From: an uncultured Acetobacteraceae bacterium
Lineage (GTDB): Bacteria > Pseudomonadota > Alphaproteobacteria > Acetobacterales > Acetobacteraceae
Length of the DNA: 64,000 nucleotides
Reading direction: 5' to 3'
Assembly: GCA_964235615.1 (NCBI GenBank)
Contig: CAXSEE010000001.1
Coordinates: forward strand, 200 to 64,199
Both the position numbers and the translations under genes were made by a program. The notes below the pieces were generated by a model. The model did no database searches. It saw only the letters and a program-made list of their open reading frames with translations, and had not been told where the DNA came from. This document shows, piece after piece, positions 1 through 64,000 of the stretch (position 1 is the stretch's first letter; each line of letters opens with the position of its first letter).

Positions 1-100
1 CCATGGCGTCAGAACTCCAGCCGACGGTCAAACAGCAGCTTGATTCCGTTCGATCCCGGAGGCAATCCATAGTCGGAGACGTCCAGTTGAAAGAGGCACC

Positions 101-1360
101 ATGTTAGAGCAAGCCGATCGCGCGGAGCCCTCGCGCGGCATCTACTGGGCAGTCCTTCGCCAACGTGACTTCGCCCTGTTCTTCGCCGCGACCACGGCCT
201 CGACATTGGGCTCGGCCGTCGTCCCCGTGGCGCTTACGTTCGCGTTGCTGGCGCTCGGATATACCGCCACGACCATCGGATTGGTGCTTGCGGCCCAGAC
301 GGCGCCGACCGTCATCCTGATGCTCGCGGGCGGGGTGGTCGGAGATCGTTGGCCGAGGCGTCGTCTGATGATGGTCGCGGATGTCCTGCGCTGCATCGCC
401 CAGGGACTGTTGGCGGCCCTTCTCGCGTTCGGTCATCCGCCTCTGCTGGCGCTCATGACCTTGGCCGCCTGTGTCGGAGTCGGCAACGCGTTCTTCGGGC
501 CCGCGGAAAGCGGTCTGATCCCGCAGGTTGCCGGCCCCGAGCGGGTCAAGCAGGCAAACAGCCTGCTCAGCATCTCAGGCTCGCTGTCGGCCGTGCTGGG
601 ACCTTCGATCGGCGGGTTGCTGGTCGGTCTCGGCGACGCTCCCCTGGCGATCGGCATAGACGCATTGTCGTATGCGGCCAGTGCGATATGCCTGGCCCTG
701 ATGCGGGTTGCCGAACCGTACAAGCCTCCCAGGACTTCGTTCACCGCCGACCTTCGGCTCGGTTGGCACGAGTTCCATCAGCATCGCTGGCTCCAGCTCG
801 TCACCATGCAGTATGGCCTCCTGAACCTCGTTGCGTTCGCTCCCTTCTTCGTGCTGGGTCCTGTGCTTTTCGCGTCCTTGCCGCACGGGGCCCGCCTGTG
901 GGGGCTGGTTGCCTCCGCGACCGGGGTAGGGGGCATCGTCGGCGGTCTGTTGATCCTCCGCTTCCGCCCGCTTCGTCCCCTCGTGGCGTTCGAGCTGGCC
1001 GCGGCCTTGCTCACGACACCCCTCGTCCTGCTGGCCTTCCACACCCCTGTCCTGCCTCTGGCAATCGGAAGTGCGATTTTCGGCGCGGCGCTGGCGGTCC
1101 TGAACGTGACGGTGCAGACGACCATCCAGGAGCGCATTCCCGAGGAGGTGCTGTCTCGCGTCAATGCTCTCTTCAGCGTGGTTGCCATGAGCCTGGGTCC
1201 GCTCGGTTTCGCGCTGTGCGGTCCGATCGCCCACGTACTCGGGGACAGGGGCTGGCTTGCGATCGGTTCGGGGATCGCCCTGCTCAGCACCGTGTCGCTT
1301 CTGGCATCGAAGGCCATACGGCATCTGAAGAATGAGCCGCAGCTTGATGCGAAGGCGTAG
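101..1360 (+). CDS. MFS transporter (DHA3 / macrolide-efflux-like)
   Basis: 419 aa with about 12 hydrophobic segments; motif A-like GGVVGDRWPRRR; C-terminal LSRVNA; RBS AAAGAGG upstream. Confidence 0.85.
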   Translation: MLEQADRAEPSRGIYWAVLRQRDFALFFAATTASTLGSAVVPVALTFALLALGYTATTIGLVLAAQTAPTVILMLAGGVVGDRWPRRRLMMVADVLRCIAQGLLAALLAFGHPPLLALMTLAACVGVGNAFFGPAESGLIPQVAGPERVKQANSLLSISGSLSAVLGPSIGGLLVGLGDAPLAIGIDALSYAASAICLALMRVAEPYKPPRTSFTADLRLGWHEFHQHRWLQLVTMQYGLLNLVAFAPFFVLGPVLFASLPHGARLWGLVASATGVGGIVGGLLILRFRPLRPLVAFELAAALLTTPLVLLAFHTPVLPLAIGSAIFGAALAVLNVTVQTTIQERIPEEVLSRVNALFSVVAMSLGPLGFALCGPIAHVLGDRGWLAIGSGIALLSTVSLLASKAIRHLKNEPQLDAKA

Positions 1361-1380
1361 GTGTCTTTGCAAGCGACCCG

Positions 1381-3378
1381 TCAGGCGTTCGCGGCGAGCG
1401 CTTCCCGAAGCGGTGCCAGCCAGGGCTCGAAGCGATGCCACTGGTCGAGGCCATCCCTGAAGATCGGCCGGCGCACCTGCTCGGAACTTGCGGTGCGCAC
1501 GCTGCGCTCGGTCTTGTGGAACTCGAGGCATCGCTGGTCGAACGGCAACCCGCAGAACTCCAGGATGCTCCTGACGCTGCCTTCGAGGTCGGTCACGACG
1601 TCCTCATGCTGGATGCGCAGGATTTTGCCCGGCAGCACTTCACTCCAGTGCGCCATCAGCTCGACATAGCTGCGATAATAGCGCGCGATGTCCTCAAGAC
1701 CGTAGGTGAATTCCTGCCCGGAGGCGAACAGCTGCTTGAAGTTGCTGAAGCAGCAGGCCATCGCCTCCCGCCGCGCATCGATGATCCTGGCGTTCGGCAG
1801 GATGAGATGGATCAGCCCGAGATGGCGGAAATTATTCGGGTTCTTATCGATGAAGAACGCCCGCCCGGTCCGATAGACCTGGGTGTCCGCCAGATATTTT
1901 TCGCCGAACTTGCGCAACTGGTCGCCCGAGATGTCTTCGAGCACCGCCGGATAGCGGATGGCGCTCTCGTCATGATTGCGGCCCTGCAGGCGGACGGCCA
2001 GCCTGGAGATGTCGGCGAGCTCCATGGTGCCGTCGACCTCGGGATGCGATGCGAGGATCTGCTCCAGCAAAGTGGAGCCGGCGCGCGGCAGGCCGACGAT
2101 GAAGATCGGATCAGGGCGGTCGCAGCCGTTGCCCGCGCGCGCCGCCACGAACTCCGGGGTGAATAGCGAGATCTGCCGGCGCGCATTCTGCTCGATGGTT
2201 TCCGGACGATACTGCGTCTCGCTCTTCTTCAGCGCGTTGCCACGCTCGTAGTAGGAGAAGGATTCGGCGTATCGCTCGCGGTCCTCGAAGGCTTTGCCAA
2301 GGGCGAAGCACAGGTGATAGCGATCGACGAGCCGGGTCGCGTCACCTGCCTCCTCCTTACGCATGCGCTCGATCTCCGCGTCCAGGAAGCGGTAGGTCTT
2401 GAGGTTCGCGAGACTCCAGTAGGCATCTCCCAGGACCGGCACGATCCCTGCCGCGGCACGATACGAGGCGATCGCCTCCTGCTGGCGGCCGAGCGTCTTG
2501 AGCGCATGACCGATCGACAGATGCAGGTCGGCCGATGCGGGCGCCTCGGCGACCAGCTCCCGATAGGTCCGAAGCGCCTCGTCGTAATCGGCAAGCGACA
2601 GGCAGGCGCTCGCATACACCGCCCGATAATCGCGGTTGTCCGGCTCGGCCTGCAGAAGGATCCTGGATTGGTCGAGCGCTTTCTGATGCTGGTGCCGTTG
2701 CAGCAGCACCCGGACATAATCGTAGCGTGCCAGATGATAGCTTGGCGCGAATGCGAGCACGCTTTCGAGCAGGAACTCCGCATCGTCCAGCACATCGAGC
2801 TTGATCCCGATCCGCGCGAGCAGGCGCATCGCCTCGACGTCGGTGGAATGGGTCTGCAGGAACTGCCGGATGACCCGCTCCGCCTCGTGCACCTCGCCGT
2901 CGGCGAACAGGCTGGACGCCGTCACGACGGCAGGGGGCAGGCTCGCGAGCTTGGCCACGTGGCTCGCCGCCGTGTTTGCCTCATCCGGCTGACCCGCAGA
3001 GCGGAACAGGACCTGCAGCGCCTTCCAGCTTGCCGGCAACGCGGCGTTGAGGTTCACGGCCTGCAGATAGGCTTCCAGCGCCGCGGCCGGGTTGCCGGAG
3101 GCGACAAGGCAGTGACCGCGCTCCTGGAACAGGCGGCTATAACCCGGATGCGTCCGCTCTAGGCGAGCCAGTATCGCAAGCGCCTGTTCCGTCCGACGCA
3201 AATAACGCTCGCTGACCGCGATCATGTACAGCACGTCGCGATTCTCGGGAACACGCCACAGCAGCACCTGGCCCGTCTCCAGTGCCGCGGTGTATTTCGC
3301 CCCCTCCATCAACCGGCGGATATGGAGAACCTCTGCTTCCACCGCCGACGCAGTAGACCCTGCGTGAGCCATGCTCAT
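1381..3378 (-). CDS. TPR-repeat protein with C-terminal PAPS-dependent sulfotransferase domain
   Basis: N-terminal helical repeats; IFIVGLPRAGSTLLEQIL (5'-PSB loop), DKNPNNF, RREAMACCFS (3'-PB); ATG 3378 follows GGGAG, ORF can extend to GTG 3384. Confidence 0.9.
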   Translation of the reverse strand: MSMAHAGSTASAVEAEVLHIRRLMEGAKYTAALETGQVLLWRVPENRDVLYMIAVSERYLRRTEQALAILARLERTHPGYSRLFQERGHCLVASGNPAAALEAYLQAVNLNAALPASWKALQVLFRSAGQPDEANTAASHVAKLASLPPAVVTASSLFADGEVHEAERVIRQFLQTHSTDVEAMRLLARIGIKLDVLDDAEFLLESVLAFAPSYHLARYDYVRVLLQRHQHQKALDQSRILLQAEPDNRDYRAVYASACLSLADYDEALRTYRELVAEAPASADLHLSIGHALKTLGRQQEAIASYRAAAGIVPVLGDAYWSLANLKTYRFLDAEIERMRKEEAGDATRLVDRYHLCFALGKAFEDRERYAESFSYYERGNALKKSETQYRPETIEQNARRQISLFTPEFVAARAGNGCDRPDPIFIVGLPRAGSTLLEQILASHPEVDGTMELADISRLAVRLQGRNHDESAIRYPAVLEDISGDQLRKFGEKYLADTQVYRTGRAFFIDKNPNNFRHLGLIHLILPNARIIDARREAMACCFSNFKQLFASGQEFTYGLEDIARYYRSYVELMAHWSEVLPGKILRIQHEDVVTDLEGSVRSILEFCGLPFDQRCLEFHKTERSVRTASSEQVRRPIFRDGLDQWHRFEPWLAPLREALAANA

Positions 3379-3406
3379 GCCCACTCCCGATCGACTGCCG
3401 GTCAGA

Positions 3407-6049
3407 TTATTTGAAGGTGTAGGAAAGCTTCAAACCTGCTGTCAACGGGCGGGTGACGATGATGGATTTCACGAACTGGGCCGAGCTGATGAATTGCTGG
3501 CCGCGCTCGTCGGTGAAGTTCTCGCAGAAGATCTGTGCCCTGAAATCGCCCTTGGAGACGCCCATGGAGGCATCGGCGATCGTGTACGGCTTCATGAAGT
3601 AGTTGTTGAAGGTCGCCACCGCCGAGTGCGAGCTCGAGGTGTAGGTCACGCCGATCTGGAAGAACGGAAAGAAGTCGTGGAACTCGAACTCGTAGCGGCC
3701 GCGGAGATTGCCCTTGAAGGCCGGCGACAGCGCCAGGGTGTCGCCATCCTGGCCGAAGATGCCGGCCGAGCCCGGCAGGATGGTTCCGGTCGGACTGGTC
3801 ACCGGTGGTGAGTTCAACTGCGTTGTGTCGTTGGCGGCAAATCCTCCGGTCAAGGTCAGACCCAGGATCGGCCGGAGCGTTGCCTGAAGCTCCGTGCCAC
3901 GCACGCGGTAGTTCGGACCGTTGACGGTGAACGCCAGGTTGCCGAACGCCCCGGGGTCGAACAGCCGGTCCTGAACATTGTCCCAGTTCTCCTGGTAGAT
4001 GGCGCCGTCGAGGGTCAGGCGATGATGCAGGAACTGCATCTTGTAGCCGATCTCGTTGTTCGTCAGGCCATCCGACGTGTAGGCGATCGGCCCGACGAAG
4101 TCGCCGGACTTGGGCGCCCGTCGATTGAAGCCGCCCGGCCGGTAGCCTTCCGAGTAGGTGTAGTAGACCATGATGTCGGGCGTGACCTTGTAGGTCAGGT
4201 TGGCCCGGTTGCGGAAGCCGTAGGACGCGGACTCCAGATGCTTGGCGTCGAGGTTGGTGGCGTCGGCGAGGCAGGGGGTGGGACCGCTGTAGCCGACGCT
4301 GCAGCCGAAGCTGCTGACCGCCGAGCCCACCTCGAAGTTATGGAAATCGAACCAGCGGGTGCCGAACGTCGCCGTCAGCCTGTTGGGGATGATGTCGTAG
4401 TCGGCGGACCCGAAGATCGCATACTGGGTGTAGCCGCGGGTGACGTCGTTGAAGAAGCCCGTTTCGGCGGCTCGCGTGTTCGGATCGATCGCGGTCGAGC
4501 CGGGTGGCGGTCCGATCGGCGTGAAGCCGGGTGCGGTGAGATAGTCGAAGTTCGTCCGGTCCTGGACCTGGAACTTTTCGTAGAAGAAGCCGCCGATGGC
4601 GCGGAACCGCCAGTTGTCCGGAGTGCTGACGCGCAACTCCTGGCTCAGATGGTTGTCGTGCTCGATGTCCTGCCAGGTGCCGCCGGGCGAATAGCATTGC
4701 GACTTGGGAAAGCCCTTGGCTGGATTGGCCGGCTGGCACTGGTAATAATCCGCATAGAGGCCGCGGGCGTAGTTGGTGTAATCCTGAACCTGCGTCGCAT
4801 CCCGAACCAGGTAGGCGCCGTCATAGACGACCTTGAGGAAGCCGACGCGTCCGTTGATGGTCAGCGCGGTGTTCTCGAAATAATCGTGGTCATAGGACGG
4901 CTCGAAGATCTGGGCGGAGAGATCCGGCAGCTTCACCGGAGAACTGCCGGACGTATAGGGCATGTCGTAGAAGACGCCCTCGGCATCCAGCCTCTGGGCG
5001 GACTCCGACAGCAGGACGTTCCAGTCGTCGTCGAATTGGTAGAGCACCTCGCCCCGGATGCCCTGGTAGGTGGCGGGATTGATGTTCTTCTGGGCGATAT
5101 TGAAGTTGTTGATCGAGTTCGTCGCGGTTGCCGGGCCAGGCGTGTTGTTGGCGTAGTGGGCGTAGTGGATGCCGAGATCGGTCTTCTCGCGCACGAAGGT
5201 GCCGGGGGCATTGTCGATATAGCCGCCGCGTCCGTCGTCGTACATGACGAGACGCGCGGCCAGCTTGTCCTTGATGATCGGCGCGTTGATGATGACGTCG
5301 GCATTCTCGTTGCCCGCGCCATGGGCGGTGCCTCCGGCACCGGCGTCGACGGTCACGTAGTATTTGTCCAGATCGGGTTTGTTGGTGATATAGCGCAGCA
5401 CGCCGGCCTGCGCGCCGGATCCGAACAATGTTCCCTGCGGGCCTTCGAGCACTTCGACCCGCTGCAGGTCGACCGCGTAGATATCGAGGTTCCGGCCGGG
5501 GATCTCGGCGGACTGGTCGTCGAGATAGATCGCGACGTTGGGGAACGAGCCGACGCCGCCGCCGCTCTGGCCGCCCTCGTCACCGCCGATGCTCAAGCCG
5601 CGCATGTAGATGTTCTGCTGGCCCGGCCCGAACCCGCCCGCCGTCACGTTGGGAAGCTGGCGGAGCATGTCGTCGAAATTCTCGATGTTCAACCGCTTGA
5701 GCGTCTCGCCCGTCAGCACCTGGACCGAAACCGGCACGTCCTGGAGGTTCTGGCTGCGCCGTTGCGCCGTCACCGTCACGACTTCGCCGTTGTCCGCAGC
5801 ACTGGTGGGTTTGGCGGGTCTGGTGGGTGTCGCAGGCTTGGTGGCCGGCGCGCCGCTGCCGCTGAAGGGGATCGCCGGCGTGAGTGGCGCGTTCGTCGTG
5901 CTGCCGGTGCTCTGGGCCCGGGCCGCCGAACCTACCAGGACGCCAAGGGCGATTCCAGACAGCAGTGTCTTCCTGAAGTCGCGGCGCCTGGAGCCGGGAG
6001 CCGCCGCGACAGAAGGAAGCAGAAGGCGTTTCGCGGATAGCTGCCTCAA
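3407..6049 (-). CDS. TonB-dependent outer-membrane receptor
   Basis: TonB box/plug VVTVTAQRRSQNLQDVPVSV, RVEVLEGPQGTLFG, YSEGYRPGGFN, terminal beta strand LSYTFK; TTG start. Confidence 0.93.
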   Translation of the reverse strand: MRQLSAKRLLLPSVAAAPGSRRRDFRKTLLSGIALGVLVGSAARAQSTGSTTNAPLTPAIPFSGSGAPATKPATPTRPAKPTSAADNGEVVTVTAQRRSQNLQDVPVSVQVLTGETLKRLNIENFDDMLRQLPNVTAGGFGPGQQNIYMRGLSIGGDEGGQSGGGVGSFPNVAIYLDDQSAEIPGRNLDIYAVDLQRVEVLEGPQGTLFGSGAQAGVLRYITNKPDLDKYYVTVDAGAGGTAHGAGNENADVIINAPIIKDKLAARLVMYDDGRGGYIDNAPGTFVREKTDLGIHYAHYANNTPGPATATNSINNFNIAQKNINPATYQGIRGEVLYQFDDDWNVLLSESAQRLDAEGVFYDMPYTSGSSPVKLPDLSAQIFEPSYDHDYFENTALTINGRVGFLKVVYDGAYLVRDATQVQDYTNYARGLYADYYQCQPANPAKGFPKSQCYSPGGTWQDIEHDNHLSQELRVSTPDNWRFRAIGGFFYEKFQVQDRTNFDYLTAPGFTPIGPPPGSTAIDPNTRAAETGFFNDVTRGYTQYAIFGSADYDIIPNRLTATFGTRWFDFHNFEVGSAVSSFGCSVGYSGPTPCLADATNLDAKHLESASYGFRNRANLTYKVTPDIMVYYTYSEGYRPGGFNRRAPKSGDFVGPIAYTSDGLTNNEIGYKMQFLHHRLTLDGAIYQENWDNVQDRLFDPGAFGNLAFTVNGPNYRVRGTELQATLRPILGLTLTGGFAANDTTQLNSPPVTSPTGTILPGSAGIFGQDGDTLALSPAFKGNLRGRYEFEFHDFFPFFQIGVTYTSSSHSAVATFNNYFMKPYTIADASMGVSKGDFRAQIFCENFTDERGQQFISSAQFVKSIIVTRPLTAGLKLSYTFK

Positions 6050-6338
6050 AAGTCCCTACTCCCTGGGTCGTGAAACCAGCACGCATCGAGTGGCGTTGCG
6101 TCTTGGACCGTTACGGCTCGCGAAATCTGAATTAAGATTATCTCGCAGGGTAACCAGTAAATATCACGGGCCGGCTCGGTTATTGCAGAATCGCGTCGCG
6201 TTACAGAACGTAAACGACAACCATAAAGACCAAGGCTTTGCCCTGGCCCCCACCCGGCGAAGCCTTGAGACTCCAATCATGTCTACAAATTGGTTTCCAA
6301 AGGCCGATGCCTTTGGCGGGTCTGGGCAGAGCCCAGCC

Positions 6339-7445
6339 TTACCCGGCGGCCCAGGCGGCAAGCTCGTCAGGATCGCGCTCTCCGGCGATGGCGGCTGCGA
6401 GCGCTTCGCCCATGAGCGGTCCGAGCTTGAAGCCGTGGCCGGAGCAGGCGCTGCCGAGCCAACCTTTGTTGCCTTCGCGCCGGACCAGGAAACGCTCGTC
6501 CCTGGTTACCGTGTAGAAACAGGCGCGACGCTCCAGCACCGTGTATCGGTCGAAGTCGCGGTACGCCAAGCGAGCGGCGTCGACGAGGCGCGCGACATCC
6601 GCATCGGTGCCGGCGCGGTCGCCATCGGGATCGCCCTGGCGGGTGAACTGGTGGTCGCCGATCTTGAGCCTTGTGCCCGGACGCGGCGGCAAGGTGTAGC
6701 TGCCGCTCTGCAATCCGATATCGATCAGGACTGGCGCCTGCGCCCAGGCTGCCGCGAGCTCGGGCGGCGCCCCCAGGTACATGACAGCTTGACGCGACGG
6801 CACCGCGACACCCTCCAATGCGGGAAGCAGCCGGCTGGCCCAGGCGCCGGCGGTCACCACCACCATGTCGCCGCGGACCGTGCCGCCCGCGGTGCGCAGC
6901 GTACCGGCTTCGAGATCGACCGCTTCGACCAGCGTGTTCGGATGCAGCACGACGCCCCGGCCCGGCAACAGATTGGCGAGATCGGTCAGGATGCGTATCG
7001 GGTAGAGCATCCCGGCCCCCTCGGTGCGGACGACGCGTGTCAGGCCTTCGGTGCGTATCATCGGATACAAAGCGGGGATATCGGCCAGCGGCACTTCCTC
7101 GCAGCCGATCTCCATGCGCCGCATCGAACGCTGCGTGGCCGGATACCAGTCGCTGTCGCCGCGCATGAAATAGATCGCAGGCATCGGGTCGTAATGCGTG
7201 GCGCCGAGATCTTGCCAGAGGGCATCCCAGACCTTGAAGGCCTGCGGCATCAGATAGGCGTAGCCCTCCATCTCGCCATAGGCGTGACGGATGATCCGGT
7301 GCTCGTCATAGGAAGAGGCGCGCGGATGCGGCAGCGGTCCCTGCTCGAACAGCTCGACGGAAAATCCGCGCCGGTTCAGCGCCCAGGCGGTGCTCATGCC
7401 GGCGATCCCGCCACCGACGATCAGGATTTTTCCTTTTGGCGACAT
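6339..7445 (-). CDS. FAD-dependent amine oxidase, monomeric sarcosine oxidase / N-methyl-amino-acid oxidase family
   Basis: GGGIAG FAD motif, RASSYDEHRIIRHAYG, ACFYT, SACSGHGFKLGP. Confidence 0.8.
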   Translation of the reverse strand: MSPKGKILIVGGGIAGMSTAWALNRRGFSVELFEQGPLPHPRASSYDEHRIIRHAYGEMEGYAYLMPQAFKVWDALWQDLGATHYDPMPAIYFMRGDSDWYPATQRSMRRMEIGCEEVPLADIPALYPMIRTEGLTRVVRTEGAGMLYPIRILTDLANLLPGRGVVLHPNTLVEAVDLEAGTLRTAGGTVRGDMVVVTAGAWASRLLPALEGVAVPSRQAVMYLGAPPELAAAWAQAPVLIDIGLQSGSYTLPPRPGTRLKIGDHQFTRQGDPDGDRAGTDADVARLVDAARLAYRDFDRYTVLERRACFYTVTRDERFLVRREGNKGWLGSACSGHGFKLGPLMGEALAAAIAGERDPDELAAWAAG

Positions 7446-7466
7446 CGACGAATACCTTGTGATTGA

Positions 7467-8621
7467 TCAGGCAGCCAGGCTCGCCGGCGTGACCCAGCCC
7501 TGGACCCGGCGCCAGTCCGGATCGAGATCGGCGAAGCGGGCAAGCGACAATTTGCCGATATCGGCAAAGGAACAGCGTCCGTCCATGACCAGATCGCGCA
7601 AGGCGTGGCCGGTGGCGGGCGAAAGACCGAAACCCACGCCCGACATCGTCGCGATCGTGACGTTGCCGGGATTTGCCGGCCGGTCGAGCACCGGGCGTCC
7701 GTCCGGCGTGTTCTCGACGATGCCGCCCCAGGAGCGGATGACGCGAACATGCGCCGCCTTCGGAAACAGTTGCGCCAACCGGCGCGAGAGATGCTGCAAC
7801 ACCGGCGTGGAGGGACGGCTCAGTACGCCTTCCAGCGGCGGTTCATCCATCCATTCGTGCCAGCCGCCGCCATAGGCGAGGTTGCCGCGCAGGGTCTGGC
7901 GGCCATACAGGCCATTGCCGTCGACGCCGCCGATCGGCATCAGCGGCAGCGCCTCGGTGACGATCATCTCCGCCCGCGCCGGCGCCAGCGGCAGCTCGAT
8001 CCCGATCTCGCGCAGCAGACGCCCCGATTGCGGTCCCGCCGCCACCACGAGCTGGTCGCAGCCGATCACGCCTGCCGCGGTGCGTACGCCTGACGCACGG
8101 CCGCCGGCCATCTCGATGCCCTGGACCGGGCAATGCTGCAGGATGCGCGCGCCATGATCCTGCGCCGCCCAGGCATAGGCCTGCACGGTTCGCTGCGGGT
8201 TGGCGTGGCCGCCGGTATGGATATGCACCCCCCCGATCGCGGTCTCGCCGGCGAGCGGCACCGCATCGCGCACCTGCCTCGCGTCCAGCGGCGTGGCGCG
8301 ATAGCCGAGCCGGTCGAGGATCGCGGCGGTGCGGCGGTAGCGCGCCAACTGCGGCTCCGACACGGCGACGATGATGCGCTCCGGCCGATGCTCGGTCGGA
8401 TAACCGAGCAGGCGGTCCATCTGCGGCCAGAGGCGCTGCTCCTCGTCGAACAGCGGGCTCTGGTAGTGGGTCGCGCCGCCGCCGTTGCGGCTCGACGCCT
8501 CGTAGCCGATCACGCCCTTGTCCAGCACGATGACGTCCACGCCCTCGCGCGCCAGCCACCAGGCGGCGCTCAATCCCGTCACGCCGCCGCCGATGACGAC
8601 GACGCTTGCTCCATTCGACAT
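7467..8621 (-). CDS. DAO-family FAD oxidoreductase (OoxB/SoxB/HcnC-like subunit)
   Basis: GGGVTG, EASSRNGGG, RSWGG...TPDGRP, GVGFGLSP. Confidence 0.8.
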   Translation of the reverse strand: MSNGASVVVIGGGVTGLSAAWWLAREGVDVIVLDKGVIGYEASSRNGGGATHYQSPLFDEEQRLWPQMDRLLGYPTEHRPERIIVAVSEPQLARYRRTAAILDRLGYRATPLDARQVRDAVPLAGETAIGGVHIHTGGHANPQRTVQAYAWAAQDHGARILQHCPVQGIEMAGGRASGVRTAAGVIGCDQLVVAAGPQSGRLLREIGIELPLAPARAEMIVTEALPLMPIGGVDGNGLYGRQTLRGNLAYGGGWHEWMDEPPLEGVLSRPSTPVLQHLSRRLAQLFPKAAHVRVIRSWGGIVENTPDGRPVLDRPANPGNVTIATMSGVGFGLSPATGHALRDLVMDGRCSFADIGKLSLARFADLDPDWRRVQGWVTPASLAA

Positions 8622-8636
8622 CGGGTGCGGGCCTCC

Positions 8637-10199
8637 TCAGAGATGCATGTCGTCGCCGAGCGCTTCGGCTTCGCGCGGCGTGCCGATGTCGGCATAGGGC
8701 ACCCATTGCGCCGCGATGCCGAACCACACGTCCCAGCCGGCCTGCGACGCCGCGTCGTCGGGCGCCGATAGGGCCTGGAGCGTCAAGGGCCGCACCGGGG
8801 CGCGATAACCGGCCAGCCGGACCCCGCCCGCCTCGATCCCTGCGCCGATCGCCAGCAGCATCGCCACCTGCTCGCGACAGCGGCGCGCCTGGCAGGGACC
8901 CATCGAGACCCGGGTCAGGCGCTTGAGCTGATCGTGATCGACCGGACCATCCCGCAGCAATGTGGCGAGGTCGCGTGCGGCGCCGGCATCGGGCGCGCAT
9001 CCCAGGTAACGCGGCGGGCGGACGCCGAGCAGTTCGGCCCGCGTCACTTCCTCGCAGGTGCAGGCCAGCACGTCGGCGCCGCCGGTCGCGAGCAGGAGCC
9101 GCATCCAGTCCATGCGGCAGGAGAAGCTGCCATCGTCGACGCCAGGCGGGATCGCGCGGCCGTATCCGGCTCCGAGCAGCACCGCTTTTGCGGCGCGCGC
9201 GCCCTGGGCCGCCGCGTCGCCACCCAGGCCCGCGCAATCCCCGGCCACCGCGATGCCCGCGACGGGTGTGAGGCCGTTCTCGTCCTGTGTCGGCACGTAG
9301 CCGCCGCGTCCGGGGTCCATCACCAGGGGCACGCCGAGCACGTCGAGCAGCTCCACCGACGGCACCACTCCCAACGCCAGGCAGATGGTGTCGCACTCGA
9401 TGCGGCGGCCCTCTCCCGCGCCGACCGGCATCGCATGCAGCGCGACAACTCCCTCGACATTGCATTCGGCGCGCAGGGGAACATGGCCGCAGATTACCTC
9501 GACGCCACGCGCCCGCAAGGCAGCGACCAGCGCGTCCGGTCCCTGCGGCGTGTCCCGCGCCTCGATCAGGGCCGCGACCTCGATCCCGTGGTCCAGCGCC
9601 AGCAGGGCGGTCTCCAGCGCCAGCCGGCCCGAACCGAGCAGGATCACACGCCGTCCGGAGAAGGCCTGGTAGCGCACGAGCAGAGCCTGCAGCGCCTGCG
9701 CGCCCATGACGCCGGGCTGGTCGGAGCCCGCGAACGAGAGCACCAGGTCACGCGCGCCCGCGGCAATGACGGCGGCATCGAAGCCGCACAGCCAGGATCG
9801 CTCCTCTGTGGCGAGGCCGGCGATCGGGCAGGGCAGGGATTGCAGCCCAGGAGCGCGCGTCCAGGCGCCCCAGACGCTCACGCCGAGCATGACCTCGACC
9901 CCGGCCTCGAACACGGCTTCGAGTCCAGGGATCGCGGAGGCGATCTGCTCCATCATGCGCGCCTGGTTGGCGATCGCGGGGCTGGCCCGGCCGCCGAAGC
10001 AGAACGGCACGTCCAGCGCTGCCATGCCGGCCGCGACCGGATGCTCGTCGACCAGCAGCACCGACTGCCCGCGGCGGGCTCCTTCGAGTGCCGCAGCAAT
10101 GCCTGCGGGGCCAGCCCCCACCACGAGCAGCCCGACATGCTGCTCCGGCCGGGGGAACTTCCCCGCCACCGACTTGGGATCGATTATCAGGCTGTCCAT
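8637..10199 (-). CDS. FAD/NAD(P) oxidoreductase with C-terminal BFD-like [2Fe-2S] domain (OoxA/HcnB-like subunit)
   Basis: GAGPAG, GARD...PGV, VAGDCAG, CTCEEVT ... LKRLTRVSMGPCQARRC. Confidence 0.75.
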   Translation of the reverse strand: MDSLIIDPKSVAGKFPRPEQHVGLLVVGAGPAGIAAALEGARRGQSVLLVDEHPVAAGMAALDVPFCFGGRASPAIANQARMMEQIASAIPGLEAVFEAGVEVMLGVSVWGAWTRAPGLQSLPCPIAGLATEERSWLCGFDAAVIAAGARDLVLSFAGSDQPGVMGAQALQALLVRYQAFSGRRVILLGSGRLALETALLALDHGIEVAALIEARDTPQGPDALVAALRARGVEVICGHVPLRAECNVEGVVALHAMPVGAGEGRRIECDTICLALGVVPSVELLDVLGVPLVMDPGRGGYVPTQDENGLTPVAGIAVAGDCAGLGGDAAAQGARAAKAVLLGAGYGRAIPPGVDDGSFSCRMDWMRLLLATGGADVLACTCEEVTRAELLGVRPPRYLGCAPDAGAARDLATLLRDGPVDHDQLKRLTRVSMGPCQARRCREQVAMLLAIGAGIEAGGVRLAGYRAPVRPLTLQALSAPDDAASQAGWDVWFGIAAQWVPYADIGTPREAEALGDDMHL

Positions 10200-10202
10200 C
10201 TC

Positions 10203-11450
10203 TCAGATCTTCTCCAGCGCCTGCGCAAGATCGGCGATCAGGTCCGCCTCATGCTCGATGCCGACCGAGATGCGCATCGTCGCATCCGTCACCCCGGCAG
10301 CCTCGCGGCGATGTCTCGGCACCGAGACATGCGTGGTGGTGGCGGAGTGGCAGATCAGCGTCTCGGTGCCGCCGAGGCTCACGGCAAGATGCAGCACGCG
10401 CAGCGCATCGAGCATGCGGAAGGCTTCCGCCTCGCCGCCCTCGATGTCGAACGCGAAGGTGGAGCCGGCGCCGGCGCATTGACGCCGGAACACCTCCCGC
10501 GCCCGCGAACCCTCCGGCAGCAACCCGGCCCAGGTCACGCGGGCGATCTTGGCATGGGAGGCGAGGAAACCCGCCACGGCCGCCGCATTGCGTCCCGCGC
10601 GTTCCGTGCGCAGGCCCATCGTCTCGATGGAACGCAGCAGCAGCCAGCATCCATGCGGATCGAGGTGGGTGCCGAGCAGGGTGCGGACCTTGCGCAGCGG
10701 CTCGATCAGCGCGAGCCTGCCCGACACCGCGCCGGCCAGGAAGTCGCTGTGGCCGGCCGCGTATTTCGTCATCGACGTGATGCAGAGATCCGCACCCTGC
10801 TCGAGCGGATTCTGCAGCAGCGGACCCAGGAAGGTGTTGTCCACCACCAGCACGGGACGGCGGCCCTGTCGCAGTTCCAGCGCCCGTGCGAGGCGCGCGA
10901 GCAGGGCGATGTCGGCGATTGCCGCGGTCGGATTGGCCGGCGTCTCGGCCATGATCACGCCGACCGGGCCATGGCGTAGCGCTTCCTCGGCGGCGGCGAA
11001 CACCGCGCCCTCGTCGAGTGCATCGCGGATCGCAACCGGGGTCACGCCTTGGACGGGCAGCAGCAGCAGGTTCATCAGCCCGTCGGTGCCGCCGTAGATC
11101 GGCGACGTATGCAGCACGCTGTCGCCCGGGCGCAACAGCGAGAGCAATGTGGTCGAGATCGCCGCCATGCCGCTGTTGAACACCGCGCACGCCTCGGCGC
11201 GATCGAGTGCGGCCATGCGGTCCTGTATCATCAGCAGGTTCGGATGATCGAGGCGGGCATAGATGAAGCCGCATTCGGCGTCGTCGAGCGGCGAGCGGCC
11301 GGCGGCATAGGCCTCGTGTGCCGTCTTCGCGTGCATGGCGTCGCGATAGACGAACGTCGAGGTCATGTAGATGGGCGGCTTGGCGGCACCATGATGCGCC
11401 TGCGGATCATAGCCGTGACTGACCATGATCGTCTCGGGGTGCAACGTCAC
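10203..11450 (-). CDS. PLP-dependent Cys/Met metabolism enzyme, methionine gamma-lyase / cystathionine gamma-synthase-like
   Basis: SHGYDP...KPPIYMTSTF, YARLDHPN, ETPANPT, VVDNTF, PLP lysine in SMTKYAAGHSD, AVSLGGTETL; GTG 11450 overlaps the upstream stop (GTGA), so the listed ORF start 11894 is too long. Confidence 0.85.
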   Translation of the reverse strand: MTLHPETIMVSHGYDPQAHHGAAKPPIYMTSTFVYRDAMHAKTAHEAYAAGRSPLDDAECGFIYARLDHPNLLMIQDRMAALDRAEACAVFNSGMAAISTTLLSLLRPGDSVLHTSPIYGGTDGLMNLLLLPVQGVTPVAIRDALDEGAVFAAAEEALRHGPVGVIMAETPANPTAAIADIALLARLARALELRQGRRPVLVVDNTFLGPLLQNPLEQGADLCITSMTKYAAGHSDFLAGAVSGRLALIEPLRKVRTLLGTHLDPHGCWLLLRSIETMGLRTERAGRNAAAVAGFLASHAKIARVTWAGLLPEGSRAREVFRRQCAGAGSTFAFDIEGGEAEAFRMLDALRVLHLAVSLGGTETLICHSATTTHVSVPRHRREAAGVTDATMRISVGIEHEADLIADLAQALEKI

Positions 11451-12670
11451 AGCACCTCGGCCCCCACCTGCCGCACGTACCAATCGGTGAAGCGCAGGGC
11501 CAGCGATTCCGAGGCGATGCAGTAGGGGCCAGGCGTGTAGCCCAGCGAGTTGACGCCGCGCTGGTTGTTCTCGACCAGTTCGCGATCCTGCAGGTTGGTC
11601 TCGTTCCAGAGCCGCATCAGGTCGTCGCGGTCGTAATCGACACCCTCCTCGGCGTCCTTGTGCACGAGCCACTTCGCGACCACGACCGTCTCCTGCGGGC
11701 CGACCGGGAGTGCCGAGAACATGAACAGGAAATCCCCGAGCGCATGGAAGAAGCTGTGCGGCTCCAGCCCCAGGCGCAGCGAACCGACGGCGCCCCCATT
11801 GATGGAACACATCGGTTTCTTCACGCAGGGCTCGCCATCGACGGTCATCGAGGTGAAGCCCCGGCGCAGCGGAAAGCGCACCGCCTGCCACCATTCGCCC
11901 TCGACCGCGCCGTGCGGCAGATCGAGCCGGTCCATGCGGGCCCTGAACGCCGCCGCATCCTCGTCGCTCATCAGGTTGAAATGGCCGCCGGCGTCGATCG
12001 GAAAGGTCAGCGACAATTCAGGATGCTTGGCCGCGCAATGATAGCATTCGCGGCCATTCTCCATTACCAGCTTCCAGTTGCAGCGCTCGGTCAGCGTATA
12101 TTCCGCGGCCACCTTGGCGTGGAGCAGGTCATGCGGCGCCAGCAGCGGAGACAGCTTGTCGTGGAAATCGTCGAACTCCGGCGCATCCTCGGCCAGGCAG
12201 ACGAACACCGCGCCGGCGACGGTGCGGACATGGATCGGCTTGAGGCCATGCGTGGCCTTGTCGAAATCCGGCTGCATCTTGCTGGCCCCGCGCAGGGCGC
12301 CGGTGTCGTCATAGCTCCATTGGTGGTAGGGGCAGACCAGCATGCGCGCGCTGCCGCAACCATCCGGCAGGATCTGCGCGCCACGGTGCCGGCAGGAATT
12401 GAAGAAGCCGCGGATTGCGCCGTCCCGTCCGCGCATGAGCAGGATCGGCGTGCGCCCGATGGTGATAGCCATCGTGCTGCCAACCTCGGGAAGCTCGATC
12501 TCGAAGCCGATCAACAGCCAGGAGCGGCCATAGATCTGGCGCAGATCGAAATCGAAGATGTCCGGATCGGTATAGAAAGCCTGCGGCAGGTTATGCCCGG
12601 GACGGCGCTTGGCCAGCAACGTGGCCACCTTCGACGCGGTCCGGTCCGGTATCAGGCCCTGGTCAAGCAT
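11447..12670 (-). CDS. Rieske non-heme iron oxygenase alpha subunit (GbcA/Stc2-like)
   Basis: Rieske CRH...CPYH; mononuclear Fe ENGRECYHC...HPEL and QD. Confidence 0.9.
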   Translation of the reverse strand: MLDQGLIPDRTASKVATLLAKRRPGHNLPQAFYTDPDIFDFDLRQIYGRSWLLIGFEIELPEVGSTMAITIGRTPILLMRGRDGAIRGFFNSCRHRGAQILPDGCGSARMLVCPYHQWSYDDTGALRGASKMQPDFDKATHGLKPIHVRTVAGAVFVCLAEDAPEFDDFHDKLSPLLAPHDLLHAKVAAEYTLTERCNWKLVMENGRECYHCAAKHPELSLTFPIDAGGHFNLMSDEDAAAFRARMDRLDLPHGAVEGEWWQAVRFPLRRGFTSMTVDGEPCVKKPMCSINGGAVGSLRLGLEPHSFFHALGDFLFMFSALPVGPQETVVVAKWLVHKDAEEGVDYDRDDLMRLWNETNLQDRELVENNQRGVNSLGYTPGPYCIASESLALRFTDWYVRQVGAEVL

Positions 12671-12833
12671 CTCGATGCTCCGTTTGCACCTCCAGAGTGG
12701 CAGATCCAGAACGACATGGCGTAATCGTATTTGTTCATGAGCCTATGTGTTTTTAGGATTGGCTATGCGTCTATCGTAGGTCTAACGTGCGCAGGAAACA
12801 TGGCAAGCTTCGGCGATAGGGACCTGGCTGGAC

Positions 12834-13760
12834 ATGATCAACCGGCGCTGGCTGCCGCTTAATGCACTGCGCGCCTTCGAGGCGGTCGGCCGCCATCTCA
12901 GCTTCACGGCGGGCGCACAGGCGCTCAATGTTTCGCAGAGCGCCCTCAGCCGGCATGTGCAGACGCTCGAGGACCTGCTCGGCTGCCAGTTGCTGCAACG
13001 CCGTCCGCATGGACTGGAGCTGACGCCGGCTGGCCTGTCGCTGCTGCCTGCCGTCAACCGTTCGTTCGACCGGCTGGAGCAGGAACTGAACGAGATCATC
13101 CGCAACCGGGGATCCCAGCCGCGAACGTTGCGGGTGCATATGCCTCCCTCCTTTCTGCAACAGGTGGCGATCCCGGTGCTGAAGGGTTTCCACCGCGAAT
13201 TCCCCGACATCCTCGTCGACATCTCCTCTTCCTACGACACCGGACTGCCGGCCGGAGAACTCGATATCGCCGTCGTCTATGACCGGCCGCAGGTGAGCCA
13301 GACCGTGACCGACCTGTTATGGATGATCCGTGTGGCACCGGTATGCGCGCCCGAAGTCGCGCGCGCCCATGCGGACAAACCGTTGGAGCGGTTCCTGCGC
13401 GACAACGAGTTGCTGCATGTGAAGCTGCAGGGTCAGGCGCGCGAGATGCTGTGGGCGAGCTACACGCGCCAGCTCGGATTGCAGATCGACACCAACCGCG
13501 GGCTTGCCTTCGAGACCGGGATCCTCGCTGCCAGCTACGCCATCTCGGGGGGTGGCGTGGCGCTCGCCGATATCGATCTCTTCGCCGCCGAGATCGCATC
13601 CGGGACACTCGCCATGCCCTATGAGATCGCTGTCGAGGAGGGACACGGCTATTTCCTGACCCTCCATGCCGAGGATCTGGCGGACCCGGCAGTGGCGCTG
13701 TTCAGAAGCTGGATGATCGAGCATTGCGCCAAGGCCGGCGCGAGGGCGGCAGCGGCATGA
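12834..13760 (+). CDS. LysR-family regulator, GcvA/AmpR-like
   Basis: LPLNALRAFEAVGRHLSFT...VSQSALSRHV helix-turn-helix; divergent from the Rieske operon. Confidence 0.92.
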   Translation: MINRRWLPLNALRAFEAVGRHLSFTAGAQALNVSQSALSRHVQTLEDLLGCQLLQRRPHGLELTPAGLSLLPAVNRSFDRLEQELNEIIRNRGSQPRTLRVHMPPSFLQQVAIPVLKGFHREFPDILVDISSSYDTGLPAGELDIAVVYDRPQVSQTVTDLLWMIRVAPVCAPEVARAHADKPLERFLRDNELLHVKLQGQAREMLWASYTRQLGLQIDTNRGLAFETGILAASYAISGGGVALADIDLFAAEIASGTLAMPYEIAVEEGHGYFLTLHAEDLADPAVALFRSWMIEHCAKAGARAAAA

Positions 13761-15364
13761 TCCGCCGGGATGCGGTGCATCCGGGCGTGCGGCCGTTGCA
13801 GGACGCCTATCGTCGCGGCCAGCTCGCGCGGCGGGACTTCCTGCGTGCCGTCGCGTTGCTCGGCGTTCCGGTGGCGGTCGCGGGCAGGCCGGCCCAGGCT
13901 ATGGCGCCGGTAGCGGGGGCGCCGGTGGTGCCGAAATACGGGGGCAGCCTGCGCATGGCCTGCCGGGTGGAGCAGATGGACAACCCGGCCATCGTCAGCT
14001 GGTTCGAAGTCGCCAACGTCTTCCGCAACAGCCTCGAATATCTGACCCGGATCGATGCCGACAACATCACCCGGCCGTATTTAGCCGAGAGTTGGCTGCC
14101 ATCCGCCGATCTGCGTGTCTGGGAGTTCCGCCTGCGCCGCCGCGTGCGCTGGTCCAACGGCGACCCTTTCGACAGCCGCGACGTCGCGGCGACCATCGGC
14201 ATGTGGCTGGCGCCGGACTCGGAATCTGTCAACAAGACCAGCTTCGCGATGATCTCCGGCGTGGAGATCGTCGACGCATGGACCATCCGGCTGCATCTCT
14301 CGCGTCCGACGCTCGCCCTGCCGGAGATGCTGTTCGCGCCGACCTGTCCGATGCTGCATCGTTCCTTCGCCACCTCGGGCAGAAACTGGCCCGAGGCGCC
14401 GATCGGCACCGGACCCTATCGGCTGGCCCGGTTCCTGGTCGGCGAGGAGGCGGTCCTTGCCCGCCGCGACGATTACTGGGGTGCCAAACCCTATCTCGAC
14501 ACGCTGCGCTTCATCGACCTGGGCACCAACGTGTCCACGCATCTCGCCGCACTCGATGGCGGACAGCTCGACCTGCTCTACAAGATCGACGCCTCCGACC
14601 TGCCGCTCGCGACCCGGCTGCCTGGCGTGCAGATCATCTCCGCGCACGCCGCCCAGACCGTCTGCATGCGCATGCAGGTCGACCAGGCGCCGTTCCACGA
14701 TATCCGCGTCCGCCGCGCGGTGCAGGCATCGGCCGACCTGGAGGCCATCCTGCGTCTCGGTTATGCCGGCGCCGGCACGATGGCGACGAATTGCCACGCG
14801 GCGCCGTTGCAGACGGATTACGTGGCCATTGCGGCACCCAAGCGCGACCTGGATCTCGCGCGTCATCTGCTGCGCGAGGCCGGACACGCGGAAGGCATCG
14901 ACCTGACCTTGATGGTCGGCAACACCCAGGGCGTCTGGGAGCAGAACACGGCGCAGGTGTTCCAGCAGAATTGCGCGGAAGCCGGCATACGTATCCGGCT
15001 CGACGTGATCCCCCCGAACGAATACATGACGATCTGGAACAGGATGCCGTTCGGGCTCACCTTCTGGGCGCATCGTCCGCTGGCGATGATGACGTATGAC
15101 ATCGCCTACCGCTCGAAAGGTCCCTGGAACGAGACCCACTTTGCCGACCCGGCGTTCGATGCCGCACTCGATCGCGCCATGAGCACGACGGATCCGCTCC
15201 TGCACGACACGGTGATGCGACAGGCCGAGACCATCCTGCAGCAGGCGGCCCTTTTCGTGCAGCCGTTCTGGATGAACAAATACACCGCCGCTTCGGCGCG
15301 GGTGCGGGATTACCGGCTGAATGCTGGCGACTGCTTCGATCTGGCGCCGGTATGGCTGGCATGA
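13757..15364 (+). CDS. ABC substrate-binding protein family 5 (DppA/OppA-like) with Tat signal
   Basis: RRDFLR twin-arginine motif, PYLAESW, PIGTGPY; ATGA overlap with LysR stop. Confidence 0.9.
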   Translation: MIRRDAVHPGVRPLQDAYRRGQLARRDFLRAVALLGVPVAVAGRPAQAMAPVAGAPVVPKYGGSLRMACRVEQMDNPAIVSWFEVANVFRNSLEYLTRIDADNITRPYLAESWLPSADLRVWEFRLRRRVRWSNGDPFDSRDVAATIGMWLAPDSESVNKTSFAMISGVEIVDAWTIRLHLSRPTLALPEMLFAPTCPMLHRSFATSGRNWPEAPIGTGPYRLARFLVGEEAVLARRDDYWGAKPYLDTLRFIDLGTNVSTHLAALDGGQLDLLYKIDASDLPLATRLPGVQIISAHAAQTVCMRMQVDQAPFHDIRVRRAVQASADLEAILRLGYAGAGTMATNCHAAPLQTDYVAIAAPKRDLDLARHLLREAGHAEGIDLTLMVGNTQGVWEQNTAQVFQQNCAEAGIRIRLDVIPPNEYMTIWNRMPFGLTFWAHRPLAMMTYDIAYRSKGPWNETHFADPAFDAALDRAMSTTDPLLHDTVMRQAETILQQAALFVQPFWMNKYTAASARVRDYRLNAGDCFDLAPVWLA

Positions 15365-16317
15365 GCGGCGTTGCCGCAAGGCTCGGGGGCATGGCGCTGA
15401 AGCTGCTGGCGGTGTCGCTGCTCGTCTACGCCGTGCTGGAGGTCAATTCCGGCGAGGTCGCGGCCAAGGTGCTCGGCCAGTTCTCGACCGAGGCGCAGAG
15501 GGCGCGATGGCTGCAAGCCCACGGCTATGACGCGCCCTTCATGCTCCGCTATCTGCGCTGGCTCGGCGACTTCCTGCGTGGCGACTGGGGGATCTCGACG
15601 CATTACCGTGTTCCCGTGATCCAGATCGTGCCGCGCCGCCTGCTGGCGACCCTGTGGCTGGCATTGCTGACCTTGCTGGTCATGGTCCCGTTGGGCCTGG
15701 GTCTCGGCATCCTCTCCGGCGTGTTCGCCGACAGGCCGCTCGACCGCGCGATCTCGACGCTGAGCATCGTCACCACCTCGATCCCCGACTATGCGAGCTG
15801 CGCCTTTCTCTCCGCGATCTTCGTGGTCGGACTGCGCTGGCTTCCCGGCGCCAGCACCATGACCGACGGCCTGTCCCTGCGTCAGATGATACTGCCGGTG
15901 CTGGTGCTGTCGCTCTATTCCACGGGCTACATCGCCCGCATGACGCGTGCCTCCATGCGCGAGGAATTGCGCCGCCCCTATATCCGCACTGCCCGGCTCA
16001 AGGGCGCCTCCCGCGCGCGCATCGTGCTGCGGCACGCGTTGCGCAACGCGCTGCTGGCGCCGGTCACGGTGATCCTGCTGCAGATCCCGTGGCTGCTTTC
16101 CGGCGTGATCGTGGTCGAGGTCTTCTTTGCCTATCGCGGCTTCGGGTCCCTGCTCTACGAGGCGGCGCTGAACAGCGACCTGCCGGTGATCGAGGCCTGC
16201 ACCATGCTGAGCGTGATCGTCGTAGGCATCACCCAGCAGGTATCGGACGGGTTGAACGCCTTGCTCAACCCGCGCCTGCGCTCCCTGCGCGTGGCACCCC
16301 GCATCGCCGCGACCTGA
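15361..16317 (+). CDS. ABC permease (DppB-like)
   Basis: GDWGIS, EAA loop ARLKG, RHALRNAL; ATGA coupling. Confidence 0.9.
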   Translation: MSGVAARLGGMALKLLAVSLLVYAVLEVNSGEVAAKVLGQFSTEAQRARWLQAHGYDAPFMLRYLRWLGDFLRGDWGISTHYRVPVIQIVPRRLLATLWLALLTLLVMVPLGLGLGILSGVFADRPLDRAISTLSIVTTSIPDYASCAFLSAIFVVGLRWLPGASTMTDGLSLRQMILPVLVLSLYSTGYIARMTRASMREELRRPYIRTARLKGASRARIVLRHALRNALLAPVTVILLQIPWLLSGVIVVEVFFAYRGFGSLLYEAALNSDLPVIEACTMLSVIVVGITQQVSDGLNALLNPRLRSLRVAPRIAAT

Positions 16318-16318
16318 G

Positions 16319-17155
16319 ATGGCCGGATCCCGCGGGCCTCCGCTCGACGCGCAACTGGTGATCGGCAGCACCATCATCGGCTTCTGGCTGATCTGCGCAT
16401 TGTTCGGACCGTGGCTGGAGCCTTTCGATCCGCTGCGCAGCAGCGTGGCGTTGATGCTGCCACTGTCGCGCGACTTGGCGGGCCTGCATTGGCTTGGCAC
16501 CGACATACTGGGACGCGATATCCTGTCCCGCCTGATCGGCGGCACCCGCGCGGTGCTGCTCTGGTCGGTGCTGGCGACGTCCTGCGCCTATATCGCGGGC
16601 GTCTCCTCGGGCATGCTCGCGGGTTATCTCGGACGCGCCACCGACCGCCTGCTGTGCTTCCTGGCCGACGTGATGCTGTCTTTCCCCGTCCTGGTGCTGT
16701 ATCTGCTGATCATCGTCCGGCTCGGCGCCTCCGGGATCAACATCATCCTGGCCGTGACGTTCGCCAGCGCGCCGGCCATCTTCAGGATCGTCCGGGCCTT
16801 GGTGATGGGCGAACGCGAGCGCGACTATGTCCGCGTCTGCGTGACCCAAGGCGAGCCGCTGTGGCGCATCCTGATCAGCGAGATCCTGCCCAACGTGACA
16901 CGGCCGCTCGCCGTCGATGCCTGTCTCCGGCTCGGCTATACCGCAATCACCATCGGCCTGCTCGGCTTTCTCGGGCTGGGCCTGCCGCCACCGGCGCCAG
17001 ACTGGGGCGGCATGATCAACGAGGGCCGCGGCATGGCCATCGCGTTCCCGCACCTCATCGTGTTTCCGTGCCTGGCCATTTCCACGCTCATGCTCGGCCT
17101 GTCGATGATCTCGGACGGCCTCGCTCTGCGTAGCCAGAGACTGCGCCAAGTATGA
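16319..17155 (+). CDS. ABC permease (DppC-like)
   Basis: HWLGTDILGRDILSRLIGG, EILPNV, LGLGLPPPAPDWGGMI. Confidence 0.9.
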   Translation: MAGSRGPPLDAQLVIGSTIIGFWLICALFGPWLEPFDPLRSSVALMLPLSRDLAGLHWLGTDILGRDILSRLIGGTRAVLLWSVLATSCAYIAGVSSGMLAGYLGRATDRLLCFLADVMLSFPVLVLYLLIIVRLGASGINIILAVTFASAPAIFRIVRALVMGERERDYVRVCVTQGEPLWRILISEILPNVTRPLAVDACLRLGYTAITIGLLGFLGLGLPPPAPDWGGMINEGRGMAIAFPHLIVFPCLAISTLMLGLSMISDGLALRSQRLRQV

Positions 17156-18771
17156 GGCAGCCGGTGCTCTCGATCGAGGCGCTGAGTGTCACGTTGCCGA
17201 GCGACAGCGATCGCCGCTTCGCCGTGCAGGATGTCAGCCTGGATGTGGCGCGCGGCGAGATCCTCTGCATCGTCGGCGAGTCCGGCTCGGGAAAATCCGT
17301 CCTGACCAGCGCCATCATGGGCGCGTTGCCGGATGGATTGGCATTGTCCGGCGGCAGGATCCTGTTCGAGGGCCGGGACATCAGCCGGCTGCCCGAGGCG
17401 GCGATGCGCAGGCTGCGTGGTGCTTCCATTGCCATGATCTTCCAGGAGCCGATGTCGGCTCTCAATCCCGCGCTCACGGTGGCCGACCAGATCGAGGAAG
17501 TCTTCGAGCTGCACCGCCCCGCCATGCCCCGGGAGGAAAGACGCAGGCGTGTGCTCGCATTGCTGCACGATGTCAGGCTGCCCGATCCGGAAACCCTGTC
17601 GCGAAGGCTGCCGCACCAGCTTTCCGGCGGGCAGTGCCAGCGGATCGTGATCGCCATGGCGCTGGCGCTGGATCCGGTGCTGCTGATCGCCGATGAGCCG
17701 ACCACGGCGCTGGATGTCACCACGCAGGCCCAGATCCTGCGCCTGATGCGCGAGTTGCGTGACGAGCATGGCCACGCGATCCTGTTCATCACCCATGATC
17801 TCGGCGTGGTCGCCGACATCGCCGACAACGTGGTGGTGATGCGTCAGGGGCGGATGGTGGAGCAGGGACCGATGCTGCAGGTCCTGACCGATCCACGTGA
17901 TCCATACACGAAGATGCTGGTGGAGACGCTGCCCGGAACGGTGCCGAAGCATGATCTGCCGCCGCGGGCCTATCCGGCGGTCTCGGTGCGCAATGTCGTG
18001 AAGCATTACGGCCGCAACCGCGCGCTGGACGATATCAGCTTCGACCTGGCGCGCGGCTCGACCCTGGCGATCGTGGGTGAATCCGGTTGCGGCAAAAGCA
18101 CGCTGGCGCGGGCGGTCATCCGTCTCGCGGAAGTCGACTCCGGCCAGGTGGTCATCGACGGCGTCGATTTCGCGACCCTGTCCGGCCGCAGGCTGCGGCA
18201 GATGCGCCGGACCGTGCAGATGGTGTTCCAGGATCCGTACGGCGCGCTCAATCCGAGGCGCAATGTCGGCAAGATCCTGCGCCGGGCCGGCAGGCTCAGC
18301 GGATTGTCCGCAGCCGACGCGCGAGCGCAGGCCCTGGCGTTGATCGACATGGTTGGTCTTCCGCCCGAGGCCTTGCTGCGTGGCGTCGATGCATTTTCCG
18401 GCGGACAAAGGCAGCGCGTCGGCATCGCGCGCGCGCTCGCCATGCGCCCAGGCGTGATCATCGCCGATGAGATCGTGGCGGCGCTGGACATGTCGATGCA
18501 GGCGCAGATCCTCGACCTGCTGGCGCGCCTGAAACGCGATGCCGGCCTGACCTTGCTGTTCATAACCCATGATCTGCGCGTGGCCGCCGAAATCGCCGAC
18601 ACCGTTGCCGTGATGCACAAGGGGCGGATCGTGGAGATAGGGCCGGCGTCGAAGGTGTTTGCATCTCCCGTGCATGATTACACGCGGCAGTTGCTTGCAG
18701 CGATACCGGGGCAGGCCCTGCGCGGTGCCGCGCGATCGGCCATCGTCGCGCATCAGCCTGCCTCATGGTGA
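17152..18771 (+). CDS. ABC ATPase with two fused domains (DppD/F-like)
   Basis: Walker A GESGSGKS and GESGCGKS; signatures LSGGQCQR and FSGGQRQR. Confidence 0.93.
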   Translation: MRQPVLSIEALSVTLPSDSDRRFAVQDVSLDVARGEILCIVGESGSGKSVLTSAIMGALPDGLALSGGRILFEGRDISRLPEAAMRRLRGASIAMIFQEPMSALNPALTVADQIEEVFELHRPAMPREERRRRVLALLHDVRLPDPETLSRRLPHQLSGGQCQRIVIAMALALDPVLLIADEPTTALDVTTQAQILRLMRELRDEHGHAILFITHDLGVVADIADNVVVMRQGRMVEQGPMLQVLTDPRDPYTKMLVETLPGTVPKHDLPPRAYPAVSVRNVVKHYGRNRALDDISFDLARGSTLAIVGESGCGKSTLARAVIRLAEVDSGQVVIDGVDFATLSGRRLRQMRRTVQMVFQDPYGALNPRRNVGKILRRAGRLSGLSAADARAQALALIDMVGLPPEALLRGVDAFSGGQRQRVGIARALAMRPGVIIADEIVAALDMSMQAQILDLLARLKRDAGLTLLFITHDLRVAAEIADTVAVMHKGRIVEIGPASKVFASPVHDYTRQLLAAIPGQALRGAARSAIVAHQPASW

Positions 18772-19653
18772 AGCCGGTATGCCGGCCATCCAGCGCCGCG
18801 CAAGCTCCGGATGTCGCGCCAGCGCCGCGCGCGCTGCATCCGGACCGGCTTCGTGCCGTTCGGTCATCGCATGCATCATCTCGGTCTCGAGATTGGTGTC
18901 GAATGACACGTTATGCAGGAGCTTCCCCAGGATCGGGCATTCCTGGCTCAGCCCGTGCCGGGTTACCGTGTAGACCGTGCTGCTGCCGTAATCGGGTCCA
19001 ATGAAACCCTGTCCTCCCGATAGATAGACAAGACTGACCTGCGTGTTCATGGGATTCGGTTCCCAGGCGAGGAACACGATCCAGGCGTTTCGCGCCACCT
19101 CCCGCTGCATCTGCGCGCGCATGCCGAATTCGCTCGATTCGACCAGACGCCAGTCCTTGAGACCGTAGTTGCCGGTTTCGATCATGCGCCGGAGCCTCTC
19201 ATTCCCGGGCGATCCCGGGTCTATGCCGTAGATGCGGCGGTCGAACCGGTCGGCGAACCGGCTGAGATCCGCGATGTCATGCACCCCGGCCGCGGCGACA
19301 TAGGACGGGACGGCAAGCGTGAAGCGTGCGTGGGCCAGATTGGCCACGATCCTGTCGATCCGATGGGCGGCCAGCAGGGTATCGGCGAAATGCTGCTGTG
19401 CCGGCATCCAGTTGCCGAGGAACACGTCCAGCCGTCCGCTGGCCAGCGCCTGGAAGATGATCGGCACAGCCAGGGTCTCGATCTTCGGTGTGTATCCCGC
19501 ACGACGCAGGGTCTCGTCCAGCAAGGCGTCGGTGGCGGCGATGTCGCTCCAGCCGGGCTCCGCCACGCGCACCGTCCGGCAGGCTTGCAGGTCGTCGGCC
19601 ATCACCGGATGCGACGCCATCAACACCAGCCATGCCGCGAACATGGCTCTCAC
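18763..19653 (-). CDS. Orphan choline/betaine-family ABC binding protein (ChoX paralog, possibly choline-O-sulfate binding)
   Basis: CRTVRVAEPGWSDI, DVFLGNWMP, IYGIDPG, FLAWEPNPMN; ATGA-coupled downstream of betC. Confidence 0.8.
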   Translation of the reverse strand: MRAMFAAWLVLMASHPVMADDLQACRTVRVAEPGWSDIAATDALLDETLRRAGYTPKIETLAVPIIFQALASGRLDVFLGNWMPAQQHFADTLLAAHRIDRIVANLAHARFTLAVPSYVAAAGVHDIADLSRFADRFDRRIYGIDPGSPGNERLRRMIETGNYGLKDWRLVESSEFGMRAQMQREVARNAWIVFLAWEPNPMNTQVSLVYLSGGQGFIGPDYGSSTVYTVTRHGLSQECPILGKLLHNVSFDTNLETEMMHAMTERHEAGPDAARAALARHPELARRWMAGIPASP

Positions 19654-21185
19654 GGGCCTGCTGGCCGATCGATTGCCGGGAACCGTGCCCGCGCCTCGAT
19701 ATCGTCCAGCCGCATATGGCTGCGGACGTAGAGCTTGGCGGCGTCGCGGTCGGGCTGGTGATCCCAGGAACGGTGCGTCCCCCGGTTCAGGGCGTCGGCG
19801 ACGAAATGGCGGCGCTTCTGGCTGGCGAGGATTTCATCCCGAAGCCGATCGAGGTCCCAACGACGCGCCACTTCCACATGGAATTCCGCGACTTGCGCTG
19901 CATGCGCGGCATCTTCCGCAAGGTTGGCCCGCTCGCCCGGATCCTGGGCGAGATCGAACAACTGATCCGGATCGGCCGGACAATGAATGAACTTGTAGGA
20001 CCCGCGCCGGATCATGACGACGGGCGCCACCGCGCCTTCTGCCGTGTATTCACCGATGACGCCGTCGTGTCCGGCAACACCGAGGCAATGGGGAAGCAGG
20101 CTGTGCCCATCGAGAGGCGTCGCATAATCCGTGACGTCGCCGGCAGAGGTGAGCTCCACCAGGGTCGGCAGCAGATCCACCAGAGACACGCACTCCCTGA
20201 CGCGCCGCGGCATGAAACGGTCCGGCGCGCCGATCATCAGCGGGATTCGGCAGCTGCCCTCGAAGAAGTTCATCTTGAACCATAGGCCATGCTCGCCCAG
20301 CATCTCGCCATGGTCCGACAGCAGGATCACGATGGTGTCGTCGGCCATGCCGCTGCGATCGAGCGCTTCGAGCAGCAGGCCGGCATTGTCGTCGAAGAAC
20401 GAGCAGGCGCCGTAATAGGCGCGGCGCGCGGCTCGGACCTGCTCCGGCGTTGGGATTGTCTGGTCCAGACCGATCACGTGACGCAGGCGCCGGCTGTGCG
20501 GATCGTTCGCGGCCTCTTCCGCTGGCATGTCGATCCGCGCATCGTCGTAGCGGCTCCACCACGGGTCAGGAATGGTGAAGGGATCATGCGGATGGGTCAG
20601 GGACACCACCATGCAGAATGGTCTCCGGGCCGGATCCCCTTCCGGCGCACGCGCGATATCGAACAACTTCTGCCGCGCCGAGAACACCACTTCCTCGTCG
20701 AAGTCGATCTGGTTGGTGCGTATGCACCAGCCGGCGTCGGTCACGGACGCCATGCTGTGATACCATTCGGGCCGTTCGCGGAAGCGGGTCCAATCCGGGG
20801 TCCAGTTATAGTCGGCCGGATAGATATCCGTCGTCAGCCGCTCCTCGAAACCATGCAGCTGCTCCGGTCCGCAGAAATGCATTTTTCCCGCAAGGATGGT
20901 CTGGTATCCCGAGCGGCGCAGATAATGGGCGAATGTAGGAGTCTGCGAGGGAAACTCGGCGGCATTGTCGAACGCGCCAATCGCGCTCGGCAGACGGCCG
21001 GACATCATGACGGCACGCGACGGCGCGCAGAGCGGCATGTTGCAATAGGCATTTTCGAAAACCACCGAACGCGCCGCCAGGCGGTCGAGATGGGGAGTTT
21101 TCGCAACCTGGTTTCCGTAGACCGGTAACGCGGAAGCCGCCATCTGATCGGCCATGAGGATCAGGATGTTCGGCTGTGTCTTCAT
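19650..21185 (-). CDS. betC: Choline sulfatase
   Basis: PNILILMADQ, formylglycine motif CAPSR, GKMHF, RLTTDIYPAD, HPHDP, WFKM; 511 aa from ATG 21185. Confidence 0.92.
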   Translation of the reverse strand: MKTQPNILILMADQMAASALPVYGNQVAKTPHLDRLAARSVVFENAYCNMPLCAPSRAVMMSGRLPSAIGAFDNAAEFPSQTPTFAHYLRRSGYQTILAGKMHFCGPEQLHGFEERLTTDIYPADYNWTPDWTRFRERPEWYHSMASVTDAGWCIRTNQIDFDEEVVFSARQKLFDIARAPEGDPARRPFCMVVSLTHPHDPFTIPDPWWSRYDDARIDMPAEEAANDPHSRRLRHVIGLDQTIPTPEQVRAARRAYYGACSFFDDNAGLLLEALDRSGMADDTIVILLSDHGEMLGEHGLWFKMNFFEGSCRIPLMIGAPDRFMPRRVRECVSLVDLLPTLVELTSAGDVTDYATPLDGHSLLPHCLGVAGHDGVIGEYTAEGAVAPVVMIRRGSYKFIHCPADPDQLFDLAQDPGERANLAEDAAHAAQVAEFHVEVARRWDLDRLRDEILASQKRRHFVADALNRGTHRSWDHQPDRDAAKLYVRSHMRLDDIEARARFPAIDRPAGP

Positions 21186-21204
21186 GCCATACCCTGTAGA
21201 ATAA

Positions 21205-22332
21205 TCAGAGGTCGCCGAACAGCCGAACGCCTGCCCGCTCGGACCAGAACGGCGTAGCGGTTGGCCCACGCCCAGACGACACATGCGACGTCTCGGCCGA
21301 GGGCGGCTTCTCGATCAGCCGGGCGTTGCGTGCTTCGGTCGGGCTGTGGCCGAACACCATCTTGAACTGGCGGGAGAAATGGGCGCAGTCCGAAAACCCG
21401 GTCTCGATCGCAATCGTGGTGACGGACATGTCCGCGTTGGTCAGCAGCCAACGCCCATGGCGCAGGCGGAGCTGCCGGTAGTGGGCACCGGGCCTGACGC
21501 CGAGTGCTAACTGAAAAAGCCGTTCGAGCTGGCGTGGAGAGATATGAAGCTCGCGGGCGATTGCAGCAATGGAGACAGGAGAGGCGAGATTCTGCTCCAT
21601 CAGCAGCAAGGCCCGCCGGACGCGGCTGTCCTGCACATCGTCATACCCTCCCTGCAGGGGCGGATGCGGCTGCAGGCTGGCCTCGTCGCGTTGCATCCGG
21701 CCAAGCAGCAGCACATGGCTGGCTTTTTGCGCAATCGAGTGACCGAGGCGCTGCTCGATCAGGCAGGCTGCAAGGTCCGCGGCACCAACACCGCCGGCAC
21801 AGGTGATCCGGTCGCGATCGACCAGGAACATCCGGTCCGTCACGACGGCATGGTCGGGGAAGTTCTCCTCGAAATCGCGGCTGTGGTACCAGCTGATGCA
21901 ACTGGTATAGTCCTGCATGAGGCCGGCCCGGCACAGCACGAATACGCCGGTGCAGATGCCGATGAGCTTGACGCCGGCACGAGCGGCCTTGTGCAGATAA
22001 TCGATGGTCGCGTCATCCACCTGCCGCCGGCCATGCAACAGGCCGCCGACAATGACGATATAGTCGAAGCCGCGCGGATCGACGAAGCCGCTGGTGCGGC
22101 TTACGGTGACGCCGCAACTGGCGTTCGCCGGTTCCGGCCGATCGCTCATGACCGACCATTGGCAGAGGATCTGCCGGCTGCGGTCCCCCTCGTCGGCCGC
22201 CAGTCTCAGATGATCGACGAACAGCGCGAACGCCGACAGTGTGAAATTCTCGGCCAGGATGATCCCGACCGACAGCTTGGCGCGCGGCGAACGCGGTGCC
22301 TGATCCGAAAACGGGTGATGCGTGCGGGTGAT
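21205..22332 (-). CDS. GlxA/GbdR-like AraC regulator (DJ-1 domain + HTH); start codon non-canonical or disrupted
   Basis: In-frame upstream extension LSVGIILAENFTLSAFALFVDHLRLAADEGD, GICTG, TCAGG, SPRQLERLF, GFSDCAHFSRQFK; frame open to 22359 with no ATG/GTG/TTG before internal Met 22149; ATC at 22332 lies 7 nt after AGGAG. Confidence 0.8.
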   Translation of the reverse strand: MTRTHHPFSDQAPRSPRAKLSVGIILAENFTLSAFALFVDHLRLAADEGDRSRQILCQWSVMSDRPEPANASCGVTVSRTSGFVDPRGFDYIVIVGGLLHGRRQVDDATIDYLHKAARAGVKLIGICTGVFVLCRAGLMQDYTSCISWYHSRDFEENFPDHAVVTDRMFLVDRDRITCAGGVGAADLAACLIEQRLGHSIAQKASHVLLLGRMQRDEASLQPHPPLQGGYDDVQDSRVRRALLLMEQNLASPVSIAAIARELHISPRQLERLFQLALGVRPGAHYRQLRLRHGRWLLTNADMSVTTIAIETGFSDCAHFSRQFKMVFGHSPTEARNARLIEKPPSAETSHVSSGRGPTATPFWSERAGVRLFGDL

Positions 22333-22530
22333 GCGCGATCTCCTGGTGAGGATGCCTGCTCATCTGGCGGCGGAACATCACCAGCGCCAGCGCGAGGTTC
22401 ATTGCGAAACTTGTGCCGCTCCGGGCACTGCTTGCTGTTTCCAAAAAAGCGATCCGCCGATCTGCCTGCTTGCCCAACGATCGCGCATGACGGTTGCGTC
22501 CCTGCCTTGAAAACGTGCTTCCCGAACAGT

Positions 22531-22791
22531 CTTCCTGCCAAGGTGTGGCTGGCGATCCTCGATCAGGAGCTTTCATCGGATGATCTGCAGGCGACATTGC
22601 CGCGTCTGAGCGAGCCGGTATTGCCGATCTGGGGTGGCACGGACCCGATCATGCTGCCGGAGAACCGACAGACGCTGCGTAACGCTCTGCCGAAGGCGCA
22701 GGTGAAGATACTGCCCGATTACGGCCATAACCCGTTCTGGAAAGATCCCACCGCGGCCGCGAAGGTCATCAACGCCTCTCTGGCTTCCTGA
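22531..22791 (+). pseudogene. 3' fragment of an alpha/beta-hydrolase gene
   Basis: IWGGTDP and YGHNPFWKDP (acid and His motifs) present; N-terminal part with nucleophile GxSxG absent. Confidence 0.65.
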
Positions 22792-22818
22792 TCCAGCCGG
22801 CGAAGGCTCGCTCCCCTG

Positions 22819-24468
22819 TCACGCTACGTAGTAGGGTACGGTCGCCCGAGGCAGCGGCGCCCGTCCGCGCACGATATCGGCGATCTTTTCCGCGATCATG
22901 ATGGTCGGTGCATTCAGGTTGCCTGTCACCACCTGCGGCATGATCGATGCATCGACCACGCGCAGCGCTTCCAGGCCATGCACGCGGCCCTGCCCGTCCA
23001 CCACGGCCATGTCATGCATCCCCATCGCATTCGAGCAGGAAGGATGATAGGCGGTCTCCGCCCTAGCCCGGACGAACGCGTCGATCTCGCTGTCCGTGAC
23101 GCAGTCGGCACCTGGCGATATCTCGCGCCCGGCATAGGGTTCGAGAGCTTTCTGAGCGAATATGTCGCGGGTGATCCGGATGCCCGCACGGAACTCCTGC
23201 CAGTCCTGCTCATGCGACATGTAGTTGAACAGGATGCTGGGATGCCGCTTCGGGTCGCGTGAGACAAGCTGGATGCGTCCCCGGCTCGGCGAGCGCATGG
23301 AGCCGACATGGGCCTGGAAGCTGTGCGTCCTGATCGGATCACTGCCGTTGTAGTTCACCGCCACCGGCAGGAAATGATACTGCAGGTTCGGCCAGCCGAC
23401 GCTGTCGTCGCTGCGTACGAAGCCGCCGGCCTCGAACTGGTTGCTGGCGCCGATGCCCGTGCCCGCGAGCAGCCATTCGGCGCCGATGCGCGGCTGATTG
23501 CGACGCTGGAACGCGGGCGACAGCGAGACCGGCTGCCGACACTCATATTGCATATACATCTCCAGGTGATCCTGAAGATTGGCGCCCACGCCGGGCAGGT
23601 CCAGGATCACCGGAATATCCAGTTCGCGCAGCAAGGTGGCGCGACCGATGCCGGAGCGCTGCAATATCTGCGGCGAGGCAATGGCGCCGCCGCAGAGGAT
23701 GACTTCGCGCCTTGCTCGTGCCACGCAGTCGCGGTCATGCACCGAATAGGCAACTCCGGTGGCGCGCCGCCCGGAGAACAGGATACGGTCCGTCAGCGCA
23801 TGGGTCACGATGCGCAGGCGCGGCCGGGCGCGGGCCTGGCCGAGATAGCCGCGCGCGGTGCTGGAACGCCTGCCGCGTGGCGTCACCGTCCGCGACATCG
23901 GGCCGAAGCCTTCCTGCCGGTAGCCGTTGAGGTCGTCGTTGCGTGGATGGCCCGCCTGTGTGGCGGCCTCGATCATGGCACGGAACAGGATATTGTTCCC
24001 GGCGTCCGGTGTCGTGACAGAGATCGGGCCGTCATCGCCATGATAGGCGTCCGCGCCGATGTCGCGCGTCTCGGACTTGCGGAAATAGGGCAGGCAGTCG
24101 TGGTAGCTCCAGTCCCCGAGACCCGGCCGCGTGGCCCAGTTGTCGTAGTCGAGCGCGTTGCCGCGGATATAGCACATGCCGTTGATCAACGAGGATCCGC
24201 CAAGACCCTTGCCACGGCCGCAATCCATGCGGCGGTTTTTCATGTGCGGTTCTGGGTCCGTTTCGTAACCCCAGTTATAGAGCCGGCCTTGCAGCGGATA
24301 GGCCAGCGCCGCCGGCATCTGCGTGCGGAAATCGAACCGGTAGTCCCGGCTCCCGGCTTCGAGCAGCAGCACAGTCACGTCCGCATCCTCGGTCAGGCGT
24401 GCGGCCAAAACATTCCCAGCCGATCCCGCGCCGATGATGATGAAATCATATTCGGACACGACGGACAC
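22819..24468 (-). CDS. betA: Choline dehydrogenase (GMC oxidoreductase)
   Basis: [53 protein letters not shown]; GTG 24468 after AGAGGG. Confidence 0.95.
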
Positions 24469-24478
24469 GAACCCTCTT

Positions 24479-25948
24479 TCAGAAGACGGAGCCAAAGCGG
24501 CCGAGCTCGACCTGGACCGACTTGATGCGCGTATACAGTGCCAGCGTCTCCATCCCGTTCTCGTGGCCGATGCCCGACTGCTTATGCCCGCCCACCGGCA
24601 TCTGCGGCGGCGACTCGCCCCAGCCGTTCAGCCAGCAGATGCCGGCCCGGATCCGGTGGATGACACGATGCGCACGCGCCAGGTTTTCGGTAACGACGCC
24701 GGCGGACAAGCCGAAATGCGTGTCGTTGGCGCGAGCGATCACCTCGTCCTCGTCGTCGAACGCCAGGATGCTCATCACGGGGCCGAAGATCTCCTCGCGG
24801 ACGATGGTCATCCGGTCGTTGCAATCGGTGAAGATGGTGGGCTCGACGTAAGCGCCCCGCGCATGTGCATCGCCGCCCACGCCGCCGCCTGTCAGCAGCT
24901 TCGCACCCTCCTCGCAGCCCCTGGCGATATAGCCCAGTACGCGATCCCGATGCGGGAAGCTCGCCAGCGGACCGAAGTTCGTGTCAGGCGACAGCGGATC
25001 GCCCATGCGTATGCGCGCCGTGCGCTCCAGCACCGCGATCTCGAAGGCGGCCAGGATGCTGCGATGGACGAACACGCGCGTGCCATTGGTGCAGACCTGG
25101 CCGGAGCTGTAGAAATTCGCCATCAGCGCGATGTCGGCCGCACGGGCAAGATCGGCATCGGCGAAGATGATCAGCGGCGCCTTGCCGCCCAGCTCCATCG
25201 TCACCTCCTTCAGCGACGAGGACGCCGCGCGCGCCATCACCGTCCGCCCGCTCGCAATACCGCCGGTGAAGGATATCTTGTCGATCCCCGCGTGATCGGT
25301 GAGTTGCTGTCCGACATCGCGGCCGTTGCCCTGGACCACATTGAACACGCCCGGCGGCAGTCCGGCCTCGCTGTAGATCTCCGCGAGTTTTTGGGCAGTC
25401 AGCGGCGTGATCTCGCTCGGCTTGAAGATCATGGCGTTGCCGGCCGCGAGTGCGGGTGCGGACTTCCACAGCGCGATCTGGATCGGGTAATTCCAGGCGC
25501 CGATCCCGGCCACGACGCCGATCGGCTCCCGCCGCGTGTAGAAGAAGCTGCTGTCGCGCAAAGGCAGCTGGATGCCTTCGAGGCTCTGGCATAGGCCGGC
25601 ATAATATTCGAGCACGTCCGCGCCGGTGGCGATATCGACCGATGCGGTTTCCGAGATCGGCTTGCCGGTGTCGAGCGTCTCGATCCGGGCGAGTTCTTCG
25701 TTGCGCGCGCGCAGGATGCCAACTGCGTGCAACAGGATACGCCCGCGTTCGGCGCCGGTCATCGACGCCCAGATTGATTGGCCATGGCGCGCACTGGAAA
25801 CAGCCCGTTCGATATCTGCCGACGTGGCGGGCTGGATCTCGGCAAGGACTTCACCATTCGCCGGATTGATGCTCTGGAACGCCTCCGCCCTCGTCGCCTC
25901 GACGAAGCTGCCGTCGATATACGAGGTCTGCAAAGGGAACAGCGGCAT
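24479..25948 (-). CDS. betB: Betaine aldehyde dehydrogenase
   Basis: [28 protein letters not shown]; adjacent to betA. Confidence 0.93.
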
Positions 25949-25957
25949 CTCGGACCT

Positions 25958-26677
25958 TCAGCTGCTGGCGACGGGCTGGATAAATCCGAGCCGGGCGAGA
26001 TGATCGAGTATGGCTTCGGCGGCGGCTTGCGGCGTGACGTCGCGCAGGAGCGTCCGCGTCATGGGTGCCGCATCCTGCGGGATGACACGCGGGCGCTTCC
26101 GGTAGGGCCGCTCCTCGATGCCTGTAGCCGGTGCAGGCGGGAGTTCACGAATTTGCGGAACCGTGTTGATCGAGACCATGCGGCTGCGCGCGAAGGTGAA
26201 GGGCGGTGGCGGTGGCGCCGCGGGATGCACCGTCGCGATGATCGGGCCGCGCAGGGTTGCGATCCGTCGCGCACCGCGTGGCCGGTATTGCGCGATCTCG
26301 AAGCCCGCATCGGTGATGTCGAGCGAGGTCGCGTCGGCGACGATGGGCCAGCCGAGCGCATGCGCCAGGCCGTAGGGGAGCACGCCGCTGTCCGTGCCGC
26401 CCATGCCGCGCCGCCCGGCCAGCAGGATATCCGGCTCGAGCGCACGGACGATCGGAAGTAGGATGTCTGTTTCAGGCGGCCCATCGAGCCGATGGATGAA
26501 GTCCACGCCGTAGCCGCCATGCTCGCGCAGCAGTTCGGTCTCGGGACCGGCATGCACGCCGATGACATGCATCGCGATACGTCGGGCCAACCCGATCGCC
26601 TGCAATTCAACCTCGACCGGCGCCGGACGGCCCGAGACAGGATGCCGGCCGGACGAGATCAGCACGACGATTCTCAT
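25958..26677 (-). CDS. etfB: Electron transfer flavoprotein beta subunit, Dgc-associated
   Basis: GRHPVSGR, LAGRRGMGGTDSG.LPY; position after dgcAB and ETF alpha. Confidence 0.75.
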   Translation of the reverse strand: MRIVVLISSGRHPVSGRPAPVEVELQAIGLARRIAMHVIGVHAGPETELLREHGGYGVDFIHRLDGPPETDILLPIVRALEPDILLAGRRGMGGTDSGVLPYGLAHALGWPIVADATSLDITDAGFEIAQYRPRGARRIATLRGPIIATVHPAAPPPPPFTFARSRMVSINTVPQIRELPPAPATGIEERPYRKRPRVIPQDAAPMTRTLLRDVTPQAAAEAILDHLARLGFIQPVASS

Positions 26678-26687
26678 GCGGGCGGTC

Positions 26688-27818
26688 TCAAGCGGGGGGC
26701 CTCATGCGGGGAGGCCTCGGTCCGAGCGCCTCGACCAAAGCTGCGGATACCGCCTGCGCATCGGCGATGACCGCCAGTTCCGCCCGCTCCACCATCGCCG
26801 CATGCAGGTCCGTGTTGACGGCGATGATATGGCCCACCCGCCCGATACCCTGGAGATGCTGTGGTGCCCCGGAGATGCCGAGCGCCATGTAGCAATCGCT
26901 TTCCAGCACTGTTCCCGAGGCGCCGATCTGGCAGGTCCTCGGCAGCAGGCCCGCATCGCAAATCATCCGGCTGCCGCCTGGCGTGGCGCCGAGGCGAGCG
27001 ACCAGAGTCCGGAACAGGTCGAAGTCCGAGACGCCATTGCCGGCGGCTACGACAAAAGCGGCGTCCGACAGGCTGAGTGTCGCCGGGTCGCCGTCCATCG
27101 ATCGGAATGCGAGGTGCGGATCTGGCGGGGCGCCAAGTTCGGGCTGCCACTCATGCAGGCGAAGCGCGTGCGGGATGCCGCCATAAGGGCGGGTCCGGTC
27201 CGGCTGCAACGAAAGCAGCACCGCCGGGGTTTGCATCTGCTCGACGCGCCGGGCATGCGCCGCACGGATCGCGCCACGCGGTGAAAGCGCTTCGATATCG
27301 GTGATCAACGTCTCTCCCGTCAGGACCGCGACGCGACGGGCGAGGTCGCCGCCATCGAGGCTTTCGGGAAACAGCGCATGACGCGGCGACAAGGCCCGTA
27401 TCACGTGCGCGACCGCTGCCGCCCGCTCCCCGGCACCGGAGTTCGCCAGCTCTGGCAGGATCACGAGCCTGTCGCCACCCGCTCTGGCGGCTTCGGCCTG
27501 GTAGGCTTCGTCTACGACCGCCGACAGGATCACCACCGCCCCCAGGGCGGCATCGGCAAGCTGCCGTGCAGCGCCCAGAAGCTGCCGGTCATGCAACGAG
27601 AGCCGGCCGCCCTCTGCATCAGGCACCACCAGGACGAGGCAGGCCGGCGCGTCGATGCTGATCTCCCGCAAGGGCGGAGCCGGACCGGGGCGATGCGTGT
27701 CGGCACCCATCGAGGATGCGACCTCAAGGCCGAAACGCGGGCGGCCAGCCTCGCCGGCAGCCCGCGCACGGGATTGCCGCGCGGCACGGGGATCAGACCG
27801 CTTGCGCCCTTCGGTCAT
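26688..27818 (-). CDS. etfA: Electron transfer flavoprotein alpha subunit, Dgc-associated
   Basis: QIGASG, GISGAPQHLQGI, AVNTD; ATG 27818 overlaps the dgcB stop. Confidence 0.85.
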   Translation of the reverse strand: MTEGRKRSDPRAARQSRARAAGEAGRPRFGLEVASSMGADTHRPGPAPPLREISIDAPACLVLVVPDAEGGRLSLHDRQLLGAARQLADAALGAVVILSAVVDEAYQAEAARAGGDRLVILPELANSGAGERAAAVAHVIRALSPRHALFPESLDGGDLARRVAVLTGETLITDIEALSPRGAIRAAHARRVEQMQTPAVLLSLQPDRTRPYGGIPHALRLHEWQPELGAPPDPHLAFRSMDGDPATLSLSDAAFVVAAGNGVSDFDLFRTLVARLGATPGGSRMICDAGLLPRTCQIGASGTVLESDCYMALGISGAPQHLQGIGRVGHIIAVNTDLHAAMVERAELAVIADAQAVSAALVEALGPRPPRMRPPA

Positions 27819-29704
27819 GACAACACCAGCGCGTCGAGAACGAACTCGGCCACGTCGCGCACCTGCGGCCGTGCGCCCGCGACGCCTTCGAGCATGGCGG
27901 TGCAGCCCGGACAGGCAACCGCGACCGCCACGGCGCCCACTTCGACCGCCATGGCCATGCGCAGGTCCGGAATGCGCGTCTGCGCATCGACGTCGCTGAC
28001 CGGATTGCCGCCGCCGCCGCCGCAGCACATGCCGCGCATGCCGTGACGCTGCATCTCGACCCGTCCCGCGCAGGCCGCGTCGAGCAGCCGGCGCGGCGCT
28101 TCGATCTCGCCATTGTAGCGGCTCAGATAACAGGGATCGTGATACGCGATCACGCCGGCGTCGCGCTGTCGCAGAGGCAATCTGCCGGCAGTGACCAGCT
28201 CGTCCAGCAGGGCGGTGTGATGCGTGACGGTCCAGTGGCCGCCGAGAGCGGGATATTCGTTGCGGAGTATGTTCAACGCATGCGGGTCCGCCGTCACGAT
28301 GCGCGTGAAGCGGCGGGCGGACAGGGTGGCCACGACTTCCTTCGCGAGGGACTGGAAGGTTGCCTCGTCGCCAAGACGCCGCGCGAGATCCCCGGTGTCA
28401 GGCTCGGCTTCGCCCAACACGGCGAAGCGCTGCCCGGCCGCATCCAGCAGCCGCACCAGCGCGCGCAGGGTGCGGCCATAACGATGGTCATAGGCGCCAT
28501 CGCCGAGCCACAGCAGGATGTCCGTCTCGCCGCCCTCCGCCAGCACGGGCAGATCCAGGCCGGCCGCGAAATCCGTGCGTGCGGACAGGTCATGCGCACC
28601 GGGCTCGGCGGCATAGCGCGACGCGCGCAGAGAGGCGTGGGTGCCGCGCGGTGCGAGCCCGAGCATCAAGGTCTGGTGCCGGCGCAGATCGATGACGGCA
28701 TCGACATGCTCGATCATCATCGGGCACTCCTCGACGCAGGCGCGACAGGTGGTGCAGGCCCACAGCGTGTCCGGGTGGATCATCGCCCCGATGCCGATGA
28801 TCGGCTGCTGCGGTCCGGCGCGGCCTGCCGTGGGCGGCGCATGCGGGGCCGGACTGCCCGCGTAGGCTATCGCGGCTTCAGGCTGCATGGCGGCGGCGAG
28901 ATCGCGTATCAGCTTCTTCGGGTTCAGCCTCTGGCCGGCGGCGAAGGCGGGGCAGACCTGCTCGCAACGGCCGCATTGAATGCAGGCATCGAAACTGGCG
29001 AGCCTGTTCCAGGCGAAATCCGCCGGCGTGCCGCAACCGAGTTGCGGCGCATCCAGGTCGATGGACCGCAGGGCGACATCACGCCCGCCGCCGAAACGCG
29101 CCGGCCGTGGGTGAGACGCCAGCGTCACCACGCCGGCAATGGCATGACGCATCGGACCGCGCCGGAGCATCTCGACCAGCCCGCCGCCGCCAATCGCCGC
29201 GGCGGCCAACCCCACGACGGATAAGCCGTGAAAATTCCTGAACAGGGCTACGACCAATCCGCCGCCGAGATAGAGCCCGAGCCAGAGCGGCAGCCAGAGG
29301 AATGCACCGCCGGAGAGATGATCCGGACGCTGTGGGATGCGCCGGCGCGCGTCCAGCAGGGCGCCGATGAGGCCCACGCCGAACAGCAGGCCAACCCCAT
29401 CCCAGTAGACCGGCTGCGCGCGCAAGGCGGGCAGCACGCCGAGCAGCAGCAGCGCGGTTGCCCCGAGCAGGCCACCGGCCACCAGCGCATGCATTCGGGC
29501 CGCCGCCGGCCTGCGCGCCACCACATCATGCACATCCACCAGATAGCGCCGCGGTAGCGCCAGCAGCCCCTGTGTCCAGTCCACCGGCGCCGCACGGCCG
29601 ATGCGCCACTTGCGCGCACAGGACCAGGCGCAGAACAACGCGGCACCCGCCATCAGCCACACCAGGACGACAAGCCAGAGGCCCAAGCTCAGAGATCCTT
29701 GCAC
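27815..29704 (-). CDS. dgcB: Dimethylglycine demethylation Fe-S membrane subunit
   Basis: N-terminal TM segments, CIQCGRCEQVCP, CTTCRACVEECP, CCG domain YHDPC...CCGGGGG; exact start uncertain. Confidence 0.85.
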   Translation of the reverse strand: MQGSLSLGLWLVVLVWLMAGAALFCAWSCARKWRIGRAAPVDWTQGLLALPRRYLVDVHDVVARRPAAARMHALVAGGLLGATALLLLGVLPALRAQPVYWDGVGLLFGVGLIGALLDARRRIPQRPDHLSGGAFLWLPLWLGLYLGGGLVVALFRNFHGLSVVGLAAAAIGGGGLVEMLRRGPMRHAIAGVVTLASHPRPARFGGGRDVALRSIDLDAPQLGCGTPADFAWNRLASFDACIQCGRCEQVCPAFAAGQRLNPKKLIRDLAAAMQPEAAIAYAGSPAPHAPPTAGRAGPQQPIIGIGAMIHPDTLWACTTCRACVEECPMMIEHVDAVIDLRRHQTLMLGLAPRGTHASLRASRYAAEPGAHDLSARTDFAAGLDLPVLAEGGETDILLWLGDGAYDHRYGRTLRALVRLLDAAGQRFAVLGEAEPDTGDLARRLGDEATFQSLAKEVVATLSARRFTRIVTADPHALNILRNEYPALGGHWTVTHHTALLDELVTAGRLPLRQRDAGVIAYHDPCYLSRYNGEIEAPRRLLDAACAGRVEMQRHGMRGMCCGGGGGNPVSDVDAQTRIPDLRMAMAVEVGAVAVAVACPGCTAMLEGVAGARPQVRDVAEFVLDALVLS

Positions 29705-31728
29705 AGGCGCAGGGCGTCGTAGATCGCGGCGTGGATGTTGCGGCCCGCCACCGCGTCGCCGATCCGGTAGAGTGCATACCCGTCATGGCCGTCCGCCGGC
29801 TGTGGCGCGCCCGCGAGCAACGCAGGCAGGTCGGTCACGCCCCTGTTCGCCGACCCAGCCTTGAGCGTGAAGAATAGTTGGTCCACCGGTGTCGTGCCGA
29901 GATCGGCGACGACATGATCGACGACACGTTCCTCTTCCGCCTCGCTCATGGTGTTGCGCAGCACGGCCACCAATCGGTTGCCTTCCGGATAGATCTCGAT
30001 CAGTTCCAGATTGGGCGAGAGCATGACGCCGAGCTTGTACAGCTCACGCAGATGCACCGGCTGGTTGGTGGTGCCGACCTCCTGGGCCACCAGCCGGTCA
30101 TGCGTCGCGAGTTCGACCACGCACCCCGAACGCGCCAGCTGCTCCGCCACCGAGGCGCCGTTATGCTGGCCCAGCTCGTCATAGAACAGCACCGTGCCGG
30201 ACAGGCTTCGGGCGCCGGTCAGTATGTCCCAGCTCGGGATCATGTGTGCGGCGCCTGGCAATTCGCCCGCGGCGGGCAGGCCGCCGGTGGCAATGATCAC
30301 GACATCCGGTTGTACGGCCCGCACCGCCGCGGCATCGGCTTCGGTGTTCAGCCGGACATCGACACCGAGCCGATGCAGTTGCCCCGACAGCCAGCGCGGG
30401 ATGCCTGACAGCGCCTCGCGCCAGCCGGCTTTGGAGGCGATGTTGATCTGGCCGCCCAGGGTGCCGCCCCGCTCGAACAACGTCACCGCATGACCCCGCT
30501 CGGCGCAGACGCGCGCGGCTTCCATCCCGGCCGGACCGCCGCCCACGACCACGACCCGGCGGGATGTCGCCGCGCGCGCGATGGCATGCGGCATCGTCGC
30601 CTCGCGCCCGGTGGCGGCGTTCTGGATGCACAGCGCGTCGCCCCCGGCATAGATGCGGTCGATGCAGTATCCGGCTCCCACGCATTGCCGGATCTCGTCC
30701 TCGCGCCCCTCCGTGAGCTTGTTGACCAGATGCGGATCGGCGATATGCGCGCGTGTCATCGCCACCATGTCGACATGCCCTTCGGCCACGGCGCGCGCCG
30801 CGGTGGCGAGATCGGTCACGCGCTGGGCATGGAACACCGCGATATCGATCTCCCGCTTCATCCCGCTGGCGAGATGCAGGAAAGGTGCGACAGGGAAGGC
30901 CATGTTGGGAAGGCTGACCGCGTGCGACAGATCGTCGCGTGCCTGGCCGCCCATGACGTTGACGAAATCGATCAGTCCGCGCCGTGCATATTCCGATGCG
31001 ATGGCGACGCAGTCGTCCTGGGTGAGGCCGTGGCGGAGCAACTCGTCGCCGGACATGCGCATGCCGATCACGTAATCGTCGCCGACTTCGGCGCGCATCG
31101 CCTCCAGCACCTCAATGCCGAAGCGCATCCGGTTCGCAAGGGAGCCGCCATAGCGGTCGGTGCGCCGGTTGACCGACGGGCTCCAGAACTGGTCGATCAG
31201 GTGGCCGTGCGCCGCAGAGATCTCGGCGCCGTCCAGCCCGCCGTCGCGGCAGCGCCTTATAGCGGCGGCGAAGTCGCGCACGACGCGGTCGATATCCTCC
31301 TGCTCCATCTCCTTGGGGATGGATCGGCTGGCGGGCTCGCGACGCACCGACGCGGACAGGGTCGGCAGCCATCCATCGGTGTCCCAACGGGTGCGCCGGC
31401 CCATATGCGTGAGCTGGATCATCAGGCGCGCGCCGTGGCGGTGGATGCGCTCCGAAAAGGAGCGCAGGAACGGCACGACGCTGTCGTCGCATACAGAAAT
31501 CTGGTTCCAGGGTGTCGCCGGACTATCGAGCGACACCGAGGACGAGCCGCCGAACATGGTCAGGCCGATGCCGCCGCGCGCCTTTTCCTCGTGATAGAGC
31601 TGGTAGCGTTCCTGCGGCTTGCCGTCCTGGCCGTAGCCGGGCGCGTGGCTGGTGCTCATCACACGGTTGCGTATGACAAGGGATTTGATGCGCAACGGCC
31701 TGAGCAGGGCTTCAGAATTGGCGATCAT
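29689..31728 (-). CDS. dgcA: Dimethylglycine demethylation flavin oxidoreductase (old yellow enzyme + FAD/Fe-S)
   Basis: RNRVMSTSHAP, HGHLIDQFWSP, CVGAGYCIDR..C, GGGPAG. Confidence 0.88.
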   Translation of the reverse strand: MIANSEALLRPLRIKSLVIRNRVMSTSHAPGYGQDGKPQERYQLYHEEKARGGIGLTMFGGSSSVSLDSPATPWNQISVCDDSVVPFLRSFSERIHRHGARLMIQLTHMGRRTRWDTDGWLPTLSASVRREPASRSIPKEMEQEDIDRVVRDFAAAIRRCRDGGLDGAEISAAHGHLIDQFWSPSVNRRTDRYGGSLANRMRFGIEVLEAMRAEVGDDYVIGMRMSGDELLRHGLTQDDCVAIASEYARRGLIDFVNVMGGQARDDLSHAVSLPNMAFPVAPFLHLASGMKREIDIAVFHAQRVTDLATAARAVAEGHVDMVAMTRAHIADPHLVNKLTEGREDEIRQCVGAGYCIDRIYAGGDALCIQNAATGREATMPHAIARAATSRRVVVVGGGPAGMEAARVCAERGHAVTLFERGGTLGGQINIASKAGWREALSGIPRWLSGQLHRLGVDVRLNTEADAAAVRAVQPDVVIIATGGLPAAGELPGAAHMIPSWDILTGARSLSGTVLFYDELGQHNGASVAEQLARSGCVVELATHDRLVAQEVGTTNQPVHLRELYKLGVMLSPNLELIEIYPEGNRLVAVLRNTMSEAEEERVVDHVVADLGTTPVDQLFFTLKAGSANRGVTDLPALLAGAPQPADGHDGYALYRIGDAVAGRNIHAAIYDALRLCKDL

Positions 31729-31732
31729 GGCG

Positions 31733-32797
31733 TCAGCGCTCGATCACGACGTCGCTGGTCGGACGCGAGCAGCAGATCAGGATCATGCCGGCGTCGATCT
31801 CGCGCTGGCGGATGCCGCCGGCATGTTCCATGACCACCGTGCCGGAAACAAGACGGCTCTTGCAGGTCCCGCACATGCCCCTGGCGCAGGAGGACGGCAG
31901 TCGCAGGCCGGCGGCGCGCGCAGCCTCCAGGATGGTCAGGCCGGGACCGCAGGCGACGCTGCGTCGCGTCCTGGTGAACTCGGCCTGGTGGGTGACCGCT
32001 TCGGTCAGCGCCTCCAGTTCCGCCGGCACTTCGGGCTGCTCGCCGGCGAGGGCATCGAAATCGAAGCTCTCCTGATGGTGGCGGGTCATATCGAAACCTG
32101 CCGCGCCAAGCATCTCGCGCACTGCCGCCATGTAGGGCGCCGGACCGCAGACATGCACCTCGCGTTCCAGCAGGTCCGGCGCAATCATGGACAGCAGCGC
32201 CGGACCCAGGCGGCCACGATAGCCGCCCCAGACCTCGACCGCGGAGTCCCCCGTGCAGATCGCAACGCCGCGAAAGCCGTGGCGGTGGGCCGTCAGCAGA
32301 TCCAGCTCCTCGCGGAAGATGATATTGGCCGGGCTGCGCGCGCTATGCACGAACAGGATGTCGGCGCCACTGGCCCGGTCGTCATGCGCGCGCGCCATCG
32401 ACATCAACGGCGTGATCCCACTTCCCGCCGACAGGAACAGCAGTTTTTCCGATGTGCGGCCATCGTGGGTGAACTCGCCCAGCGGCCCGATCGCGTTCAC
32501 CGTCATGCCCGGCCGAAGCGTGTCGTGCAGCCAGTTCGACACCGGACCGCCTGGCTTCCGCTTGACCGTGATCGACACGGGATGCGGGCGCGTCGGCGGC
32601 GAGGAAATCGTGTAGCAGCGGCTGACCGGCGTGCCATCCAGCAGGAAGGTGAAGGTCAGGAACTGGCCAGGAAGAAACACGAACAGGCAGGGCGTTGCCG
32701 CCTCGAACACGAAGGTCTTGACGTCATGGGTTTCGTGGCGAGCCTGCCGGCAGACCAGCACATCGTCGGCTTCGGGGTTCCAATACGGTAGCATCAT
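31733..32797 (-). CDS. gbcB: Rieske oxygenase reductase (FNR + [2Fe-2S])
   Basis: RCYTISS, AGSGITP, CGPAPYM, CARGMCGTC...C. Confidence 0.88.
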   Translation of the reverse strand: MMLPYWNPEADDVLVCRQARHETHDVKTFVFEAATPCLFVFLPGQFLTFTFLLDGTPVSRCYTISSPPTRPHPVSITVKRKPGGPVSNWLHDTLRPGMTVNAIGPLGEFTHDGRTSEKLLFLSAGSGITPLMSMARAHDDRASGADILFVHSARSPANIIFREELDLLTAHRHGFRGVAICTGDSAVEVWGGYRGRLGPALLSMIAPDLLEREVHVCGPAPYMAAVREMLGAAGFDMTRHHQESFDFDALAGEQPEVPAELEALTEAVTHQAEFTRTRRSVACGPGLTILEAARAAGLRLPSSCARGMCGTCKSRLVSGTVVMEHAGGIRQREIDAGMILICCSRPTSDVVIER

Positions 32798-34053
32798 GCA
32801 GCGATGTGGGCAGAGAGCCGGCCCAGGTACCAGAGCATGAATTTCTCGACCATGCCCTCGGTGAATACCGAGTAGGGGCCAGGCTCGTAGGATGGGTTGG
32901 CAACTCCCTGCTGCGCCCGCTCGACCAGCGCGGCATCCTGCGCGTTGGTGGCGTTCCAGACCGCGGTGAGGTTGTCGAGGTCGTAATCGACACCTTCGAC
33001 CGCCTCCTTATGCACCAGCCATTTTGTGCGTACCAGCGTATGGCCGGCATCGAGCGGCAACACGCAGAACGTCACCACGTGGTCGCTCATGAAATGATGC
33101 CACGAGTTGGGCTGGGTCCACATCGACAGCCCGCCCAGGCGCGGATCGGTCAGCCTGCCCAATAATTTACGCGAGGCGACGCGCGTATCCAGGGTCTGGC
33201 TCTCCCCGGCCTGGTCGATCGGCAGGCGCTGGGTGCGGAAGCCGGTGATGCAGTCGGCAAGATGTTCGAGTTCGGCGCCAGGGATGCCGGCTGCTTCCCA
33301 GCGCTCGCAGCTCTCCGCGACGAGCCGGTCATAGCGGCGCGCATCCTCCTGCGCCGCGGCATCGGTCTCGTCGGGGGCAAAACCGAAGCCGTTGGCGAAT
33401 AGCGGAATGGTCAGTTCGGGATGGTTGGCGGCGCAGTGGTAGCACTCGCGGTTATTCTCCAGCGTGAGCTTCCAGTTGCAGGCTTCCACCAGATCGACCT
33501 GATGGGCAACCTTGCAGTTGGCGACGTCATGCGGCGCGAGATAGGGGGCGAGGGCGGCGGCCATGTCGTCGATGTCCGCCGGCGGATGTTCGGCCAGGCA
33601 GATGAACAGCAAGCCGCCGATCGAGCGCAACGCCACCGGCTTGAGGCCATGGCAGCTCTTGTCGAAATCCGGCCCCATATGGTCCGCGAACAGCAGCCTG
33701 CCGTCCAGGCCGTAGGTCCAGGAGTGATAGGGGCAGACGAGGTTGCCGACCACCGCCTTGGGCTCCTGCACCAGCCGCGCGCCACGGTGGCGGCAGACAT
33801 TGTGGAAGGCCCGTATGGCCATGTCGTCATCCCGCACGATGACCACGGACCAGGGACCGACATCGACGGTCATTGCGTCGCCGGGCTCGGCGAGGTCGGG
33901 CTCGACGCCTACGCAGAGCCAGTGCCGGCCGAAGATCATCGCCATGTCGGTCGCGAACAGTCCGGGATCGGTATAGAAGGGCGCCTCCAGGCTGTGGCCC
34001 GGCTTGCGCCCGCGCATCAGCTCCAGGATACGCGCATCGGCATCATCAGGCAT
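32794..34053 (-). CDS. gbcA: Glycine betaine monooxygenase (demethylase), Rieske alpha subunit
   Basis: CRH...CPYH, ENNRECYHC..NHPEL, QPNSWHHFMSDH; ATG 34053 with GGAAAGGAG RBS; between sox and dgc genes. Confidence 0.85.
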   Translation of the reverse strand: MPDDADARILELMRGRKPGHSLEAPFYTDPGLFATDMAMIFGRHWLCVGVEPDLAEPGDAMTVDVGPWSVVIVRDDDMAIRAFHNVCRHRGARLVQEPKAVVGNLVCPYHSWTYGLDGRLLFADHMGPDFDKSCHGLKPVALRSIGGLLFICLAEHPPADIDDMAAALAPYLAPHDVANCKVAHQVDLVEACNWKLTLENNRECYHCAANHPELTIPLFANGFGFAPDETDAAAQEDARRYDRLVAESCERWEAAGIPGAELEHLADCITGFRTQRLPIDQAGESQTLDTRVASRKLLGRLTDPRLGGLSMWTQPNSWHHFMSDHVVTFCVLPLDAGHTLVRTKWLVHKEAVEGVDYDLDNLTAVWNATNAQDAALVERAQQGVANPSYEPGPYSVFTEGMVEKFMLWYLGRLSAHIAA

Positions 34054-34093
34054 CCGGCTGCTCCTTTCCGCGATCCATGATGGCGGATACAGG

Positions 34094-34112
34094 ATGGACC
34101 ATCTCTGTCCAT
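34094..34112. promoter_or_regulatory. Inverted repeat ATGGAC-N7-GTCCAT upstream of gbcA, candidate operator
   Basis: Perfect 6-bp arms 41-59 nt upstream of the gbcA ATG, overlapping a TGTCG element on the minus strand. Confidence 0.35.
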
Positions 34113-34154
34113 GCGACAAATTCTTCCGCAGATGCGTCAGGCCGTTGCGTCCGC

Positions 34155-34688
34155 TCAGGCAAGCGCCCCTCGTGCGGCCAGCCGCAGATACGTCTCGAAA
34201 TAGGGTGCGAAGGAGCGCCAGACCTCGACACGGAAGCGTTGCCCGGACAGACGCCAGAGCGTGATCTCCGCCTTGCCGAAAAGCGTGCGTGTGCACATGC
34301 CGACGGGAAAGGACTGGACCGCGAGATCCAGCGCGCAGCCGACATTGAGCACGGTCTCGATATGCAGGCCCGATACGTCGAAGCCGATCTGGCGGTCGCT
34401 GACCTCGACCAGGCTGTGCGGATGCCCGGCCATGGCGGACTCCAGCATCTCCGCGAGCGTGTCGGCTTCGCCTGCGGGCGCCAGCAGGAGATATTCCTCC
34501 GGTCCGAGCCGGAGCAGGTCCCGTCCCGCGTTCTGCCGGACGCGCAGGGCCGGCGGCTGTTCGATGCCCAGAGCCCCTCGCGCGGCGGCGAAAGCCGGCT
34601 CCCGGCCGCACAGCACGAAGCGCGCTGCATCCGCGGCCGGATGGCAGCTGAAGCCGGTCGGGCGGCCGGCGCGGGGATCGTCAGCCAT
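34155..34688 (-). CDS. soxG: Heterotetrameric sarcosine oxidase gamma subunit
   Basis: LGPEEYL, EVSDRQIG, GCALDL...FPVGMCTRT, VEVWRSFAPY. Confidence 0.9.
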   Translation of the reverse strand: MADDPRAGRPTGFSCHPAADAARFVLCGREPAFAAARGALGIEQPPALRVRQNAGRDLLRLGPEEYLLLAPAGEADTLAEMLESAMAGHPHSLVEVSDRQIGFDVSGLHIETVLNVGCALDLAVQSFPVGMCTRTLFGKAEITLWRLSGQRFRVEVWRSFAPYFETYLRLAARGALA

Positions 34689-37671
34689 CGAGGCGCACGC
34701 CTTCCGGATCATAGAACACGGGGTTGGTGACTTCGACTTCGATCAGCCCGCCCTCCATCGGCACGGACAGGCGTTCGCCGTGGCGCGCACGCCCGCCGGA
34801 CAGCATGGCCAACGCGATCGGCCGGCCGAGGGCGGCGCTGGCATAGGACGAGGTGACATGGCCAAGCGCCCGGGCTGCATCGTCGCCGATGATCTGGGCG
34901 CCTTCCTCCAGCTCGGTCCGGTCGATCGTCAGCAGCCCGACGAGCTGCTTGCGGCCGGGTGCGAGCATCGCCGGGCGGGTGAGTGAGCGCTTGCCGACGA
35001 AATCGCGCTTGAGCTTGCCGACTGCCCAGCCGCACCCGGCATCGTCGGGCGTGGCGGTGCCGTCGGTCTCCTGGCCGACGATGATGTAGCCCTTCTCCGC
35101 GCGCAGCACGTGCATGGCCTCGGTGCCGTAGGCGGTGATGCCATGCGACTGGCCAGCCTGCCAGATCCGCTCCCAGACCGCCTGGCCATGCCGGGCCGGG
35201 ACATTGACCTCGAAGCCGAGCTCGCCGGTGAAGCTGACGCGGAACAGCCGCGTGCGTATGCCGCCGATGCTGCCCGCCCGCAGGGCCATGTGCGGCAGCG
35301 ACGCGGCTGAGATGTCCATCCCGTCGACCAGGGGGGCAAGGATCTCGCGGGATTTGGGTCCCTGCACGGCGATCACCGCCCATTCCTCTGTGGTCGAGGT
35401 CAGCCAGACATCCAGCTCCGGCCATTCGGTCTGGCGGTAATCCTCCATCTGCGCCAGCACGCGCGCCGCACCACCGGTCGTGGTGGTGACGTGGAACCGG
35501 TCCTCGGCAATCCTCCCGACGACACCGTCATCCATCACGAACCCGTCCTCCCGGCACAGCAGGCCATAGCGGCACTTGCCCACGCCGAGCTTGGCCCAGC
35601 CATTGACATACATGCGGTTCATGAACTCGGCCGCATCCGAGCCGACCACCTCGATCTTGCCCAGGGTCGAGCCATCGAAGATGCCGGCATGGCTGCGTAC
35701 GGCGATGCATTCGCGTCTCACCGCCTGATGCATGTCTTCTCCAGCCCGGGGGAAATAGCGCGCCCGCTTCCACAGCGAGACATCCTCGAACACCGCCCCC
35801 TGCGCCTGCGCCCAGCCATCGATCGGGGTGCGGCGCACCGGCTCGAACAGCTCGCCACGGGCCATGCCGGCGAACACGCCGAAGGTCGTGGGCGTGTAGG
35901 GCATGCGGAAGGTGGTGAGCCCGATCTCCGGGATGGTCCGCTCGAGGGACTTCGAGACGATGCCGAGCACGTTCATGTTCGACGTCTTGCCCTGGTCGGT
36001 GGCCATCCCGGTCGTGGTGTAGCGCTTGATATGCTCGATGGACTGGAAGCCCTCGCGGATCGCGAGCGTGATGTCCTTGGCGGTGACGTCGTTCTGGAAA
36101 TCGACGAAGGCGCGGGCGCGCCGTCCGGCACCGCGACGCGGCAGGGCGCCGACGAAGCTGCTGTGGTCGGCTGCATCGGCGGCCTCGACCTGCCAGGACG
36201 ACGCCTCTGCCGGAAAGCCCGCGCGTCTGGCGGCGTCGGCGCCCGCCTCGCTGCCGTCCGCCAGCACATCCGGCAGGCCCGACACGCCACGGCAGGCACC
36301 GGCAGAGCGCTCCCGCTCGACTGACACGTCCGGCAGATAGGCCTGGCGCGCGTTGTCGAAGCGCATGCGGCCGGATGATTGCGAGAACAGATGCACAGAC
36401 GGGCTGAAGCCGCCGGACATCAGCAGCAGGTCGCAACCCACCCACTGTCCGGCTCCGACCTGGCCGGCCGCATCGACCGGCGCCAGCCGCACGCCGTGCA
36501 CATGACGCTTGCCATAGGCACGCTGAACGGTCGTTCCAGGCAGCACCGTGATGCCGGCCGCGCGCGCCTCCGCGGCCAATGCCGAGTTTGGCGCCTCGTC
36601 TGAAGCCTGGCGCAAATCGGCGATGGTGCCGACCTGCACGCCCGCCGCCTTGAGATCGAGCGCCACGCGATAGGCGCCGTCATGCGCGGTCGCGATGACC
36701 GCGCGCCGCCCCGGGATCACGCCGTAGCGATTGAGGAAGGTCCGGGCCGCACCAGCAAGCATCACGCCCGGCAGGTCGTTCTGCTCGAACACCAGCGGGC
36801 GCTCGATGGCGCCAGTGGCGAGCACCACCTCCACGGCACGCACCTGCCAGAGCCGTTCGCGCGGCTGCTCCGCGAGGGGTTCGGCCAGATGGTCGGTGAT
36901 CCGCTGCGCGAGACCCAGCATGTTGTGCGGGCCGTACGAAAAACCGGTGGTGCGCGGCAGCAGGGTCACGCCTGCCAGGCCGGCAAGCTCGTGCAGTATT
37001 CCGTCGAGCCAATCCTGCCCGCGCATCCCGTCGATCCGCGCATGCCGATCGGACAACAGGCTGCCGCCGAACTCGCAGCTCTCGTCGCAGAGCATGACCC
37101 GCGCACCGCTGCGTGCCGCCGTGAGCGCGGCGGCCAGGCCCGCGGGTCCGCCGCCGATCACCAGCACGTCGCAATGGGCGTAGCGGTTCTGGTAGTGATC
37201 CGCATCGGCCTGCGTCGGCGCGTGGCCCAGCCCGGCGGCATGGCGTATCAGCGGCTCGTAGACGCGGCGCCAGAACGAACGCGGCCACATGAAGGTCTTG
37301 TAGTAGAACCCCGCCGGCAGCAATGGTGCCAAGACATCGCCGGCGCGGCCGACATCGAAGTGCCGCGAGGGCCAGCAATTCTGGCTGGTGGCCGTCAGCC
37401 CGTCATACAGGGTGACCTCGGTCGCGCGCAGGTTCGGGGTGAAGCGGGCCTCCGCGCCCACGCCCACCAGCGCGTTCGGCTCGTCCGACCCCGACGCCAG
37501 CAGCCCGCGCGGACGGTGATACTTGAAGGATCGACCCAACAGATGGACATCGTTGGCGAGCAAAGCCGACGCCAGGGTGTCGCCGGCGAACCCCATGTAG
37601 CCGCGCCCGTCGAAAGTGAAACGCAGCGGACGCGCCCGGTCGATCCGGCCACCGCGCGACGCGCGACTCAT
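34681..37671 (-). CDS. soxA: Heterotetrameric sarcosine oxidase alpha subunit
   Basis: GDTLASALLAN, RSFKYHRPRG, KRYTTTGMATDQGKTSN, GcvT-like C-terminal half. Confidence 0.95.
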   Translation of the reverse strand: MSRASRGGRIDRARPLRFTFDGRGYMGFAGDTLASALLANDVHLLGRSFKYHRPRGLLASGSDEPNALVGVGAEARFTPNLRATEVTLYDGLTATSQNCWPSRHFDVGRAGDVLAPLLPAGFYYKTFMWPRSFWRRVYEPLIRHAAGLGHAPTQADADHYQNRYAHCDVLVIGGGPAGLAAALTAARSGARVMLCDESCEFGGSLLSDRHARIDGMRGQDWLDGILHELAGLAGVTLLPRTTGFSYGPHNMLGLAQRITDHLAEPLAEQPRERLWQVRAVEVVLATGAIERPLVFEQNDLPGVMLAGAARTFLNRYGVIPGRRAVIATAHDGAYRVALDLKAAGVQVGTIADLRQASDEAPNSALAAEARAAGITVLPGTTVQRAYGKRHVHGVRLAPVDAAGQVGAGQWVGCDLLLMSGGFSPSVHLFSQSSGRMRFDNARQAYLPDVSVERERSAGACRGVSGLPDVLADGSEAGADAARRAGFPAEASSWQVEAADAADHSSFVGALPRRGAGRRARAFVDFQNDVTAKDITLAIREGFQSIEHIKRYTTTGMATDQGKTSNMNVLGIVSKSLERTIPEIGLTTFRMPYTPTTFGVFAGMARGELFEPVRRTPIDGWAQAQGAVFEDVSLWKRARYFPRAGEDMHQAVRRECIAVRSHAGIFDGSTLGKIEVVGSDAAEFMNRMYVNGWAKLGVGKCRYGLLCREDGFVMDDGVVGRIAEDRFHVTTTTGGAARVLAQMEDYRQTEWPELDVWLTSTTEEWAVIAVQGPKSREILAPLVDGMDISAASLPHMALRAGSIGGIRTRLFRVSFTGELGFEVNVPARHGQAVWERIWQAGQSHGITAYGTEAMHVLRAEKGYIIVGQETDGTATPDDAGCGWAVGKLKRDFVGKRSLTRPAMLAPGRKQLVGLLTIDRTELEEGAQIIGDDAARALGHVTSSYASAALGRPIALAMLSGGRARHGERLSVPMEGGLIEVEVTNPVFYDPEGVRLDG

Positions 37672-37952
37672 GGGAGTTCTCCGGCGGGTCGCGGCGTGCC
37701 GGTTCGGTAGACGGCGTGGATGCGATCGTTCCTGGTGTCACGCAGCATATTGAAGAATTGTCCGCATCCGTGCGCATGCCGCCAGCGCTCCGCATGCAGG
37801 CCTTTCGGACTGCTCCGCATGTACAGGAAGTCAGACCATTCCTGATCCGTCAGCGCGGACGCATCGGCCGGCCGGGCGACATGCGCCTCGCCGCCATAGG
37901 CGAACTCGATCTCCGGCCTCGCGCCGCAGAAGGGGCATTCGATCAGCAACAT
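37668..37952 (-). CDS. soxD: Heterotetrameric sarcosine oxidase delta subunit
   Basis: CPFCGAR.E.EF.YGG, ERWRHAHGC. Confidence 0.93.
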   Translation of the reverse strand: MLLIECPFCGARPEIEFAYGGEAHVARPADASALTDQEWSDFLYMRSSPKGLHAERWRHAHGCGQFFNMLRDTRNDRIHAVYRTGTPRPAGELP

Positions 37953-37962
37953 GGGCGCGGTC

Positions 37963-39216
37963 TCAATGTGCCACGGCGGCGGCGGCGGCTTCGTCGATCA
38001 GCGCGCCATCTCGAAAACGCTCGATAGTGAAGGCGGCGTTGATGGAATGGGGCTCGTCTTGCGCGATCGTGTAGGCGAACAGATGCGCCGCCCCCGGGGT
38101 CGCCTTGAAGCCGCCGGTGCCCCATCCGCAATTGACATAGAGCCCCGGCACGGCGGTCTTCGCGGTGATCGGCGAGCGGTCCGGTGTCGTGTCGACGATG
38201 CCGCCCCAGTTGCGCAGCATGCGCAGGCGCCGGAACATCGGGAACAGCTCGCAGATCGCCTCCAGCGTGTGGCTCGGCACATGCAGGCCGCCGCGCTGGG
38301 TGTAGGAGATGTAGGCGTCGGTGCCCGCCCCGATCACCAGCTCGCCCTTGTCCGACTGGCTGATATAGGCATGGATCGTGTTGGACATGACGATGCACGG
38401 AAACACCGGCTTCACCGGCTCGGATACGAGGGCCTGCAACGGGAAACTCTCCAGCGGCAGCCGCACCCCCGCCATGCCGAGCACGACGCTGCTATGCCCC
38501 GCCGCGGACACGCCGATCTTGCGCGCGGCGATGGCGCCGCGCGTGGTCTCCACCCCGGTCACGCCGCCCTGCGGACTGCGCCGGATGGCGGTCACCTCGC
38601 AATTCTCGATGATGTCGACGCCCATGGCGCTTGCGGCACGGGCATAGCCCCAGGCCACCGCGTCGTGCCGCGCCGTGCCCGCCCGACGCTGCAGCGAGGC
38701 GCCCAGGATCGGGTAGCGCATGTTGGCGGCGATGTTCAGCGGCGGGCAGAACGCGCGCGCCTGCTCCGGGCTGAGCCACTCGTTGTCGATCCCGTCGAGC
38801 CGGTTGGCGTGGACATGCCGCTTGAACACCTGCACGTCATGCACCGTATGGGCCAGCATCATGCAGCCGCGCGGGCTGAACATGACGTTATAGTTCAACT
38901 CCTGCGAGAGGTTTTCCCAGAGCTTGAGCGAATGATCGTAATAGGCGGCACTTTCGCTGAACAGATAGTTGGAGCGGATGATGGTGGTGTTGCGGCCGGT
39001 GTTGCCGCCGCCGATCCAGCCCTTCTCCAGCACGGCGATGCGGCGGATACCATGCTCGCGGGCGAGATAATAAGCCGCCCCCAGGCCATGGCCGCCGCCG
39101 CCGATGATGATGACGTCATAGGCCGGTTTCGGCGCCGGGGACCGCCATTGCCGCTCCCAGCCGAGATGGCTGCCGGCGGCCTGGCGAAGCAGCGAGAACG
39201 CGGAGAATTTCTGCAT
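37963..39216 (-). CDS. soxB: Heterotetrameric sarcosine oxidase beta subunit
   Basis: [40 protein letters not shown]. Confidence 0.95.
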
Positions 39217-39410
39217 CGTCGTATGTCGCTCGCAAGCCCGGTCGCATCATGCGCCAGCCGGCCCTCCTATACGTGTCGGCAAAGGACATGCCTATTGAAC
39301 ATTTACGACATTTTGCACCCCTGCATATTGCCCTTGCAGGTTAGGGCGAATTCTGTCGGATATGACGGTGCCGGACAGTATATTGGATCAATTCTGTAAA
39401 GGGAGGCGAG

Positions 39411-40376
39411 ATGCGGGCGTTCGCTGTCGTCATCGCCCGTGCTGCCGTAATCGCATGGACGATCGCATTATCGGCAGCGTCTCCGGTTGCGGCGGCGCCT
39501 GCCGATCCGGCATCCTGCCAGTCGGTCCGTCTGTCCGACATCGGCTGGACGGATGTCACCGCCACCACCGCGGTTACCGCCCATCTACTGACGTGGCTCG
39601 GATACAAGCCGCAGATACGCCTGCTCTCGCTCCCCGTCACCTATCTGTCGATGAAGGCCGGTGGCGTCGATGCATTTCTCGGCGACTGGGAGCCATCCGG
39701 TGCACCGGTCATCAAGCCATTCCTCGAGGCGGGAGGCGTCCAGCGGATTTCCACGAACCTGACTGATGCCAGATACACGCTCGCCGTGCCGGACTATACC
39801 TTCGATGCCGGCCTGCAGAGTTTCGGCGACATCGCTCGTTTCGCATCCGCGCTGCATAGCAAGATCTACGGGATCGAACCCGGCAATGACGGAAATTCAC
39901 TCATCCTCCGCATGCTCAAAACCAACGAGTTCGGGCTAGGCCATTTCACCCTGGTTGAGAGCAGCGAACAGGGCATGCTCAGCCAGTTCGCGCGGGAGAT
40001 CGCGCGCAAGCGGGCGATCCTGATCCTTGGCTGGGCGCCGCATCCCATGAACCTGCATTTCCAGCTCCGCTATCTTTCCGGAGGCGATACGGTATTCGGT
40101 CCCAACTTCGGCGGCGCCACCGTCAACACCATCATCCGGCCGCATTATGCCACCGACTGCCCGAATGTCGCGCGCCTGCTGGGACAGTTGCGTTTCAGCG
40201 TGCCCGAGGAGAGTGCGATGATGGCCGCCATTCTCGATGCGCACGAAACACCCGACCAGATGGCGGGAGACTGGCTCGCGGCCCATCCGGACCAGCTCCG
40301 CGGTTGGCTCGACGGCGTCAACACCGTGGGCGGACAGCCCGCCATGACGGCGATCCATACGGCATCGAGGGACTAA
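39411..40376 (+). CDS. choX: Choline/glycine betaine ABC binding protein
   Basis: CQSVRLSDIGWTD..ATT, IYGIEPGNDGN, LGWAPHPMN; signal peptide. Confidence 0.88.
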   Translation: MRAFAVVIARAAVIAWTIALSAASPVAAAPADPASCQSVRLSDIGWTDVTATTAVTAHLLTWLGYKPQIRLLSLPVTYLSMKAGGVDAFLGDWEPSGAPVIKPFLEAGGVQRISTNLTDARYTLAVPDYTFDAGLQSFGDIARFASALHSKIYGIEPGNDGNSLILRMLKTNEFGLGHFTLVESSEQGMLSQFAREIARKRAILILGWAPHPMNLHFQLRYLSGGDTVFGPNFGGATVNTIIRPHYATDCPNVARLLGQLRFSVPEESAMMAAILDAHETPDQMAGDWLAAHPDQLRGWLDGVNTVGGQPAMTAIHTASRD

Positions 40377-40382
40377 GGGAAG

Positions 40383-41234
40383 ATGGATCATCTCAACGAC
40401 TGGATCGTCCAGCACAAGATCCCGCTCGGAAGCTGGGTTTCCGACATCGTCGAGTTCGTCAAGACTCACTTCGCCGGCCTGTTCGACGGCACTTCGGATA
40501 TCGTCGGCGCCTGCGCGGACAGCCTGACCGCCGCCCTGGTCTGGGTGCCGCCGGTGATCATGGTGGTCCTGCTCACGGCATTGATCTTCGCAATACGGCG
40601 TTCCTGGAAACTATGCGTGTTCGTGGCCCTGGCGCTGCTGTTCATCGTCAACCAGGGCTACTGGTCCGACACCATGAGCACCTTGTCGCTGATCCTGTTC
40701 GCCACCGTGATCTCGATGGCCATAGGCGTGCCGGTCGGCATCGTCTGCGCGCACCGGCCGATGGTGCAGAAATTCATGCATCCGCTGCTCGACCTCATGC
40801 AGACGCTGCCGACCTTCGTGTATCTGATCCCGACCCTGGTATTGTTCGGATTGGGTGCCGTGCCGGGCATCATATCGACCATCGTCTTCGCCATTGCCGC
40901 ACCGATCCGGATGACGCAGCTCGGCATCTCGTCGGTGCCGCGCAGCCTGATCGAGGCCGGCGACGCATTCGGCGCCACGCGCTGGCAGCGTCTGTGGAAA
41001 ATCGAATTGCCCAGCGCCCTGCCCATGATCCAGGCCGGCCTCACCCAGTGCATCATGCTGAGCCTGTCGATGGTCGTGATCGCCGCCCTGGTCGGCGCGG
41101 GCGGGCTCGGGGTTCCGGTCGTGCGTGCCCTGAACACGGTGCAGGTGGATATCGGCTTCGAGGCCGGATTCGCCATCGTGCTCGTCGCCATCATCCTCGA
41201 TCGAAGCTGCCGCCGGCGGGAGCAGGGACGTTGA
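40383..41234 (+). CDS. choW: Choline/glycine betaine ABC permease
   Basis: KIPLG, DLMQTLPTFVYLIP, SMVVIAALVGAGGLG. Confidence 0.9.
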   Translation: MDHLNDWIVQHKIPLGSWVSDIVEFVKTHFAGLFDGTSDIVGACADSLTAALVWVPPVIMVVLLTALIFAIRRSWKLCVFVALALLFIVNQGYWSDTMSTLSLILFATVISMAIGVPVGIVCAHRPMVQKFMHPLLDLMQTLPTFVYLIPTLVLFGLGAVPGIISTIVFAIAAPIRMTQLGISSVPRSLIEAGDAFGATRWQRLWKIELPSALPMIQAGLTQCIMLSLSMVVIAALVGAGGLGVPVVRALNTVQVDIGFEAGFAIVLVAIILDRSCRRREQGR

Positions 41235-42496
41235 GCATCGCCATCGAGTTCCGCGATGTGGACATCCTGTTCGGCGCCAGAAGCCGCGATGCACGCGCCA
41301 AAGCGTTGCGCATGCTGGACGAAGGCAGGACGCGCACGGAGATCAGCGATGCCGCCGGCGTCCTGGTCGGCGTCGCCGGCGCCAGCCTCGCCGTCGAGCG
41401 TGGCGAGATCAGCGTGCTGATGGGGCTGTCAGGCTCCGGCAAGTCGAGCCTGCTGCGGGCGGCGAACGGGCTGAACCGCGCCGACCGCGGCTCCGTCCTG
41501 GTCGGCAACGGCCTCGCTTCAGTGGATATCACGCGCTGCGGGCCGGACGAACTGCGCACGATGCGACGCCAGCGCCTGGCCATGGTGTTCCAGCAATTCG
41601 CCCTGCTGCCCTGGCGGACGGTGCGTGAGAATGTGGGGCTGGGCCTCGAACTGAGCCATATGCCGGCCAGGCAGAGGGCGGAGATCGTCGATGAAAAGCT
41701 CAAGCTGGTCGGGCTCGATCGCTGGGCAGACTCCTATGCCAGCCAGCTTTCGGGCGGCATGCAGCAGCGTGTCGGGCTGGCCCGCGCCTTCGCCACGGAA
41801 GCCGATATCCTGCTGATGGACGAGCCCTTCTCGGCCCTCGACCCGCTGATCCGAAGCCGGCTGCAGGATGAGCTACTCGACCTGCAGGCGCGCGCCCGCA
41901 AGACCATCCTGTTCGTCAGCCACGACGTGGACGAGGCGCTCAAGCTGGGCACGCATATCTCGATCATGCGGGACGGACGCATCGTGCAGACCGGCACGCA
42001 GGATGACATCATTCTCAATCCGGCTGACAGCTATGTGTCGGACTTCGTCGGCCACATGAACCCGCTGAGCGTGCTGCGCGCCGCCACCGTCATGAAGGCC
42101 GTTATCGACCTCGTTCCAGGTCCGGATGATCATGTCTGGATCGATACGCAACGAAACTATCGGTTGCGGCTGGACGGGCAGGGATGCGCCTCGACGGTAA
42201 AACACGGACCGCAAGACATCCCTCTCACCATCCTGGACGAAGTGCGTCCCGACCAGACTAGTCCGACCGGTATCGTCGGCGTTCCGAGAACCACATTGTT
42301 GTGCCACGTCATCCGGCTGCGCCAGACAACCGGGCATCCGGTATTGGTGACGGATAATGGCTGCATCGCGGGTGTCTGCGATGATAGCGAGATCCTCGCC
42401 GCCCTGTCGGGTAGCAAGCGTCTCGCTCCGCCCGCAATTCAGCCCGTCGGTCATCGTGCCCCGGAGCGTGTCAACCGGGTTGTCGGCCTGCCTTAG
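41231..42496 (+). CDS. choV: Choline/glycine betaine ABC ATPase
   Basis: GLSGSGKS, MVFQQFALLPW, LSGGMQQR, DEPFSALDPLIR; TTG 41231 overlaps the choW stop. Confidence 0.9.
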   Translation: MSIAIEFRDVDILFGARSRDARAKALRMLDEGRTRTEISDAAGVLVGVAGASLAVERGEISVLMGLSGSGKSSLLRAANGLNRADRGSVLVGNGLASVDITRCGPDELRTMRRQRLAMVFQQFALLPWRTVRENVGLGLELSHMPARQRAEIVDEKLKLVGLDRWADSYASQLSGGMQQRVGLARAFATEADILLMDEPFSALDPLIRSRLQDELLDLQARARKTILFVSHDVDEALKLGTHISIMRDGRIVQTGTQDDIILNPADSYVSDFVGHMNPLSVLRAATVMKAVIDLVPGPDDHVWIDTQRNYRLRLDGQGCASTVKHGPQDIPLTILDEVRPDQTSPTGIVGVPRTTLLCHVIRLRQTTGHPVLVTDNGCIAGVCDDSEILAALSGSKRLAPPAIQPVGHRAPERVNRVVGLP

Positions 42497-42546
42497 GGCA
42501 GCCGTTGCCGGTCGTACACATTAAGCGGAACTCGCTCGGCCTTGTC

Positions 42547-42571
42547 CGAACCGCCGCATCGCTACGTGGTT
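42547..42571 (+). promoter_or_regulatory. Candidate EcfG/sigma-T general stress promoter
   Basis: CGAAC-N16-GGTT versus consensus GGAAC-N16-CGTT, 50 nt upstream of a YciF-like gene. Confidence 0.35.
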
Positions 42572-42621
42572 GTCGCCGCGACGATCCGGTCAACACGACC
42601 GGCGTGCGTAGGAGAGCAATC

Positions 42622-43101
42622 ATGGCTGAAGACAACTTGAAGCAGCTGGTCGAACATGGACTTGCGGCGATGAAGGCCGGAAGCGAGGTGGCGGCGCGGG
42701 CAACGGCGGAGATCAGCAACGACGCCAAGCACCCGGCGCTCAAGGATGCGCTGGAGACGGGCAACCACACGTCCAAGCAGTGGGCCGAACGCATCGATCG
42801 CGCGCGGCAGCAGGTGGGCGAGGGTCCCGCGCATGACAATCCGATCCTGGAGGCGCATTACGAGGTCAGCCAGCGCATCCGGCAGCACGCGCCCGATGAC
42901 AGGTCGCGCGATCTCGGCATCATCGCCAATGGCCAGTTCGCGCTGCACTACTGGATCGCGGCATTTGGGACGATGGCACGCTACACCAAGCAACTCGGCA
43001 TGGAGGATGTGGCGCGCGACATGAAAAGCTCTGCCGACGAAGCCAAGCAGGCGGACGAGAAGCACAGCGCGCTCGCCGAGCAGATCTTGCAGCAGGGCTG
43101 A
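42622..43101 (+). CDS. Ferritin-like DUF892 (YciE/YciF-like) stress protein
   Basis: Helical 159 aa; ALHYWIAAFGT, EAKQADEKHS.LAE; RBS AGGAGAG. Confidence 0.75.
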   Translation: MAEDNLKQLVEHGLAAMKAGSEVAARATAEISNDAKHPALKDALETGNHTSKQWAERIDRARQQVGEGPAHDNPILEAHYEVSQRIRQHAPDDRSRDLGIIANGQFALHYWIAAFGTMARYTKQLGMEDVARDMKSSADEAKQADEKHSALAEQILQQG

Positions 43102-43172
43102 CGGCGCAGTACGCGCGCCACGGCTTGCCCGCCTTCTTCTGCCCTTGGGGCCAGCAGTAGGCGGGCGCTGGC

Positions 43173-43202
43173 CACTGTCATGCCCTCTGGCAGGGCGCAG
43201 TG
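43173..43202. terminator. Hairpin between convergent genes, possible bidirectional terminator
   Basis: CACTG/CAGTG and GCCCT/AGGGC arms; no clear U-tract. Confidence 0.3.
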
Positions 43203-43207
43203 TCCGT

Positions 43208-43747
43208 CTAACCCCCGCCCGGCTCCTTCAGCCGGGCCATGGAGTAGCCATCGACGAGCTTGCCCGCTCTGAGGAGGTGCCCGCGATGCGTGCCCTCGAT
43301 CTCGAAGCCAAACCGCCGGTAGAGGGCGAGGGCTGGAAGATTGTCGGTGTTCACTTCCAGTTCGAGCCGTCGCAGGCCCAGCCAATTATCGGCCAGATCG
43401 ACCAGTGCCGCCATAAGCGCCGTCCCGATCCCACGTCCGACCCAATCATCGTGCACGCCCATGCCGATCCGGCCGACATGGGCTCGACGGCCACTCAACC
43501 GGTCAAGGGCGGCGTTCCCGATAATTTCGCCGTCGAGAACGGCCACCAGACTACGTCCACCAGGAAGGCCCTTTTCCAGACGGCTCCTGACGTCCTCCGG
43601 TGGTTCGAAAGGAATGCGGGTCGTTCCCCAACAAAAGCCGGGCAGGTTTATCAGCATGGTAAGAGCGTCGGCGTCTTGCGCGCGAACCGCACGCAGGACC
43701 AGGCCAGGGGGCGGCCGTCTTGTCGTCTCCGATAGATCGTCAACCAT
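43208..43747 (-). CDS. GNAT N-acetyltransferase (YhhY/AaaT-like)
   Basis: IGMGVHDDWVGRGIGTALM, LELEVNTDNLPALALYRRFGF.IEG. Confidence 0.88.
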   Translation of the reverse strand: MVDDLSETTRRPPPGLVLRAVRAQDADALTMLINLPGFCWGTTRIPFEPPEDVRSRLEKGLPGGRSLVAVLDGEIIGNAALDRLSGRRAHVGRIGMGVHDDWVGRGIGTALMAALVDLADNWLGLRRLELEVNTDNLPALALYRRFGFEIEGTHRGHLLRAGKLVDGYSMARLKEPGGG

Positions 43748-43827
43748 TGGGTCTCCTTCCGGGATCTGGTGGGGAAGGGGAAATCTTCCCGGTATATAGT
43801 GACCTCTTAACGACGGCAGATTGCGCC

Positions 43828-44301
43828 ATGGAAGAGCGTTCCTACACCCACCTGCGAAAAGACTTGCGAGACAGGATCGTCACGCCGGTTTGGCCCAGCG
43901 GCGTCCGACCCGCGCCATTTGTTGCCGATCGATATTTGAAGCCAGCGCACGACCTCCTTGCCGAAGCATATGAACATGGAGGTGGTCATGTCAGGTCATT
44001 GAACGACTGGTGGTCTGCCTTGAGCGCGGACCCGGAATATGATCCAGCGGTCTTCTTCCTGGCTCTGGATGGCATGGATCACGTGATCGGACTGGCACAA
44101 TGCTGGACAGGAAGCTTTCTCAAGGATCTGGTTGTGTCTAAAGCATGGCGGCGCATGGGAGTCGGCGAGGCTCTCCTGCTTCACGCCTTTGCCGTCTTCA
44201 GGCGGCGCGGTTCGACGCATTTCGATCTGAAGGTCGAAGATGAAAACCCGTCAGGAGCTGAACGCCTCTACCACCGGATGGGAATGACGCCGGTCGGATA
44301 A
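43828..44301 (+). CDS. GNAT N-acetyltransferase
   Basis: DLVVSKAWRRMGVGEALL, LKVEDENPSGAERLYHRMG; start chosen at ATG 43828, uncertain. Confidence 0.8.
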   Translation: MEERSYTHLRKDLRDRIVTPVWPSGVRPAPFVADRYLKPAHDLLAEAYEHGGGHVRSLNDWWSALSADPEYDPAVFFLALDGMDHVIGLAQCWTGSFLKDLVVSKAWRRMGVGEALLLHAFAVFRRRGSTHFDLKVEDENPSGAERLYHRMGMTPVG

Positions 44302-44664
44302 TCCATATCCGCTGCCCGTTCACAGCACGCGCCTGACGGTGCGACTGAGCCGGAGCAGCCTCGTCTGCGTCCAGGTCAAAGCCAGTCAGCCGGTCTACCC
44401 AGCGGTAGCTCCGCCTCACATGACCGATGAACAGGCCGGCGAGTGCAACGTTGTTGTTGGATCGAACCCGAACCGATTCCCGGAGTGGGATCAATCGGCC
44501 TTCGCAGGTCTCCCGTTGGTGCGACCCGGCGGCAGCTCGGTCCTCCGCCTTGACATCCTGGGCCTGGACACCGCCCTGTCTTGCCGCATCGTTCCATGCC
44601 GGCTCCGGTAACCGCCTATGGTACTGGAGCGTTAGATTGCCCGACAGGGAAGGTTCCAGGGTTC

Positions 44665-45861
44665 ATGCGGCATATCCATCTCGATCCGCTGGGCGGCACC
44701 GCCGGCGACATGTTCGTCGCCGCCATGCTCGACGGCTTCCCGGAACATCAAGACGATGTGATCCGCGCGGTGCAGGGGCTCGCCGGGGTTGCCTGCCGGC
44801 TGGTGGCCCATGATGACGGCACGCTTACGGGCCGGCGCTTCGAGGTGGATGAACCGGTCCATGATCACGCGCATCATCATCACCATGATCACACGCACTG
44901 GAGCGAGATTCGCGGCCGTCTCGAGGTCGCCGACCTGCCGCCGCTGGTCAGGCAGCATGCGATCGGCATCTTCACCGGCTTGGCCGAGGCGGAAGCGCGG
45001 GTGCATGGCGTGTCGCCGGACGAGGTGGTGTTCCACGAGGTCGGCGCCGCGGACTCCATTGCCGATATCGTCGCCGCGGCCTGGATGATCGCCGCGATCG
45101 GCCCGGCGAGCTGGAGCATCGCACCTCTGCCGATCGGTTCCGGCCGCGTCCACACCGCACATGGCTGGATGCCGGTTCCGGCGCCGGCCACGGCTATCTT
45201 GCTGGAGGGGTTCGCGACCCATGACGACGGTGTGCCGGGCGAGCGGGTGACGCCGACCGGAGCCGCGATCCTGCGTCATCTCGGCGGCACCACTGGCCGC
45301 CGCCCGGCTGGCATACTGCGCCGGTCCGGCTTCGGTTTCGGCACGCGCAAGCTGCCCGGGCTCAGCAATTGCCTGCGCGTGCTGGTGTTCGACGCCGAAC
45401 AGGCCGAGGCTAAGGCCGCCGGGCATCGGGAGCTGGCGGTGGTCAGCTTCGAGATCGACGACCAGTCGGGCGAGGAACTGGCAGCCGGGCTCGCGCGTGT
45501 GCGCGGCATCGATGGCGTGCATGACGTCGTCCAGATGGCGGCGTTCGGCAAGAAAGGGAGATTTGCGGTGCATGTGCAGGTCCTGGCTCGTCCCGATACG
45601 CTCGAAGCCGTGATCGCGGCCTGCTTCAGCGAGACCACGACGATCGGCCTGCGTACGCATATCGTGCAGGGACGGGCATTGACGCGGCGTTTCGCCGACG
45701 TGCCGGTGGAGGGTCGCGAGGTGCGGGTGAAACTGGTCGAGCGTCCCGATGGCGTGACTGGCAAGGTGGAGGCGGATCACGTGCAAGGTCTCGCCGGGCA
45801 TGCGGCGCGAACCCGTCTGCGACGCGATGCCGAACGCCGCGCGGAGGACGGCCTGGAATGA
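44665..45861 (+). CDS. larC: Nickel-pincer cofactor nickel insertase
   Basis: HLDPLGGTAGDMF, His-rich HDHAHHHHHDHTH, FHEVGAADSIADI, TPTGAAIL, IDDQSGE, ETTTIGLR. Confidence 0.92.
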   Translation: MRHIHLDPLGGTAGDMFVAAMLDGFPEHQDDVIRAVQGLAGVACRLVAHDDGTLTGRRFEVDEPVHDHAHHHHHDHTHWSEIRGRLEVADLPPLVRQHAIGIFTGLAEAEARVHGVSPDEVVFHEVGAADSIADIVAAAWMIAAIGPASWSIAPLPIGSGRVHTAHGWMPVPAPATAILLEGFATHDDGVPGERVTPTGAAILRHLGGTTGRRPAGILRRSGFGFGTRKLPGLSNCLRVLVFDAEQAEAKAAGHRELAVVSFEIDDQSGEELAAGLARVRGIDGVHDVVQMAAFGKKGRFAVHVQVLARPDTLEAVIAACFSETTTIGLRTHIVQGRALTRRFADVPVEGREVRVKLVERPDGVTGKVEADHVQGLAGHAARTRLRRDAERRAEDGLE

Positions 45862-46679
45862 GCATGACCCCCCTGGAGCGGCTCCACGCTGAATTATCCA
45901 GCCTGGACCAGGCAGCGATCGCCGTCAGCGGCGGCATCGACAGCCTGACCCTGGCCACGGCGGCGCACCGGCTGCTCGGCGCGCGTGTAAGTATGCATCA
46001 CGCGACGTCGCCGGCGGTGCCGGGCGAGGCGACCGCGCGCACGCGAGCCCTGGCAGCGCGTGAAGGCTGGTCGCTGGACGTGTTCGACGCCGGCGAGTTC
46101 GACGATCCCGATTATCGCGCGAACCCGGTCAACCGCTGCTTCTTCTGCAAGACCAACCTGTATGGAGCCGTGGCAGGGCGGACCGCGCGGACCATTCTGT
46201 CCGGCACCAATCTCGATGATCTCGGCGAGTATCGTCCCGGGCTTGACGCGGCGCGGCGATATGCGGTCCGGCATCCCTTCGTGCAGGCGCAGATCGACAA
46301 GCGGACGGTGCGCGCCCTGGCATTGCAGCTCGGGATGGGCCAACTCGGGCTGGGGGACCTGTCGGAGCTGCCATCGGCGCCCTGTCTTTCGAGCCGCATC
46401 GAGACCGGCATCCGGATCGAGCCGCGCGTGCTCTCGATGGTGCATGAAGTGGAGAAGCACGTGATCCTGACGCTGGCCCCACGCACCGTGCGTTGCCGCG
46501 TGCGCGCCGGCGGCATGGTCATCGAGCTGGACCAGGCTGCCTTGGACGCCCTGGATGCCGGGCGGACTGCACAGCTCGGCACCGAGCTGGCGGCGTTCGG
46601 ACGCGCGGCCGGCCTGGATGGGCCGGTCGGTTTCGCGCCCTATCGCAACGGCAGTGCCTTCGTGCGCAGGCTCGCATGA
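45858..46679 (+). CDS. larE: Nickel-pincer cofactor ATP-dependent sulfur transferase
   Basis: PP-loop SGGIDS, NRCFFCK, GTNLDDLGEYRPG, PSAPCLSSRI; ATGA-coupled. Confidence 0.92.
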   Translation: MSMTPLERLHAELSSLDQAAIAVSGGIDSLTLATAAHRLLGARVSMHHATSPAVPGEATARTRALAAREGWSLDVFDAGEFDDPDYRANPVNRCFFCKTNLYGAVAGRTARTILSGTNLDDLGEYRPGLDAARRYAVRHPFVQAQIDKRTVRALALQLGMGQLGLGDLSELPSAPCLSSRIETGIRIEPRVLSMVHEVEKHVILTLAPRTVRCRVRAGGMVIELDQAALDALDAGRTAQLGTELAAFGRAAGLDGPVGFAPYRNGSAFVRRLA

Positions 46680-47326
46680 GCGATTTCACCCTCGATGAGG
46701 AGCGGACCGGCCGTATCGGCTTCGGCGAGGCGGTGTTCTGCGCCGGCAAGTCGGTGGCGCAGATCGCGTCGATCCTGTCCGCGGCCAAGGCACCGATGCT
46801 GCTGACACGGCTGGAGCCGGAGCGATTTGCCGAATTGCCTGCGACGCAGCGGGATCTTCTCGATTACGATCCGCTCTCCCGCACCGCGTTCTCCGGGGCG
46901 CCGGCCGCACTCGCCGGGCCGGCGCGGATCGCGATCGTCACCGCCGGGACCTCGGACCTGCCGGTGGCGCGGGAAGCCGCCAGGACGCTCGCCTTCAACG
47001 GCCATGACGCGACGCTGATCGCCGATGTCGGCGTGGCCGGCTTGTGGCGGCTGATGCGCCGACTGGAGACATTGCGCAGCGTGCCGGTGCTGATCGTCGC
47101 GGCTGGTATGGATGCCGCACTGCCGAGCGTGATCGGTGGCCTGGTCGCCGGCGTGATCATCGCAGTCCCCACCTCGGTGGGATACGGCGTCGCCGCCGGT
47201 GGTCACACCGCCCTGAACGCCATCCTGGCGAGCTGTGCGCCGGGTATTGTAACCGTCAACATCGATAACGGCTATGGCGCAGCCTGTGCCGCCATGCGCG
47301 TGTTGGGAATGGGATCCGGGGCCTAG
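46676..47326 (+). CDS. larB: Nickel-pincer cofactor carboxylase/hydrolase (PurE-like)
   Basis: R.GFGEAVFCAGK, AGTSDLPVA, DVGVAGLWRL, AGMDAALPSV, PTSVGYG, NIDNGYGAA; ATG 46676. Confidence 0.93.
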   Translation: MSDFTLDEERTGRIGFGEAVFCAGKSVAQIASILSAAKAPMLLTRLEPERFAELPATQRDLLDYDPLSRTAFSGAPAALAGPARIAIVTAGTSDLPVAREAARTLAFNGHDATLIADVGVAGLWRLMRRLETLRSVPVLIVAAGMDAALPSVIGGLVAGVIIAVPTSVGYGVAAGGHTALNAILASCAPGIVTVNIDNGYGAACAAMRVLGMGSGA

Positions 47327-47350
47327 GCTCCACCGATAGGAGAGTTCACC

Positions 47351-48403
47351 ATGGAAAGACGCAGCTTCATCAAGGCTACAGCCCTGGGAGTGGCGGCAGC
47401 CGCCGCAGCCAAGGTCGCGCATGCCCAGGTCGAGACCAGCCAGGGAGGGGTGGTGCGCGCCACCGGGCCGGTGACCTCGCGGATTGCCGAACATCCGGAC
47501 ATGAAATACCGCCCGCTTGGCCGCACCGGCGAGCGCGTGTCGCTGGTCGGCATGGGGGGATACCACCTGGCCAAGCCGGGAGGTGCGACCAACGCCGAGG
47601 CGACCCGGCTCGTGCATGCGGGGATCGAGGCGGGCATCAACTTCTGCGACAATTGCTGGGACTATAACGGCGGCGAGAGCGAGGTTCGGCTCGGCCGCGC
47701 ACTGACGCAAGGCTGGCGCAACCGCGTCTTTCTCATGACCAAGATCGACGGCCGCACCGCCAAGGCAGCGATGAGCCAGATCGAGCAGTCTCTCACCCGG
47801 CTGCAGACCGACCATGTCGACCTGTTGCAGTTCCACGAGATCATCCGCATGGACGATCCCGAGCGGGTATTCGCCCAGGGTGGCGCGCTGGAAGCCGTGC
47901 TCAAGGCACGCGAGCAGGGCAAGCTGCGCTACATCGGCTTCACCGGGCACAAGAGCCCGGCGATTCACAAGCATATGTTCGACGTGGCCGACCAGCATGA
48001 TTTCCACTTCGACACCGTGCAGATGCCGCTGAACGTCATGGATGCGCATTTCGACAGCTTCGAGCAGGGCGTGCTGCCGGTCGCCCTGGCGCATGGCACG
48101 GCGGTGATGGGCATGAAGGCGTTCGGCGACCCGTTCATCCTCGACACCAAGGCGGTGTCGCCGATCGAGATGCTGCACTATCCGATGAGCCTGCCGATCG
48201 CGTTGCAGATCACCGGCATCGACAAGATGGAGATCCTGCATCAGGCGTTGGAGGCCGTGCGTACCTTCAAGCCGTTCACCCCCGAGCAGCGCGCGTCGAT
48301 CCTCGATCGCACGGCCGAACTGGCGAAGGACGGACATACCGAGAAGTACAAGATTTCGCATCAGTTCGACGGAACGGTGCATAACCCGCAATGGCTGGGC
48401 TAG
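47351..48403 (+). CDS. Tat-exported aldo-keto reductase-fold protein, candidate nickel-pincer-dependent enzyme
   Basis: MERRSFIK...AHA signal; DNCWDY, FLMTK, DLLQFHE, GFTGHK, MPLN, MKAFG; RBS AGGAGAG, 24 bp after larB. Confidence 0.85.
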   Translation: MERRSFIKATALGVAAAAAAKVAHAQVETSQGGVVRATGPVTSRIAEHPDMKYRPLGRTGERVSLVGMGGYHLAKPGGATNAEATRLVHAGIEAGINFCDNCWDYNGGESEVRLGRALTQGWRNRVFLMTKIDGRTAKAAMSQIEQSLTRLQTDHVDLLQFHEIIRMDDPERVFAQGGALEAVLKAREQGKLRYIGFTGHKSPAIHKHMFDVADQHDFHFDTVQMPLNVMDAHFDSFEQGVLPVALAHGTAVMGMKAFGDPFILDTKAVSPIEMLHYPMSLPIALQITGIDKMEILHQALEAVRTFKPFTPEQRASILDRTAELAKDGHTEKYKISHQFDGTVHNPQWLG

Positions 48404-49425
48404 CCGGGTCAGGCCTCGGCCTGCGCATCTCGCTTCTGTGCGGTGGATTGATCGCAGCCAACGTTGCAGTCTGGGTCTGGGTGCTCGTTGCCTTTCACGC
48501 CTATCCGCTGCTGCTCGGAACGGCACTTCTGGCCTACGGGCTGGGACTGCGTCACGCGGTGGATGCCGATCATATAGCGGCCATCGACAACGTCATGCGG
48601 ACGCTGATGCAGTCCGGGCAGCGCCCTGTCGGCGTGGGACTGTTCTTTTCCCTTGGCCATTCGACCATCGTCGTGGCGGCTTCCATCGCCATCGCGGCTA
48701 CGGCCATGGCGTTCCGGTCACGCCTGGAAGTGTGGCACGACATCGGCGGGGTTGTCGGCACGCTGGTCTCGTCGGTGTTTCTCCTGGCCATCGCGGCGAT
48801 GAACATCGTCATCCTGCTGTCCGTGCGACGCAGCTTTCGCAGGCTGCGCCGGGGCGAGCCGGTCGAGGCAGGCGAGCTCGATCTGCTGCTGGCCGGCGGC
48901 GGACTGCTGTCGCGCATCTTCCGCCCGCTGTTCGGCAGGATTGCCCGAAGCTGGCAGATGTATCCGCTCGGCGTGCTGTTCGGGCTCGGTTTCGACACGG
49001 CGACCGAGGTCGGCCTGCTCGGCATCTCCGCGGCAGAAGCCTCGCACGGTCTGCCGATCTGGTCGATCCTGGCCTTTCCGGCCCTGTTCACCGTCGGCAT
49101 GTCGCTCGTCGACAGCATCGACAGCGTGCTCATGCTGGGCGTGTATGGCTGGGCCTTCGTCAAGCCGGTGCGAAAGCTCTACTACAATATGGTGATCACG
49201 CTGGTTTCCATCGTGGTCGCCGTGCTGATCGGCGGCATCGAGGCGCTCGGGTTGCTCGGGCAGCAATTCGCCTTGCACGGCCTGTTCTGGGACATGGTCG
49301 CCGCGCTGAACGACAACTTCGGCCTGATCGGCTACTGCGTCATCGCCGTCTTCGTTCTCGCCTGGGTGGGGGCTGCGATACTCTATCGCGCACGCGGCTA
49401 TGACCGGATCGAAGTGCAGATCTAG
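48391..49425 (+). CDS. High-affinity nickel/cobalt permease (NiCoT, HoxN/NixA family)
   Basis: GLRHAVDADHIAAID, FFSLGHST, GLGFDTATEV; multiple TM segments; overlaps the AKR end by 13 nt. Confidence 0.93.
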   Translation: MAGLAGSGLGLRISLLCGGLIAANVAVWVWVLVAFHAYPLLLGTALLAYGLGLRHAVDADHIAAIDNVMRTLMQSGQRPVGVGLFFSLGHSTIVVAASIAIAATAMAFRSRLEVWHDIGGVVGTLVSSVFLLAIAAMNIVILLSVRRSFRRLRRGEPVEAGELDLLLAGGGLLSRIFRPLFGRIARSWQMYPLGVLFGLGFDTATEVGLLGISAAEASHGLPIWSILAFPALFTVGMSLVDSIDSVLMLGVYGWAFVKPVRKLYYNMVITLVSIVVAVLIGGIEALGLLGQQFALHGLFWDMVAALNDNFGLIGYCVIAVFVLAWVGAAILYRARGYDRIEVQI

Positions 49426-50726
49426 GCTGGATCAGCCAGGGCCTGGTCGAGATCGGCCAGTATGTCGTCGATATGCTCGATGCCGATCGACAGCCGCACA
49501 TAGCCCGCAGAGACCCCGGTCGAGAGCTGCTCGTCCACGCTGAGCTGGGAATGCGTCGTGCTGGCGGGATGGATCGCCAGCGAACGCGCATCGCCGATAT
49601 TGGCGACATGGTAGAATAGCCGCAGCCGGTCGATGAAGGCGCGGCCTGCTTGCGCACCGCCCTTGAGCTCGAAGCCGAGCAGGCCCCCGCGTCCGCGCGT
49701 CAGATAGGTCTCGCTGCGCTGGCGCGCGATGCCGGCCGGATGATGCGACGGATGGATCACCCGCTGCACCTCGGGATGCCTGGCCAGGAAATTCGCCACC
49801 GCTTCGGCATTCTCGCTGTGGGCGCGCATGCGCAGCGGCAGCGTCTCGATCCCCTGCAGCAGCAAAAAGGCGTTGAATGGCGACAGGGCCGAGCCGAGGT
49901 CGCGCAGCAACGTGGTGCGGGCCTTGAGGATATAGGCGATCGGGCCCAGCGGTGCTGCGGCCTCGGTCCAGATCGCGCCGTGGTAGGAGGGTTCGGGCGT
50001 ATTCAGCGCCGGCTGGCGGTCCGGATACGCGGCCCAGTCGAAATTGCCGCCGTCGATGATCAGGCCGCCGATCGAGTTGCCGTGGCCGCCGAGATACTTG
50101 GTTGCCGAATAGACCACGATGGCGGCGCCATGGTCGAACGGGCGCACCAGCAGCGGGGCGGCGGTGTTGTCGACGATCAGCGGGATGCCCAGCGGCCGTC
50201 CGAGTGCGGCCACCTCGGCGATCGGGAAGCAGCGCAGTTTCGGGTTCGGCAGGGTCTCGGCATACCAGGCGCGGGTGCGCTCGTCGCTGGCGCGCGCGAA
50301 GGCCTCGGGATCCTCGGGATCGACGAAGTGGGTCTCGATGCCCTGGTCGCGCAAGGTGTTGGCGAACAGGTTCCAGGTGCCGCCATAGAGATCGGTCGAG
50401 GAGACGATGTTGTCGCCGGCGCGGGCCAGGTTCTGCACGCTGATCGCCGAGGCCGCCTGACCCGAAGCGAACGCCAGCCCCGCCACGCCGCCCTCCAGCG
50501 CCGCCACCCGCTTCTCCAGCACATCCGTCGTCGGGTTCATGATGCGCGTATAGATGTTGCCCAGCTTCTGCAGGCTGAACAGAGCCGCCGCCTGCTCGGT
50601 GCTCTCGAACTGATACGAGGTGGTCTGGTAGATCGGCACCGCCACGGCGCCGGTGGCCGGGTCCGCACGCCAGCCGGCATGCAGCGCCAATGTCTCGGAT
50701 TTGGGATTGCTGGAGGGCTCGGTCAT
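49422..50726 (-). CDS. metY: O-acetylhomoserine sulfhydrylase / aminocarboxypropyltransferase
   Basis: ETLALHAG, VPIYQTTSY, GNIYTRIMNPT, SATKYLGGHG, HVANIGDARSLAIHPASTTHSQL; ATG 50726. Confidence 0.92.
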   Translation of the reverse strand: MTEPSSNPKSETLALHAGWRADPATGAVAVPIYQTTSYQFESTEQAAALFSLQKLGNIYTRIMNPTTDVLEKRVAALEGGVAGLAFASGQAASAISVQNLARAGDNIVSSTDLYGGTWNLFANTLRDQGIETHFVDPEDPEAFARASDERTRAWYAETLPNPKLRCFPIAEVAALGRPLGIPLIVDNTAAPLLVRPFDHGAAIVVYSATKYLGGHGNSIGGLIIDGGNFDWAAYPDRQPALNTPEPSYHGAIWTEAAAPLGPIAYILKARTTLLRDLGSALSPFNAFLLLQGIETLPLRMRAHSENAEAVANFLARHPEVQRVIHPSHHPAGIARQRSETYLTRGRGGLLGFELKGGAQAGRAFIDRLRLFYHVANIGDARSLAIHPASTTHSQLSVDEQLSTGVSAGYVRLSIGIEHIDDILADLDQALADPA

Positions 50727-50863
50727 TGACCTCGGTCCTATGGGCTGGTGTTGCCGCGGCAGCGCTTGCGGGACGGGAGTGTGGATCTTGTCGCTGCGGA
50801 CATGCAAGTTACCGTATTCGCCGTGTCGCTCCCCGCCCGCGCCAGCCTGGCAGCCCGCTTCCA

Positions 50864-50899
50864 GGAAATCCAGAGCTTGGCGGAAACCCAGAGCTTGGC
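50864..50899. repeat. 18-bp tandem duplication in the metY / lipoprotein divergent intergenic region
   Basis: GGAAATCCAGAGCTTGGC followed by GGAAACCCAGAGCTTGGC (17/18 identical). Confidence 0.8.
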
Positions 50900-51020
50900 T
50901 CCTTCCGGCCGCCGCTGCTTACAATTCTTAAAAAACGACAGGTGGTTAAAACCGGGTGGCAGGCCCATGTCATGTCCGGCCGCCAGCCTCCTTGGTGGCG
51001 ATCCGAAACGAGCATGAGAA

Positions 51021-51752
51021 ATGTCGCATACCCGTAACGTCGTTCGCCTGACCTTTACCCTGCCGTTCCTGCTTGCCCTGGGCGCTTGCGTCACCCCGCC
51101 GCCGAGCGGGCCGAGCTTCACCGCCCTGCCTGCGGATGGCAAGACCTTCGATCGCTTCTCGGCCGAGGATAATTACTGCCGCCAGGCAGCGCTGAGCCGT
51201 AGCGGCTATTCGGGCAGCAGCGGCGCCAACTCTACCTTGGGCGGCGCTGGCGTTGGAACCCTGGTCGGAGCCGCCGGCGGAGCACTGCTTGGAGCAGCTG
51301 CGGGAAATCCTGGTATCGGTGCGGCGGCAGGAGCAGGGACCGGCCTGCTGTTCGGGTCGGCGATCGGCTCCAACAACGGCTCCTTCGATGAAGCGACCGT
51401 GCAGCATAACTACGATAGCACCTATGCCCAGTGCATAGCCTCATACGGCAACAAGGTGCCTTCCGCCGGACAGATCAGCTCCTATCCTGTCTCCTCCGGT
51501 TATGGCGGCTACGGCGGATATGGCGGTTACGGCGGCTATGGCGGCTACGGCTTCGGTTATGGCGGTTACTACCCGGGCTACGCGTTTGGCTACGGTTATC
51601 CGTTCTTCGGGCCCGGTTTCGGCTACGGCTTCGGCTTCGGTGGTTTCTATGGCCGTGGCTATGGCTATGGTCGTGGTTATGGCGGCGGCTACGGCGGCGG
51701 CTTCCATGGCGGCGGCTTCCATGGTGGTGGTGGAGGTGGTGGCCGCCGCTAG
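51021..51752 (+). CDS. Lipoprotein with glycine-zipper domain and Gly/Tyr/Phe-rich low-complexity tail
   Basis: Lipobox LGAC; GAGVGTLVGAAGGALLGAAAG zipper; (GYG)n and GGGFHGGGFH tail. Confidence 0.8.
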   Translation: MSHTRNVVRLTFTLPFLLALGACVTPPPSGPSFTALPADGKTFDRFSAEDNYCRQAALSRSGYSGSSGANSTLGGAGVGTLVGAAGGALLGAAAGNPGIGAAAGAGTGLLFGSAIGSNNGSFDEATVQHNYDSTYAQCIASYGNKVPSAGQISSYPVSSGYGGYGGYGGYGGYGGYGFGYGGYYPGYAFGYGYPFFGPGFGYGFGFGGFYGRGYGYGRGYGGGYGGGFHGGGFHGGGGGGGRR

Positions 51753-53053
51753 GCTCGGGACGCCGCGACCTCCGGATCCAGCATACGAAGGGCGAGGCTG
51801 AAGAAATCCTCGCCACCGAAATTGCCTGACTTCAGGGCGAGCGTTACACCGGGATGATGCCCCCCCAGTGTGTGCAGCACTGGCACTCCTGGTGCGATCG
51901 CCTCGCCGATCAGGAACGCTTCCAGGCCCAGGCGGTCGACCACGGCGCCGGAGGTCTCCCCGCCGGCGATGACCAGCCGGCTGACGCCGGCCGCGACCAG
52001 CGCCTCCGCGAGATCGGCAAATGCCTGCTCGATCGCATGACCGACGACGCCCGCACCGTGACGCTTCTGCAGCGCCCGCACCGTGTCCGGCGTGCCGCTG
52101 CTGGCGATCAGGACCGGTCCGGAGGACAGCCTCTCCCGCGCCCAGGCCAGTGCCGCCCCAACTTCATTGCCGTCGTCCAGCAGCTTCTCGACATCGAGCC
52201 GGAGGCACGGCATCTCCCGCTCCGCGACCGCGATCTGCCGCAACGTCATGGCCGAGCAACTGCCGGCCAGGATCGCCGCCCTGCCTCCTTGCGGCGGGGC
52301 CGGCCGCTCGACCGCGCTGGATGCGGCACGTGCGGCGCTTCGCGAAACCAGGGCGCGCGCCAGGCTCGAGCCGAGGCCGGACGCTCCGGTGGACAAAGGC
52401 ATGTCGAGTGCGGCTTCACCGATCGCGTCGAGATGGCGCGCGGCCACGGAGTCCGCGATCGCGGAACCCGCCCCCTTCGCGGCGGCCTCGGCGAGCGCCG
52501 CGCGCACGGCTTCAGCGCCGCGCTCGACCACGGCGAACGGCACCAGCGCCACCGGATGCGCGCTCTGCCGTCCCAGCACGCGGACCAGGCTGGAGTCGCG
52601 CATCGGGTTGAGCGGGTGGTCCTTCATCGGGCTCTCGTCGAGCGGCATGTCGCCGACGAACAGACGGCCCTGGAACACGGTCCGGTTGTTCTCGGGAAAT
52701 GACGGATTGACCAGCACGATGCCGCCGCCGGCACGCGCGCGCAGCGCGTCCAGCACCGGGCCGATATTGCCCGCATCGGTCGAGTCGAAGGTCGAGCAGA
52801 TCTTGAACAGGATGTGGGTGGCGCCGCGCGCGCGCAGCCATTGCTCGGCTTCCAGCGACAGCGTCACCGCCTGCGTGGCCGGGATCGAGCGGCTTTTCAG
52901 CGAGACGACGACGGCATCCGCCGCCGGGAGATCGAGGCTGTCCCGCGGCACGCCGATGGTCTGCACGGTGCGCAGGCCGTTCAGCGACAGCATGCTCGCG
53001 AGGTCCGACGCCCCGGTGTAATCATCGGCGATGCAGCCCAGCACGATCTTCAT
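51749..53053 (-). CDS. otnK: 3-oxo-tetronate kinase (four-carbon acid sugar kinase)
   Basis: LGCIADDYTGASD, KSRS, KICSTFDST..GNIGP, GGETSG, LKSGNFG. Confidence 0.92.
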   Translation of the reverse strand: MKIVLGCIADDYTGASDLASMLSLNGLRTVQTIGVPRDSLDLPAADAVVVSLKSRSIPATQAVTLSLEAEQWLRARGATHILFKICSTFDSTDAGNIGPVLDALRARAGGGIVLVNPSFPENNRTVFQGRLFVGDMPLDESPMKDHPLNPMRDSSLVRVLGRQSAHPVALVPFAVVERGAEAVRAALAEAAAKGAGSAIADSVAARHLDAIGEAALDMPLSTGASGLGSSLARALVSRSAARAASSAVERPAPPQGGRAAILAGSCSAMTLRQIAVAEREMPCLRLDVEKLLDDGNEVGAALAWARERLSSGPVLIASSGTPDTVRALQKRHGAGVVGHAIEQAFADLAEALVAAGVSRLVIAGGETSGAVVDRLGLEAFLIGEAIAPGVPVLHTLGGHHPGVTLALKSGNFGGEDFFSLALRMLDPEVAASRA

Positions 53054-53844
53054 GCGCGCGCTCCATCACCTGCGGCGGCAAACGGCTTGAACCAGCCGAG
53101 ACCGTCGAGCGTCGCGCCGCGCGGGCGGTATTCGCAGCCGACGAAGCCGGAATAACCCAGCCGGTCGAGCTCGTCGAACAGGAACGGCCAGTTCAGCTCC
53201 TCGCCGTCCGGCTCATTCCGGGCCGGCACGCTGGCCACCTGGATATGGCCGATGATCGGCATCATGCGGCGCAGGGCCATGCTCAGGTCGCCATGCATGA
53301 TCTGGCGATGGTAGAGGTCGAACTGCAGCTTGAGGTTCGGCAGTGCCAGCTCGTTGATGAGCTGCTCGGCTGCATCAAAGCTGTTGAGGAAATAGCCCGG
53401 CATGTCGCGGCCGTTGATCGGCTCCAGCACGAGGTCGATGTCATACTGCCGCAGCTCCCCAGCGCCATATTCGACCGCGTCGCGATAGGCGTTCCTCGCC
53501 GCCGGATCGTCCGCGGAGGCAATGCCCGCCATCATATGCAGCCGGCCAACGCCGGTGGCGGCGGCATATTCGAGCGCGCGCGATACACTCTGCTTCAGCT
53601 CTGCGGACCGCGCGGGCAGGGCGGCGACACCACGATCGCCGGCAGACCAGTTCCCCGGCGGCATGTTGAACAAGGCCACGGTGAGGTTGTTGCGCCGGAC
53701 CCGCTCGGCCACCCCCTCGGGAGACGCCTCGTAAGGAAACAGGAACTCGACCGCCTCGAATCCGGCGTCGGCTGCGGCATCGAAGCGGTCGAGAAAATCA
53801 TGCTCGTTGAACATCATCGTGAGGTTGGCGGCGAACTGGGGCAT
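53050..53844 (-). CDS. otnI: 2-oxo-tetronate isomerase (hydroxypyruvate isomerase family)
   Basis: MPQFAANLTMMF, EFLFPY, LEPINGRDMPGYF, FDLYH, GCEYRP. Confidence 0.88.
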   Translation of the reverse strand: MPQFAANLTMMFNEHDFLDRFDAAADAGFEAVEFLFPYEASPEGVAERVRRNNLTVALFNMPPGNWSAGDRGVAALPARSAELKQSVSRALEYAAATGVGRLHMMAGIASADDPAARNAYRDAVEYGAGELRQYDIDLVLEPINGRDMPGYFLNSFDAAEQLINELALPNLKLQFDLYHRQIMHGDLSMALRRMMPIIGHIQVASVPARNEPDGEELNWPFLFDELDRLGYSGFVGCEYRPRGATLDGLGWFKPFAAAGDGARA

Positions 53845-53847
53845 CGT

Positions 53848-54804
53848 TCAGGATCCTGGGGTCAAGTCGCCGGAAGGAAGCGACAATCCGGCGATCTGCG
53901 CATAGAGCCGCGCCACCGAGGCGTCGTCGTCCCGTCCCATCCCGGCCGCCGCGGTCATCAGGTACATCTGCAAGGCGGCACCGGCGATCGGTACCGGGAA
54001 CTGCGCCTCGCGGGCCATGTCGATGACGATGCCGAGATCCTTGGTGAAGATGTTGATCGCACTCTTCGGGCTGTAGTCGCCGTCGAGCACGTGGGGGATA
54101 CGGTTCTCGAACATCCAGCTATTGCCTGCGGACTTCGTGATGACTTCGTACACGCGCGCGAGATCGAGCCCTTGCCTCGCGGCGAACGCGATCGCCTCGC
54201 AGGCGGCGGCGATGTGCACCCCAGCCAGGAGCTGGTTCACCATCTTGAACGCCGCTCCTTGCCCCGCGTCCGGACCGAGCTCGTAGAGCGTGCCGGTCAT
54301 CGCATCCAGCGCTGGCCTGGCACGTTCGAAAGCGGCAGCGCTGCCGGATGCGAGCATCGTCAGCGTGCCATCGGCCGCGCGCGCCGCACCGCCGCTCATC
54401 GGCGCGTCGAGATACAGCCGGCCGGTAGCTCCAAGGCGCGCGGCGAGGGAGCGCGCCATGTCGGGTGACATCGTCGCCGACGAGATGAACACCGCCCCTT
54501 CCGGCATGACATCGGCGCAACCGCCGGCACCGAACAGCACGGCTTCGGTCTGGGACGCGTTCACCACCGCGGCGACCACCGCTTCCGCATCGCGTGCGGC
54601 CTCGGCCGGGGTTGCGGCAATGGTGCCTCCCGCTGCCGCCAGGCGTTCGGTCGCGGCGGGCGACACGTCGAAGCCGCTGACGGCAAAACCGCCGCGCAAC
54701 AACGACTGCGCCATGCCGAGACCCATCGAGCCGAGGCCGATCACCGCGGCGCGGCGCTTGCTGTCTGGCCGATCGGCCGGTTCGGTGCGATGCTGCTGCG
54801 TCAT
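53848..54804 (-). CDS. ltnD: L-threonate dehydrogenase (beta-hydroxyacid dehydrogenase family)
   Basis: GLGSMG, DAPMSGG, KMVNQLLAGVHI, AGNSWMFENR, IFTKDLGIV; clustered with otnIK. Confidence 0.88.
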   Translation of the reverse strand: MTQQHRTEPADRPDSKRRAAVIGLGSMGLGMAQSLLRGGFAVSGFDVSPAATERLAAAGGTIAATPAEAARDAEAVVAAVVNASQTEAVLFGAGGCADVMPEGAVFISSATMSPDMARSLAARLGATGRLYLDAPMSGGAARAADGTLTMLASGSAAAFERARPALDAMTGTLYELGPDAGQGAAFKMVNQLLAGVHIAAACEAIAFAARQGLDLARVYEVITKSAGNSWMFENRIPHVLDGDYSPKSAINIFTKDLGIVIDMAREAQFPVPIAGAALQMYLMTAAAGMGRDDDASVARLYAQIAGLSLPSGDLTPGS

Positions 54805-54848
54805 GCGGACTTCCTTCCTGGGGGGATGCTCAAGATGGGACGATCATC

Positions 54849-55514
54849 GTGACCGAGACCAAGCTTCGCGAACAGATCTGCATGTTCTCCCGTTCCCTGT
54901 TCGAGCGCGGGCTGACCGCCGGATCGTCCGGCAACATCAGCCTGCGTCTCGAGGATGGCGGCTGGCTGATGACGCCGACCAACGCCTCGCTCGGCTTTCT
55001 CGATCCGGCCAGGCTGTCGCGGCTCGATGCGCAAGGACAGCTCGTGTCCGGCGACCCGCCGAGCAAGGAGATCCCGCTGCACCAGGCTCTGTACGAGACA
55101 CGGGCAAAGGCCGGCGCGATCGTGCATCTGCATTCGGTGCATTCGGTGGCGGTGTCCATGCTGCCGGAGATCGACCAGGCCGACGTGCTGCCGCCGCTGA
55201 CCGCCTATTACGTCATGCGCGTCGGTGCCACCGCGCTGGTGCCGTACTATCGCCCGGGCGATCCCGCGGTCGCCGGCGCGATACGCGGTCTCGCCGGACG
55301 CTACTCCGCCGTGCTGCTGGCCAACCACGGACCGGTGGTGGCCGGCGCCACTTTGGAGGCGGCAATCTATGCCACCGAGGAACTGGAAGAGACCGCGCGG
55401 CTGTATCTGATGCTGCGCGGCCTCAATCCCCGCCAACTGACGCAGGCGCAGGTAGACGACCTGGTGACCCGTTTCGGGATCGAGTTGCCTGGTCATGACG
55501 GGGACAGCGCCTAG
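54849..55514 (+). CDS. otnC: 3-oxo-tetronate 4-phosphate decarboxylase (class II aldolase family)
   Basis: GSSGNIS, TPTNASLG, SKE, HLHS, LANHGPV, ELEETA; GTG start. Confidence 0.88.
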   Translation: MTETKLREQICMFSRSLFERGLTAGSSGNISLRLEDGGWLMTPTNASLGFLDPARLSRLDAQGQLVSGDPPSKEIPLHQALYETRAKAGAIVHLHSVHSVAVSMLPEIDQADVLPPLTAYYVMRVGATALVPYYRPGDPAVAGAIRGLAGRYSAVLLANHGPVVAGATLEAAIYATEELEETARLYLMLRGLNPRQLTQAQVDDLVTRFGIELPGHDGDSA

Positions 55515-56407
55515 CCGGAGGTTTTGACGTATTGGCGCCAGTTATGCTTCTCCTTGAAGTGAAGCATTTCCCGCACCTTCTTGTTCGACAGCAGCCCCTC
55601 ATACTCGCCAAGCTCGCCGCGCCCTGGGACATTGGGATAATAGCGGCGCAGCAGCTCGGCGGTCGGCAGGTCAGACGAGGTGTGGTCGTTGGCGGCGTTG
55701 AACACCTGGTAGCCGAGCCCGTCCGTCTCGATGCCGAGACGCACGATCTCGCCCAGGTCACGGGCGTCGATATAGCTCCAGGCGATCTTCTTGCGGAAGT
55801 CCGGCTTGGCGAACCAGCCAGGGAACAACGCATACTCGCTGGGCTCAACCACGTTGCCGATACGCAGCGCGTAGATGTCGGTGCCGTTGCGTAGCTGGAA
55901 GCCGCGCGCGGTGCGCTCGTTGCAGATCTTGGAGATGGCGTAGCTGTCCATCGGGTCGACCGGATATTCCTCGTCGAGCGGGAAATAATCCGGCTCGCGC
56001 GGGGTGTTGGCGAACACGACGCCGTAGGTGGTCTCGCTGGAGGCGATGATCACCTTCGGGATGCCGAACTTGGTCGCCGCGTCGAGCACGTTGTAGGTGC
56101 CCATCACGTTGATGCGATAGACCTCGTTGTCCGGCACGATCATGACGCGCGGAATGGCCGCGAAATGCACCACCGCGTCGATCTTCGGCGCGCGCAGGTC
56201 GGGGTCGAACTCATGCAGCCCGGTATAGGACGAGAATGCGTTGAACAGCTGGCCGGCATCGGTGATGTCGGTGATCAGCGTGCGCACCTTGGGATGGTCG
56301 AGCGGCTTCGTGTCGATGTTCAGGACATGGTAGCCCTGCTCCACCAGATATTGCACGACGTGACGTCCGGCCTTGCCGCTGCCGCCCGTGAACAGAATTT
56401 GCTTCAT
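55511..56407 (-). CDS. Extended SDR (NAD-dependent epimerase/dehydratase family)
   Basis: TGGSGKAG, VVHFAAIP, ASS, YxxxK (YAISK). Confidence 0.85.
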   Translation of the reverse strand: MKQILFTGGSGKAGRHVVQYLVEQGYHVLNIDTKPLDHPKVRTLITDITDAGQLFNAFSSYTGLHEFDPDLRAPKIDAVVHFAAIPRVMIVPDNEVYRINVMGTYNVLDAATKFGIPKVIIASSETTYGVVFANTPREPDYFPLDEEYPVDPMDSYAISKICNERTARGFQLRNGTDIYALRIGNVVEPSEYALFPGWFAKPDFRKKIAWSYIDARDLGEIVRLGIETDGLGYQVFNAANDHTSSDLPTAELLRRYYPNVPGRGELGEYEGLLSNKKVREMLHFKEKHNWRQYVKTSG

Positions 56408-56431
56408 GCGCTGGGTTCCTCTTTTCGCTGA

Positions 56432-57427
56432 TCAGAAGTGGTAGTTGTCGATGTTGGTCTTGTCGAACACCAGCGGCTCGCTGAACACGATCACCCGGTC
56501 CTTGGCGGTGAAGCTGCCGAGGTCGCCGGCGGTAAAGGTGCCGTCCGGCTGGATCGCATTGTTGGCCGCCAGCCGTGCCACATACATCACCAGCTCGCCT
56601 TCCTTGACCTCGTCCCAGAGCGGGCTCTCGCGGATGATGCCGGACTTCACGTACTGCCGGATCGAATCCGGATCGCTGCAGCCGGTGACGAAAACCTTCC
56701 CGGTCATGCCGAGTTTCTCGACCGCTGCCGCCGCGCCGACTTCGGCGGCACCATCCGGGGCAATGATGCCGGTCACCTGCGGGTTGGCCTGCAGGATGTT
56801 CAATCCGGCGGTCAGCGACTGTGACGGGCTGGACTGGCCATACTGGGTGGTGACGATCTTCATCTTCGGATAGGCGCTGGTCATGTAGGTCTTCAGCGCG
56901 CCGATCCACTCGTTCTGGATGGTCGCGTCCGGCGTCGAGGACAGGATCGCGACCTGTGCGTCCGGGCCGGTGTATTTGGCGACCGCGTCGACCAGAGCCT
57001 TGCCGTGTGCGGCATAGTTGGTGTTCTGGATGAAGAAGTCGCGGGCGTCGGCGGCGACGTCGCTGTCATACGACACCACCTTGATCCCCTGCTTGCGCGC
57101 GCGCCTCAGGGCAGGAGCGAGCTGGGTCGGGTTATTCGAGGTGGTGGTGATCACGTTGAAGCGGCGGGCGATCAGGCTGTTGAACACATCGACCTGCCCC
57201 TGCGCCGACGCCGTGACCGGTCCGGTGTAGAGAAAGTTGATGTTGAGCGACTTGGCAGCCGTCTGGGCGCCCTGCTCATTGGCCTTGAAGACCGACAGCC
57301 CGACCAGTTTCGGCACCATGGCAACCTTGATGGCCTTGCTGGTATCGATGTCTGCGGCATTGGCTGCGGCGACGCTGCCGAGCAGCAACGGCAACGCGGC
57401 GATGCCGGCTTTGGTAATCCTGTTCAT
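56432..57427 (-). CDS. Sugar ABC binding protein, LsrB/RhaS-like
   Basis: Signal peptide to ANA, MVPKLVG, GIKVVSYDSD, ILSSTPDATIQNEW, LWD; ATG 57427. Confidence 0.85.
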   Translation of the reverse strand: MNRITKAGIAALPLLLGSVAAANAADIDTSKAIKVAMVPKLVGLSVFKANEQGAQTAAKSLNINFLYTGPVTASAQGQVDVFNSLIARRFNVITTTSNNPTQLAPALRRARKQGIKVVSYDSDVAADARDFFIQNTNYAAHGKALVDAVAKYTGPDAQVAILSSTPDATIQNEWIGALKTYMTSAYPKMKIVTTQYGQSSPSQSLTAGLNILQANPQVTGIIAPDGAAEVGAAAAVEKLGMTGKVFVTGCSDPDSIRQYVKSGIIRESPLWDEVKEGELVMYVARLAANNAIQPDGTFTAGDLGSFTAKDRVIVFSEPLVFDKTNIDNYHF

Positions 57428-57462
57428 GGCTCCCGATCTTTTCTTCTGTTTGTGAAGGGTGA

Positions 57463-58449
57463 TCACGCCGGCTTGCGGCGCGTGAGACGGCCGAGCAGCA
57501 GGGCGAACCCGGTGCCTCGGCCGGCAAGGGTATTCTTGATGGCGATCGCGGCGAGCAGGATGGCGCCCGTCAGCATCGTGGTCAGCATGTCGGAGAAGCC
57601 GGCGATCAGCATGCCCTGGCGCAGGAAGCCGAGCACCAGCACGGCGATCACGACGCCGAAGATGCTGCCCTCGCCGCCGAAGATGCTGACCCCGCCGAGC
57701 ACGACCATGGTGATCGTGCTGAGCAGCAGCACGTCGCCCATGTCGGCGCGCACGGCGCTGTAATAGGCGGCGAGCACGATGCCGGCGAGGGCGGCCATTG
57801 CCCCGCTGATGACGTAGGCGCCGACCAGGATGCGATCGACCCGCACGCCGGAGTAGCGCGCAGCGTCCGGGTTGTAGCCGACCATGACGATCTTGCGGCC
57901 GAACTTGCTGCGCGACATCACCAGGCTGAACAGGATGGCCAGCACGGCGAACAACAGGATCTGGTACGGCAGGATGTCGGCGATGGCGCCGGCGCCGAGC
58001 TGGTTGAAGCTGTCCGGAAAGCCCGAAGGAGGCGTGTCGCCGGCGAGTGCTGTGGCCAGGCTGCCGTAGATGAAGCTGGTCGCCAGGGTCGCGATCAGCG
58101 GCTCGATGCGCAGCCGGGTGATGATCAGGCCGTTGACCGCGCCGAGGACCGCGCCCGAGACGATGCCGATCAGCGCGGACAGCCAGATCGAGAGATGCAG
58201 GCCGCTCCACAACTCGGCCATGAAGATCGCCGACAGACCCGCGGTGGCGCCAACCGAGAGATCGATCCCGCCGGTCAGGATGACGGTGGACAGACCCAGC
58301 GCCACCAGTCCGAACGGCAGGAAATTCTCGGTCAGGGCCAGGAAGCTTCCGAACCCGGAGTAGAAGCCCGGCACTGCGGCGATCAGCACCGCCAGCAGCA
58401 ACACGAGGAGCGCGATCAGCGACCGTTCCCAGCCCTTGGAACCGCTCAT
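57463..58449 (-). CDS. Sugar ABC permease (LsrD/RhaQ-like)
   Basis: GGIDLSVG, ARYSG, VVLGGVSIFGG.G. Confidence 0.9.
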   Translation of the reverse strand: MSGSKGWERSLIALLVLLLAVLIAAVPGFYSGFGSFLALTENFLPFGLVALGLSTVILTGGIDLSVGATAGLSAIFMAELWSGLHLSIWLSALIGIVSGAVLGAVNGLIITRLRIEPLIATLATSFIYGSLATALAGDTPPSGFPDSFNQLGAGAIADILPYQILLFAVLAILFSLVMSRSKFGRKIVMVGYNPDAARYSGVRVDRILVGAYVISGAMAALAGIVLAAYYSAVRADMGDVLLLSTITMVVLGGVSIFGGEGSIFGVVIAVLVLGFLRQGMLIAGFSDMLTTMLTGAILLAAIAIKNTLAGRGTGFALLLGRLTRRKPA

Positions 58450-58450
58450 C

Positions 58451-59482
58451 TCAATGTGCCCCCGCGGCTTGCTGGCGACGGCCGGCAGCCACCGTGACGA
58501 GGATCATGAGCCCTTCGCCGGCCGAGTACCAGATCGGCGGCACATGCACGAACACCAATGCCGTCAGCACCACGCTGAGGAACATGCTGCCGAGCACGGT
58601 GCCGATCATCGAGGCACGGCCGCCGGCGATCGCGGTGCCGCCGATCAGCGCGACCGCGATCGACTGCAATTCCATATGGTCGCCGGTCCCGGTGGTGACG
58701 GTGGCCGAGCCGGTATAGCAGAGGAACATCAGGCCGGAGAGTGCGGCGAGCACGCCGGACAGGGCATAGACGCGCACCTGGGTCGAGGTCACCGAGATGC
58801 CGGCGTTGTAGGCGGCGGCCTGGTTGTTGCCGATCGCCAGCACGGCGCGTCCGAACCGGGTGTGGGACAGCATGAACCAGGTCAGCAGCAGCACCACGCC
58901 GAGCACCACCACCGGGATCGGGATCGGCAGGAAAGGGGCTATGACGCCATTGCCGAGCACGCCGTATGCGTGTGGCACGCTGTCGACCTGGGTGCCGTTC
59001 GAATAGATGAAGATCAGGCCGCTATAGAGGCTGTAGGTACCGAGCGTGGTGATGATCGGCGGGATCACCAGCTTTGCCACGAGAAAGCCGTTGATGGTGC
59101 CGAGCACGAGCCCGATCACGAGTGCCACGCCGAACGCGCCGATGAGCGGCAGGCCGCTGCCCTGCGCCAGCAATCCGGTGACTACGGCGGTCAGGCCCAG
59201 CACGGGGGCTACCGAAAGATCGATGCCGCGCGTGGCGATAACCAGAGTCTGGCCCAGCGCCAGCAGCGACAGCACCACCGAGTTGAGCAGCATGAAGTGC
59301 AGGTTCTGCACCGACATGAAGTTGTGCCGGAACAGGCTGATGATCAGGATGGTCGCCGCGGTCGCGATCAGCAGCGTGATCTCGCGACGCTCGCGACGAC
59401 GGCCGCGAACCGAAACCTTGGAAGCCGCCGGACGCGACGCTGCCTGCGACAGTGCCATGCCCTGCAAGGAGGCGGGCTTCAT
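58451..59482 (-). CDS. Sugar ABC permease (LsrC/RhaP-like)
   Basis: RGIDLSV, PPIITTLG, ELQSIAVALIGG. Confidence 0.9.
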   Translation of the reverse strand: MKPASLQGMALSQAASRPAASKVSVRGRRRERREITLLIATAATILIISLFRHNFMSVQNLHFMLLNSVVLSLLALGQTLVIATRGIDLSVAPVLGLTAVVTGLLAQGSGLPLIGAFGVALVIGLVLGTINGFLVAKLVIPPIITTLGTYSLYSGLIFIYSNGTQVDSVPHAYGVLGNGVIAPFLPIPIPVVVLGVVLLLTWFMLSHTRFGRAVLAIGNNQAAAYNAGISVTSTQVRVYALSGVLAALSGLMFLCYTGSATVTTGTGDHMELQSIAVALIGGTAIAGGRASMIGTVLGSMFLSVVLTALVFVHVPPIWYSAGEGLMILVTVAAGRRQQAAGAH

Positions 59483-61008
59483 GCCGCGATCCCGGCGTGG
59501 CTGAGATAGGAGTGTCCGACACGGTCCGGCGTGATCTGGTCGCCGCTGAGTTCGGCGACGATACGGCCCTCATATACCGACAGGATGCGGTCGCAGAGAC
59601 GGACCAGCTCCTCCATCTCCGACGAGATCACCAGGATCGCCATGCCCGCCTTCGCAAGTCCTTCGATCAGCTCGTAGATCTCGTCCTTGGCGCCGACATC
59701 GACGCCGCGTGTCGGCTCGTCGAGGATCGCGACCTTTGGCGACAGGCCCATCCATTTCCCGAACACGACCTTCTGCTGGTTGCCGCCGGAGAGCTGCCGC
59801 AGGGTCTGGTCGATGCCGGCGCAACGGACGCGATACTGCGCCACGGTCTCGGTGCCGATGCTGTTCTCGTGGTTCCGGTCGATCAGCCCGAAGCGCTGAC
59901 GGACCCGGTCGAGCAGGCCGGAAGTCAGGTTCTCGGTGATGGTCATCGGCAGCACGGCGCCATGACGCGCGCGGTCTTCCGGCGCATAGACCAGACCCTT
60001 GCGTATGATCGCGTTGGTGGACAGGCCGGAGATATCCTCCTCGCCCAGGGTGATGCGCCCCGCGTCGCGCGTGCGGATGCCGAAGATCGTCTCGGCGATT
60101 TCCGTGCGTCCGGCGCCGACCAGCCCGGCCAGGCCGAGGATCTCGCCCTTGTGCAGGGTGAAGCCGATGTCGCGGAAGCGTGGCTCGTGTTGCAGGCCTT
60201 CGACACGCAGGGCGGCCGTGCCGGTGGCCGAACTCCACGTGCGTCGGGGGATCACGCGCATCTCGCGCCCGACCATCTGCGACATCAACCGGACCCGGTC
60301 GAACTCCGGCCGCTCGACGCTGTCGACCAGCACGCCGTCGCGCAGGATGCTGATGTCGTCGCTGATGTCGAGCACCTCGTCCATGCGGTGGCTGATGAAG
60401 CCGAGCGTGCAGCCGTCGTCACGCAGACGGCGCATGATGCCGAACAGATGCTCGACCTCGTGCGTGGTCAGCGGCGAGGTCGGCTCGTCGAACAGGATCA
60501 CCCGGCAGCCGCGCAGCAGGGCCTTGGCGCATTCCACCTGCTGCTGCTGGGCGATCGACAGATGCCGGGCCTGCTGGTTCACGTCGATGTCGAGATTGAG
60601 CGAGGCCAGCGCGTCGGCCGCGCGCTTGCGGGCCTGCGCCCAGTCGATGCGCGGGAGCAGGCGGCCGGCGGTCGGCAACTGGCCGACGAACATCGTCTCG
60701 GCCACGCTGAGCTCCGGCATCAACGCCGGTTCCTGCGGCACCAGATAGATGCCGTGGGCATGGGCGACCTGCGGGCTGTCGAGCGAGAGCGGGGCGTCGC
60801 CGAGCAGAAGCTGGCCGGCGGTGGGACGCACCAGCCCTGACAGGATCTTGAACAAGGTGGATTTGCCGGCGCCGTTCTCGCCCATCATCGTGTGCACGCG
60901 GCCAGGACGTAGCGACAGGCTGACGCCGCGCAGCACCGCGACGCTGGCGTAGTTCTTGGTGATGCCGACTGCCTGATAAATGCCCTGTGTCGTCATGTCA
61001 TGCGGCAT
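59479..61008 (-). CDS. Sugar ABC ATPase (RbsA/LsrA-like, two domains)
   Basis: GENGAGKST, DEPT, LSGGNQQK, DEPTRGVDVGAK; ATG 61008 after GGAG. Confidence 0.92.
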   Translation of the reverse strand: MPHDMTTQGIYQAVGITKNYASVAVLRGVSLSLRPGRVHTMMGENGAGKSTLFKILSGLVRPTAGQLLLGDAPLSLDSPQVAHAHGIYLVPQEPALMPELSVAETMFVGQLPTAGRLLPRIDWAQARKRAADALASLNLDIDVNQQARHLSIAQQQQVECAKALLRGCRVILFDEPTSPLTTHEVEHLFGIMRRLRDDGCTLGFISHRMDEVLDISDDISILRDGVLVDSVERPEFDRVRLMSQMVGREMRVIPRRTWSSATGTAALRVEGLQHEPRFRDIGFTLHKGEILGLAGLVGAGRTEIAETIFGIRTRDAGRITLGEEDISGLSTNAIIRKGLVYAPEDRARHGAVLPMTITENLTSGLLDRVRQRFGLIDRNHENSIGTETVAQYRVRCAGIDQTLRQLSGGNQQKVVFGKWMGLSPKVAILDEPTRGVDVGAKDEIYELIEGLAKAGMAILVISSEMEELVRLCDRILSVYEGRIVAELSGDQITPDRVGHSYLSHAGIAA

Positions 61009-61087
61009 CGAGCCGTCTCCCGGATAGATCCCTGAGTGGTCTGCGCACCTCTTTATGAACGGGCGCGCTGTGCCACCGGTTGACCGG

Positions 61088-61101
61088 TGGTAGCGCAACC
61101 A
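61088..61101. promoter_or_regulatory. LacI-family operator 1, TGGTAGCGCAACCA
   Basis: Near-palindrome with central CG in the divergent promoter of the LacI gene. Confidence 0.75.
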
Positions 61102-61116
61102 TTATCGGCAAACCTT

Positions 61117-61130
61117 TGGTAGCGCAACCA
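61117..61130. promoter_or_regulatory. LacI-family operator 2, TGGTAGCGCAACCA
   Basis: Identical copy starting 29 bp after operator 1. Confidence 0.75.
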
Positions 61131-61156
61131 TGGATTTTCGGTTACGCTGCCCCAGG

Positions 61157-62194
61157 ATGATCACGAATCAAACAGCGAGCCGCCGGCGTACGCATGAAGG
61201 TGCCGTGACGCTCAAGCATGTTGCCGAGCGCGCAGGTGTCGCGCCGATCACGGTTTCACGCGCATTGAATGCGCCGCAGAGCGTTTCGGCGGCTTTGCGC
61301 ACGCAGATCGAGGTCGCGGTGGCCGATCTCGGCTACGTGCCGAACCGCTTTGCCGGCGCGCTGGCGTCCGCCGACAGCCGGATCATCCCGGTGATCGTGC
61401 CGTCGCTGTCGAACGCCGTGTTCATCGAGGTCATCCAGGGCATCCAGGAGGTGCTGGAGGCCGAGCAGTATCAACTGCTGCTGGGCAACACGCAGTATGA
61501 CCTGGCCCGAGAGGCGGAGCTGGTGTCGACCCTGCTGGGCTGGTCGCCGGCAGGGCTGATCCTGGCCGGGCTGCGTCATACCGAGCGCACCGGGCGCGTG
61601 CTGCGGAACTATGCCCGGCCGGTGGTCGAGATCATGGAGTATGGGCCGAGGCCGATCGACATGAATGTCGGGCTGTCGCATCTGCGGGCCGGGGAGACCA
61701 TGGGCGAGCATCTGATCGCGCGCGGCTATCGCCAGATCGGCTTCGTCGGCGGCCGGCTGGAAGCCGACTACCGCGCGGCGCAGCGCTTCAAGGGGCTCGA
61801 TCGCGCCATCACGCGCGCCGGGCTGCAGCGGCGTCCGCCCTATGGTCATGCGGAAAAATCGAGTGCCGGCCTGGGCGGAGACAAATTGCTGGAGGTCCTG
61901 GCGCAAACGCCGGAGCTCGATGCGCTGTTTTTCGCCAATGACGATCTTGCGGTGGGCGCATTGCTGCGCGCGCAACGCGAGGGCATCGACGTGCCGGGCC
62001 GCGTCGCCATCGCCGGGTTCAACGGCCTCGCGATCGGCGCGTTGACGACGCCCGCGCTCACCTCGATCGTCTCGCCGCGGCAGCAGATCGGCGAGACCGC
62101 CGCGCGCAAGCTGCTGGCGCGCATCCAGGGCAAACCCGCCGGACCGCTGCGCGTCGATGTCGGTTATCGCCTGGAAGTTCGTTCGAGCACCTAG
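61157..62194 (+). CDS. LacI-family regulator (GntR/IdnR-like subgroup)
   Basis: VTLKHVAERAGVAPITVSRALN, LGYVPN, FANDDLAVG, IAGFNG, LTSI; start uncertain (61130, 61157 or 61206). Confidence 0.9.
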   Translation: MITNQTASRRRTHEGAVTLKHVAERAGVAPITVSRALNAPQSVSAALRTQIEVAVADLGYVPNRFAGALASADSRIIPVIVPSLSNAVFIEVIQGIQEVLEAEQYQLLLGNTQYDLAREAELVSTLLGWSPAGLILAGLRHTERTGRVLRNYARPVVEIMEYGPRPIDMNVGLSHLRAGETMGEHLIARGYRQIGFVGGRLEADYRAAQRFKGLDRAITRAGLQRRPPYGHAEKSSAGLGGDKLLEVLAQTPELDALFFANDDLAVGALLRAQREGIDVPGRVAIAGFNGLAIGALTTPALTSIVSPRQQIGETAARKLLARIQGKPAGPLRVDVGYRLEVRSST

Positions 62195-62217
62195 CAACAT
62201 CGTTGGAGGACATACTC

Positions 62218-63111
62218 ATGGCAGAGAAGATCGGTTTCATCGGCCTCGGCTGGATGGGTCACGGCATGGCGAAGAACATCGTCGAGAAGGGGTTCCCGCT
62301 CACCGTGCTCGCGCACCGCAAGCGCGATGCGATCGAGGACCTCAAGCAGCGCGGCGCCAGCGAGGTCACGTCGGCCCGGGCGCTCGCGGAAGCCTGCGAC
62401 ATCGTCCTGCTTTGCGTGACCGGCAGCGTGCAGGTCGAGGCCCTTCTTACCGGACCGGAAGGGCTGGCCTCCGCGGGCAAGAAGCTGCTGGTGATCGACT
62501 GCTCGACCTCGGAGCCGGCGATCACGACGCGGCTCGCCGGCGCGCTGGCCGAGACGGGCATCACCCTGATCGACGCCCCGCTCAGCCGCACCCCGAAGGA
62601 AGCCTGGGCCGGCACGCTCGACGTGATGGTCGGCGGCGCGCCGGAGGATGTCGAGCGTGCCCGTCCGGTGCTGGAGACGTTCGCCGGGCGCATCGTCGAG
62701 ACCGGCGGCACCGGGACCGCGCACATGATGAAGCTGCTGAACAACTTCGTCTCGCTCGGCTACGCGGCGGTCTATGCCGAAGCCCTGATGATGGGGGCGA
62801 AGGCGGGCGTGTCCGAGCAGACCTTCCACGACGTGGTCCGCGGCGGGCGCATGGATTGCCCGTTCTTCCAGACCTTCTTCGAGTATGTGGTCGGCGGCAA
62901 CCGCGACGCGCACAAGTTCACGCTGAACAACGCGCTGAAGGACCTGACATACCTGTCGAACTTCGCCAATGCGAGTGCTGCGGCAAACCCGGTCGGTGCC
63001 GCGGTCCGCAACAGCTTTGCGCTGGCGATCGGCGCGGGTCGTGGCGAGGATTACGTGCCGATGCTGACGGATGTGGTGGCATCCGCGAACGGCGTGCCGC
63101 GGGGCAAGTAG
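62218..63111 (+). CDS. Beta-hydroxyacid (3-hydroxyisobutyrate-family) dehydrogenase
   Basis: GFIGLGWMG, DCSTSEP, DAPLSRTP, KLLNNF, KD; ATG 62218 after GGAGG. Confidence 0.88.
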   Translation: MAEKIGFIGLGWMGHGMAKNIVEKGFPLTVLAHRKRDAIEDLKQRGASEVTSARALAEACDIVLLCVTGSVQVEALLTGPEGLASAGKKLLVIDCSTSEPAITTRLAGALAETGITLIDAPLSRTPKEAWAGTLDVMVGGAPEDVERARPVLETFAGRIVETGGTGTAHMMKLLNNFVSLGYAAVYAEALMMGAKAGVSEQTFHDVVRGGRMDCPFFQTFFEYVVGGNRDAHKFTLNNALKDLTYLSNFANASAAANPVGAAVRNSFALAIGAGRGEDYVPMLTDVVASANGVPRGK

Positions 63112-63116
63112 CGGGC

Positions 63117-63620
63117 ATGACCGAACCCGAAAGCCTGCTGCTGAAGGCGAACGGCTGGACGGCGAACAATCCCATGCTGCCGGTGCTGATCTATCGGAGG
63201 GCGGTCGAAGCCGGAGACCCGCCGGCGTGCGAGGAGCGCCTCCGCCGCAATGGCTGGCGTCCGGACTGGCGCGACGGCGTGTACCCGTTCCACCATTATC
63301 ACTCGACCGCGCATGAAGCACTGGCCTGCACCGCCGGCGAGGCCACGTTGATGCTGGGCGGCGAGGATGGGCGCCAGGTCGGCATCGCGGCAGGCGATCT
63401 GCTCGTGCTGCCGGCGGGCACGGGACATTGCCGGATCGCGCTGAGCCCGGATTTCCTGCTGGTCGGCGCCTATCCGGACGGGCAGCATTGGGACATCTGC
63501 CGCACGGCTGCCGACGAGGAGACGCGCCGCCGGATCGCTCAGGTCCCGCTGCCCTCGGCTGATCCGGTCGATGGCAGGAACGGGGTGCTGTTGCAGCTCT
63601 GGCGGCACGGGAGCGCGTAG
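63117..63620 (+). CDS. Cupin-domain protein (YjlB-like)
   Basis: NNP.LPVLIYR, HHYHSTAHE, LPAGTGHCR, LVGAYP.G. Confidence 0.85.
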   Translation: MTEPESLLLKANGWTANNPMLPVLIYRRAVEAGDPPACEERLRRNGWRPDWRDGVYPFHHYHSTAHEALACTAGEATLMLGGEDGRQVGIAAGDLLVLPAGTGHCRIALSPDFLLVGAYPDGQHWDICRTAADEETRRRIAQVPLPSADPVDGRNGVLLQLWRHGSA

Positions 63621-63627
63621 AACCTCT

Positions 63628-64000
63628 CTATCCGCGACGGATGTTCGCGACCAGACGCTCCCAATTGCCGTGCGCGATGGCAGACTTGTCGGCATCGGTC
63701 AGGTCCGCATCCTGAAGGAAGCGGCGTGCCCCGCCGTTCGGGGTGAAGAGATAGGGATAATCGGTCGAGAACAGGATCCGCTCGGGGCCGAGCACTTCCA
63801 TCGCCCAGCGCAGGTAGCGCTGGCTCCACACGCCGCTCGGCGACACCGAGATGTGCTGGCGGAAGTATTCCGACACCGGCCGGGCGAGCTTGGCCGTCCC
63901 CGACAGGTTGTCGATCCGGTCGAGGTAGAACAGCACCATCTCGCCCCAGTGGCCGGTGATGAGCTGGAGGTCGGGGAAGCGGTCGAACACGCCGGCGAGC
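63628..64000 (-). CDS. Amidohydrolase-2 family (ACMSD/decarboxylase-like), 3' part only
   Basis: FDRFPDLQLITGHWGE, RILFSTDYPY, IAHGNWERL; runs off the window end. Confidence 0.8.
   Translation of the reverse strand, partial: LAGVFDRFPDLQLITGHWGEMVLFYLDRIDNLSGTAKLARPVSEYFRQHISVSPSGVWSQRYLRWAMEVLGPERILFSTDYPYLFTPNGGARRFLQDADLTDADKSAIAHGNWERLVANIRRG

Follow-up and report, generated by a model that had tools for sequence, protein, structure and literature searches.

The window (the whole stretch of DNA analysed here, 64,000 nucleotides in length) stems from a soil- or lichen-dwelling Acetobacteraceae bacterium and harbors a conserved, jointly regulated island in which an L-threonate breakdown route is combined with a sugar-type importer and an uncharacterised dehydrogenase (Table 1). 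All genes named in the earlier note are present, but otnC does not follow otnK; it is plus-strand and sits between ltnD and the gene of the SDR, an inverted placement that is kept in approximately 40 loci. The start of otnK overlaps the stop of otnI by 4 bp, and otnC, which begins with GTG, overlaps the SDR gene by 4 bp with its tail and is separated from ltnD by 44 bp at its head. A minus-strand ORF of 231 aa (54801-55496) was discarded as a shadow of otnC without any family match, and the ORFs 56432-58210, 59479-61098, and 61130-62194 proved too long, with overcalled starts. The start of the ATPase gene was reset to an in-frame ATG at 61008 that is preceded by GGGAGA, and lacI, as read from the sequence, starts with GTG at 61205. 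The cupin gene belongs to one transcript with lacI and the second dehydrogenase gene. An inverted-repeat finder, a promoter scan, and a terminator scan of the region returned nothing useful. The nickel-pincer enzyme that had also been connected with the island shows synteny with it in close relatives only.

Table 1. Features of the island, with positions in the window.
Feature	Position	Strand	Evidence
otnK, 3-oxo-tetronate kinase (DUF1537)	51749..53053	-	NF043035, 541 bits (cut-off 350)
otnI, 2-oxo-tetronate isomerase	53050..53844	-	NF043033, 368 bits (cut-off 325)
ltnD, L-threonate 2-dehydrogenase	53848..54804	-	NF043037, 440 bits (cut-off 350)
otnC, 3-oxo-tetronate 4-phosphate decarboxylase	54849..55514	+	NF043034, 333.8 bits (cut-off 250); Aldolase_II
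Orphan extended SDR, predicted NAD-dependent, 298 aa	55511..56407	-	PF01370
Periplasmic binding protein (SBP), LsrB/RhaS-like, separate family	56432..57427	-	Signal peptide; RhaS/LsrB below cut-off
ABC permease, LsrD-like	57463..58449	-	BPD_transp_2
ABC permease, LsrC-like	58451..59482	-	BPD_transp_2
ABC ATPase, two nucleotide-binding domains, CUT2 type	59479..61008	-	Profile matches
Operator TGGTAGCGCAACCA, two exact copies in the divergent promoter region	61088-61101 and 61117-61130 (span 61088..61130)	.	
LacI-family repressor, putative GntR/IdnR (aldonate-sensing) type	61205..62194	+	Pseudomonas GntR model NF052440, 377 bits (cut-off 400); IdnR, 259 bits
Second beta-hydroxyacid dehydrogenase, not LtnD	62203..63111	+	LtnD model, 145 bits (cut-off 350)
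Metal-binding monocupin	63117..63620	+	HxHxxxxE and GxxH motifs; Cupin_2

The L-threonate pathway

OtnK, OtnI, LtnD, and OtnC each pass the cut-off of the respective NCBIfam equivalog model. OtnK comprises PF07005 and PF17042 (SBD_N and NBD_C) and is, according to a profile search, the sole OtnK of the genome, and OtnC belongs to the class II aldolase fold (PF00596). [quoted passage not shown] 2016 in PNAS. Judged by their sequences, the four enzymes together constitute this known route from L-threonate to DHAP and CO2, which consists of LtnD or DenD, OtnI, OtnK, and OtnC (PMC12994016, PMC10580937). The idea that OtnI is dispensable where a cluster lacks otnI was rejected, since the gene is found elsewhere in three of four such genomes.

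Conservation and regulation

The SBP and SDR genes were found together with otn genes in 47 of the 80 loci fetched, which belong to Alpha- and Gammaproteobacteria as well as one betaproteobacterial MAG bin; taxa with the block include Acetobacteraceae, Hyphomicrobiales, Rhodobacterales, and Luteibacter. Among sampled Acetobacteraceae that carry the binding protein, the two genes are adjacent in ten of twelve. Clustering of the extra ORFs of the cluster-bearing loci (approximately 50) yielded no further conserved gene and no lactonase. The hosts are concentrated in lichen-, plant-, and acid-soil-associated genera, a distribution that may indicate that carbon from ascorbate serves as a nutrient in these niches.

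The 14 bp operator TGGTAGCGCAACCA is an imperfect palindrome, two copies of which precede the importer genes. In relatives, its core is found at the same place (41 matches) and, in the loci of 11 of them, additionally between otnC and ltnD. As the block recurs and the operator is shared, this is not a chance neighbourhood, and the proposal that importer, SDR, and Otn enzymes act as a single conserved functional unit was borne out; likewise, the suspected co-regulation of the ABC and otn genes by LacI is backed by the shared operator in relatives. In the window itself, however, no copy with up to three mismatches is present near ltnD or otnC, which counts against the island model. The repressor is a putative member of the GntR/IdnR subgroup, its score of 377 bits lying below the equivalog cut-off of 400; further hallmarks of this subgroup are a palindromic operator with GCGC core and an aldonate effector. 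Both GntR and IdnR are aldonate sensors.

The binding protein and its candidate ligands

With 229.6 bits on the RhaS model (TIGR02637, cut-off 342) and 206 bits on that of LsrB (cut-off 384), the binding protein reaches neither cut-off. Its identity to binding proteins for AI-2 and rhamnose is approximately 35-40%; at the LsrB contact positions, it keeps K35, D116, Q167, and P220, with D166 replaced by Ile and A222 by Gly. The LsrB criteria of Pereira et al. comprise six contacts (K35, D116, D166, Q167, P220, and A222), an identity of more than 60% with LsrB of Salmonella, and the presence of a full lsr operon, and proteins substituted at D166 and A222 form the group that these authors found not to bind AI-2 (PMC3386761). 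Since this signature fails, AI-2 is an unlikely ligand. Apiose, a candidate of the earlier note, gives no route to tetronates.

It is thus very improbable that the importer is a genuine uptake system for AI-2 (Lsr) or rhamnose with the otn genes as mere neighbours, even though ‘autoinducer 2 ABC transporter substrate-binding protein’ is the label of several orthologues in NCBI and UniRef and the best-scoring named models are LsrA/C/D/B and RhaS. Every one of these scores remains under its curated cut-off, the otn linkage is kept in the 47 loci with the operator shared, and, as the earlier note had stated for lsrK/F/G and rhamnose enzymes, the region from 51.7 to 63.6 kb contains neither lsrK/F/G/R nor rha genes. 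On these grounds, the protein was rejected both as the AI-2 receptor LsrB and as RhaS. A whole-genome search for LsrK returned generic FGGY kinases only, without an LsrK-level match, and is weak, as the E. coli control likewise stayed under the cut-off.

Lys48, which is Thr in LsrB, is invariant in the family. With D166 lost and this lysine gained, the charge of the pocket appears shifted toward an anion, assuming from the alignment that Lys48 lies near the ligand. To our knowledge, no CUT2 binding protein has been solved with an aldonate. In two species (G342 and G580), the importer is fused directly to ltnD-otnI-otnK; the SDR gene is not part of the operon, and otnC-denD are located elsewhere.

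The orphan dehydrogenase

On the DenD model NF043036, the SDR scores a mere 24.6 bits (cut-off 325), as compared to 381.7 bits for the true DenD of the same genome (C43:12709-13671), with which it shares 23% identity over 171 residues. By this profile check, the SDR is not a known DenD, an identity that the earlier note had named, jointly with direct uptake of threonate by the binding protein, as refuting its own proposal. A function as DenD replacement was ruled out as well, since a true DenD is encoded alongside in nine of eleven SDR-bearing genomes. Equally, by sequence, the SDR is not Ltn3D: it is of the extended type (PF01370, TGxxGxxG, 298 aa, Asp32), whereas Ltn3D is characterised by a classical SDR fold of approximately 250 aa with an Arg33-Arg34 NADP site, and no Ltn3D is among its 51 PDB matches, the best of which scores 52 bits. 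Invariant in the family are TGxxGxxG, Asp32, Ser123/124, and Tyr156-Lys160, the Asp predicting a preference for NAD. Udh (50.7 bits) and Azf (55.6 bits) score about as well as any other protein, the similarity being limited to the Rossmann half. An AF2 model (pLDDT 76, low in the catalytic loops) retrieved GalE/WbmG-type epimerases as top Foldseek hits with a TM of approximately 0.6, which is generic and in no way diagnostic, and an Atlas lookup of the SDR and the cupin gave generic names only.

Members of the SDR family are 64-96% identical across Proteobacteria and one Bacillota genome, and rare (three of 400 sampled alphaproteobacteria). All seven proteobacterial genomes with an unlinked SDR copy encode OtnK, against a base rate of 39 in 400, and the loci L020 and L051 combine the SDR with otn genes in the absence of the ABC system. 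Together with the co-occurrence with DenD, this suggests that the SDR tracks the otn genes and not the importer. In locus L045, the SBP-SDR adjacency is kept without otn genes, and a tartrate dehydrogenase gene follows that of the SDR. A Halalkalibacter homologue (65% identical) is found within a transketolase/kinase/CUT1 sugar cluster; stand-alone homologues in Labrys, Paraburkholderia, Dongiaceae, and MFD alphaproteobacteria have unrelated neighbours.

Conceivably, the system could feed on a neutral tetrose: the SBP would bind an L-tetrofuranose (L-threose, perhaps L-erythrose), the SDR would oxidise it at C1 to L-threono-1,4-lactone or L-threonate, and LtnD-OtnI-OtnK-OtnC would complete its breakdown. 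We regard this reading, which corresponds to the main idea of the earlier note, as a serious alternative, albeit less probable than direct import of a sugar acid. It would account for the resemblance of the SBP to AI-2 and rhamnose binders with four contacts kept, for the adjacency of SBP and SDR genes, which is the rule and persists in L045 even without otn genes, for an SDR that is as similar to the C1-oxidising Udh and Azf as to GalE, and for the neutral-sugar surroundings of the Halalkalibacter homologue; furthermore, stereochemical reasoning suggests that L-threofuranose equals R-THMF minus the methyl group and one hydroxyl with the same ring-CHOH configuration, which fits the exchange of D166 for Ile. 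Uptake and catabolism of tetroses are as yet undescribed (PMC12780249). However, free tetroses are scarce in nature, no lactonase is present across approximately 50 loci, the regulator appears to be of an aldonate-sensing type, the SDR is missing from the operons of G342 and G580, as is the importer from L020 and L051, and a racemase-family neighbour (see below) points to a carboxylate or lactone substrate.

Still less probable is a more far-reaching variant, a first bacterial route for free L-tetroses as C4 ascorbate debris, in which the SBP would bind L-threofuranose, the SDR would act as tetrose 1-dehydrogenase to give L-threonate, and the cupin and second dehydrogenase would bring in L-erythrulose or tetruronate. 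In such an L-tetrose reading, L-threofuranose would represent a des-methyl, mono-deoxy AI-2 analogue, and many proteins of soil and lichen bacteria that are annotated as ‘AI-2 receptor’ would be nutrient receptors.

Accessory genes

The second dehydrogenase shares 27% identity with LtnD and, given its score on the LtnD model (Table 1), is not a member of that family; roughly half of the related loci contain it, at variable positions. The cupin has an intact 3-His-1-Glu site, its nearest relative being quercetinase (C-domain, 30 bits). It is encoded in six of eight other SDR-bearing genomes as compared to 17 of 400 sampled, eight of these 17 also having OtnK (31 of 383 otherwise), and in G342 it adjoins the SDR homologue beside a GST-family gene. 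In the 80 related loci, no cupin gene was found.

These genes could point to scavenging of ascorbate debris, with import of dehydroascorbate or a hydrated cyclic product that the SDR, the cupin (as reductone dioxygenase or isomerase), and the second dehydrogenase would convert, or L-erythrulose or tetruronate in its stead, to L-threonate. Hydrated keto-furanoses are bound by LsrB-type pockets, and the quercetinase-like site, the co-occurrence of the cupin with OtnK and the SDR, its neighbourhood in G342, the tartrate dehydrogenase of L045, and the lichen, plant, and acid-soil association of the hosts are all in line with this idea. Nevertheless, we consider it improbable, as the cupin is missing from all 80 related loci, the conserved core lacks a C-C cleaving enzyme, GST genes are ubiquitous, and every step is conjectural.

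In approximately 18 loci, the SDR gene is followed by an Asp/Glu-racemase-family gene (carboxylate-alpha-carbon superfamily), which has no PDB relative and was not found in the present genome (93% complete).

Proposed route

The reading that we tentatively prefer, at somewhat less than even confidence, is one of direct uptake, in which L-threonate or related C4 sugar acids are the solutes of the importer and the SDR serves as an undescribed entry dehydrogenase, the third of its kind. The type of regulator, the lack of a lactonase, the racemase neighbour, the fusion of importer and ltnD, and the pocket charge all lean toward direct import, and the import of a neutral precursor with subsequent oxidation to a tetronate, as envisaged in the earlier note, found no support. 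Threonolactone requires a lactonase in vivo (PMC10079672), and two different L-threonate dehydrogenases within one Paracoccus cluster provide a precedent (PMC12994016).

In the preferred scheme, the GntR/IdnR-type repressor would bind both TGGTAGCGCAACCA operators and control two divergent operons, lacI-dehydrogenase-cupin on one side and ATPase-permease-permease-binding protein-SDR on the other. Transcription probably continues past the SDR gene, antisense through otnC, and into ltnD-otnI-otnK, because a terminator is lacking and the genes overlap by 4 bp after the SDR. The CUT2 importer would most likely take L-threonate and/or a stereoisomer (D-threonate, L-erythronate), or its lactone. The SDR, which differs from LtnD, DenD, Ltn3D, and ApnO and would be a third kind of dehydrogenase at the entry, may oxidise an isomer that the others cannot use, or act at C3 directly to give 3-oxo-tetronate for OtnK, and in relatives the racemase-family enzyme encoded beside it might correct the configuration at C2. 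Several observations count against this scheme: the characterised relatives of the binding protein all take neutral ligands (AI-2, rhamnose), Asp116 is still in its pocket, the SDR gene directly behind the SBP gene occupies the usual place of the first enzyme to act on an imported solute, its sequence affinity to C1-oxidising Udh and Azf appears as high as to anything else, and the Halalkalibacter homologue sits in a sugar cluster.

Significance and comparison with known systems

We know of only four described entries into the Otn pathway, namely LtnD, DenD, Ltn3D, and ApnO. The field is active, as two of these date from 2026. An NAD-specific threonate 3-dehydrogenase was reportedly described in Pseudomonas as early as 1964. 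The island adds three uncharacterised parts, i.e., a conserved orphan SDR family, a binding-protein family mislabelled as AI-2 receptor, and a defined operator, and the substrate of the SDR could mark an undescribed way into the L-threonate pathway. Any outcome would be new, whether it turned out to be a D-threonate/L-erythronate route via OtnK, a threonate 3-dehydrogenase specific for NAD, or a tetrose pathway, which would be the first.

With the known L-threonate/D-erythronate clusters, the island shares ltnD, otnI, otnK, and otnC and, as in the Brucella otn cluster, genes for a regulator, a transporter, and one more dehydrogenase lie alongside. In contrast, this additional dehydrogenase differs from DenD (24.6 bits, 23% identity), import relies on a CUT2 ABC system instead of TRAP or MFS, the regulator is LacI/GntR-type instead of DeoR, and otnC is inverted inside the unit. 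LsrB/RhaS and CUT2 transporters (PDB 1TJY, 5GTA, 4PZ0, 4KVF) have the same fold family and four-gene layout, but here linkage to tetronate genes replaces that to Lsr or Rha catabolic genes, and the invariant Lys48 is additional. Udh (PDB 3RFT) and Azf-type sugar 1-dehydrogenases are likewise extended or atypical SDRs that depend on NAD, are similar in size, and use free sugars as substrates, whereas the orphan SDR is without a lactonase partner. Finally, Ltn3D, the L-threonate 3-dehydrogenase of Paracoccus litorisediminis (PDB 9X6I; PMC12994016), belongs to the classical SDRs, prefers NADP, and has Asn106-Ser136-Tyr149-Lys153 as its tetrad, and ApnO, a bypass for D-erythronate (PMC13753588), is KARI-like, in contrast to the present extended SDR with its Asp and predicted use of NAD; yet in all three cases an extra dehydrogenase is clustered with LtnD, OtnI, OtnK, and OtnC, so that an additional entry or bypass step has a precedent.

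Gene content and layout of the island

The ORFs at 51.7-63.6 kb of the high-GC window were subjected to family scans, with bit scores read against the curated cut-offs (see the table below). All genes named in the earlier note were borne out by the family scans; corrections were required for the strand and place of otnC and for three ORF starts. The three long ORFs were rejected as called, their true starts having been overcalled (61008 for the ATPase, a GTG at 61205 for LacI), and a 231-aa minus-strand ORF at the otnC position is a shadow of otnC and was discarded as a gene.

Genes of the otn island (window positions; bits versus curated cut-off where available)
Feature	Position	Strand	Basis
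otnK	51749-53053	-	541 bits vs cut-off 350
otnI	53050-53844	-	368 bits vs cut-off 325
ltnD	53848-54804	-	440 bits vs cut-off 350
otnC	54849-55514	+	334 bits vs cut-off 250
extended SDR	55511-56407	-	family scan
binding protein	56432-57427	-	family scan; Sec signal peptide
permease 1	57463-58449	-	family scan
permease 2	58451-59482	-	family scan
double-domain ATPase	59479-61008	-	family scan; start read from sequence
LacI repressor	61205-62194	+	family scan; GTG start read from sequence
second beta-hydroxyacid dehydrogenase	62203-63111	+	family scan
metal cupin	63117-63620	+	family scan

Located between the SDR and ltnD, otnC occupies the opposite strand of an otherwise minus-strand unit, tail-to-tail with the SDR (4-bp overlap) and head-to-head with ltnD. 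As only 44 bp separate otnC from ltnD, the promoter of each must fall within the coding region of the other; this inverted arrangement is kept in about 40 loci. The ABC genes and the SDR are closely linked, with 1-35 bp of spacing or overlap from one gene to the next, and the lacI, second dehydrogenase and cupin genes form one operon, their intergenic distances being only 8 and 5 bp. A glycine-zipper (OmpA-like lipoprotein) gene convergent with otnK (51021-51752) and a gene for a Cys/Met-metabolism PLP enzyme (49422-50807) between the island and a nickel operon are conserved with the island in close relatives only.

Conservation and gene partners

The island is a conserved unit and not a random juxtaposition of genes. 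With each species represented by one genome, 80 loci with SDR homologues (64-95 % identity) were retrieved, and 47 of these carry the binding protein-SDR pair together with the otn genes in the same order, the inverted otnC included. The carriers encompass Acetobacteraceae (Lichenicoccus, Lichenicola, Acidisoma, and many MAGs) as well as Lichenihabitans, Lichenibacterium, a Methylobacterium MAG, Allgaiera, Luteibacter, and one Janthinobacterium MAG. Among 300 sampled Acetobacteraceae queried with the binding protein, it was present in 12 besides the source genome and directly followed by the SDR in ten of these. Clustering of the remaining ORFs of the cluster-bearing loci revealed no further widely conserved gene, lactonase included. 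In about 18 loci, a gene of the Asp/Glu/hydantoin racemase family (~230 aa; e. g., L024:10923-11618, L046:10912-11595), which the window's island lacks, directly follows the SDR. Its product retains the first catalytic Cys, invariant in an NCCSS motif, and the usual second-Cys position reads AQVSM; it could thus act either as a one-base epimerase or as a decarboxylase. No PDB relative was found.

The earlier note had also speculated that a nearby pincer enzyme acts on related sugars. The larC-larE-larB-AKR(-NiCoT) nickel-pincer operon (44581-49425) does neighbour the island in four closely related genomes, which looks more like synteny within the lineage than like an established functional connection. 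Loci noted for this operon or AKR context are L003, L011, L012, L018, and L043, and an Acidisoma MAG encodes an AKR (54 % identity) after otnK.

The SDR family is rare (three of 400 sampled alphaproteobacteria), and OtnK exceeds its cut-off in all seven proteobacterial genomes with an unlinked SDR copy against a base rate of 39/400 (Fisher p ~9e-4, for the sampled subset only and with related genomes not being independent). Two loci (L020, L051) combine the SDR with otn genes and are missing the importer; in two genomes (G342, G580) ltnD-otnI-otnK are joined directly to the importer in an arrangement that lacks the SDR, and an otnC-denD pair lies elsewhere. In one genome (G385), the SDR lies immediately beside a homologue (47.5 %) of the second dehydrogenase. 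The cupin family occurs in 6/8 other SDR-bearing genomes versus 17/400 sampled, and in G342 a cupin (52 % to that of the window) stands in a string with a GST-family protein, an SDR homologue (60 %), and a VanA-type Rieske oxygenase (L097:7841-11362), which adjoins a transposase. A variant in which ascorbate debris is the substrate and the cupin participates appears improbable. In Acidisoma sp. L85 (L045:8935-12062), binding protein (80 %) and SDR (79 %) form a trio with a tartrate dehydrogenase that follows them (TIGR02089, 567 bits vs cut-off 470); this trio adjoins an integrase, and otn genes are absent nearby.

Regulation

Two exact copies of the imperfect palindrome TGGTAGCGCAACCA (61088-61101 and 61117-61130) lie within the 196-bp divergent region, and a search of the whole window gave no other close match. 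With one mismatch allowed, its 12-bp core occupies the equivalent position in almost every relative (41 matches); 11 loci, those of Luteibacter and Lichenicola among them, have it between otnC and ltnD as well. The co-regulation of ABC and otn genes on which the earlier note relied is thus supported in relatives, but no operator copy was found at otnC/ltnD in the window; here, the link would likeliest be read-through from the SDR, since no terminator was found. The LacI repressor reaches 377 bits (cut-off 400) on the model for GntR of Pseudomonas and 259 on that for IdnR, both of which are aldonate sensors.

Identity of the SDR

Among named proteins, the SDR is closest to those of Lichenicoccus (93 % to L. 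roseus). Treated as unassigned in the earlier note, it is indeed distinct from DenD, an assignment we rejected: it reaches 24.6 bits with the model for DenD (cut-off 325) and shares 23 % identity, in the Rossmann half only, with the true DenD of the source genome, which resides on another contig (G000 contig 43, 12709-13671; L091:8680-9672; 381.7 bits). DenD and the SDR occur together in nine of the 11 genomes tested; the SDR is therefore not a DenD replacement. Downstream of the genome's DenD lies a 310-aa xylose-isomerase-like TIM barrel (L091:7751-8683) that no NCBIfam model matched. A D-ribonate module of the Rib2D/OrnI type has been mentioned (PMC13753588), and this pair might be such a module instead of DenD proper.

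Invariant in the SDR family are TGxxGxxG, Asp32, Ser123/124, and Tyr156-Lys160, with Asp32 predicting a preference for NAD. The best solved relatives (archaeal GalE-like proteins, uronate dehydrogenase) score only ~50 bits, and a fold search returned generic neighbours.

Binding protein and likely substrate

The binding protein is about as similar to LsrB as to RhaS structures (157-180 bits). In full-length LsrB numbering, K35, D116, Q167, and P220 are kept, whereas D166 is replaced by Ile and A222 by Gly, i. e., two of the six AI-2 contact residues differ in this protein and its orthologues. Substitutions at exactly these positions mark an LsrB-like group that does not bind AI-2 (PMC3386761). 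Uptake of AI-2 or rhamnose is very improbable, and the name 'autoinducer 2 ABC transporter substrate-binding protein' carried by several orthologues in public databases probably reflects systematic misannotation. Ile170 and Lys48 are invariant across 14 family members, the latter position being Thr in LsrB and Asp in RhaS; if, as the alignment suggests, Lys48 lines the pocket, the net charge of the pocket would shift from -1 to +1.

The earlier note proposed that an upstream substrate such as a tetrose is imported and oxidised to a tetronate. Uptake of a neutral tetrose would agree with the known ligands of the transporter family, the adjacency of binding protein and SDR, the affinity of the latter to Udh/Azf, and, by our own stereochemical reasoning, the fit of L-threofuranose to the AI-2 scaffold. 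The Halalkalibacter context points the same way: a 65 % SDR copy there has as neighbours a split transketolase, a CUT1 transporter, genes for a glycerol-kinase-like protein and a DkgA-like reductase, and a classical SDR. We nonetheless consider this scenario less likely and tentatively favour a reading in which a C4 sugar acid is itself imported and the SDR is an extra tetronate dehydrogenase. This reading draws on the natural abundance of L-threonate, the aldonate-type regulator, the carboxylate-type racemase-family neighbour, the putative charge shift of the pocket, and the modular independence of importer and SDR, each of which stays with otn genes. It is also favoured by the missing lactonase, given that threonolactone use requires one in vivo (PMC10079672).

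Comparison with known systems

Our literature search found no paper on the SDR family, the binding-protein family, or the island, and tetrose uptake and catabolism were stated to be unknown in 2025 (PMC12780249). Paracoccus provides a precedent for the sugar-acid reading, with two threonate dehydrogenases in one cluster. Its Ltn3D is a classical SDR that prefers NADP (PMC12994016) and ApnO is KARI-like (PMC13753588), neither of which resembles the SDR of the window. The four Otn enzymes are in themselves ordinary; what is new is the importer-SDR-regulator module grafted onto them.
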